64,000 bases of DNA from Macrostomum lignano. Taxonomy: Eukaryota. The position numbers and the translations under genes are program-made. Location of the stretch: NCBI GenBank assembly GCA_002269645.1, contig NIVC01000538.1, positions 310,001 through 374,000 of the forward strand, written 5' to 3'. The notes below the pieces were generated by a model. It was given only the letters and a program-made list of their open reading frames with translations, was not told the origin of the DNA and did not search any database. Of the stretch, positions 1 through 64,000 are shown in pieces; position 1 is the stretch's first letter, and each line of letters begins with the position of its first letter.

Positions 1-1586
1 TTGGTGTTGCTGAAGGAGAAGGAGTATCCCACAGAGCGGAGGGAGCGGCAGAGGGTGCGGCAGAAAGAGGAAAAGTCAGGGTAGGAATCGCAGAGGCGGG
101 CAGCCCGAAGGATCTGGGATTTGAGAACCCCCTTGAAGGTGTGTTTGGGGTGAGCCGAAGCCCTGTGAAGCAGAAGTGAGCTAGTGGGTTTGGAGTAGAT
201 AGAAGTGTGGAGTGAGGAGTCCGAGATCTTGACTAAGAGATCCAGGAAGTCAACGGAGGAAGAAGAGACGGTGAGAGAAAGTTGGATGTTCGGGTCCTGG
301 GCATTTAGGATGTCCAGGAATTTCTGAGCCGTGGAGGGGGGCCCATCCAGGGTCACGACGATGTCGTCGATGTAGCGGAGGAAGGTGCCCGGGGAGATGG
401 AGTGGGACAGGGCGGTGTTGAGCGCTGCTTGTTCCCAGCGGCTCATGAAAAGGCAGGCATAGTTGGGGGCGAAGATTTTGCCCATGGCAGTGCCCTTTGT
501 TTGGAGGAACCAGAGACCCCGAAAGCAGAAATCGTTGCGGGTGAGGCAGATTTGGAGGAGGCGGAGGATGTCAGAGTCGGGTCTGAGAGGGTTAGGGTTG
601 GTTTGAAAGAAGTGTTTGATGGCGCGGAGGCCATCAGAGGTGTCAATCATGGTGTACAGGGAGGCCACGTCCATGGTAGCCAGGAGAGTGGAAGGGGAGA
701 CTGGGAGATTTTCGAGGAGCGCCTTGAAGTGAATGGAGTCCCTAATGAAGGAAGGTTGGGCCTGGGCCAAAGGTTTGAGGAAGTGATCGATGAGCTTCTC
801 AGCCCCAATAGATTCGGAGGAGCAGCCACTGACGATGGGGCGCCCCTTGGGTAGCCGAGAAGGGAGGAGCCAAGAAGCGGGATCCTTGTGGATCTTCGGG
901 AGGGTGTAGAAGTGTCTGGGGCGGGGATTATCCGGAGGGGAGAGGAAGGACTGCTGTCTAGCTGACAGAAAGCCCTGGAGTTTGAGATTGTCCAGAATGG
1001 CCTGGATGCGGTCCTTGGTCTCGGGAAAGATGGGGCCCGGGATGGGGGAATAGAAATTCCTATCCCCAAGCTGAGAAAGGATTACAAAGGTGTAATTCCT
1101 GATGTGGGAGAATACGATGGAGCCGCGCCGCCTTTGTCGGCGTTCCTGATAATGATGGAGGGGTCATCCCTGTGAGCCTTGAGGGCGGATCGTTCCGCGG
1201 GGGCGAGATTCTGGGGTGGTAGGTCCGAGGGTTGGATGGAAGAGGCCTCCTCAAGGAGTTCCTCGCAGAAGTCCAGGGTGGCTTGGGAAATGGCTGGGCG
1301 GGGTGGATCTGGCAGAGGGACCACAGAGGGGTGGGAGGGCGCCCGAGCTAGGGCGATGAGATTTGTTCAGGAAGAAGTCAGCCCATTCAAGACGGCGGGT
1401 GAACTCGATGGTGTCTTGGTGAAGTCTAGGGAGAAAGATTTTGATGTTTGTGGGGACGAAATTTAGCCCCTTCTGAAGGAGAGAGAGGGTCGAGGGGGGG
1501 TCAGGTGAAAAGGTGGGATGGAGAACGAGCAAATTCTGGGTGAGCCCTATAGGGCCCTCCTGGCAGCGAGGTTTTGCCAGTGAGTC
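1..1586 (-). pseudogene. PLE reverse transcriptase, frameshifted; continues beyond left edge
   Basis: RT motifs split across ORF-track fragments 1251..1532, 1082..1324, 647..1069 and unlisted frames; catalytic YIDD at 363-374. Confidence 0.85.
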
Positions 1587-2074
1587 CTAATGAGAGGAAC
1601 AAGAGCGGGGGATATCAGGGACAGAGGGAACGGCCGCACTTACCCAGCGCCGGTAGACAGGAAGGGAGACTTTGGACTTGGTCTCCGCCAGCTGGTCCTC
1701 AGTCGCCCCGACGAGCAGCAGGATGAGGCCTCGGTCGGGGGGCAGCATCGCATTGGCCCGGCACAGGTGGTCGTCCAGGCTGCTCTCATCTGACCAGGTA
1801 GAGGCGCCGAGGGCCAGGACGGTCACCCGAACCTTGGCCGCGCGTTCCCATGTGGCCGTGTCCGGGTCACATAGGTCGGGCAGCGGCGAGGACCGGACTT
1901 CGGCCGGCAGGACTTCTTGCACGGCCTCGTGCAGGTCGGGTTGGGCTAGGCAGAAAACTTTGGAGGAAGGATCGTCACGGGGAGGTCGTTTAGCAGCGGT
2001 TTCGACGGAACCTCGGGGGGGGGTGTCCCGAAGGGGTGGGGATGGAAGAGCGGGAGCGCGGGGGGCTCCGTGAC

Positions 2075-2360
2075 CCTGAAGGTTAGATTGACCCGGAGGG
2101 ATCGGCAGGCAGGATCCTTGGGTACCCTGTGGACAAACAGCTCCTGGGTAGCGCCTCGCATGACGAGGGCGCTCCCATGGGGGAGGAGCTGCGAGAAGAC
2201 CAGGGGGGAGTTGGCGCCTTTGGGAGCAACCTCAAAGGTGCGGCGGGCGCCGAAAGAGAAGGAGAGGATGGTGGGGTTGGATCCCAGCTGGGACTCGTTG
2301 TCGGCGTGCCAGCCGCACGAGTGGTTGCCGTGGTCATAGAAGTTGACCAGGCAGGAATTG
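2075..2360 (-). pseudogene. ALKBH2/ALKBH3-type 2OG-Fe(II) dioxygenase catalytic domain (one frameshift near 2205)
   Basis: Reads NSCLVNFYDHGNHSCGWHADNESQLGSNPTILSFSFGARRTFEV / LPHGSALVMRGATQELFVHRVPKDPACRSLRVNLTFR. Matches the ALKBH3 pattern NS..CNLY...DS..WH.D.E..LG..P.I.SLSFGA.R.F ... HG.LL.M.GATQ..W.H.VPK...R.NLTFR. HxD at 2300-2308, distal His at 2129-2131, both Arg retained. Confidence 0.88.
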
Positions 2361-2590
2361 GCATATTGAGTTCCTGCTACAGACCAGAATATGCTCAGGC
2401 CAATGACATATGCACTAAGAATTTGTGATTGAAAGGATAGGCAAGGATTGTTGATTGAGAAAGGGTTTTGGGTTGATGAAAGAAACTTTTTGGCTGATGA
2501 AAGTTCTGATTAATGGCAATTTATTTTTGCCAAAATGAGAAATAGTAACTTTGATTATTCGAAATCAACATTTTGGATAATTATAGTAAG

Positions 2591-3434
2591 TGTTGTATCC
2601 CTGCAGCCCCCGGCCCGGCAGTAGGGTGGTCCTACAGGGTACAGTATCGAGTACAAGCGGGTCATTGCTTAGCCTGCGCGCGGGCGCTAGGGCGAGCACT
2701 TCCCCTGACAGTCTGGGGCGTCAGGACGCACCCACGCAGCCTTCCCACGCGTCGGGACGCAGTGTTGCGGGCCGCCTTCAGCGAGGCATCGGGACGCACT
2801 GGCTGGCGTAAAGGCGTAGGTACGTACGGTTGGTACCCTTCTGACGTCTCCCTCTAATCGAGCTGAGTTGGCGTCAGGACACACGGACTCTCTGTCCCCC
2901 CTAGGCAACCGAAAGAAGGAAGGCAGAGTGCGCACTTACTCAGCTGGCGGCTGTCGCTCAGAGCCGGTGCAGGTAGACGGCCTTTTTCAGTATATTTATT
3001 TTCAAGGGGTCCGATCGTAACTTTGGCTGTATAGTGCTGACAACATGCAGGGTTCAAAGAGAGGGGAAAGCCGAGAAGCGCAACGCTCCAACCCGCCGCG
3101 AGCGATACTAAATAGCACACGCCCGCGGAGGGGGAGGGCCACGCGCTCTCTACCCCACCACCCCACCAACCCCCCAGCAAACCCCCTCCCGGGGACGGCA
3201 GCACCAAGCCCGCCGCCGGCTCAGCCAATCACTACACGCCTGGGCTGGCCGCGACCAATCGCCACGCGGGGCGAGCGAACAAAAACCAAAAAACCAAACC
3301 GACTTAAGCCTCTGGCTGCGGCATACGCAAGGGAGGGGGTAATAACAAAAAATAATGCAGGCAAACAGTTGAGGGGTGACTCAGCCCGTTGAGAGGCTAG
3401 GTGCACTGGCACTGTAAAAGTGCACAACACAACA
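2591..3434. mobile_element. Solo LTR (gypsy-like), 844 bp
   Basis: Starts TGTTGT, ends ACAACA, flanked by 4-bp direct repeat TAAG (2587-2590 and 3435-3438); no internal coding region. Confidence 0.75.
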
Positions 3435-3506
3435 TAAGGTTATTGGATAATTATAGTAAGGTTATTACTCTTGTGCCAAAATAAAAACCACTTGGTGTCT
3501 TTTTTA

Positions 3507-3538
3507 AGCCCCCCCCAGCGGGGGGCTAAATGGCTAGT
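3507..3538 (+). mobile_element. Helitron-like 3' terminus
   Basis: GC hairpin (agcccccccc-agc-ggggggct) followed a few nt later by CTAG (3534-3537) and T, the canonical Helitron 3' signature. Confidence 0.5.
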
Positions 3539-3867
3539 CTTCTAAATCTAAATAAACTAAATCTCTAATATTTGTTTGTATGTTTGAATGAATGAATGCT
3601 TGTCCATAACGCTCTAGAGAGAGCAATTCTTGACAAATTTCTAATCTAATCTTCTAATCTTCTATCCTAGCTCGTATATACTAAAAATGAAGTTCTTCTA
3701 TATAACTAAAGTTGACTATGTCTGTCCGTTTGTTTGTTTGTGAAGTTCACGTTTTAGAATGAACCACAAGACCAATCTTCACAGGACTTGCACTGTTAGC
3801 TTGCAAATTTTCCGGCGGTGATGTGGCAGATTTTGCTAAAATTTCTGATAATGCGAAGGATGTTTAA

Positions 3868-4040
3868 TCTCTACATATAAAAATCAAAACTCTGTCTGTG
3901 TGTCTGTGGACAATTTTGATCGCTATGGACTCCCAAACCGCTCAACCAAATGACACAAAACTTTACACCCACCCTAAACTTACTACGGAGAGTGTCTTAG
4001 GCTTTTTCAGCGAGGCAGCCACCCCAACCTCCGCCCGCCT
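3868..4040 (+). mobile_element. Non-autonomous Helitron-like 5' end
   Basis: A|TCtctacatataaaaatcaaaactctgtctgtgtgtctgt resembles Helitron 5' ends (TC start, TATATAAA, GTCT microsatellite). Similar starts near 3696 and 13935. Confidence 0.4.
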
Positions 4041-4834
4041 GCCTCTCTTTCTTGATCTGGGCAAAGGGTGTGAATAGGTTTTAAAATGCCTAACTTTCGG
4101 CTGCCATAGTTTTGCTCCACGTGAAGCGATTGACTTCAAACTTGACACAATTTTTCATTGACTCATTCTCTATCTAAATGTAAAGTTTCAACTCTGTAAC
4201 TCCACCGAAAAAGAAACTGTAAGCATGTGAAGTTTGTCTGCTTTTTCTGTTGTTTGTGCCACTCACTCACTCATTCCCCCAGCCCAGACGAAGGGTCAGG
4301 CGATAGGGCTGAATGTACATAGCAAATGTACAGTGTTTTGGAATAACTTTTTAATAGCCTTCTCTGTACCCCCACGCGTGGAGAGGCTACGTTTAGCCAT
4401 GACAGTTTAGTGAGAAATTCTAACCACTGTCCTCTGTATTGGCAAACTCTGCAGCAGTTTAACAGTGGATGGCAAATCGAGGGAATCCAGCATGGTTTGT
4501 AAAAGCGAAAGATTTATGAAAAGGCGATGCGATGCAATGCAATACAACCCTACTAAATTAGGCACACCATGGAAATTTTAGGTTTCTCTTAAAAGTACTT
4601 TAAATTTTAAATGTCCTAAGAAATGCGTATTTCCTTGGTTGTTAGACTGATGCAGACTGCAGTGGAGCTGAAGATACACAAATTATTTTCAGGGCTTGCA
4701 AATTGGCAAGAAAGATGACGTGATCAAAGCATGAGAACAGCCATGAGAGTACTACGTCCCACAAACTGGCTTTCCAAGCAGGAATGGGCAGACTTTTACC
4801 TCAAAGGCCAGAAAAGAATCCAGCTTATGGCTGA

Positions 4835-5754
4835 GGGGCAGTTGAGAGTGGAGAGAAGAAGGAATAGACTATTCGAAAAGAGAGGAGAGGTGAGAGAGAG
4901 AATAAGATAAAAGATAAAAGATAATAGAAGAGATGAGGGAGCGAGGACGATGAGAGGAGAGAGTAGAGGAAAGAGTAGAGAGTAGAGTAGCGAGTGGAGA
5001 GGAGAGAGTAGAGAGGAGCGAGTAGAGAGGAGAGAGTAGAGGAGCGAGTAGAGAGGAGAGAGTAGAGCGAGTAGAGGAGCGAGTAGAGAGGAGAGAGTAG
5101 AGCGAGTAGAGGAGCGAGTAGAGAGGAGAGAGTAGAGCGAGTAGAGGAGCGAGTAGAGAGAGAGTAGATGAGCGAGTAGAGGAGCGAGTAGAGAGGAGAG
5201 AGCAGAGAGCTGCAGATGAGAGGAGAGCAGAGAGAAGAGCAGAGAGGAGTTAGTAAAGAGGAGAAAGGAGAGATGAGAAATGAGAGATGAGAGATAAAGT
5301 AGGAGAGTGGAGAGAGAAGAGACGAGACAAGAGAGGGAGAGAGTATATAGAAGAGGGAAGAGAAGAGAAGAGAAGAGAAGAAAGGAGAAAGGAAGGTGAG
5401 GAGACAAAAGAGGTGAAAGAAAAGAGTACAGAGAGGACAGAATGAGAGAACATATAAGATAGTAAATATAACAGATGAAAGAGGGGGATGAGCTGAGAGC
5501 AGAGACGAAAATGAACAGACGAGAGATGGAGAGTAGAGAGAACAGAGGAGAGATTACAGAGAAGAGATTACAGAGACGAGAGGAGAGACAAAGGGAGAGA
5601 GAAGTGAGTGAGGCGAGAGGAGAGAAAAGAGGAGAATGGAGGGGGGAAGCAGAGAGAGAGGGGGGAAGCAGAGAGAGAGAGTGGGGAAGCAGAGAGAGGG
5701 GGGGGAAGCAGAGAGAGAGAGAGAGAGAGGGGAAGCAGAGAGAGAGGGGGGAAG

Positions 5755-5786
<32 letters not shown>

Positions 5787-6245
5787 AAGCAGAGAGAGAG
5801 GGGGGAAGCAGAGAGAGAGGGGGAAGCAGAGAGAGAGGGGGGAAGCAGAGAGAGAGGGGGGAAGCAGAGAGAGAGGGGGGAAGCAGAGAGAGAGGGGGGA
5901 AGCAGAGAGAGAGGGGGGAAGCAGAGAGAGGGGGGAAGCAGAGAGAGGGGGGGGAAGCAGAGAGAGAGGGGGAAGCAGAGAGAAATGAAAATAGATAAAA
6001 GAGAAGAGAGAAGAGGAGAGGAGAGATCAGAGAGCAAATAAAGACGAGAGAAGAGAGGTGAAGGAAAATAAGAGAGAAGAGTGCGAGGAGAGGAAAGAGA
6101 AAAGAGATGAGATAAGAGATGAAAAAGAAGAGAAATGAGGGAAGAGACGAGAGAGGAAAAAGAGAAGAGAGGAGAGGAGAGAGAGCTCAGAGAGGAGAGA
6201 CGAGGGACGAGAGAGAAGAGAGGAAACAGAAGAGAAGATAGAAGT
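4835..6245 (+). repeat. ~1.4-kb polypurine/polypyrimidine tract of compound A/G minisatellites
   Basis: + strand is almost only A and G; sub-arrays of gagtagagaggaga and ggggggaagcagagagaga units. Confidence 0.95.
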
Positions 6246-7073
6246 TTCAAAGGATCCAAGGGACGTAGGGAGAGTCAGAGGCAGAGGCCAGAGTTTGCCA
6301 ATACATGTTTTAGAGTCATACAGACATTAATTGCCTATTTAAAGTAAAAGCACCCCTAGCCAACAATATCAATGTTTGCCTCACATCCTAATTGTACGCG
6401 AATGTACTCCATTTTGTTTACCTTTATCCTACTAACTAACTATTAACAAGTTTTTGTTTGCGTATGGCCTTAGATTTCAGAATACATGCAAAAGTAGTTC
6501 CGGGTATTGGAATTTCCCGGGTTCAAAATCCTCGGGTTTCAACAGCTTGTTAATTAGCAAAAAACTACTTTATCTTTACTAAGTAGTTTTTTGCCACGGA
6601 TTTTTCCGTGGTCAGTTGAAGAAAAGGCTTACTGACTGCCAATTTGGCAGACTTGATTGAGGTTGCATCAGCAATCTGGCCTATCTCTCCAGTGCATTTC
6701 ATTTAGCTAGGCTGATTTGTGTGCAGGAAGGAATGTGGGTTCGTTGGCTCACTTGGCAATGTGCAAAGGCGTGTGTACCCCTGGCTGCGGGGCGGCGTCA
6801 AAATTTAGCTTCGGCAATGGCCGGGGAGAGAAATTCAATGACTTATTTTGCAGGCCTTCAAGTGTAGCTGTGATTTTCATTCGTTTATTGTGCTTCGAGG
6901 TTTTTGGATTGGAGTGAGATAATTATATTGCCTAAAAGAGCTTGAAATGCTAAACATGGGGATATAATTTTATTGCTTCAAATCTGAAAATCAGAAGCAC
7001 AGCACTAAAAAGAAGATTAGCTTGAACAATGTAACTGTGTACATTGTTGGCCGGGGGCCAACACTTTATTCTC

Positions 7074-7793
7074 TTGATAAAGTGGGAACTGGGTACGGCA
7101 GGAGTTCTTGACCAATGATTTAATTTGGTCAAGGTGCCACGAATTATTATTCAGTCAGAACTTTAACAAGCTGCTTTTCATCCGAACTACTATTCAGTAC
7201 ATATGACTGTCTGTGAAACTTATAAACTATTCGAAGTTGGTTTTCACCATTCGAAGTTGGTTTTCACTATTGAAAATTGGTTTTCACAATTCGAAGTGCG
7301 TTTTGGAGCATTCGAAGTTGGTTTTGACTATTTGAAGTTGCTTCTGTACATTGTTGGCCGGGGGCAATTGAAAATGGACAGCTGTGTACACTGCTGGGGC
7401 AGGGAGAGAGAGTTGAGCTCAAATGCAATTATCAATTGCGTGGCCTCTGGGTTGGGGGCTCAAATTTGTACACGCAAAATATTTCGTATATTTCTCTGAC
7501 TGACATTTCTCGGCAAGAACTTTCAAGCAAGCTGTTTCTTGCACTGCACTATTCTGGCAAATCGAAGTTGGAAGCGCAGCATCAAGGAGAAGTTTCGCGT
7601 TTGTCTGTTCTTTCTTGATAAAGTTGGAACTGGGTGTGGCAGGAGTTCTTGACCAATTATTTACCTCGGTCAAGGTGCCACAAATTATTATTCAGTCAGA
7701 ACTTTAACAAGCTGCTTTTCATCCGAACTACTATTCAGTACATATGACTGTCTGTGAAACTTATAAACTATTCGAAGTTGGTTTTCACCATTC
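7074..7793 (+). repeat. ~180-bp direct duplication (7074-7255 and 7616-7793) plus ~20-bp ttcgaagttggttttcac repeats
   Basis: Near-identical blocks seen by eye. The short repeat resumes at 12322 after the gypsy insertion. Confidence 0.75.
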
Positions 7794-7998
7794 TGTAATG
7801 ACTCAGGAGTCAGGCGGTGTTTGTGGCGTGCGAGAAAAAGCCTTAACCCTCCAAGTAGGGTGAGACGATATTTATATTTGGAAGCGATCTGATTGCAACG
7901 TGCACAATTGAGCCGCGTGCCTTACGTACATAAGTTGAGTAGCGACATGTACGTGCTAATACAATGTACAAGCTAGTACTGGCCAGAGTGGCATTACA
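7794..7998 (-). repeat. 3' LTR of gypsy element
   Basis: TGTAATG...CATTACA; matches 12117-12321. Confidence 0.95.
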
Positions 7999-8112
7999 TT
8001 CCTCCTCGAGTGGATTAAAAGTAACGGTGAGAACACAAAGGGAACCATAAAAAGTGACTAACAGTTCATGCATGTGCAGTCCATTTGAGAGACAGTCAAT
8101 CAATCAAGTCAA

Positions 8113-10365
8113 TCAGCTTCTGCGCAGGTCGGGCTCTTTGTAGTTCCTCTCCGGGTCCTTTGCTTGCCGGGGATGCGGCCGGGCAGCGATCGGCTCCGTG
8201 GGCTCAGGGGGGCCAGGCGGCTGGAGCGGCTGCCCTTCGGACTGCTTAGGCTGCTCGGACAGCCGCTTGACCTGCGTAGCGTGCCTGCGGCAGACGACCT
8301 CGTCGCGCTGCATGAGCAGGGAGTCGCCCTGGACCTCGGCCACGGTCCATGGCACTGGCTCGTAGAAGGCGTCGGTTTTCTGCCGGGATTGCAGACGCCT
8401 CAAGACGCGGTCACCCGGACGGATGGCGTGGTCTGCTGCCCTGGAGCGTTGGTCGGCGAGCCGCTTCATCTCCTCTTTGGCCTGGCGGTCGCGGTCGGCG
8501 ATGGCCGCTCTTGTCGCGTCGATGGGCTGCGAGTGTTGGAGGCTCGGGATCACGTCGTTGATTTGCCTGCCAAATAGCAGACTAGCCGGTGCGACGCCTG
8601 TGGCGCAGTGTGGAGTGCGCCTGTACGCTGCCAGGTATTCGTCCAAGGCCAGCGTCCAGTCCCGACCTTCGAGGACCGCCGCGCGAATAGCCTTGTTCAG
8701 CCCCTGGTTGCACCGCTCCGTTGCGCCGTTGGCCTGAGGGTAGAGAGGCGTGGTTCGATGGTGCCGGGCGCCCTGGTCCGCCAGGAAGCTGCTGAACTCG
8801 GCGGATGCGAAGGGCGGGCCGTTGTCTGTAGTTACCTTCGTCGGCTGCCCGAAGATGCTGAACCACCGGCGCAGCACCTTGGTGACGGCGGAGGCGGTGG
8901 TGCTGGGCATGACCTCCACGAGCGGGAACCTGGAGAAGTGGTCCGTGCAGACGAGCAGCGACTTGCCGCTTACTGGTCCGAGGAAGTCCAGCCCCAGCTC
9001 GAGCCAGGGGCCCTCCGGTAGTTCGGTCGGCTTGAGTGGCGTGGATTTCGGCGCGGTCTCGCGGGTGCAGGCCTGGCAGCTGATGCAGGCTGCCACGTGC
9101 GCTTCTACGGATGCTCGCATGCCGGGCCACCAAACCTTCGGTTGTAGGCGGTCCAGCGTTTTTCTGACGCCCTGGTGGCCCTGGTGGGCCAGCTGCAGGC
9201 ACCGGTACCGCAGAGCCGTCGGCATGTACAGTTGGCTGCGGCACAGCAGCAGGCCGTCCAGCTCGGACAACTCGTGGGCCACGCCGTGCAGTCCCTGTAG
9301 GCTCGTGTCGCTCTTGTCCCACTGGTTCCCGCGGATGGCGTGCAGAGCTGCTTGGACGGTGGAATCTTGGTCGGAGGCGGCCTTGATGATGGTCAGGCTG
9401 ATGGACACCGGGGTGGCCGCCCGCACTGCCGTGGCCACGTAGATCGCATCCGCCTGCTCACCGACGTTGTTCGGCGGCATTGGCAGCGGCTGGCGGCTCA
9501 GGACGTCGGACGGATTGCCGGCTCCGGGTTGATAAACCACTTGGAAGACCAGGTCTTGCAGTCGCAGCGCCATGCGCTCAATGCGGGGCGGCGGCCGCGA
9601 CCCCGGGCTGAACAGGGATACCAGCGGCTTGTGGTCGGTGATCACCTTGAAGTTGCCGCCGCCGCTGAGGTAGTGATGAAACTTCAGGCCACCGTACTTC
9701 ACCGCGAGCGCCTCCCGCTCCGTCTGGGAGTAGCGCTGCTCGGTTGGGCTCAGGCTGCGGCTCGCGTACGCCACCGGCCGCGTCGATCCGTCAGGTTGAA
9801 CTTGGGCGAGGATGGCGCCGACGCCTGTGGGGCTGGCGTCCACGATTAGCTGGGTCGGAAGCTTGATGTTGAAGAATGCCAGCGCCTCGCTGCTGGCGAT
9901 CGTTTGCTTAATGTCCTTGAACGCGGCCTCCTGTTGCTCACCCCATGTCCACTCGGCGGCCTGTCGGGTCAGCTCTCGGAGTGGCCGAGCCCTGTCGGAC
10001 AGGTTGCTGATGAAGCGCGCGACGAAGGTGACGAGGCCGAGGAACGAGCGGACCTCGGTCGCGTTGGTCGGCCGCTTGAAACTGTTGATGGCCGCCACTT
10101 TCTCGGTGCTGGGGTGAATGCCGACTGCCGACAGCCGCATGGCGAGGAAATCGACCTCTCGCTGAGCGAAGCGGCACTTTTTGGGGTTCAGCGTGATGTT
10201 GCTGGCCTTCAGCCGAGCCAGGCAGTCTCGCAGGCGCTGGTTGTGCTCCTCAATGTTCTTCGCATACACCAGGATGTCGTCGTGCACCCAGCGGACGCCG
10301 GGCAGGCCGCTGAGGACGGAGGACATCACCCGCTGGAGGATCTCGGAGGCGGATGTGTAGCCCAT
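8113..10365 (-). CDS. Gypsy pol: RT C-terminal part, RNase H, integrase
   Basis: RWVHDDILVY (RT), IVDASPTGVGAIL and YSQTEREALA (RNase H), HQGH...CISCQAC, LDFLGP, TDNGPPF, NGATER (integrase). Confidence 0.93.
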   Translation of the reverse strand: MGYTSASEILQRVMSSVLSGLPGVRWVHDDILVYAKNIEEHNQRLRDCLARLKASNITLNPKKCRFAQREVDFLAMRLSAVGIHPSTEKVAAINSFKRPTNATEVRSFLGLVTFVARFISNLSDRARPLRELTRQAAEWTWGEQQEAAFKDIKQTIASSEALAFFNIKLPTQLIVDASPTGVGAILAQVQPDGSTRPVAYASRSLSPTEQRYSQTEREALAVKYGGLKFHHYLSGGGNFKVITDHKPLVSLFSPGSRPPPRIERMALRLQDLVFQVVYQPGAGNPSDVLSRQPLPMPPNNVGEQADAIYVATAVRAATPVSISLTIIKAASDQDSTVQAALHAIRGNQWDKSDTSLQGLHGVAHELSELDGLLLCRSQLYMPTALRYRCLQLAHQGHQGVRKTLDRLQPKVWWPGMRASVEAHVAACISCQACTRETAPKSTPLKPTELPEGPWLELGLDFLGPVSGKSLLVCTDHFSRFPLVEVMPSTTASAVTKVLRRWFSIFGQPTKVTTDNGPPFASAEFSSFLADQGARHHRTTPLYPQANGATERCNQGLNKAIRAAVLEGRDWTLALDEYLAAYRRTPHCATGVAPASLLFGRQINDVIPSLQHSQPIDATRAAIADRDRQAKEEMKRLADQRSRAADHAIRPGDRVLRRLQSRQKTDAFYEPVPWTVAEVQGDSLLMQRDEVVCRRHATQVKRLSEQPKQSEGQPLQPPGPPEPTEPIAARPHPRQAKDPERNYKEPDLRRS

Positions 10366-12095
10366 GCAGAGCCGGCGCAGCCGTAGGAGCCCGATGGCGT
10401 GGAGAACGTCAGCAGATCCCTGGACTCCTCGGCGACTTCAATTTGGTGGAACGCTTTGGCGACATCCAGCTCCGAGAAATACGTCGATCCGGCCATTTCG
10501 TCAGTTACCTCTTCGAATGTGGGGATCGGCTGCTTCTCCGGGATGACGTACTTGTTCACCTCGCGGAGGTCCTGGGTGATGCGCACCTCTCCCTGCTCGG
10601 CCTTCGGGACCGCGACCATCCTGGAGCACCAGGCTGTTGGCCCATGCACCCGCTCGATGATTCCCAGGGCAAGCTGCTCTTCCAGCTCTTCGATGACGGC
10701 CGCCCTGAGGTGCACTGGCACTCGGGATGGCGGTTGGCAAACTGGGCTGGCATCTGATCTCAGCTTGATAGTGATGGTGACGCCCTTCACGCATCCAATG
10801 CCCTGAAAGCGGTCGCTGAAGTCGGCCAGAATGCTCTCAAGCTGTAGCTGCTTGGGCAGGTGCTGATCCTCGCATCTCGCTGGTTTGGCCAGGCTGGCCA
10901 CCACCGCCGAGTTCGTGCAGGCCTCTGGGCCGACTCTCAGCATACCGAGCTTCGTGCTGGACGCTCTGCCGAGGATTGGGGTGCAGCTGCTCCGGATGAC
11001 AATGAAGTTCGCCTGCAGCTCGCGGTGGTTCGCCCTGACGGTGAGCGTCGTTTGACCGGCTGCCTCCAGCGGCTCGCTGGCGCCGAGCGCGAAGACTCTG
11101 GTGCTGGACGGCGCAAGTGGCGTGCCGCGGCGGCAAATTCTGCGGAACGTCGCCATGTCCAGTACGTTGCAGCTTGCTCCGCTGTCGATCAGTGTGCAGA
11201 CCTGCTGACCGTTGATGCTGATGGGGAATTTGGCGCTATTGTCCTTGCCGCTGAGCGTGCAGAACACCTCGTTGACTGGCTGGTCTGCAAGCTGGTCTTG
11301 CTCGGGCTGTAGCGCGTTGATCTTCGAGCGGCTGAGGCAGGCCTTGGCCAGGTGGTTGAACTTGCCGCAGTTGGTGCATCGCTTGCCTTGCGCCCTGTTG
11401 CAGCTCCTGTGGCCCGACTCGCCGCATCGGATGCACTTCGCGGATGGCTGCGGCTGGCGCGACAGTTCCGGCGGCGGGTAGCGCTGGCGGCGCACCTGCG
11501 CCACTTCCTCAGAGGCTGCCGCTGTCCTGGACATGATGGCCGCCTGCTTTTCTGCTGCCTCGTGCGTCCTGGCCAGTTGGAGGGTGTCCGCCAGGTTGAT
11601 GTTGGGGATGTTCAGCAGCCGCTTCCTCAGCGACTCGCTGCGGCAGCTGGCCACAATTTGGTCCCTGACGAGCGAATAACGTAGGCTCTCGAACTGGCAG
11701 GCTTCCGAGGCGCTCCAGAGTCTGCTGTGCCAGGCGTCTATCGACTCGCCTTCGTCCTGCACGCACTGGCGGAATTGGTAGCGGAGGAACACAATGTTGT
11801 CGCGACCTTGGAAATGCTTGGTGAACAGAGCGATCAGCTGGTCGACCGTGGGTTCGACTGTAGGTTCGCCTTCTGTTTTGTCGGTCTCTGTTGTTATGAT
11901 TTCGCTATACAGGTCGCTTACTTCTTTGCCTGCCGTGTATAGGAGGATCTGGCGTTTCTGTGTCTCGTTTGTGATGCCCGTGGCCGCCAGGTAGCGTAGA
12001 AGGTTGGATGACCACTCCTGCCAGCGCTTGCTTGTGGAGTGGGGGTCGTCTCTAATGCTAAAGTTACCTGGGGCCGGCAGTTGTAGGAAGGCCAT
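10326..12095 (-). CDS. Gypsy gag-protease-RT N-terminal part (joins pol across a 1-nt frameshift near 10391)
   Basis: Two CCHC-like knuckles (CIRCGESGH.SC; CTNCGKFNHLAKAC), protease LIDSGAS, RT ELDVAKAFHQI. One extra G in tcgggctc would restore SGLLRLRRLCMG. Confidence 0.92.
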   Translation of the reverse strand: MAFLQLPAPGNFSIRDDPHSTSKRWQEWSSNLLRYLAATGITNETQKRQILLYTAGKEVSDLYSEIITTETDKTEGEPTVEPTVDQLIALFTKHFQGRDNIVFLRYQFRQCVQDEGESIDAWHSRLWSASEACQFESLRYSLVRDQIVASCRSESLRKRLLNIPNINLADTLQLARTHEAAEKQAAIMSRTAAASEEVAQVRRQRYPPPELSRQPQPSAKCIRCGESGHRSCNRAQGKRCTNCGKFNHLAKACLSRSKINALQPEQDQLADQPVNEVFCTLSGKDNSAKFPISINGQQVCTLIDSGASCNVLDMATFRRICRRGTPLAPSSTRVFALGASEPLEAAGQTTLTVRANHRELQANFIVIRSSCTPILGRASSTKLGMLRVGPEACTNSAVVASLAKPARCEDQHLPKQLQLESILADFSDRFQGIGCVKGVTITIKLRSDASPVCQPPSRVPVHLRAAVIEELEEQLALGIIERVHGPTAWCSRMVAVPKAEQGEVRITQDLREVNKYVIPEKQPIPTFEEVTDEMAGSTYFSELDVAKAFHQIEVAEESRDLLTFSTPSGSYGCAGSAWATHPPPRSSSG

Positions 12096-12116
12096 GGTTC
12101 AGCCTTGCGACGCCAA

Positions 12117-12321
12117 TGTAATGACTCAGGAGTCAGGCGGTGTTTGTGGCGTGCGAGAAAAAGCCTTAACCCTCCAAGTAGGGTGAGACGATATTTATAT
12201 TTGGAAGCGATCTGATTGCAACGTGCACAATTGAGCCGCGTGCCTTACGTACATAAGTTGAGTAGCGACATGTACGTGCTAATACAATGTACAAGCTAGT
12301 ACTGGCCAGAGTGGCATTACA
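12117..12321 (-). repeat. 5' LTR of gypsy element
   Basis: Identical by eye to 7794-7998. Confidence 0.95.
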
Positions 12322-12771
12322 TATTCGAAGTTGGTTTTTACTATCCGAAGTTAGATTTCACTATCCGAAGTGGGGTTCTGTTCTGTTCTGTTCTGTTCAA
12401 TCTTCTTCTTTGTTTGTTTGTCAGTTTACGAGAGAATTTTTTGCTTCGTCAGTCATGTGAGTTGATTGCTCATTTGATGGTTGTGTAAATGAGCCTTTTG
12501 CCCCTGAGCGAAGCTTGGTGGAGAGACAAATTTTCTCCAGTAGAGCCTATTGACCTACTCTACATAATGCGTGTGCACGCCAATGTGTACACTGCTCACT
12601 GTACATGGTTTTGCCTCGGGTTATATAATAGCCCCTCTTATAACAAACACTGCCAACCCCTCTCACTTTAACCAATTCACACATTTGCGGCTTTGCGACT
12701 ATTCCACTTTTTTCATCAAGTTTTTTCATTTTTTCAATTCATTTTTCAATTTCAATTCTACTCTTAATTCA

Positions 12772-13850
12772 ATGGCAAAGCGGAAGAGCGCAGCACAGAC
12801 GAGTCGCGAAGCGAAACAGCGTCGCAGAAATGAGAGCCAGCAGCAACAGGTGGAGCGCATGGAAGCCCAACGGGAATCAATGCGTAGAAACCGGGAGGCC
12901 GAATCTGATGCTGCCCGAGAAGCCCGTCTCGAGGAGGAGAAGAGGCGCGCTACTGACCGTCGAGCGAGCGAGTCAGAGGCTGCCCGACAGGCCCGTCTGG
13001 AGGAGGATGTGCAACACGTGCTGCTGACCGTCGAGCGAGCGAGTCAGAGGCTGTCCGACAGGCCCGTCTGGAGGAGGATGTGCAGCACGTGCTGCTGACC
13101 GTCGAGCGAGCGAGTCAGAGGCTGTCCGACAGGCCCGTCTGGAGGAGGATGTGCAGCACGTGCTGCTGACCGTCGAGCGAGCGAGTCAGAGGCTGTCCGA
13201 CAGGCCCGTCTGGAGGAGGATGTGCAACACGTGCTGCTGACCGTCGAGCGAGCGAGTCAGAGGCTGCCCGACAGGCCCGTCTGGAGGAGGATGTGCAACA
13301 CGTGCTGCTGACCGTCGAGCGAGCGAGTCAGAGGCTGTCCGACAGGCCCGTCTGGAGGAGGATGTGCAACACGTGCTGCTGACCGTCGAGCGAGCGAGTC
13401 AGAGGCTGTCCGACAGGCCCGTCTGGAGGAGGATGTGCAACACGTGCTGCTGACCGTCGAGCGAGCGAGTCAGAGGCTGTCCGACAGGCCCGTCTGGAGG
13501 AGGATGTGCAACACGTGCTGCTGACCGTCGAGCGAGCGAGTCAGAGGCTGTCCGACAGGCCCGTCTGGAGGAGGATGTGCAACACGTGCTGCTGACCGTC
13601 GAGCGAGCGAGTCAGAGGCTGTCTGACAGGCCCGTCTGGAGGAGGATGTGCAACACGTGCTGCTGACCGTCGAGCGAGCGAGTCAGAGGCTGTCCGACAG
13701 GCCCGTCTGGAGGAGGATGTGCAACACGTGCTGCTGACCGTCGAGCGAGCGAGTCAGAGGCTGCCCGACAAGCCCGTCTGGAGGAGTTGAGGAGCCGATT
13801 CATGAGACGGCGAACTGACGAAGTACGAGCTAGACATGATGGACTGCTCG
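12772..13850 (+). pseudogene. Helitron RepHel N-terminal charged-repeat region with a 71-bp tandem array
   Basis: MAKRKSAAQTSREAKQRRRNESQQQQVERMEAQRESMRRNREAESDAAREARLEEE resembles Helitron N-termini; ends at donor-like gtaagt (13851). A Rep domain lies downstream on the same strand. Confidence 0.6.
12955..13785 (+). repeat. Tandem array of ~12 x 71 bp
   Basis: Unit starts at 12955, 13026, ... 13736 (period 71). Confidence 0.95.
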
Positions 13851-14372
13851 TAAGTTTATTTGTTTGTTACATCTAAATAAATATTAGCATATTAGAAAGC
13901 CTTATTATATGCATTTATTACTTTTTATATGCTCATCTACTTATCCCCTATATATAAAACTCTACTCGTGCGTGCGTGCGTGCGTACGGTCGACCAGCTT
14001 TGTACCTTACTAAAGTTGCTGCTTTGTTTGTTTTCATTATCTAAATGCTCATAATAAAAAAGATTTGGCTACTAAAATAATAATTTTCAAATTTGTTATT
14101 TCGTGTCCCAAGCATTGACACCCCGGAGTGCCGGGCTGTTCTCATGACCTGTGTTGTCCAACCCCTCAGCTAAGCAAAGCCGTTGGCTGATTGGCCCAAA
14201 GCGAGTAGTGTAGACAGGTAGACCGATCCTGGCTTTCGCTGATTGGCTGAGGCTAGCCCTGGCACGGGGGCTGGCGGGCCTGTGACTCAGCTTTCACACC
14301 TAACCGGCCGGGGCCTTGGGGTCGGAGGAAGTCCCTTATCACCGTGCAATAGTAGGTCGAAGTGTGCTGGGG

Positions 14373-14482
14373 GGTTCTTATGAAAGTATTCTCTATGCTC
14401 AATGCTGAATATGTGCATCGATTAGGCGAAAATTGGTGTACATTTTCAGCATAAAGCATGGAGAATACTTTCATAAGAAACC
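14373..14482. mobile_element. ~110-bp MITE-like element
   Basis: ~27-bp terminal inverted repeats ggttcttatgaaagtattctctatgct / agcatggagaatactttcataagaaacc. Confidence 0.65.
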
Positions 14483-14856
14483 ACCCTGGCCAGCTCTCAC
14501 GCTAGATTAGCCCCGCCCCCCAGCCCAATGACTGCCATAGCCTCCTTGAGCTGTGTAAACCCATTGCATGTACCTCTTTAGACAGACTGATGAAAGCAGG
14601 CTGGGGGTAAAGGGTGGAAAACTTCTCTACTTTAATTCACTCCGTCTGGAGCTCAAGAACTGGAACATTAGAGCCACAGAGTTCTATTATTGGGCTGCCT
14701 GCCGATTCAACTTGTTCGGTGCCAAGATATTGGCCAAATGAATAATTGCAGACTTTTTTCAACCCAACTTTAATGCCATGCCTCGAATTTTTTATGCCTG
14801 AAATTTGTTATTTCATCTATTGCTATTATTTGGGTGCCTGCCGATGTAACTTGTTC

Positions 14857-14996
14857 GGGGCCCTTATTCATAACCGAGACTTAGATACTAACTTATGTTA
14901 GCTGACTTTGAATGTCTTGTTACGAATGGCAATTTAGTCAGAAAACTGTTGTCTAACTCAAGTTAGTCACTTATTCTCGGTATGAATAGGGGCCCT
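14857..14996. mobile_element. ~140-bp MITE-like element
   Basis: TIRs ggggcccttattcataaccgaga / tctcggtatgaataggggccc. It interrupts one copy of a local duplication whose other copy (~14697-14760) is uninterrupted. Confidence 0.65.
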
Positions 14997-15104
14997 GATC
15001 AGAAGATTGGCCAAATTAATAATTGTAGACTGTTTTCAACACAACTTTAATACCATGCCTCAAATTTGCTATTTCGTCTTCCAAGCTTTCAACCATTTTT
15101 CACA

Positions 15105-16523
15105 CAGGCTCGAGAGCGCAGAAGTCTCCATGGCATGTAAGAGACAAGCTCTCAGTCGACGACGGCATCATTCTATGCGGATGTTGTTGCGTCATACCAC
15201 ATGCAATGAGGAAGCAGATTTTGACGGACTTACACGCAAGTCACCAAGGTCTGTACAAGACAAAGCAGAGAGCAAGGATGGTCGTCTACTGGCCTGACAT
15301 CGATCGGGACATTGAAAATACAGTCAAGCAGTGTCATTCCTGTCGGGAACATCTACCATCGCAGATCAGGGAGCCGATGACAACCCAGGACCAACCGGAT
15401 CGATGTTTTCAACACATACATGCAGATTTTTGCGAGCATGCCGGCAAGAAGTTCCTTGTGCTCGTGGATGCATACTCAGGCTGGTCAGCGTTCTGTCATT
15501 TCGGTGATCGAGCACCCACGTACAAGCTGATAAACGCTTGCCGCGAATTCTTTTGCCAAACAGCTGTACCGGAGAAATTCTGTGCTGACTGTGGGCCACA
15601 ATTTAAAGCACAGCCGTTCGTTAATTTTTTACGTCGCTGGGGTGTGAACATCAGATACTCATCGTCATCTCCGTATTACCATCAAAGCAATGGAAGAGCA
15701 GAAGCTGCCGTGAAAAGTATAAAGAAGATCGTTCGAGGAGCATGGGACAGTCGCTTGAATGACTTGGACAAAGACAAGATGGCTCAGGGTTTGCTGCAGC
15801 TGCGAAACATGCCCATGTACGATGGCAGAATTCCATCTGTAATGGTCTATGGACACACAGTCAGAGACACGCTGCCCGCGCATAGGAAAAGTTTTGCAAA
15901 GGAATGGAAGGACAAGGTCTGGAAAATGGAGGAAAAAGCTGCAGAAATTCACGCTAAAGTTCATCAACACTACAATGCCTCGAAGCGACAACTGGAACCT
16001 CTCCGAGTCGGCAGTCACGTTGTTCTTCAAAACCCTGTCACAAAGCTTTGGGACAAGAAGGGCGTCGTAGTAGAAGTTGGTCGGCACCAGGACTACATGG
16101 TCAAGTTAGTAAGCGGCCGAATTTTCCGTCGCAATCGCGTGTACATCCGCCGATGTCTACCACAGTAACAGCTCTCTACTACAGGTGCATCTCGGAAGCA
16201 AGGTGAAGCACAAGACGCCCCGGACAAGCCAAAGACCGCACAGCCAAGGCGAAGTCAACGGTCGAACAAGGGAGTCCCGGCACCCAAGTTGCATTACAGG
16301 AAGTTGGGTGAACCAGTTAACGCTTAAAAGGGGAGATGAGGAAGAAAGAACTGTAAAACTGTTTTGCTTAAAAGGGGAGATGTTGTGTGCGTATGCGAAT
16401 TATTCGTCTATGTGCGAAACCATCTGCCCCCGTTTATATGTCGACCCCAAACAAGCGACCAAATATATTAACTCATTCTCGGCCTAGCACCGATTACTGT
16501 GGCTTAATGCCAAGAACATAACA
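15105..16523 (+). mobile_element. 5'-truncated Ty3/gypsy remnant: integrase, PPT and short 3' LTR (16381-16523)
   Basis: PPT ttaaaaggggaga directly before TGTTGTG...CATAACA; integrase ORF upstream. Confidence 0.8.
15206..16168 (+). CDS. Gypsy integrase (remnant)
   Basis: LHASHQG...CHSC zinc motif, HIHADF, ADCGPQF, SNGRAEAAVK, RRNR tail. Confidence 0.88.
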   Translation: MRKQILTDLHASHQGLYKTKQRARMVVYWPDIDRDIENTVKQCHSCREHLPSQIREPMTTQDQPDRCFQHIHADFCEHAGKKFLVLVDAYSGWSAFCHFGDRAPTYKLINACREFFCQTAVPEKFCADCGPQFKAQPFVNFLRRWGVNIRYSSSSPYYHQSNGRAEAAVKSIKKIVRGAWDSRLNDLDKDKMAQGLLQLRNMPMYDGRIPSVMVYGHTVRDTLPAHRKSFAKEWKDKVWKMEEKAAEIHAKVHQHYNASKRQLEPLRVGSHVVLQNPVTKLWDKKGVVVEVGRHQDYMVKLVSGRIFRRNRVYIRRCLPQ

Positions 16524-16596
16524 GTTATAACGAAACTTAAAAATGTAAACGAAAGCAAAAGTAAAATAAGCGTAATAAGTGATTCAGTTTCTACAG

Positions 16597-17307
16597 AATT
16601 TGTATCCCATGAACTCCGTTAAAATCATGCGCTACAACTTGCCTACGGCAAACGAGGTCGGTATCCTGATCGTTGAGGACAATGAGGACGCACCGGCCAG
16701 TCGGGACGTCGTGATTCAGCTGCGTGGTGGCAGTTCCCAGCGAATCAGCGAGACACACCGCTCATATGACCCGCTGGAGTATGTGCTGCTGTTCCCGAAT
16801 GGCGAAGATGGCTGGCACCCGGAGTTGCGGATGAGTAATGGCAAGAAATTGACGCCCATGAAGTACTATGCAAGCGAAATCATGGTGCGAGCGGGCCAGT
16901 TCAGTTTGCTGCACTATGGCCGAAGATTATTTCAACAGTACCTGGTGGACATGTGTGCCAAGATTGAGGCAGAGAGGTTGCTGTATTTTTGGACCCATCA
17001 GCAGGACCTGCGCAGCGAGACATACAGCGGTCTGCGGGACGCTCTGTTTGCAGCTGATGGCAGGTCTACCGACAGAGATCCGAGTGACATAGGCAAGCCC
17101 GCGCATGTGCTTCTGTCTTCGAGCTTTGTTGGCGGGCAAAGGTACCTGATGGAGAGGCTTCAGGACGCTATGACCTATGTACACAAGTTTGGTAAGCCGG
17201 ACCTGTTTGTCACGGCAACATGCAATCCGAATTGGCCGGAGATTAGCGCTCAGCTGCTGCCTGGACAGCGGGCTGAACACCGGCTGGACATTGTTAGCCG
17301 AGTCTTT
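16597..17307 (+). pseudogene. Helitron Rep (Helitron_like_N) domain fragment
   Basis: RYNLPTANEV, SYDPLEYVLLFPNGEDGWH, RLFQQYLVDM, LSSSFVGGQRY, GKPDLFVTATCNPNWPEI, RLDIVSRVF; cut off at ~17307 by LTR sequence. Acceptor-like ttctacag at 16596. Confidence 0.92.
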
Positions 17308-18050
17308 GGGTCTCGGCCTAATGGCCGCTGGACGGGTCAAGGTTCGGGCCCTCCCCGCCTGAGACACCCCGGTCCCAGCCCTCACCCCGGCTATTCCTAC
17401 CCTGTCTCGCTCGGTTCGGCGAGAGTTCGCCTGACCGAACACCCTTGGGATCGGCGAGAGTTCACCGTTCCCAGGTCCCTGCAGATCCCGGCCCCATGCG
17501 GCAACCCAGAAGAACGAAAGCTCGAGCTCACCTCTCCAGTCAGATACTTGGAATTTAACGAAGTATTTATTGGCCGAGAGCAGATAGTTTGATCGAACAA
17601 ATCGCAAGCGATCACAACAGTTAAGCGAACGAACTAGCAGAATGCAGACGAACGAGCAAAGTGCAGATGAACAACGAGCGGACACCAATAGAGAAAAACG
17701 TGGAGCGCAGCCCGCTCAGGGCTAGCATTTAAATAATACACAAAAAGGGGGGAGGGGTGGGGCAGACTGGAGAGGGCGAGTCAAACCCTGGGGCCCAGCC
17801 GGCTTATCAACCAGCCAGCCAATACGAGCAGCCCCAGGGTGAGGCGGGCAACGAGGGAGGGGGGGTAGTGTCGGCACCCAGATTGGACAGAGGTTGGGCC
17901 GGGGGCTGGGTGCAAAGGGCTAGGTCAGGGTTGAGACTTACGCCTCTCACAAACCCTGGCCCGGGCGCGAGACGGGGGAGGGGGCGGGATGGCAAGCAAA
18001 ATTGATACACAAGTACGAGTACATACGCACTGGAAGGGCGCAGCCCAACA
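17308..18050 (-). repeat. 3' LTR of the cargo-bearing gypsy element (left boundary uncertain)
   Basis: PPT followed by TG start on minus; GC-rich LTR-like composition similar in style to 2591-3434 and 30655-31327. Confidence 0.65.
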
Positions 18051-18410
18051 TCCTCCCCCTCCAAGAAAAGAAGAGGAGAAAAGGGATGTCAAGCAGCAAC
18101 AAAAAATTGGAAAACAAAAAGCAACGCATGACAAGCAAGTCTGACAAAACTGAGAGGCCAATTCGAACAAAATAGCAAAAACGGGGTTTGGGCCATAGAC
18201 GAAAAAAAACCCATCACCATTTCTATTGGGCCATGCGATCACGGCAGCGTAAGCAATTCACGACATGTTAATTCAAAAAACGACGGCCGAAAAATAACTG
18301 AAAAACTTTGACGCGACGCGTGGATATCGCCGGCATTACAAAAAAAAACAAAAACGAAAAAATAAAACGGGGACACAAACTATTGCGTACGCAAAAATTG
18401 AAAACGGGCT

Positions 18411-20099
18411 TTAAGAACGAACTTCTACAATCGGCCAAAAAAATCGACTACAATTGGTCGCAAACAGTCGAGTCCAGTACCCGCGATCACATTCACTGTC
18501 CGCTAGGGCTTCCGGCACGAACTTGATGGCTGTCGGGTCCTTGGGGTCTCCACCAAACGGTGCGACCGATGTCACTAGCAGGCGCTGCCGCGGGAGACGC
18601 TTAGCCCGTTGGACCGCTCGCGGGGATCCTCGGCACCGAGCGGACACCTCGAAGAAGACCCCGTGGCACTCGCTCACCAGCGCGGCCTCGACGGCCTCCG
18701 GCAAATCCAGGTCCTCGGCCAGCATGACGCTCATCGCTTTAAACTCCGGCTGCCGGAGGAATCCTAGGGCGACCGCCCAGGCAGGTTCGCCGCCTTCAAC
18801 TCGGAACAAAACCGGCAGGCCGAACTCCTTGGCAAGCAAGAACTGCTCCATTGCCGCCGTTAACTGGTCCTGGCGCTGCGACCTCTCAGCGTTCCAATTG
18901 AGCTCGACTTCGCCGACTGCCACGACACGCGGCCAGCTACCCGCTAGAAATCGTCGTACATCGTCTCGCAGCGATGGCCACCGCGGTGCAGCACTGGCCT
19001 TCAGGCCCAGGGCGAACACGATCCGTCGGTCTTGCAGCAGTGGTCGGACAACGGGACATTCTAGACGCAGACAGTACGGCGAGTTTACAGCCGCTAGACA
19101 TCGACGCACGCCACGAAGGTCCTCGGGCTGAATTGACCGGCCCAGCCTCGTTAGGTATGTCTTTGCATCGACGAGACGCTTAGCCGAGCTGACCTTGCGC
19201 TGGTTCGGGTCGTCACGGGGGCAGACCTCCTGGACCGTGTCGGCCGGTCGTACTTGCTCGGAGTCGACACCCGTTAACTCTTCGGTCGCCAAGTCGCGCT
19301 GGGCCGTCAGCTGAGTTTGAGAAAGGTGCGGCCCGTCACTCTCCTCCGGGCGCCGCGCGAGGCCAGGATCCACTAAGAGAGACAGACCCCGGAGCCTCCC
19401 CAACAAGGGACCCCCCAACTCACACAGCTCAAAACCCCGCACAGCCAACAACACGCACTCAAACGCCGCCTGCAGCACCGAAGGCGGGACCCTCCGACAC
19501 TTCCTGGAACCACCACCAGAACCTCTCTTCCGCCCATACTGATTACACAGAAACGATACAGACACGGCTAAGAACCTAGACAACTGCTCAGGCACACCCA
19601 CACCAGCCCCATCAAGAAACCTCGCCACCTCCTGAACCACTAGGCAAGCTCCATCACTATCTCCAGCCCTCAACCGCGCCAACAGCGCACCTCTCAGCCG
19701 CCTACACTCGGCAACCCCAGCCGGAGTCAATAACTCGGCTGGGATCTCCGCGCGAACTGGAGCTTCCCCTGCGGCGCTTCCCTTAAGACTAGCCAAAGCT
19801 AACCTGACCTGCTCGGGCAACTCAACGTCAGGGGGAGGATTGAAAAAGTACGCGTACTTTAACAACCCTTGACACGCTGCCTCTCCACCCCGATCGTACA
19901 CTTCCCGAAATACTGGGTCAGATAAAACGCACATCGCCATCACGTCCCGCTGAGACTCCGGAGATTCTACCTCGGCAGGACAGACGCGGGGCCGCTTTGA
20001 GTACAGACGACTACACGCTGCCTCAATTTCCGCAGAGTTAGCAGTCCGACCCACGCCTAATACGCCATACAAATCAGTCGGTGTTCCTGGCGACGACAT
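18411..20099 (-). CDS. 562-aa extra ORF: degenerate J-domain (N-term) plus degenerate TatD-like amidohydrolase fold (C-term)
   Basis: First ATG at 20099 (track start 20135 is GTG). N-term DLYGVLGVGRTANSAEIEAACSRL...LSDPVFREVYDRGG fits DnaJ helices but HPD reads RPR. C-term RLVDAKTYL, IVFALGL, RVVAVGEVELNW, LAKEFGLPVLFR, LPRQRLLVTSVAPF, PTAIKFVPEALA, TNCSRFF follows TatD block order. Confidence 0.8.
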   Translation of the reverse strand: MSSPGTPTDLYGVLGVGRTANSAEIEAACSRLYSKRPRVCPAEVESPESQRDVMAMCVLSDPVFREVYDRGGEAACQGLLKYAYFFNPPPDVELPEQVRLALASLKGSAAGEAPVRAEIPAELLTPAGVAECRRLRGALLARLRAGDSDGACLVVQEVARFLDGAGVGVPEQLSRFLAVSVSFLCNQYGRKRGSGGGSRKCRRVPPSVLQAAFECVLLAVRGFELCELGGPLLGRLRGLSLLVDPGLARRPEESDGPHLSQTQLTAQRDLATEELTGVDSEQVRPADTVQEVCPRDDPNQRKVSSAKRLVDAKTYLTRLGRSIQPEDLRGVRRCLAAVNSPYCLRLECPVVRPLLQDRRIVFALGLKASAAPRWPSLRDDVRRFLAGSWPRVVAVGEVELNWNAERSQRQDQLTAAMEQFLLAKEFGLPVLFRVEGGEPAWAVALGFLRQPEFKAMSVMLAEDLDLPEAVEAALVSECHGVFFEVSARCRGSPRAVQRAKRLPRQRLLVTSVAPFGGDPKDPTAIKFVPEALADSECDRGYWTRLFATNCSRFFWPIVEVRS

Positions 20100-20406
20100 A
20101 GTCCTCTTGCAATGATGACATTTAAACCCAATCACTACCTATGTCTTGCGGACTAGCAACCGTGACCCTTGCCTGATCCATCTCATAGCATGTTAATTTT
20201 TCAATACGATTGAGAACGCTTCTTGCCTAGTATATTTTGTAATTTTAATACATTTAATGTTTTTATGTGCTTTTCATGTATCCCATTTTATTATTTTTTG
20301 TGCTTTTGTCTTTGTGTTTTTTTAATTTACTTTATTTCCGGCTTTCTACCATGGACAGCATATTAAAAATCAATTTTGGACAACCACCTTGCGAGCCCAT
20401 TGCGAA

Positions 20407-21888
20407 TTAACGATACAGCACCGGATTCCCGTAATACGCTGGGGGCACACCCCGACGCTCGCGCAGTCTGCGCGGAGACACAGCTGGCGCCGCTGGAGCC
20501 ACCGGCGCGCATGGCGCAACTGGCGTTCCCGGCCCTACTACCCCATGCCGAGGCCCAACGGCAACTGGTGGCACAACATACGAGTAAAACTCTTCCTCCT
20601 CCTCAAGTTCCGGCTCTGTAGTCTCCGGCCCCGCGGGCTCCTGTCTGCACCCTGCCGGTTCAGGCGGATGCGCCGACCGGCGCTGCCCTGCCGTATGCCT
20701 ATTCATCAACCTGAACTGCTCAGGCCGCTCGGGAACTTTTCGCAAATTATTATAATGCACTATTTTGCTCTTTCCCTTATTGGCGTGCTTTATCCGGTAA
20801 TTTAAATCGGATATCTTCTCTATTACCCTTGCCGGCCCCTTCCAATTGCAATGGAACTTGGCTGCCTCCCCGGCCTGCAGTGCAGGTGAGTATTCTAGGA
20901 CGGCATCCCCAACTTCTATGGTCGGACCCCGCACCCTCGAGTCGTACAGCACTTTCTGTTTCCTCTGGTACTGCTGCAGGTTGGTCCGCACCTGCGAATG
21001 AGCCTCAGCCAGACTATTACCTAATGATTGAACATACGCCGGAGCACTGGCAGGAATGGACTCAGGCAAGGTTCCGATGTCCACTGGAAGCCGCATCTCC
21101 CTGGCGTACAGCATGTAGTACGGGGTGTACCCCGTGCCCCTGTGGACACTGCTACGGTACGCCATGAGAGACGGGTGGATCAGATCCTCCCAGTCTCCCT
21201 CGCCAACCGACTCACTCATCCGGCACTTTATCATCGACTTCAATGTCTTATTGAAACTCTCGGCCTGACCATCAGCCATCGGGTGATAGGAAGACGTTCT
21301 GCATTTCTTGACTGCAAGCAGCTGACACAACTGCTTCATCAAAGCCGACTCAAAATTGGTGCCCTTATCGGTGACTAGGAATTCAGGACAACCAAAGTGC
21401 GTAATCCAGTGATCAAAAATCGCTCGCGCCACCGTCGGGGCTCGCTGATTGGACAAGGGCACAGCCACCGGCCACTTAGTAAAAGAATCCTGGATTGTCA
21501 GCACGAATCGATTGCCACCTCTGGACTTGGGCAGCGGCCCGACAATGTCACTCATGATTCTCTAGAAAGCTCCTTCTGAGCAGATTGGCTGCAGAGGCGC
21601 CCGGTTGCCGCGCCCAGGCTTCGCCTTCGCGCAGTGGACACAGCTCCGGCAATACTCTTCCACGGAACGATTCAGTCCTGGCCACCAGTATCTCGCCTTC
21701 ACCTTCTCTTGTGTCTTCCCAACCCCAAGGTGCCCTCCTGCAACCCCATCATGAAGCTCACTGAGCACTTTTGGCAGCAAAGCTGGCGGCAGCAAGATCT
21801 TTTTCGGGCACCCACGCCCGGGACTCTGAAAATACAACAGATCAGACTCTACTCTTATCAGCTGCCGTTGTGCCCACAGCACACGCAC
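20407..21888 (-). pseudogene. Gypsy integrase (frameshift near 21560)
   Basis: LHDGVAGGHLG...CRSCVHC; DIVGPLPKS; TDKGTNFES; YHPMADGQAESFN; GPY/F-like tail. Confidence 0.9.
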
Positions 21889-23909
21889 GCTCCTCCCACG
21901 ACATCACTCTAGGCGCATTGGGACTCGAACCCGGGTCCAGGGCATAGGAGCGGACAGCTACAAGCTTCTTCTCGGCCACTTGCGCCTGCTGGACTTCCTT
22001 CAGGGACAGCTCACTGCCAAACACCGCGTTCACTACTGGCACATTCTCGCTGAACTGGCAGCTGGGGCAGCTCTCATGGCCAGCGTGTTTTCGGTACTTG
22101 CGAGACAGCGAATCAGCGTTGCCGTGCTCCTTGCCTGGCCTGTGAATGATCTTAAAGTCGAAGTTCTGGAGCGACTCAAGCCACCGTGCGCACTGACCCT
22201 CTACGTCCTTCAGACTGGCTAGCCACTGCAAAGCTTTGTGGTCTGAACGAACAGTGAACTTTCTACCTAACAAATAGTACCTATATTTTTTGACGAAGTG
22301 CACGACGGCAAGCAGCTCTAACCTGGTGGTGCAATAATTTTTCTCCGCCGCATGAATCATCCTAGACCCGTAAGCGATCACCTTCTCACGGCCATCTGCC
22401 TGACGCTGTGACAGGACGGCTCCCAGCCCGACGCGCGAACTGGCGTCCGTGTCGAGGATGAACTCCCCGGCACCAGGCGAAAAATCCGGGAATGTCATCA
22501 CATTCGGTGAGCACAAAGCGTCCTTCAGCCTGCGGAACGAGCTCTCCTCCTCAGTACCCCACTCAAACTTCACTCCGTCTGCGGTTAACCTATACAGCGG
22601 CGCAGCAATCTCCGAAAACTGCGGGATAAATGACTGATAGTAGGCGCACGTACCCAGGAATGCCTGCACCTTCTTGGCACTACAAGGTCTCGGCCAATTC
22701 TGGATCTCCTCGCACTTGCTCGGGTCCGTCGCGATCCCCTCCCGAGGAACGATATGGCCCAGAAACTTTACCCGCTCTGCGAGGAACACACACTTGGCGG
22801 GCTTCATCTTGACATTGGCATCCCGCAGGCACCGGAAAACGTGTTCCAATCGCTCGAGATGCTGACCCACCGACTTGGCGAACACGACTATATCGTCAAA
22901 GTACACCAGGCACTCCTTCCAGTTAACCTCAGACAGGGCCATAGACATTAGCCTGGCGAACGTGGCGGGAGCATTGCGCAAGCCAAAACTCATGCACTTC
23001 CAAGCGAACTGACCCCTGTTGGGCACCACGAACGCCGTTTTCAACTGGTCCTTCGGCTCAATCGGGCACTGATGATAGCCGGAGGCCAAGTCCATCGTCG
23101 AGAAAACACAGTTCCCACCTAGCGCATCAAGCGTCTCGTCCATCCGCGGCAGTGGGTAAGGATCTGGCACTGTGACCTCGTTAAGGCGCCGATAGTCCAG
23201 ACACAACCTCAAGCTACCGTCGGCCTTTTTAACCGGCACGATCGGGCTCGCCCACGGAGAGTAGCAGGGATAGATGCGATCCTGCTGCAACAACTCATCA
23301 ACCTGCTTATCAATCTCCTCCTTCCAGTGCGGTGGAATCCTACGCGCGGGCTGACTTACTGGCTTGGCATTGTCGGTGTCAATCTCATGCGCCATCAAGT
23401 GTGACTGTCCCAACTCCGAGCTATCCCTGGCAAAGACATCACGATTCCGAGCCATAAGGAGCTCAAACTCGTGCTTCTCATCGCCCGTCAGGCCACATCC
23501 TCCCCACTCCTTGACGTCGCTGAGGGGGTTCCAATCGTCTCGGACACTCTCCACCGAGTTCACCTGCCACCCAGCTGGCTGCTGGGCCGCCACTGGAGAA
23601 AACCAACCAATTCGGCTTCCCTTCCTTAATGACAGACTGCGTCCTGACGTGTTCAACACCCTAACAGCCAAGCGACCGTCCCGATCAGGCATCTGTACCG
23701 ATCTGGCCACCATCTGCTCGTTACTCACTTTCCTCTCAGACTCCGCTATTCCTAGAAACTGAACCCCAGAGGGATTCCTTCTCTGCAACCTAACGTGGAC
23801 AACCTTCTCCTGACCTGCATTGAACTGCTCAGGCTGACTCAGCACCAGACGGCAAAGACGCGGCTTATCTGCTGACAAGCGAAACGGATGCACGCAGGAT
23901 GCAGTCTGC
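21842..23909 (-). CDS. Gypsy RT and RNase H (3' part of chimeric ORF 21842..24733)
   Basis: SPWASPIV, LRLCLDYRRLN, MDLASGYHQ, LVYFDDIVV, LDTDASS, TRLELLAVV, HGNADSLSR. Confidence 0.92.
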
Positions 23910-26900
23910 ACCTCCAGGACTCGAGCCAGAGGCCAGTGACCCCGAGGGCTGTCCGGACAGACATACAGCACGACGTCCCCGGGCTTGAGGTCGGGCTGCT
24001 CTCGCCGCCATTTGGTTCTCGCACCGAGGCCGGGCAGCCACTCTCGGAGCCATCGTCGCCAAAACGACTGCACCAGCTGCTGCACGTATCGCCACCGCTT
24101 GGTTGGGTTGAACACCTCGTCAGCCGAGATCTCCGGTGCCAGCTGTCCGCCAACGTGCCCGTACAGGAAGTGTGCTGGCGTCAGGACCGGATCGTCACCA
24201 GGATGGGACGACTGGTAGGTCAAAGGCCGTGAGTTCAGCAGCGACTCTGCTCCGGCAAATGCTGTTACAAGCTGCTCATCGCTGACTTCTGCCGATCTCA
24301 GGATCGCGTTTATCGCTCTCTTTGCTGATTTTATCATTGACTCATGCACGCCGCCGAAGTGCGGAGCCGCAGGCGGATTAAAGTGCCACTTGATCGGTCC
24401 GTGAGATGTGCGTGACTGCAATGCGTTCTTGTCCATCGACTTGCACAGCTCCTTTAGTTCTCTATCCGCACCAACAAAATTAGTTCCATTGTCTGAGAAG
24501 ATTTTCAGAACTTGACCTCGGCGACTGATCATGCGAAACAACGCGTTTAGAAAGCTGCTTGCATCAAGGCCGTACGCCATTTCTAAATGAACTGCACGCG
24601 TTGCCATACAAGTGAAGAGCGCAAGGTACCGCCCCCGACCCTGTTTCGTCAGGAATGGACCTCCGAAATCTATTGATACTTTCGTAAATGCTCTCAACGG
24701 TTCTAGCCGACTGGGAGGCAGTGGTGCCATCAACTGCGAAGCTGGCTGTGCCTTTCTTCTCCTGCACTCAGCACACTTGACTTCCCAAGCTCAGATGGCC
24801 TCTCGGGCAGCTGGGATCCAAAATCGAGCAGTGACTGCAGCAAGTACTTGATTGGTGCCCGCGTGATACGCTTTTTCGTGATGGTGCTTGATTATCAATT
24901 CTGTCACGTGATGGCACTTTGGCAAGATGATTGGTGATCTGATACTAACCGGCAATGCTTCGGCCAACTGTAGACGGCTCTCTGAGCGAAGAACGCCGCT
25001 AGGATCGAGTCTGGGATGCATTCTAGCCAGCTTGCTGCTCTCAGAAACGCTCTTGTTCTTCCTCAAGGCGGAAAGCTCCGTGCTGAATGCATCTTGCTGC
25101 ACATCCTTGATGATTCTTAACTCCGTGTCTTCCAGCTCCGACGCCTGCAGCTCTCCTCGAGTTCGGTACTGTGGTTCGAAGCGACAATTGTTGGCAAATC
25201 TGCTAATCCAGGCATTTACCCTCAGGAATTTCATCCAGCTGGAGAACCTGCTCGGATCGAGCCGCTCTACTTGATGCTTTCTTTGCTCGCTGGTGACCAT
25301 TGTTGCACACATGACCGCTTCGGACGGGACTGAATCTTTCGCCGAACCTTTCGTCTCCAGGTCTGCTGGTCGCTCCAACCTGGTACTTGGCCACTTGTAG
25401 TCGTCGTGATGTAAAAACTCTGGACCGTTTTTCCATTTCTGATCCTCGGCCAGCTGAGTTATCGTTGCGCCTCTTGACAGCAGATCAGCAGGATTGCACG
25501 CCGTTGGCACGTGTCTCCACTGGTTCGGATCAGTTGTCTGCTGGATTTCTCCGATGCGATTCGCAACGAACGGTTTAAAGAAGCGTCCTCTTCCACGAAT
25601 CCAAAACAGAACGTTCATGCTGTCCGACCAGAATACCGCATCCTTGATGTTCATCTCTAGTGCCTTGGCAATCTTGACCGCTAGATTCAGCCCAATGACC
25701 GCTGCCATCAGCTCCAGCCTCGGAATGATCATAGTTGCTATGGGTGCAACTCGAGACTTAGCAGCGATGAGCCGAACGGATATCGAGGCGTCGGTGTACT
25801 TGCATCGTAGATAACACACTGCTCTGTAGGCCTTCTCCGAAGCATCGACAAAGCAGTGAAGCTGAGACTTCGTAGGTACGCAAGAGAACTGCAGACAGCG
25901 ATAAACTCGAAAGCAGTTCAGCTTCGTCAGGTCAGCACACCATGCTTGAATCCTCCTTTGCAGAGCCTCGTCCGGCGCTTCATCCCAATCAAGGCCGCTG
26001 CACCAGAGCTCCTGCAGTAGTATCTTTGCCTGTGCAGTGAAAGGTGCTATCAGTCCGAGAGGATCGTACACTGAAGCCAATCTCTTTAGCAGATCCTCTT
26101 TGACTTGACTGGTCTCAGCTCGCTATCAGCAACAAAGGTGAATTCATCGTCCTCACTTTTCCAGACTACTCCAAGCGTCTTCGAAACTGGCAACGGCTGA
26201 CCATCCAGGCTCACCTCCGCGACTCTATCCTCTGGTGCTACACACGCAAGCAGTGCTCTTGAGTTTGAAATCCACTTCCTAGCGTGCATGCCAGCTCGCT
26301 CCCACAATTGGCTCAGCTCCTGATACAACTGAATAGCCTCTGAATCAGTCTTCTTCGAATCCAGGCAGTCATCCATGTAAGTTGACTGGAGCACCGTTTC
26401 TGCGGCCGCTGGAAACTCCTGCTTCAGCTTCTTCGCGTGCTCCTGAGTCACGAATTGCGCCAGAAATGGTGAGCTCGTTGCTCCAAAAACCACTCGGTTG
26501 AACTCGAATGTCTGTGGTACCTTTTTCGGATCCATGTCCCGCCACAGAAAGCTGTGCGCTGCCCGATCTTATGGTGCGATCGCGATTTGCAAGTACATTT
26601 CAGAAATGTCGCAAGCAACCGCCACTGGATGCCTCCTGGAGCGCAGGAGCACATCAACCAGATCTTTCTGAAGCTTCGGTCCTGCCAGCATCAGGCTATT
26701 CAACGACTCCTCCCCGCCAGCTGAAGCATCAAAGACGATGCGCACCTTGGTAGTTGCCTTATCCATCCAAACCACTGGGAAATGAGGGAGGTGATACCTG
26801 TTCGCTGGTTGTTGCTCATGCTTCAGTACTCTTCTGATGTAGCCAACATTTTCGTAGCGACTGATGACGTCCTGATACTGCTTTGCTAGATCTGGATCTT

Positions 26901-29316
26901 TGCGGAGCCTCTTCTCGGTATTTGCAAGCCGCCTGATAGCCATTTCAAAGTTGCTATCTTTAAACGTGACATCCGGTTTCCACGGAATGCCAACTTGGTA
27001 TCGCCCATCGACGAACTTTAGCGATGATCGAGTTCTTTCCAAAGCGAGCTGCTCTGCATTAGTAAATGAAGATGGTTCGATGCTTCTCACCTCTTCTACT
27101 TCCCAAAACTGGCGTAACAGTGGCGCTAGATTCTCAGACCCGCCTCGGCTGAAGAACGTGTTTGCGAACAACGCGTGCTCCGAAGCTCCATCCACTCTAC
27201 CGATACAAGTCCAACCTAAAGGTGTCAGCCGCGCTTGCGGATCTCCTGGGTTGCCGGTCACTTCCAACTGTGATGCATGCAAGTCTGGATGATCGACTCC
27301 AATCAGCAAGTCTGGTGTTGTTTTCCGCTGGTGTTTGCATTCTTGGAAACGGAATGTTTGCCAAGTGCGACCATTTCGACGCCAATTTTTTCCAATCTAC
27401 TACTTCCATATTCCCGGTCACTCTATCTACCGTCAGCGCAGTAATCTCCTTGCTTATTTGGCCGTCAGTACTCTCCAAGGTGCATGACACTGGTGCTGTT
27501 ATGAAGGTTTCCACCTGTCCGTTCAACACGTTTACCTGCATTGATTCCTGTTTGCCGTGCAGGCCAAACTTGGATGCTATCGCCGTATTCAAATAGGTCT
27601 TTGTGCTGGCGTCATCAAGTAAGGCATTGACCTTCACCGCTCGCCTATTCGCCTTAAGAATGACCGGAACCGTTCGAAGTGAAACCGCACTGGCTTCTCT
27701 AGCGACCATTGTCACGGTTGCAGCTTTCGGCTTCGACTGCATTTCTTGCTCAGCACCGGCTTTGACTTCTGACTTCTATTTCGATTCCGACCTTGCTGTC
27801 GAATGCAGCAGACGATGGTGGGATTTGGTGCATCCATCCACGCCGCACTTTCGACCTCGTCGGCAGTTCATACCGGTGTGACCATGGCCAAGACAGCGGA
27901 AACAAGCTTTGGCCTCCTGAGCAGCCTTCCATCGATTCTCAGATGACAGCTTCGCGAACGCCGGACACTTCCATAAACCGTGAGCCTCCTTGCAGACGAC
28001 ACAGGAGTAGCTCTCCTTGCTTGAGCTCTTGCTTAGCTGCGCTACATGGAAGGCTTTCTGCTTGCTGTCCTTTCTTGGTTGCTCCTGACTCGATGCGGCC
28101 ACCCCGTACACAATTTCTGCTGCCTCAGTCCGGAACTCTGCCTCACGCAAAACCCACTCTCGAAGGGTCCTAACGCCTTCTGTCTTCGCCTTCTCGAAGA
28201 TCCATCGACGAAATGCAGCGACCATCGGCTCTGGTAACTTTTTTTGCAATCTAGCATAAAGCAGTCCATCACTAAGTTCGGAGTTCTTACCAGCTTCTTC
28301 CAAATTAATTACAGCCACATTGAGGATGTTTACGAATTTCTTCAGCTCCTCGGCACTATTCTGCTTCACGGGTGGAAAACTATCTAGCTCCTCCAAGTAG
28401 TGCGCCAACTGTCGTCGCTTGCCGCCGTACTCACGCTCCAATCTCTCCTTGGCCGCCTGGTAGGCAGCAGCCGAATGACCCAAGTGCTCTATTACCTTCA
28501 GCGCTGATCCACGCAAGTACTGACGCAACTGCAGCAGTTTGAACTCTGGTGTTGCTGGAGCCCTGTCGATGCAAGCCATGAACGCTGCCTTCCACGCCTC
28601 GTACTGCTGTTTTTCCCCGTAGAAGGTAGGAATTTCAACTCGACGCAACATCTTCCAAAGGTCTTTTGACAGTTCGTGTTCCGTAGAACTCGCACCTTGA
28701 CTGCCGGCAGTTCCTCCCGCTAAGCTAGCTTGTTCTGCCTCGGGTCTACTGGCATGGTTCGGAGCAAACTCGTCGCTAAACTCACCATAGCCACCAATTT
28801 CCAAGTGTGGCTGTTGCTGCTGTTGTTGTGACTGGGCCTGCCTCGGATCTTCTGAGGTCTCGGGTGCGAGCCGCCGCTCCCAGGTCGCGGCTGCCACCTG
28901 AGGCACTTGCGCCGTTGCAGATGGTGACTGCTGAGTTGCTAGGAAACGCTGGACCTCTCGCATGCTGACGCGGTAGTCCTCCTCGACGGTTTCTATTTCA
29001 TCGAGCAGCCGAGAGTGCTGTGCTGCGTCGCTGTTCTTTCGTTGCAACTCGTCGCTCAACTCGTACAGCGCCTCGATTGTTCCCTCGAAGATCTAGGTTA
29101 CGACTTCGCATTGGTGCTGAATTTCGCTCTTGTCAGAACCATCTTGTAGTAGCCTGGCCAGTTTGTTTCGATTTTTTGTCAGCGCAGACTTAAACTTGGT
29201 CTTTTGTCGTCGCAAATCCCGCTTCTCTGGCTGTTCAGCCGATTTCGAATGTGTCTCCTCATCTCCTTGCATTCTGCTATGTTTGGCTAGCGTGGACAGA
29301 TCTCAACTTTAGTGAC

Positions 29317-29335
29317 AAACCACGCTCTGCTACCA
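29317..29335 (-). promoter_or_regulatory. Primer binding site complementary to initiator tRNA-Met
   Basis: + strand AAACCACGCTCTGCTACCA matches the 3' end pattern of eukaryotic tRNA-iMet (...CTCTGCTACCA). Confidence 0.8.
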
Positions 29336-29338
29336 AAA

Positions 29339-29612
29339 TGGTTGCTAGAATAACTCGAGATGAAAGACAAACTATATGCTGCGCTATTGAAACGATGAAA
29401 AAGGAAAATGCCTCTTGAGCTCTGGGTCGATATATTTAATGAGCTGAGTGAAAGCGTACAATACACGTCAGCGTAATGTGGGGTGGGGCGATCAGTGAAG
29501 AATGAAAGTGGTGCGGTCAATAATTAGGGACTGTACGTATGAGCAAAATAAATATGTTAGCCTAATTGAAAGTACATGTAGCTATTGCAAACGAAAAGTT
29601 TAAGAAATACCA
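29339..29612 (-). repeat. Putative 5' LTR of BEL element (274 bp)
   Basis: Lies 3 nt from the PBS, has TGGT...ACCA termini, and gypsy RT sequence resumes exactly at 29613. Confidence 0.6.
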
Positions 29613-30273
29613 CGAGACAGTGGCAGCTCCAGAACACGGAGGCTAAGTCCATCGTAGAGAAAACGTTTTTCCCGCCTAACGCATCTATAGTCTCATCCAT
29701 TTTCAGCGGCGAGTATGGGTCCGGCACTGTCACCTAGTTCTATTGCATCAGCACTCCCTCCACCATGCGAGCCGGCATTCGGACGCCCTTCAAGAACCGT
29801 TCCTTTGCAAGCTCATCGCGCTGCACAACTGGCAATACGCCTTCCTCATCAGTTTTCTCATCGAGTCTGCATACTCCTCCATCGCCTCTCCCACTTTCTG
29901 ATTTCGGCCTTGGAACTCGAGCTAGTAGTCTTGAGCGGTTCTATTCTGACTGAAACGCGCTTCAAGCTGCTCCAAGAAGTCTTCACACTCCAACTCGTCA
30001 TCCAACTACAAGTTCGCCACCGCTTTGAAGGCTGTTCCGAAACGTAACAGGCTAATCAAAGTCTGCTTTCGCTGATCCCCAGGAGCCTGCGCTGCCTCGC
30101 AACACACTGTGAATTGTTGCAGCCACATAGTGAAGTCTTAAGACGGTACGTACTTGTTGGGCCGCGGGACCCGCTGGGCTACATTCAACTGAATCTGGAG
30201 ACGAGCCGTCAGGGTATCGATTAGGTTGTCGACATTGGCCATGACTTGCGATAGCTTTTTTAACAACACAAAA

Positions 30274-30560
30274 ACAACAACAAGCCGCTGATCATAGCAC
30301 CGAGACCAACAACAGACCGCAGAACCTAGCACCCAGACAATAACAGGCCGCTAATCGTAGCACCTAAACAACAACAAGCCGCTGATCATAGCACCGAGAC
30401 CAACAACAGACCGCAGAACCTAGCACCCAGACAATAACAGGCCGCTAATCGTAGCACCTAAACAACAACAAGCCGCTGATCATAGCACCGAGACCAACAA
30501 CAGACCGCAGAACCTAGCACCCAGACAATAACAGGCCGCTGATCCTAGCACCAAGACAAC
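30274..30560. repeat. 3 x 94-bp higher-order repeat in gypsy 5' leader
   Basis: Period 94 (caagcc at 30281, 30375, 30469); each unit is three related ~31-bp subunits ending tagcacc. Confidence 0.85.
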
Positions 30561-30634
30561 AGGCCGCTAGTATTCACGCCGAGGCACATCAGGCTCACAC
30601 AGCATACAGTCACACAGACATGCAAATAACTGGG

Positions 30635-30652
30635 ATCCTGGTCACGGCACTA
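30635..30652 (-). promoter_or_regulatory. Primer binding site, tRNA-His type
   Basis: Minus strand TAGTGCCGTGACCAGGAT versus tRNA-His complement TGGTGCCGTGACTCGGAT, 2 nt from the LTR. Confidence 0.7.
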
Positions 30653-30654
30653 CT

Positions 30655-31327
30655 TGTTGTACCCCCCCCCCGGGATGGCCCCAGGTGCTGCAAATCCGGC
30701 TAGAGTATGCCTAGCTGGGAGACACCCGGGTCCCGCCTACGCCTGTCTCTAACGCTGCAAGAGTTCACAGTCGCTTCCGGCTGTCGAAAGTTCACCTGAC
30801 CGGCCCCTGAGTGCTGTGAGAGTTCACAGTCTCTTCCGGCTGGCGAAAGTTTGCTTTCCAGCCCCCGAATACTGCAAAAGTTCACAGTCGTCTTGATCCC
30901 CGCGCGGCACCCTAGAGAAGAGAGAGACTCACACCTGTATTTCGGCAGACTCCAACAACGCGCCGAGTAAACCGCGTACTGAACGTCACGTATTACATTT
31001 CTGCACTGCCACCAGCGGGCCAAGAAGGGCGATAGGGACAGAACGGGGGGTTGCGCGCATTAAATTGCAAGTTAAAAAGGGGAAGAGGGTAAACCAATAG
31101 ACAATAACCAAGTACATACCACCCTGCTGGACAGCCAATCACAAGCCGCCAGCCGGGGAGGGGTGAGCAAATTTGAGACGGCCCGCGCACGAGACCGGGG
31201 CTCTGGGCAGGCCGTAGGCCAGACTAGGGTGAGGCTTAAGCCCCCAAACCCCAGCCCAGCCCGACCCAGCGCGAGGGGGGGGAGGGTCGGGAAGGTGGAG
31301 CCCTCGCTGACGCAACACACCACAACA
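30655..31327 (-). repeat. 5' LTR (673 bp)
   Basis: TGTTGT/ACAACA termini, adjacent PBS. Confidence 0.75.
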
Positions 31328-31759
31328 AAAGAAAAAAATTCTTTACATTTCTAGTGCTTTTTAATTCTACGGGTAATTGTAAATTTTATTCCCCTCAAAT
31401 CGTGCTGTTACACACTTTCGCCATCGATGCCGCCAGCTAGTTTGTTAGCCGCCCTCTGCAGTGGTGCCTTGGCGCTCAGGGTGTCCCGATGCACCGCAGT
31501 CGCACTAGATACCATACCAGCTGCTTCGTCAGCTCACAGCTCTGCTTCCGTCTTTCCTTGATCTGGGCCTGTCTGGATTTGCAGACGGGATTTCAGGTTT
31601 GATAGGGCAATACTCGCAAGGGCTCACAAGCAAAGCTTTAAGTTTTAAATTGAATTAAGTCGCTAAGGAATCCAATTTTTATATCAAAACGTGATTTTTT
31701 GTCATTTCAGGAGTCCTCTGTGCCAATAATTTAGCAAATTTACCTGACAAAATCAGTGC

Positions 31760-32700
31760 TGCACACATTCGGTGTGGTTTTGGTGGTCTGCCATGAGCCG
31801 CTGCTGCTCCGCGGAGAGAATTTCGATAGGCCCATGGTTTCCAGCCACTGCCGAAACTTAGACTGTTGCGCTCTTCAGCAGCGGCGAATATCGTACTCGA
31901 TACTGATAGAAAAGTCTATCAAAAGAGTTGTATGGAAATACGATCGCCAGGTCGTCGTCCAGGTCAAGAACCCCTGATCCCTTATCCCTTCTACGGCCAT
32001 CAATCGTCAGATCGGTGACTGGGCTGATTCCCTTCACAGGGACAGATGGGCGGGCACCCAGAACTGCCGGCAATCACGCGCCGCGGTCCCGTGCCCCTCT
32101 CGCAGGCTCAGGAGCATCCTTCTGAACCAAAACCGGAAGGATATTCCCTCGTCATAACCCTTACCGGCGATGGCTACCTCGCCAGACACTGCTTCCTCTG
32201 AGGCGACCTCGAGAGTGAACTTTTCCCTTTTTGCGAATACAACAATGAAGATGCTCAGCACTTTGTCTGCCACTGCCCTTTCTTTACCACAGACCGGCTA
32301 CGTTACCTCGGGCCGAACCTGTCTATTCACGAGGTCTGCCAACCTGACAGCATCCTACGCTCCCACACGGCCGGTTTGCGGGCCTTCCAGGGGCTAGCGG
32401 AATGGGCGACCCTGTCTACGGACCATCCTGCAGCTAAGTCAAAGTCAAGTCGTACATGTATTTCGGGCGCTCCGCGAATCAGTCTCTAGGTCAGCAACTG
32501 CAATAACCAGTTCGGTGCAAGGCGTGACGCTGGCCCAAGCCGACCCGTGCTTCGAGCTGGATTTGTGCTTTTGCGTCTTCAGCGGCTTGTTGGGTGCTTC
32601 GAGCCAGCTCCGGGCGTCAGAGATGAGGCAGGACGAAGCCACACCTTGCTGGTTTGCATTGCCGTCTCCAAAACAAAAACCATGCCAAATAAACGGCAAG
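31760..32700 (-). pseudogene. Possible decayed hAT-type (ZnF-TTF) transposase fragment
   Basis: SWLEAPNKPLKTQKHKSSSKHGSA resembles the W...L.KH..S..H..A motif; the rest is weak. Confidence 0.25.
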
Positions 32701-33419
32701 GTATGCCACCTTCCTGTGCGGATTGGAATTAGATATGGTTATTTCTCTGGGCTTTCTCAGATTTTTGAACTAATCAAATTCGCAAATGCCACTTTGAATG
32801 CCAGTGCCATTTTTGAAATCTGTTAGTCTCGTTCGAGAAAGTGCAATCTAGAGGCAGGTTCGAACTTAAAAATATTAAACTAAAATACATTCTTAAGCTG
32901 ATTGAGTTGGCTTGGTGTCTTTAAATGTCTAATTATATTTTATTGGGGTCTGGTGCCATGCGTAGAAAGCATATAAAAAGTTATCAGATAACATACCGAT
33001 CTGATTTGACCAATATTCGTTTATCAGTAGCTTTTTACTCGTAGTGTATATTTTTTTACTGTGTGAACTTCTTGTTTAGTTTTTGAACAATTTTGAATAC
33101 CAATGCGAATATCAGTAAGGGAAACGATGTACATTAAATTAAAGTAGATAAATAAAACAAAAAATGACTCGATCCTGCCCTTTACTCTTAAAAACGCATA
33201 ATAAAACCCCAATTAAAACTGTTTTTGATTTTGAAAGAAACATGTTGGCCTTGCCGTGCTGGTTCTCAATTTCAAGAGTTCAAGTCACTTTAATTGGGTT
33301 TGTCGTTCGAAATGGGTTGAGATGTTCCCAGAAAAGTCTCTTTCGCCGAATTGTCCGAATAAAGCTCTTAATGTCTTTCGTCGAAGTGGACTTTTACTGT
33401 AACTGTAACTAGTCTAACT

Positions 33420-36400
33420 GATAGGTTTGGGATCCATTTTAAAGTTTTTAGAACAGACATACTTTTTTGTACAGGGCTAGGGCCTAACCAACATACAGAT
33501 GCAGCCTTGCAGTTGCAGGGCCTAGGCTAGACTATATGGTATTAAAAAATTATTATTAAGTCATCAATTGACAATTTAATCATTGCTTTAACAGGTTAGG
33601 ACTTGTGCTATCAATATTTTTATTTCTTATTGGTAGCATAGCATTTTAATTTTATAGGCCTTTTACTAGGTCTAACTAAAGCCCTATAGTTCAAAAGGCA
33701 ATATATATGCCAGGATTTCTAGGCATATAACAAGGTCAAGGGTACTTGCCATTTTTCAGCTTATATTAGAGGCCTAGAATATGTGACTCTCTCTATAGAA
33801 ATCCTACTAATGCCACCAAAGTTGTCACAGGGATACTTTTCTATTTCTTAATATTGAATATCCTGTTACCAAAGCTGTAACAGGGGTTAATTCTTCCTAC
33901 TGATCATATTGGTTATTACTTGCCTTTTTACTGGTAGTGCATGTACTTCTATTGGTAGTGTATGTACTTCTATTGGTTGCATGTGTACCATAGTCAGGAA
34001 GGTGTCCAATGTATGCAGGAATTAATTCTGGGCAAAATTAAGCCTGGATGCCAATGTACGCCAATTTTTTTAGCTTCATTTCGAACATTACGCTGTACGC
34101 TGAAGTCCTTTATTTTACAAATTTTACGGATTTTATGAAAGAATAGACTATTTTATTGCATGCAACAATTTAAAAAAATTGAAAACAGAAACAAATAAAA
34201 CAATGCTTTTTTTGCTTGTATTTATACCCCTTTCTCAGTTCAGTTTTAAACAAAAAATTCATAATATTTATAATTTTTACAATATTACTGATATTATACT
34301 CATTAAAACAAAAATAGCCTCGTTTTAAATACAATACTTTCTAAGAAAATGAGTGATGCTAAATAAGGCTTATCTTATGTACATGACATAATGGAAATTT
34401 TTTGGCTTCTATTTGTGGCATATGTTGCATATGCTACATGCTATACTGCATTATTCATAGATTTATTTTCTTTTTCTTCTAAAAGTAGTCTATATGCCAT
34501 TGGGGCAAAATGTTACCGTACACCTTGTTTGCTAGAAACTTCAATGCCCTTAAAGGTAAAGAAATATAAGAGCAAGCTTCATGCACATGCCAATTTGGAG
34601 CTGCTCAAATAACGCCCTCCTTCAATTCATAAACCCAAGTGCCTTCGTGTTCTTCAACTGTAACAGCATATTTATATATATATGGTAAGATCAAATAAAA
34701 GTGACTAAATTTAAAATAAGCTACATGCAACACTATTAAAATAGAACAAAGAATAATAAAAAAACAATTTTAAACTTTTGTGCCTTAAAAAACTTATTTT
34801 CTTCAATTTGTCTTTTTTAGTAAATGTTTCAAAACAAAAGTGCAAAATATTTTTACGTTTGTTACTCTACATGAAAAATGAATTCTAAATTGAAAAAAGC
34901 ATACAACTTTGACAATGTACATAGTTATAAACATTTTTGTCCTAGCATACAAATGATATTATACTTTTTCCCTTATTGGACTTACTGTGTACTAATATGT
35001 GATCTAAACTATAGCTAAGGTTTAATATTAGTTAGTATTTTTTTATTTACTAAGTGGTCTATTGGCCTAGAATTTCTTATATATGTTTTTTAGAATAACT
35101 TGTAAATCTCTTAGTAGTTATCTAGATATTTAGCCAATAGTCTTTCTTAGGCATTGCAATGATTAGAAGTTTATGGTTATACTTTCAAATATATAATATA
35201 ATACACTAGAAAAAGTGATCCCTTACACTATAAAGTCAATTTTATACCAGAAAAAAAAACAAATTTACTTGTAAGATATATGTTAGATATTATCATAAAG
35301 GTATTGTAACAATACAAGACCTTTTTGTATTTGGACAATATAGGACTACAGGATCTTTTCTTGCATTACAACATTTTAGTCTTTTGTATGCCAATATAGC
35401 TATGCCATATACTAGCTCTGTAGTACAATTTTCTATTAGATTGTTCTGTATGCTAGATATTTTATATTATCTATTTTTTGTCCCTTGTACACAAAAATTT
35501 TCTAGTATATATAAAATATATTGGGAGTAAAGAGTTATGGTTATGGTCTTAATACAATATATATAATAATCCCAAGATTTCATTGTTAAGGTATCTTATA
35601 TGCCTATATATATTTTATAATCTTGAATATACACTATACATGCAAGCATTTTTTGCTCTGCATACTGCAGGTCAGAGGGTTGGACTGAAAGGTCAGAAAT
35701 TTTTTTGTAGACTGTGTCTATTGCAAAAGTAAGATTGAGGCTTCAAAAAAGCCGATTGCTTCTATATATTTAGCAAGCAAGTATATATTTATCAAGGGTC
35801 CCATACATATATGCAAAGCAAAAGGGGCAAAGGGAAAAAAGGAATGAACAAGCAAGCACTGGGTGACACATCGCAAGAAAGAACATTCTTACCCTATTTT
35901 CCCTCAACCCTCTTACACAACACAACTACACTATATATCATCTCAATAGTCAAAAAGGCAAACAACAAAAAGGTTATTATATAGCAAATTAAAATTTAAA
36001 ATAGAATGTTCTTATAATGAATGTCCACTGGTCTTTTTTAAATGTTATGCTTATAAATATTGATAATCTTGGATTATTGTAATGGCCTCAAGGTTTATTA
36101 TTTGCAAAACTTTTATTACTATTAATAGCACTAATACATATAGAAAAATATCAAATATCAAATAATCATCAAAATTAATGATCATTTTATAATTATGTTA
36201 GATAAGATTTTAATTCTCAGGATTCTCAAAAAAGGATACAAAAAGTTTGATCATATAAAAGATAAAGGAGGATTAAAACAAAAATTTTTGCAACTGGTCT
36301 TTAGGTTTAGAGACCCATAGTATATTGGTGCTAGTATATTGCAATTAGAACAAAAATGAACTTGGGGTCCAAAGTGAGGGAACTCCAGCTGCTGAGTTCC

Positions 36401-36800
36401 TTAGGCTCAGGGGAGAGTAGCTATGGTTATGGCTAAGCAGTCTAGCTAATGCCATCTATTAGAATGTCAAGTTTCAGAATTTTAGCCACAGCAGAAAATT
36501 TAAAATAAGCTATAATTTGCTAAGTATTGTACTAAAAGTAGTAGTCGCTGCCACAATTGCAATAATTCTGAGAGAAAAGCTCTAGGACTTAATTGGCTCA
36601 AACTTGCCTAATAACTTCTCTTAAATTAGACCAACAAGGGTCAATTAATGCTTCTGAGGTCACAAAGGTTTAAGACAATAGCTTTACAACAGTTGATCTG
36701 TGCTTAATAAGTAGTTGCACTCTTAGAAGTGCTAACCAGGCTGCAGAATATTATAATTGATCAAGTTGTTAGACTTTGTGAATTACAAAATTAATTCACA
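33420..36800. other. CpG-depleted, TpA-rich decayed transposon zone
   Basis: By eye about 15 CpG in ~3.4 kb, with runs of hundreds of bp having none; abundant CTAG/TAG/TATA. Confidence 0.75.
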
Positions 36801-38250
36801 AGTATGATGGGAGAGGAGCTGGTTGGGTTGGGAAAGTTGGGCTTATACTTAGGGTCCTCTCATATCCGGAATAAGACAAGGGGGTTCCAAACAAGAGTGG
36901 GTCTGGCTCTGAATTTTCCACGCAGGGAAATGATGTCAATACACATAATACAAATTTAACTAGGTGAGCAATCCACAGAGGCAAAAGATTTCAGTCAGTG
37001 GGATCAGTGGGAGAGGCCTTGTCTACCACATCCCCTGGCAAGTGCTGCACACAGAACTCGGAATAGCACCTTGGAGTGGCAGGCCCTGTGTCTGCGCTTG
37101 GATGGGGCGGCATTAGATTGCTGGCTGTCGAGTCTGAGGTCGTGTAATGAGCTGGCCTTCCTGAGCCCACCTGGCAGGCCTGCGGGGCTGCATACAGCTG
37201 TGGTGGAGGGCTGTACAGCACTAAGCAGTGATGGACCATTTTGAGAGTTTCGCTTCTTGCCACACTCGGGACTAGAGAGCTCTTTTGTCAGGTTCTTCAT
37301 CATGCAGTTGAAAATTGCCCTCGCCAGTGCAGTCTTGACATCGTGGCCCTTTGTACAGGTGGTCAAAAAGCAGCAGATGATTGATGCCATTTCCTCCTCT
37401 TCGTCTAATTCAGTTACCTGGCCGCTGCCGTACTCGACCCTGCTAGCGACATAGATCTCATCAAAAACTAGTGACTACCCTTTCAAATTGCGACAGCTTC
37501 GATGCTCTCAGTTTGAGTTAGCTTTCACTACCCAGACCATCTTGAGTCAACTCTAGCAGAGATAGACCTTAGTTTACGATTGAGACGGCTGACAGAGTTC
37601 ATCCTGGTCTAGCATTGTCTTGTAGACGGAGGCACTGATTGAGTAAATCAGATCGGAGAACACGAAGAGCTCCTGTGAATACCTCCGTGAGTTTGATGGC
37701 TTCCTGCTGAGCCTCAGCTGCTCCAAGATGAAGTTGACAGTGCGATTGTCCGCCAGAGCTTTCACTTCGTCGAGCAGGTCCTCTGCCATATCCACCAAAC
37801 GCACAATCCTAGCATCCTGAGTGCAGGCGCTAGTCTTGCTGGCATCCTCAATTTAGTTCTCCAATCGCGACATGAAGTTGACCAGTGGGCTAAGCGTAGA
37901 TATCCTAGTGTAAATTTGGAGATCGCTGAATCGGTTCATCTTCAGGGGCATTCCACTGACAGCACAGCTCACAGTGTGGTCTTTGGCCATGCAGATGTAG
38001 CACGCTACACAGACAGTTGGTGAAGTCTCAAGCATGTAAATGCAGAGCTTGCCCTCGTGAACTGAAATCAGAAATCCTGTCGGCTCGGGCTTACCGTCCT
38101 CTCGGTTCAGCTTGCGGCACACTTCGTGTAAGTCACAAGTTGCGATGGAATCGGCCTCTTGAAAAAGGTGAATTTCATTTTGCAGAGCGGTGTACTCCCG
38201 CTGCAGATGCTCTGACGACGTTGCCGTTGTCGGCCGGGATAGTTTCACAG
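36400..38250 (-). pseudogene. P-element/THAP9-type transposase relic
   Basis: RRYSQELFVFSDLIYSISASVYKTM...QPS, SFDEIYVASRVEYGSGQV, ASIICCFL match Tnp_P_element blocks; decay increases leftward. Confidence 0.7.
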
Positions 38251-38587
38251 CACGCGAGAGATACGAAAAACGTATAGGAGACTCCTGAAAACATAGGAGG
38301 ACAAGGGTCCCAGTGATAATAAATTTTGCTATTTTGGCATCACAGACAACTTATTCCAAGGAATATGACCCCCATTTTCACTAGGGGACAGCTGACTTAT
38401 GTGGTCAAGATGTTGTCTAAAATTCAGGGCCTATTGTGTCAGTTTTCTGGATAAATATGCCCTCCGACTTCTAAAATTTATTAATCTATTTTATCGTGGT
38501 TTGTTTGCACAGTGCTACTATAAGTAGAACGAAAATTTTGATAATTACCGTCCAATCAATCCGCAGCACCTACAGCCAGTAGCCGCT

Positions 38588-39001
38588 ATGCTCGGCCGAA
38601 TCGCTTCCGCTAGACGCCTCATGGCTGGCGCCGCTAGCGCCCGCGTGCGCGCCTTCTCGGCTCCGGCCGCCGCTTCCGCGGCTGCCAGCAACAAAATCGA
38701 AGTATTTGTCGACGGCAACCCGGTCCAGTGCGACCCCGGCATGACTGTGCTGCAGGCCTGCGCTCTGGCCGGCGTCGAAATTCCCCGATTCTGCTATCAC
38801 GAGCGCCTGTCTATCGCTGGCAACTGCCGCATGTGCCTGGTGGAGGTTGAGAAATCCATCAAGCCGGTGGCCAGCTGCGCTATGCCAGTGATGAAGGGCA
38901 TGCGGGTCAAGACTGACTCGCCGATGACGCGGAAAGCTCGCGAAGGCGTTATGGAATTTCTGCTGGTTAATCATCCGCTGGATTGTCCAATCTGCGATCA
39001 G
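38588..39001 (+). CDS. NDUFS1: NDUFS1 exon 1
   Basis: [10 protein letters not shown]...[10 protein letters not shown], then GT donor. Confidence 0.96.
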
Positions 39002-42000
39002 GTGTGTGGGGGCGCTTTTGCCAAGATGCTTTACAGTCTGCTGAAACAATTTAAAATCGCCCCAAGCAATCATCTTGTATCAGACTCCTTAGAATCGCCC
39101 CTAAAAGCTTCCCAAGAATCGCCTCAGAAAGCCTCCCAAGAATCGCCCCTAAAAGCCTCCCAAGAATCGCCCCTAAAAGCTTCCCAAGAATCGCCCCTGG
39201 AAGCTTTCCGAGAATCGCCCCTAAAAGCATCCCAAAAATCGCCCCTAAAAGCCTCCCAATAATCGCCCTTAGAGCCTCCCAAGAATGGCCCCTGTAAGCC
39301 TCCCAAGAATGGCTCCTGTAAGCCTCCCAAGAATCGCTCCTGAAAGCCTCCCAATAATCGCCCCGAAAGCCTCCCAAGAATCGCCCTGAGAGCCTCCCAA
39401 TAATCACCCCTAAAATCCTCCCAAGAATCGCCCTGAGAGCCTCCCAAGAATCGCCCCTGTAAGCCTCCCAAGAATGGCTCCTGTAAGCCTCCCAAGAATC
39501 GCTCCTGAAAGCCTCCCAATAATCGCCCTGAGAGCCTCCCAAGAATCGCCCCTAAAATCCTCCCAAGAATCGCCCTGAGAGCCTCCCAATAATCGCCCCT
39601 AAAAGCCTCCCAAGAATCGCCCTGAGAGCCTCCCAAGAATCGTTCTAAAAGCCTCCCAAGAATCGCCCCTAAAAGCCTTCCAAGAATCGCCCCTAAAAGC
39701 CTTCCAAGAATCGCCCCTGTAAGCCTCCCAAGAATCGCCCCGAAAGCCTCCCAAGAATCGCCCTGAGAGCCTCCCAATAATCGCCCCTAAAAGCCTCCCA
39801 ATAATCGCCCCTAAGAGCCTCCCAAGAATCGCCCTGAGAGCCTCCCAAGAATCGCCCCTGAAAGCCCCAAAAATCGCCCTGAGAGCCTCCCAAGAATCGC
39901 CCCTAAAAGCCTCCCAAGAATCGCCCTGAGAGCCTCCCAAGAATCGCCCCTGAAAGCCCCAAAATCGCCCTGAGAGCCTCCCAAGAATCGCCCCTGAAAG
40001 CCCCAAAATCGCCCTGAGAGCTTCCCAAGAATCGCTCCTAAGCCGCGCCCCAAATCGCCATCGCAGGGAGGCGAGTGCGACCTGCAGGACCAGTCCATGG
40101 TGTTCGGCAGCGACCGATCGCGCTTCACTGACAATCTGCACGACGGCAAGCGAGCAGTCGAGGACAAGAACATCGGACCGCTGGTGAAGACCATCATGAC
40201 CCGCTGCATTCACTGCACCCGCTGCGTTCGATTCGCCTCCGAGGTGGCCGGCGTTGAAGATCTTGGCACCACCGGGCGAGGCAACGATATGCAGGTGAGT
40301 TGATGAGAGGAAGTGATGGATCCTGGGGTAGCAGCGGAGTGAAAGACCCTGAGGTAGTAGTGGAGTGAAAGACCCCGAGGTAGCAGCGGAGTGAAAGGCC
40401 TGAGGTAGCAGCGGAGTGAAAGGCCTGAGGTAGCAGCGGAGTGAAAGGCCTGAGGTAGCAGCGGAGTGAAAGGCCCTGAGGTAGCAGCGGAGTGAAAGGG
40501 CTGAGGTAGCAGCGGAGTGAAAGGCCTGAGGTAGCAGCGGAGTGAAAGGCCTGAGGTAGCAGCGGAGTGAAAGACTGACTCTTTAGTAGCAGCAAAACGA
40601 CCCAAAAGCCTATCCAAGGTAAATTAAAAGGCTGTCTCGTATACACTACTCGGAGCTAGCAACTAGCCAATTGGACAAAGAAAAAGGTAAGCTGAAGGTG
40701 ACTCCACCTCCCACTTCAGATTGGCACCTACGTTGAGAAGCTATTCCGCAGCGAACTCTCCGGCAACGTGATCGACCTGTGCCCCGTTGGCGCCTTGACC
40801 AGCAAGCCCTATTCGTTCACCGCCAGGCCCTGGGAGCTCAGCAGGGTAGAATCTGTCGACGTGATGGACGCTCTTGGATCTAACATCACTGTGAGCTCGC
40901 GAACCAACGAAGTGATGCGTGTGATTCCCAGACTGCACGACGGAATTAACGAGGAGTGGATCTCCGACAAGACTCGCTTCGCCTACGATGGACTCAAAAG
41001 GCAGCGTCTGGTCGCGCCTATGGTTAGTTTGTTTAGCTTTGGTCCTGAGCCTTCAGTGAGTGCCGCTACCCCAAACTCCCTCCCTCAGTCAGTGAGTGCC
41101 GCTACCCCACACTCCCTCCCTCAGTCAGTGAGTGCCGCTACCACACACTCCCTCCCTCAGTCAGTGAGTGCCGCTACCCCACATTCCCTCAGTCAGTGAG
41201 TGCCGCTACCCCACACTCCCTCCCTCAGTCAGTGAGTTCCGCTACCCCACACTCCCTCCCTCAGTCAGTGAGTTCCGCTACACACTCCCTTTCTCAGTCA
41301 GTGAGTGCCGCTACCCCACACTCCCTCCCTCAGTCAGTGAGTTCCGCTACACACTCCCTCCCTCAGTCAGTGAGTTCCGCTACACACTCCCTCCCTCAGT
41401 CAGTGAGTGCCGCTACCCCACACTCCCTCCCTCAGTCAGTGAGTGCCGCTACCCCACACTCCTTCCCTCAGTCAGTGAGTGCCGCTACCCCACACTCCCT
41501 CCCTCAGTCAATGAGTTCCGCTACACACTCCCTCCCTCAGTCAGTGAGTGCCGCTACCCCACACTCCTTCCCTCAGTCAGTGAGTGCCGCTACCCCACAC
41601 TCCCTCCCTCAGTCAGTGAGTGCCGCTACCCCACATTCCCTCCCTCAGTCAGTGAGTTCCGCTACCCCACACTCCCTCCCTCAGTCAGTGAGTTCCGCTA
41701 CACACTCCCTCCCTCAGTCAGTGAGTGCCGCTACCCCACACTCCCTCCCTCAGTCAGTGAGTTCCGCTACACACTCCCTCCCTCAGTCAGTAAGTGCCGC
41801 TACCCCACACTCCTTCCCTCAGTCAGTGAGTGCCGCTACCCCGACTGCCTCCAGTCGCAATCAGACAACAGAGCAATCAGACAACACAGCAATCAGACAA
41901 CAGAGCAATCAGACAGCACAGCAATCAAACAACAGAGCAATCAGACAACACACCAATCAGACAACACACCAATCAGACAACACAGCAATCAAACAACAGA

Positions 42001-45000
42001 GCAATCAGACAGCACAGCAATCAAACAACAAATCAGACAACAAATCAGACAACAGAGCAATCAGACAACAGAGCAATCAGACAACAGAGCAATCAGACAA
42101 CAGAGCAATCAGACAACAAATCAGACAACAGAGCAATCAGACAGCACAGCAATCAGACAACAAATCAAACAACAGAGCAATCAGACAGCACAGCAATCAG
42201 ACAACAAATCAGACAACAGAGCAATCAGACAACAAATCAAACAACAGAGCAATCAGACAACAGAGCAATCAGACAACAGAGCAATCAGACAACACAGCAA
42301 TCAGACAACAAATCAGACAGCACAGCAATCAGACAACAGAGCAATCAGACAACAGAGCAATCAAACAACAGAGCAATCAGACAACACAGCAATCAAACAA
42401 CAAATCAGACAACACAGCAATCAGACAACAAATCAGACAACAGAGCAATCAGACAACAAATCAGACAACAGAGCAATCAGACAACAAATCAGACAACAGA
42501 GCAATCAGACAACAGAGCAATCAGACAACAGAGCAATCAGACAACAGAGCAATCAGACAACAGAGCAATCAGACAACAGAGCAATCAGACAACAGAGCAA
42601 TCAGACAACAGAGCAATCAGACAACAAATCAGACAACAGAGCAATCAGACAACACAGCAATCAAACAACAAATCAGACAACAGAGCAATCAGACAACAAA
42701 TCAAACAACAGAGCAATCAGACAGCACAGCAATCAGACAACAAATCAGACAACAGAGCAATCAGACAACAAATCAGACAACACAGTAATCAGACAACAAA
42801 TCAGACAACAGAGCAATCAGACAACAGAGCAATCAGACAACAGAGCAATCAGACAACAAATCAGACAACAGAGCAATCAGACAACACAGCAATCAAACAA
42901 CAAATCAGACAACAGAGCAATCAAACAACAAATCAGACAACACAGCAATCAGACAACAAATCAGACAACAGAGCAATCAGACAACAAATCAGACAACAGA
43001 GCAATCAGACAGCACAGCAGTAACCGTCAACCGTCTTTTCTGGCCTTCAGTTGCGTCGCAGCGGTAACCTGACGGATTCAGACTGGCCGGACGCCCTTCA
43101 CGAGGTGGCCCGCCGCCTGTCGGCCAGCCGCGAATCCCCGGACCAGACGGCCGTCCTTGCTGGCCCGTTCGCCGACGCCGAGTCGCTGACGGCGCTGAAG
43201 GACCTGGTCAACGCTGCGCAATCTGAGCTGGTCTGCACAGAGGAAGCGTTCCCCGGCTGTACGGATCTGCGCAGCGCCTATCTCATGAACTCGCGCATTG
43301 CCGGCGTTGAGGACGCCGATCTGGTGCTGCTAGTTGGCACGAATCCGCGCTACGAAGCGCCCGTGCTCAACGCCCGACTGAGAAAGTGCTGGCTGCACAA
43401 CGAGCTTCTTGTGGCCTCTGTCGGGCCCAAGTTTGACCTGTCGTACACGTACAATCATCTGGGCGACTCGCCCGAGACGCTGCTTCGCTTAGCCGATGGC
43501 TCACATCCTTTTGCCAAGGTAAGCAAGGCCTTACAGTTTCTCAATTACTGTTGAAAGCTCAGGACTTTCAGGGTGTATCTGAACTGCTCAGGACTGTCAG
43601 GGTGTATCTGAACTGCTCAGGACTGTCAGGGTGTATCTGAACTGGTCACGACTGTCAGGGTGTATCTGAACTGCTCAGGACTGTCAGGGTGTATCTGAAC
43701 TGCTCAGGACTGTCAGGGTGTATCTGAACTGCTCAGGACTGTCAGGGTGTATCTGAACTGTTCAGGACTGTCAGGGTGTATCTGAACTGGTCACGACTGT
43801 CAGGGTGTATCTGAACTGCTCAGGACTGTCAGGGTGTATCTGAACTGCTCAGGACTGTCAGGGTGTATCTGAACTGTTCAGGACTGTCAGGGTGTATCTG
43901 AACTGGTCACGACTGTCAGGGTGTATCTGAACTGCTCAGGACTGTCAGGGTGTATCTGAACTGCTCAGGACTTTCAGGGTGTATCTGAACTGTTCAGGAC
44001 TGTCAGGGTGTATCTGAACTGGTCAGGACTGTCAGGGTGTATCTGAACTGCTCAGGACTGTCAGGGTGTATCTGAACTGCTCAGGACTTTCAGGGTGTAT
44101 CTGAACTGTTCAGGACTGTCAGGGTGTATCTGAACTGGTCAGGACTGTCAGGGTGTATCTGAACTGCTCAGGACTGTCAGGGTGTATCTGAACTGGTCAC
44201 GACTGTCAGGGTGTATCTGAACTGTTCAGGACTGTCAGGGTGTATCTGAACTGCTCAGGACTGTCAGGGTGTATCTGAACTGTTCAGGACTGTCAGGGTG
44301 TATCTGAACTGGTCAGGACTGTCAGGGTGTATCTGAACTGCTCAGGACTGTCAGGGTGTATCTGAACTGGTCACGACTGTCAGGGAGTATCTGAACTGGC
44401 CATAAATGTCCAAATTGTCTTGCACATTTGTTTATGATTTTTGTGTAAAATGAATTAGAAGTGTTAAATTTTTGCACCTTCTTTAAAAATAAATGGCGAC
44501 TGAATTGTCTTGACCTCTGAAAGTAGGGCCAAGTCCTCCGAGACTTGAATTCTTTTGACACGTGAACTCCGCCTACATTTTGTAATTTCCTACCGCAACA
44601 GACCCTAGCCGCGGCCAAGCGCCCCCTAGTCCTGCTGGGCAGCGAGGCTCTATGCCGGCCCGACGGCCGGGCCCTGCACTCTGCGGCCCTGCAGCTCAGC
44701 GAGTTGCTTCGACAGAAAATGAAAGCGGCCAATCCCGAGGAAGCCGACTGGCGCGTGTTCAACCTGCTGCACCGGGTCGCCAGCCAGGTGGCCGCTCTGG
44801 ACCTGGGCTACCGAGCCGGGCCGGAGTCCATCCGGGCTGCCAAGCCTCGCCTTCTCTTCCTGCTGGGCGCCGATGCGGGGCTGATCAAACGGGCCGACCT
44901 TGCTTCAGATGCCTACGTTGTCTATATTGGTATGATCTATATATGTGTGCCTCACTCACTCATCTGTGTGCCTCACTCACCCCTGTGTGCCTCACTCACT

Positions 45001-47043
45001 CATCTGTGTGCCTCACTCACCCCTGTGTGCCTCACTCACCCCTGTGTGCCTCACTCACTCATCTGTGTGCCTCACTCACTCATCTGTGTGCCTCACTCAC
45101 TCATCTGTGTGCCTCACTCACTCATCTGTGTGCCTCACTCACTCATCTGTGTGCCTCACTCACTCATCTGTGTGCCTCACTCACCCCTGTGTGCCTCACT
45201 CACCCATATATGTGCCTCCCTCACTCATCTGTGTGCCTCACTCACCCCTGTGTGCCTCACTCACTCATATATGTGCCTCCCTCACTCATCTGTGTGCCTC
45301 ACTTCATTTACTCACTCATCTGTGTGCCTCACTTCATTTACTCACTCATCTGTGTGTGCCTCACTCATCTGTTCACCCATCTCACTCTATCCAACCACCT
45401 CTCTCCTCTATCCACTCTGCAACTGCAGGCAGCCACGGCGACAATGGAGCCGCCATTGCGGACGCCGTCCTGCCGGGAGTCGCCTTCACCGAGAAGAATG
45501 CCACCTACGTGAATACGGAGGGCCGCGCCCAGCAGACCCGGCTGGCCGTCTCGTCGCCCGGCGCCGCCCGCGAGGACTGGAAAATTGTCCGCGCCCTGTC
45601 CGAACTGGCTGGCGCTCCGCTGCCGTACGACAACCTCAACCAGGTGCGCGCGCGGATGGCGCAGATTGCGCCGCATCTGACTCGCTATGACAGCGTTGAA
45701 GAGGCCAACTACTTTAGCCAGTGCCTGCAGCTGGCCAAGTCGGTAAGCTTCTCGTGGCTTTTTGCTTTGCTGCCGCCTCGGGTTGGGCGACTGCCAATCT
45801 CCCATGTTAATCCCAGTTGCTGGGCCAGCCTCCCAGATCCCCAGTTACTAGGCCAGCCTCCTAAGGGGGCCGTAGCCCAGCGGTAGCGCAGCTGCTCTGG
45901 TGTGCCAGCGACCCAGGCTCGATTCCAAGTGCAGTCACATTAATTTTGGGCTGAATTGGAATCTCGGCTTGGCTCTGCTCGTGCAATTAATGGCCTTGAG
46001 AGCCAACCCCCCAAGGCGCAGTGAAGTGTACATGCCTAACGATAAAATAAAGTTAGGGCCGCTGTACACTCCTGTGTGAGTGTGTGCCTGCGTACGTATC
46101 CGCGCGCTTGTATGCCTGCTCAGGGGAGTCGGCGGAATGGGCAGTAATGCCTCTCGCCGGTTGTGTGCCTATGTCGCTTAAAGTGCGACAGGGTGCACAC
46201 AACCCCCCTGCCTCTAATAAAAAAAATAGGCCAACCTCCCAGATCCTGAGTTTCTGGGCCAGTCTCCCAGCTCAGTTGCTGGGCCAGCCTCTCAATTCCT
46301 CAGTTTCTGGGCCAGCATCCCAGTTTCTCAGTTGCTTGGCCAGCCTCCCACATCCTCAGTTGTTGACAGCCTCCCAGACCCTCAGTTGCTGGGCCAGCCT
46401 CTCAGACCCTCAGTTGCTGGGCCAGCCTCCCAGACCCTCAGTTGCTGGGCCAGCCTCCCAGACCCTCAGTTGCTGGGCCAGCCTCCCAGACCCTCAGTTG
46501 CTGGGCCAGCCTCCCAGACCCTCAGTTGCTGGGCCAGCCTCCCACATCCTCAGTTGTTGAGCAAGCCTCCCAGATCCTCAGTTTCTGTGCCAGCCTCTCA
46601 GATCCTCAGTTGCTGGGCCAGCCTCTCAGACCCTCAGTTTCTGGGCCAGCCTCTCAGACCCTCAGTTTCTGGGCCAGCCTCCCAGACCCTCAGTTTCTGG
46701 GCCAGCCTCCCAGACCCTCAGTTGCTGGGCCAGCCTCCCAGACCTACGTCTTGTAGGTACTCGTATTTCGGTGCATGTAATATCCAATAGTTTAAATTCG
46801 TATTAATTTAACACCCCAAGCACTCTATTGTCAGTAGCAGCAGCGGGCACGCGCAGTGCATTTTGCACATCTAAATTAATCAGTTTCGGCCAATTTCAGC
46901 CCGGAGACGCGAAGCTGGACGCGGCGCCGATCCGGCTGTCGCTGATGGACCTGCCGGACTTCTACATGACGGACGCCATCTCCAGGTCATCGCTCACAAT
47001 GGCCAAATGCGTGCAGGCCGCCAGCAAGCCGACCAAGTACTGA
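38588..47043 (+). CDS. NDUFS1: NADH:ubiquinone oxidoreductase 75-kDa subunit, mitochondrial precursor (7 exons, 732 aa)
   Basis: Exons 38588-39001, 40067-40294, 40720-41022, 43051-43518, 44602-44929, 45429-45742, 46900-47043. All GT-AG, phases consistent, 2199 nt including stop. Fe-S motifs [48 protein letters not shown]; Ala/Arg-rich transit peptide. Confidence 0.97.
39060..40040 (+). repeat. Intronic minisatellite, ~21-24 bp unit gcctcccaagaatcgccctgaga
   Basis: Fills NDUFS1 intron 1. Confidence 0.95.
40067..40294 (+). CDS. NDUFS1: NDUFS1 exon 2
   Basis: [10 protein letters not shown]...GRGNDMQ. Confidence 0.96.
40325..40575 (+). repeat. Intronic minisatellite, 25-bp unit tgaggtagcagcggagtgaaaggcc
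   Basis: NDUFS1 intron 2. Confidence 0.95.
40720..41022 (+). CDS. NDUFS1: NDUFS1 exon 3
   Basis: IGTYVEK...[13 protein letters not shown]...KRQRLVAPM. Confidence 0.96.
41050..43020 (+). repeat. Two abutting intronic arrays: 36-bp tcagtcagtgagtgccgctaccccacactccctccc (to ~41845) and ~16-bp agcaatcagacaacag
   Basis: NDUFS1 intron 3. Confidence 0.95.
43051..43518 (+). CDS. NDUFS1: NDUFS1 exon 4
   Basis: [16 protein letters not shown]...[14 protein letters not shown]...HPFAK. Confidence 0.96.
43555..44400 (+). repeat. Intronic minisatellite, 29-bp unit actgctcaggactgtcagggtgtatctga
   Basis: NDUFS1 intron 4. Confidence 0.95.
44602..44929 (+). CDS. NDUFS1: NDUFS1 exon 5
   Basis: [14 protein letters not shown]...[18 protein letters not shown]...VVYIG. 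Confidence 0.95.
44943..45370 (+). repeat. Intronic minisatellite, 21-bp unit tgtgtgcctcactcactcatc
   Basis: NDUFS1 intron 5. Confidence 0.95.
45429..45742 (+). CDS. NDUFS1: NDUFS1 exon 6
   Basis: SHGDNGA...[14 protein letters not shown]...[13 protein letters not shown]. Confidence 0.96.
45865..46226 (+). mobile_element. tRNA-derived SINE in NDUFS1 intron 6
   Basis: tRNA-like head (ggggccgtagcccagcggtag A-box, ggctcgattcc B-box), A-rich tail at ~46216-46226, flanked by taggccagcctcc / taggccaacctcc. Confidence 0.55.
46227..46742 (+). repeat. Intronic minisatellite, 28-bp unit ctgggccagcctcccagaccctcagttg (also ~45810-45860)
   Basis: NDUFS1 intron 6. Confidence 0.93.
46900..47043 (+). CDS. 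NDUFS1: NDUFS1 exon 7
   Basis: PGDAKLD...[18 protein letters not shown]...TGA. Confidence 0.93.
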   Translation, partial: PGDAKLDAAPIRLSLMDLPDFYMTDAISRSSLTMAKCVQAASKPTKY

Positions 47044-48009
47044 GGCGCTGAACTCCAAAGAAAATAGAAACTGATTCATTAGCGCAGATCCTTCAGTGCA
47101 CAGTTTCTCTCGATTTGCGTTTTTTTTCGGTTGCCCTTCGCCCAGCTGTAACTGTTGGCATGGGCTGGACTGGTGGAACTGATACGGGCTGTCACTATGC
47201 ATAAATATAGATTTCATTTCGGGAATTCGCGTGTAGTCTATAGGTCCGTGTGCACTCTGGCGTCTTATACATACTACTTGTGTATTTTCCCCGACAGTAG
47301 TGATGCATATATAAAAAAGCTAGGATAGAATCGATATTGTAAATGTTAGAAACTGCCATTTTATATCGTTGTGCACCCCCTCCACTGCTGTCCCTGCTTC
47401 CCTCCCTACTGTAGACCTGAAGTTACCCAATTCATCATAACTAGTAGGTGGAACTCTTGTAGCAAGCTTAGAAATGATGTTTAATATAAACTCTAGAACC
47501 GCATCTATAAATAAATAAATAAATAAATAAAAATTAATTGAAATGAAATTTCAAACCGGCCCTTTTTAGGCGTTCTTGTTTAGGCCTACGCATGTCCGTT
47601 TATTTTTTTGTTGCTGTTAAGCGGTTGTTTCGTGTTTAAAATCATATCGATTTTTTAGGCTTGTTTTTATGCACTTTGATTTCATATTGGAGATGTGCAA
47701 TACGATGAACTAGTTTTTTGTCATAACAGGCTAGGCTATGACAGGCTTCACTGCAGATGGCGTGCTGACTGTGTTAGATAAGATTGACTCAATCCAATAC
47801 TCCTAACCCCCTCTGCTTTGAGCCATGGATTTCTGAGGACAGTATCTGGACTGCTTAGGCGAGTAAATAAATAAGCAACTCTTCCCCTCAGCGCAGTCTG
47901 ACTAAGCATTCAGACTATTGATTAAGTAAACTTGAGACGCCTTAATAGGTAGTTAAACGCCAAAAAAAATTTGACAAGAATCTGAGTTTTAGCACCTGAA
48001 TGATCGCTT

Positions 48010-48865
48010 GAGTGCTGTATGAATGCTTGAATTCTGTAAAGAATGCTTGAGTTCTGTAAAGAATGCTTGAGTTCTGTAATGAATACTTGATTGCTGTATG
48101 AATGCTTGAATTCTGTAAAGAATGCTTGAGTTCTCTAAAGAATGCTTGAGTTCTGTAATGAATGCTTGAGTTCTGTAATGAATGCTTGAGTTCTGTAATG
48201 AATGCTACGAGTTCTGTAATGAATGCTACGAGTTCTGTAATGGATGCTACGAGTTCTGTAATGAATGCTTGAGTTCTGTAAAGAATGCTTGAGTTCTGTA
48301 ATGAATACTTGAGTGCTGTATGAATGCTTGAGTTCTGTAAAGAATGCTTGAGTTCTCTTAAGAATGCTTGAGTTCTGTAATGAATGCTTGAGTTCTGTAA
48401 TGAATGCTACGAGTTCTGTAATGGATGCTACGAGTTCTGTAATGAATGCTTGAGTTCTGTAAAGAATGCTTGAGTTCTGTAATGAATACTTGAGTGCTGT
48501 ATGAATGCTTGAGTTCTGTAAAGAATGCTTGAGTTCTCTTAAGAATGCTTGAGTTCTGTAATGAATGCTTGAGTTCTGTAATGAATGCTACGAGTTCTGT
48601 AATGAATGCTTGAGTTCTCTAAAGAATGCTCGTGTTCTGTAATGAATGTCTGAGTGCTGCAATGAATTATTGAGTGCTGTAATTAATACTTCAGTGCTGT
48701 AATGAATACTTGAGTTCTGTAATGAATGCTTGAATTCTGTAATGAGTACTTGAATTCTGTAATAAATGCTTGAATTCTGTAATGAATACTTGAATTCTGT
48801 AATGAATACTTGAATTCTGTAATGAATACTTGAATTCTGTAATGAATGCTTGAGTGCTGTAATAA
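48010..48865 (+). repeat. 20-bp minisatellite ttctgtaatgaatgcttgag
   Basis: Tandem array seen directly. Confidence 0.95.
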
Positions 48866-49779
48866 GCTTTAGTTGAAGCAAAAATTGAAAGTCAATTCAA
48901 ACTATTTTGTATAAAGAAATGTGACGTGCGCCTGTGCCCTCCTGCTTTCCAGTCCAATTTTCCTGAGGTCCTTGGTTGCACTCGAGCTCCGAACGCTGTC
49001 GTGTTGACTGCTTTTTCCCATTTAACCGCCGCCCCCCCCCCTACTGCATTCATTCATTGGGATCGGTTCAGTTCAGTAGCGTATATTATATTCATTCACA
49101 GCTAGCTAGCGGGCCGCCCACTCTCTACTCTGCACAGCAGTGAGTACAGCAGTTGAGCATAGTTAGCACGCGAGTCCAGCTAGCTAGACCTTTTACCCCT
49201 TACTAATATAGTTTGAGGAAGCTTAGCTAATATTAATCACATGGCAGCCCCGGCCTGTGTGCTAATAAGCATACTAGCACTCTCTGACTCTGCCCCACTG
49301 TGGGTATTATCGGGTTGCATAGTCATAGTCAGCGGAAAAGTAACTCTGAGCGCTCCAGAGAGGAGAGAGAGAGGATATAGTGAGTGTTGTGGTGCGAACA
49401 GCCGAGGGGATTTCGGGCAATTTTCCTCCCCTACTCATTGCTTGTGTTCTATCTGACTGTGCGCGCCCCTCGTTGATTGGATGTTGAGCACATGGAGAGG
49501 GGTGGAGGGCGTTGCCTCGGTATGCATTTATGAATATCAGCGTGTTCGACAAAAGTGAATTTTGAAAAACAAACTTTTTCTCTGCCACGACTCTCGACTG
49601 ACAAGTGAGCAGATCCATCCGTTTTAGTATATTGATTCGTTTCCGCTGATATATCAGGCAATGAATTGTATTGAATAAATGGATAGTCGATAGTGTAAGT
49701 CTGCTTTGCATGACTGATTGACCAAGAATATATATCTCTGCTATTAGTGATCTGCAAGTGTGCGATCGCCTGTCTATAT

Positions 49780-50560
49780 TGCTTTCTGTTCGTCTGTTTG
49801 TTCCTGTCTGTATTGTGTGTTTCTCTGTATTGCCTGTTCCTGTTTGTATTGCCTGTTCCTGTCTGTATTATCTGTTCCTGTCTGTATTGCCTGTTCCTGT
49901 CTATTGTCTGTTCCTGTCTATATTGCCTGTTTCTGTCTGTATTGCCTGTTCCTGTCTGTATTGCCTGTTCCTGTCTGTATTGCCTGTTCCCGTCTGTATT
50001 GCCTGTTCCTGTCTGTATTGTCTGTTCCTGTCTGTATTGTCTGTTTCTGTCTGTATTGCCTGTTTCTGTCTGTATTGCCTGTTCCTGTCTGTATTGCCTG
50101 TTCCTGTCTGTATTGTCTGTTCCTGTCTGTATTGTCTGTTCCTGTCTGTATTGTCTGTTTCTGTCTGTATTGTCTGTTCCTGTCTGTATTGCCTGTTCCT
50201 GTCTGTATTGCCTGTTCCTGTCTGTATTGTCTGTTCCTGTCTGTATTGTCTGTTTCTGTCTGTATTGTCTGTTCCTGTCTGTATTGCCTGTTCCTGTCTG
50301 TATTATCTGTTCCTGTCTGTATTGCCTGTTCCTGTCTGTATTATCTGTTTCTGTCTGTATTGTCTGTTTCTGTCTGTATTGCCTGTTCCTGTCTGTATTA
50401 TCTGTTTCTGTCTGTATTGCCTGTTTCTGTCTGTATTGCCTGTTTCTGTCTGTATTGTCTGTTTCTGTCTGTATTGCCTGTTTCTGTCTGTATTGCCTGT
50501 TTCTGTCTGTATTGTCTGTTCCTGTCTGTATTGACTGTTCCTGTCTGTTCCTGTCAGTGT
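49780..50560 (+). repeat. 19-bp minisatellite tgtctgtattgcctgttcc
   Basis: Tandem array seen directly. Confidence 0.95.
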
Positions 50561-50939
50561 CTCCAATATTCCCATTTGTCCGTATGGCTGTCTCTTCTAT
50601 CATTCTTCAGCGACTCTGCGTGTGTGGAAATTTCCAGTCTCAATGCCGCCTTCTGCCTGCTTATTTTGAATTATATTATCGCTACTCCTGCAGCGCCAGT
50701 GCATCCCCATCTGCCAACAAGATTTGTCATTTCACTTTTCGAAAAGCTTCTCTGTCAGTTTAGTTCACAAGCCCTCAGTTGAGTCAGAGGCACTTCTAGA
50801 TTTTAAATTAGCAATCCATTTATTTGCAGACAGCAGTGATTAGTTAATAAATTTGACTTTACTCCTTTCCCTTGTTGTTGTTGCAGACTGTCTGCTTTCG
50901 CGAACTAATCGCCCGCCCTCCATTAGCCGGAACGCCATC

Positions 50940-63478
<12,539 letters not shown>

Positions 63479-63730
63479 GTAGGGCGATGGGATCATTGTG
63501 GATGGGAACGGAGGATCATAACGAAGGGATAGAGATTATAGCGAAGGGATAGAGAAGATCATAACAAAGGGATCGAGAAATCATAGCGAAGGGATAGAGA
63601 AAATCATAGCGGTGAGACTGGATCATTGTCGAAAAAAGTGTTCATTTCATTGAAAGATTGGTTATTTGACGTAAAATACGAGCGTAGACCGCTCTGCAGG
63701 CATTATGTACCTAACCTATCGTACATACAT

Positions 63731-63886
63731 GCGCAACCTAGGGATTCACCTGGCCGTTTCTATTGGCAACACACACATGTAAGTCGCTATTGGCTGAGAG
63801 CAGTCACGTGACTACTATTCCGTCCAATAGCGACTTACATGTGTGTGTTGCCAATAGAAACGGCCAGGTGAATCCCTAGGTTGCGC
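63731..63886. mobile_element. 156-bp foldback element (MITE-like), perfect 63-bp inverted arms
   Basis: 63731-63793 is the exact reverse complement of 63824-63886; 30-nt spacer. Confidence 0.85.
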
Positions 63887-64000
63887 CCAAGCATGCTATC
63901 AGACAGCCTGTGAGTGTCTGACAATGAATTTTACTAATCTCTAACCAATCCAGGCCTTCCTAAAGGACATGGCTAGCAGTGTTTTAGACGGCCAGGGTGT

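What the first reader, a model, noticed from the sequence alone, without database searches (positions are those of the whole stretch)
18411..20099. Intact env-position cargo ORF in a gypsy element: pseudo-J-domain fused to a catalytically degenerate TatD fold
Seen: a 562-codon uninterrupted, intronless ORF between integrase (ends 20407) and the PPT/3' LTR (18060/18050), on the same strand as pol. It has no signal peptide or TM segment that I can see, so it is not env-like. The N-terminus follows the DnaJ pattern but HPD reads RPR. The C-terminal ~250 aa follow TatD block order but lose most metal ligands: DSHCH to DAKTY, PVIVH to PVLFR, ETDSPY to VTSVAPF, with only the GE glutamate kept. Established: HPD is required for Hsp70 stimulation, and TatD proteins are metal-dependent nucleases. 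Inference: a retrotransposon accessory protein of two disabled host folds, possibly a nucleic-acid-binding or dominant-negative decoy acting on chaperones or host defence. The ORF is open while the adjacent pol has at least two frameshifts, which is suggestive but not statistically strong.
Basis: partly seen in the sequence, partly recalled or inferred. Interest (0 to 1): 0.85.

Follow-up and report, generated by a model that had tools for sequence, protein, structure and literature searches.

The report
Flatworm retrotransposons carry a co-chaperone gene
A group of jumping genes in a flatworm carries a conserved extra gene built from a chaperone-recruiting (J) domain and swappable modules, which likely helps them escape silencing; the copy found here is from a branch that lost the chaperone-binding motif and carries a likely inactive nuclease fold.

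Summary
The 562-codon ORF is the third gene (ORF3) of a young gypsy family (A): 22 contigs, 10 fully open copies, LTR pairs >99% identical, dN/dS about 0.3 (p about 1e-5). J and TatD homology is confirmed. But 'two disabled folds' describes one branch only. ORF3 sits after integrase in at least eight related families, in a host labelled Macrostomum lignano by database hits. The shared core is J domain + linker + a five-helix domain with no known match. HPD is intact in 11 of 12 aligned proteins; family A lost it. Modules vary: pseudo-TatD (A, B, C; one RT clade), an HP1-like chromodomain (I), and SUMO-interaction-like motifs (5 of 10 linkers). Donor-like sites in the LTRs and acceptor-like sites at the ORF3 starts predict a spliced mRNA, which was not seen. 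Best reading (0.45): a nuclear anti-silencing adaptor that brings Hsp70 to heterochromatin complexes, with family A an Hsp70-independent offshoot. No function is shown. Ten literature searches found no description. New variant of a known kind (cargo ORF3).

The parts
18411..20099 (-). ORF3 of gypsy family A, 562 aa
   Evidence: 22 contigs; dN/dS 0.29-0.33
19881..20078 (-). J-like domain (about residues 8-73); RPR in place of HPD at 19986-19994
19365..19727 (-). Five-helix domain shared by all ORF3 families, with a basic Gly/Arg loop; no known homologue
18414..19184 (-). TatD-type barrel lacking most metal ligands
20106..20112 (-). Splice-acceptor-like site before the ORF3 ATG; canonical YAG in copies C254 and C647, altered in this copy
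   Evidence: splicing predicted, not observed
20100..20406 (-). A-rich spacer between the integrase stop and ORF3
20407..23910 (-). 5'-truncated gypsy pol (RT, RNase H, integrase); one frameshift near 21885 and one in-frame stop at 21562-21564
18051..18062 (-). Polypurine tract
17297..18050 (-). 3' LTR (far end approximate), with AATAAA and a donor-like GTGAG at about 17526-17531
23911..29092 (-). BEL/Pao element joined to the gypsy pol where gag, protease and the 5' LTR would be (context, not part of the ORF3 system)

Best explanation
This ORF is the conserved third gene of a flatworm gypsy clade, and its product is likely a nuclear adaptor that weakens host silencing of the element. Shown: it is element-borne, multi-copy, under purifying selection and modular (J domain + linker + novel helical domain, plus a chromodomain, a SIM-like motif or a pseudo-TatD barrel). 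Inferred steps: (1) it is made from a spliced subgenomic RNA (LTR donor to an acceptor at the ORF3 start); (2) a SIM-like motif or HP1-type chromodomain docks it at SUMO- or H3K9me-marked chromatin; (3) the helical domain grips a host silencing factor or element nucleic acid; (4) the HPD J domain loads Hsp70 to loosen that complex so the LTR is transcribed. Family A, the window's branch, lost HPD, the acidic linker and the SIM-like motif but keeps J, helical and TatD folds under selection. It would act without Hsp70, with the ligand-less TatD barrel as a non-cutting nucleic-acid or protein-binding module.
For: Element context with distinct 4-bp target duplications and LTR pairs 99.2-99.9% identical. 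dN/dS 0.29-0.33 in A (p 6e-6 to 5e-5; pol 0.13-0.14), 0.26-0.28 B vs B', about 0.1 B vs C at dS about 2, 0-0.37 in I, 0.12-0.28 in G. HPDK in 11 of 12 aligned proteins. Family I has a chromodomain (Pfam E 1.4e-12; best PDB hits Swi6 and HP1). SIM-like motif in 5 of 10 linkers versus 0.96 expected from shuffles (P 7e-4). No TM segment in any of 14 proteins. YAG directly before the ATG in 3 of 6 families versus 3% of 896 background ATGs, and within 16 nt in the other 3. In B/C the J frame lacks a nearby ATG, the acceptor is followed by TG, and the GTAAG donor is preceded by A in the B, B' and C-type LTRs (7 of 8 listed; C441 shows none), so splicing would create the start codon. Precedents, passages read: SUMO/SIM in piRNA silencing (10.1101/533091); J proteins acting on chromatin for and against silencing, one of them without HPD (10.64898/2026.09.14.751395).
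Against: No binding partner, location or activity was tested. The SIM pattern was written after seeing the motifs, and the families share ancestry, so P is optimistic. The chromodomain keeps only 2 of 3 cage aromatics. The window's own family has neither SIM nor chromodomain, so the chromatin link for this protein is borrowed from relatives. The helical domain matches nothing. The same modules fit integration targeting or self-repression. Some relatives multiply with a broken or deleted ORF3 (C2475, C222 and C150 lack the J half; C2475's LTRs are 99.6% identical), so ORF3 is not needed in cis.
Confidence: 0.45

Rival explanations
1. Replication or integration helper: ORF3 tethers the pre-integration complex to chromatin (a free-standing version of the chromovirus integrase chromodomain), or brings Hsp70 to assemble or take apart the particle or the integrase-DNA complex.
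For: Chromodomain in family I. In the recombinant C2475 type, ORF3 travels with integrase while gag-RT come from another lineage. Viral J domains such as polyomavirus T antigen recruit Hsc70 (recalled).
Against: The recombinant is one event and adjacency alone explains it. SIM-like motifs point to host complexes. Insertion-site preference was not tested.
Confidence: 0.25
2. One reading: disabled J and TatD folds soak up or block host chaperone or nuclease partners, for example chaperone-dependent small-RNA loading.
For: In family A both motifs are lost while both folds stay under selection (C647 vs window: J dN/dS 0.15, p 5e-3; TatD 0.39, p 0.04).
Against: HPD is intact in the other families. 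Family A also lost helix-II basic residues, so it likely cannot hold Hsp70. TatD is absent from D, E, G, H and I.
Confidence: 0.12
3. Self-limiting or competitor repressor: the SIM or chromodomain and J domain recruit silencing to the element or to rival elements, as plant SILENZIO does.
For: J proteins also promote silencing (passages); the same modules fit.
Against: Families carrying it are young and multi-copy (17-22 loci each for A, D, H and I).
Confidence: 0.12
4. Neutral captured host mRNA, an assembly artefact, or a host gene.
For: ORF3 is less constrained than pol in family A; many copies are broken; six fragments (C543, C2146, C853, C27, C460, C1726) show no pol in the fetched stretch.
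Against: dN/dS well below 1 at all depths; same position across families with RT 55-65% identical; contigs from three public studies cover ORF3 without gaps.
Confidence: 0.03

Closest known systems
Non-env ORF3 cargo of bdelloid LTR retrotransposons (DEDDy exonuclease, GDSL esterase; PMC5408684, parts 1 and 3 of 5 read)
   Same: Enzyme-derived third ORF after pol, no TM domain, in gypsy-like elements of a small aquatic invertebrate; function unproven.
   Different: Here the cargo is a J-domain co-chaperone with a novel helical core and swappable modules, and purifying selection is clear; that paper found mostly neutral intragenomic variation in the ORF3s it sequenced.
Class B J-domain proteins (DNAJB1/Sis1)
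   Same: Best PDB matches of the ORF3 profile (human DNAJB1 J domain, E 3.6e-19); HPDK in most families.
   Different: No DnaJ C-terminal domain; element-encoded; family A lacks HPD.
TatD DNases (YcfH, YjjV, TATDN1/3)
   Same: Sequence profile (E 1e-7) and predicted fold.
   Different: By my reading, one of six usual ligand positions is kept in A (Glu) and two in B/C (first His, Glu); ligand roles recalled.
Chromatin J proteins of Arabidopsis (DNAJ1-3/SDJ with SUVH1/3, SILENZIO, PKL-JDPs; passages of 10.64898/2026.09.14.751395)
   Same: J domain coupled to a chromatin reader to tune silencing; one group works without HPD.
   Different: Host genes, not element genes; no homology outside the J domain was shown.
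Chromoviruses; plant VANC anti-silencing proteins; polyomavirus T-antigen J domain (all recalled)
   Same: Element-encoded chromodomain; element-encoded anti-silencer; virus-encoded J domain that dismantles a host repressor.
   Different: The chromodomain here is in a separate ORF, not on integrase; no homology to VANC or T antigen beyond the J fold was tested.

Membership tests
Ty3/gypsy LTR retrotransposon | LTR pair, PBS, PPT, target-site duplication | tested here: met
   Met by sister copies; the window copy itself lacks the 5' LTR and PBS.
Ty3/gypsy LTR retrotransposon | gag, then pol in the order PR-RT-RH-IN | tested here: met
   RT-RH-IN by Pfam in the window; gag and full pol frames in sister copies.
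Gmr1/Osvaldo clade | RT groups with the GyDB references | not testable with these tools
   No reference RTs were at hand; the guess rests on tRNA-Lys/His-like PBSs (labels recalled) and the clade list in PMC12801592.
env gene | Signal peptide and TM anchor | tested here: not met
   Maximum 19-residue hydropathy 1.49; no env family hit; no signal-peptide predictor run.
env gene | Spliced subgenomic mRNA | tested here: inconclusive
   Donor- and acceptor-like signals present; no joint listed in contigs.
Functional J-domain protein (window protein) | HPD motif | tested here: not met
   RPR in all family-A copies whose start was read except one frameshifted and one old copy; met in B, C, D, E, G, H, I.
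Functional J-domain protein (window protein) | J fold | tested here: met
Functional J-domain protein (window protein) | Stimulates Hsp70 ATPase | not testable with these tools
   Needs a bench assay.
TatD DNase | TatD barrel fold | tested here: met
   Foldseek: all 15 listed rows at E<=2e-4 are TatD-type entries (one titled amidohydrolase, one metalloprotein), TM to target 0.51-0.74.
TatD DNase | His/Glu/Asp metal ligands | tested here: not met
   Only the GE glutamate is kept in A.
HP1-type chromodomain (family I only) | Three-residue aromatic cage | tested here: not met
   Tyr and Trp kept, third position Val; the fold-level match is strong.
HSE-bearing heat-activated M. lignano LTR elements (PMC12801592) | Canonical HSE in the LTR | tested here: not met
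   None in 21 LTRs of families A-E; the only HSE-pattern matches in the fetched G, H and I stretches lie inside pol of H.

The most novel reading that the evidence does not exclude
An animal retrotransposon clade encodes its own Hsp70-recruiting anti-silencing factor, aimed at SUMO- or H3K9me-marked chromatin by swappable reader modules and expressed like env from a spliced RNA: a transposon counterpart of the polyomavirus T-antigen J domain in an arms race with piRNA-type silencing. The pseudo-TatD branch would be an Hsp70-free solution to the same problem.
Probability: 0.35. Interest if true: 0.9.

Novelty: new variant of a known kind. Interest (0 to 1): 0.72.

Why it matters
Element-encoded counter-defence proteins are well known in viruses and plant transposons but scarce in animal retrotransposons (own knowledge). 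This clade offers natural variants (HPD present or lost; chromodomain, SIM-like motif or pseudo-TatD) in a worm with working transgenesis and LTR reporters (PMC12801592), so the question can be tested directly. It adds a helical domain with no database match. It also shows that some 'J domain-containing' M. lignano entries in UniRef and NCBI are transposon ORF3 or chimeric gene models.

Tried and rejected
Word-based homologue searches: none for P0001, one ordinary DnaJ for the family-D protein, and only M. lignano records for the helical-domain profile. ESM Atlas: no usable hit for P0001; generic helical-repeat leads with low recognition for the helical domain, not accepted. Foldseek of the helical domain: 0 hits at E<=1e-3 in PDB and BFVD; the VIA libraries were unavailable. 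Expression: no RNA holder listed on record. Four runs only guessed to be RNA were laid as contigs; no donor-to-ORF3 joint was listed, which cannot show absence. No processed (spliced) genomic copy among the fetched loci. Heat-shock link: no LTR HSE; the heat paper's main text has no DnaJ, TatD or ORF mention, and its tables could not be tied to these families. TatD donor: host TatD exons score only weakly against the ORF3 profile and bacterial YcfH ranks above human TATDN in PDB; the origin is unresolved. Binding between ORF3 and integrase has no prediction and stays open. Literature: 10 searches (listings and abstract starts seen) gave no description of this ORF. The 2020 classification of M. 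lignano LTR elements (10.18699/Letters2020-6-12) is not held, and Repbase/GyDB entries could not be checked, so prior mention is possible. Earlier scan findings: none.

Full report
Observation. Window 18411-20099(-) is one open frame of 562 codons. It follows the integrase frame that stops at 20407 and precedes a purine tract and an LTR starting at 18050. Pfam finds DnaJ (9-69, E 2.6e-3) and TatD (357-525, E 1.6e-4), both under the curated cut-offs. An AlphaFold model from 12 sequences (mean pLDDT 67.7) shows three folded parts separated by disordered linkers, and Foldseek ranks TatD structures first. Two details differ. Pol here has one frameshift and one stop, and the element is 5'-truncated, joined at 23910 to a BEL/Pao element.

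The element. The own-genome search found the ORF on 22 contigs of family A (a lower bound); 10 are fully open. Ten sister loci fetched whole are about 8.6-kb elements: LTR, PBS, gag, pol in a shifted frame, ORF3, PPT, LTR. In eight of them the LTR pair is 99.2-99.9% identical and the 4-bp target duplications differ from each other, so these are independent young insertions; in C1936 and C647 the 3' LTR is interrupted or cut. Frameshifts in young copies are nearly all single-base deletions and are about as frequent in ORF3 (12 in 8,632 codons) as in pol (21 in 17,996); copy C1760, which is heavily damaged, was left out of this count. Many are likely assembly errors (inference). Contigs from three public studies cover all or nearly all of ORF3 with no gap inside it; those runs are only guessed to be RNA, so this checks the sequence, not expression. 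Identical ORF3 sequence sits inside UniRef gene models labelled Macrostomum lignano, and that assembly is described as redundant (PMC12801592, parts 1-2 of 6 read plus keyword passages), so locus counts overstate insertions.

Selection. Pairwise Nei-Gojobori dN/dS for ORF3 is 0.29, 0.33 and 0.32 among the window copy, C254 and C647 (p 2e-5, 5e-5, 6e-6; the pairs share branches), against 0.13-0.14 for pol. By part, for C647 versus the window: J 0.15, linker 0.77, helical 0.24, second linker 0.18, TatD 0.39. Between families B and C it is about 0.1 at dS about 2. Families E, G and I also fall below 1; D and H copies are too alike to say.

The family picture. Iterating the search gave related ORF3s behind integrase in families B/B', C, D (17 loci), E, G, H (about 22 rows), I (18 rows) and fragments of F; only 4-6 loci each of G, H and I were fetched. 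Six broken fragments showed no pol in the stretch fetched. All families share a J domain, a linker (acidic except in A) and a 120-residue helical domain. The helical domain folds confidently into five helices (pLDDT 89) and has no convincing match in Pfam, PDB sequence, PDB fold or BFVD. HPDK is present in 11 of 12 aligned proteins, A being the exception; degraded B' copies read RPD and one F fragment HLD. On an RT-RNase H tree the intact ORF3 families form one clade (99/100) apart from four other gypsy RTs, and the TatD-bearing families A, B, B' and C form a clade within it (100/100) (midpoint root, long outgroup branches, G_C864 left out as too short). The simplest reading is one TatD gain followed by HPD loss in A (inference; no formal clade test was run). 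Family I instead has a chromodomain closest to Swi6/HP1, with two of three cage aromatics. Five of ten linkers carry a hydrophobic core plus Ser/acid run of the SUMO-interaction type, against 0.96 expected (pattern chosen after inspection, SIM consensus recalled). A profile search of 1.84 billion proteins added five unnamed relatives: three J + helical, one J + chromo + helical, and one pseudo-TatD piece. At least one is only 43% identical to its best match in this genome, so the gene likely reaches beyond this assembly; their hosts are unknown.

Expression. Each LTR examined for it carries a GT(A/G)AG donor-like site in its 3' half (C441's partial 3' LTR aside), and each ORF3 start has an acceptor-like YAG: directly before the ATG in G, H and I, within 16 nt in A, D and E (background 3% adjacent and 44% within 19 nt). 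In B and C the J frame has no nearby ATG; the acceptor is followed by TG and the donor is preceded by A, so splicing would create the start codon. This predicts an env-like subgenomic RNA. No such joint was listed in the four contig sets, which cannot show absence. The window copy has an altered acceptor and no 5' LTR, so it is likely not the expressed copy.

Mechanism. The constant J + helical core with intact HPD reads as a targeting co-chaperone: one end binds a client, the other loads Hsp70 (established for J proteins). The variable modules that can be named point to silenced chromatin, where SUMO-SIM contacts recruit SetDB1 in piRNA silencing (10.1101/533091, passages read), and plant J proteins act for or against silencing, one group without needing HPD (10.64898/2026.09.14.751395, abstract and passages read). 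I therefore favour an anti-silencing adaptor (0.45) over an integration or particle helper (0.25), a chaperone decoy (0.12), a self-repressor (0.12) or neutral cargo (0.03). For the window protein itself the link is indirect: it lacks HPD, the SIM-like motif and the chromodomain, and its pseudo-TatD role is a guess.

Comparison and novelty. Enzyme-derived ORF3 cargo is known from bdelloid rotifers (PMC5408684), so the kind is known. A J-domain ORF3 with swappable chromatin-type modules was not found in ten literature searches, nor in the 2025 paper on this species' LTR elements (keyword search of the main text and its five supplements) or the DARTS paper (keyword passages). The 2020 classification paper and Repbase could not be read and may mention it. 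Verdict: real and selected, a new variant of a known kind; interest 0.72.

Noticed in passing
G000 C245, C1863, C2245, C652, C328 (L201-L205): Family I ORF3 = J(HPD) + acidic linker + HP1-like chromodomain + helical domain; annotated in NCBI as a hypothetical M. lignano protein (P0160). Probably the best entry point for experiments.
   Followed up: partly
G000 C2475, C222, C150: Elements with an internal deletion removing the J half of ORF3; C2475 is a recombinant (gag-RT like family C, integrase-ORF3 like family B') with LTRs 99.6% identical.
   Followed up: partly
window 29743-30242 (-): Gag remnant 69% identical to family-A Gag, upstream of the BEL/Pao element; may be the displaced 5' part of this copy or a sister family.
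   Followed up: partly
window 18150-18266: About 117 nt between ORF3 and the PPT that are absent from the other family-A copies.
   Followed up: no
window 8113-12098 (-), 15029-16168 (+), 16579-17592 (+): A second, distant gypsy element (RT about 33% identical), an integrase fragment and a Helitron helicase-like frame: a nested transposon cluster.
   Followed up: partly
L210:7558-8760 (G000 C839): Host DnaJB-type gene in one open frame with overlapping canonical heat-shock elements just upstream; a plausible donor type for the J domain, not tested.
   Followed up: no
window 1946-2509 (-), 38528-45886 (+), 50844-51533 (+): Host-like exons: AlkB-type 2OG-Fe(II) oxygenase, NADH dehydrogenase NDUFS1-like and a DENN-domain gene, with long tandem repeats between them.
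   Followed up: no
L197-L200 (family H): In some family-H copies gag and the start of pol lie in one long open frame, unlike the shifted frames of A, D and E.
   Followed up: no
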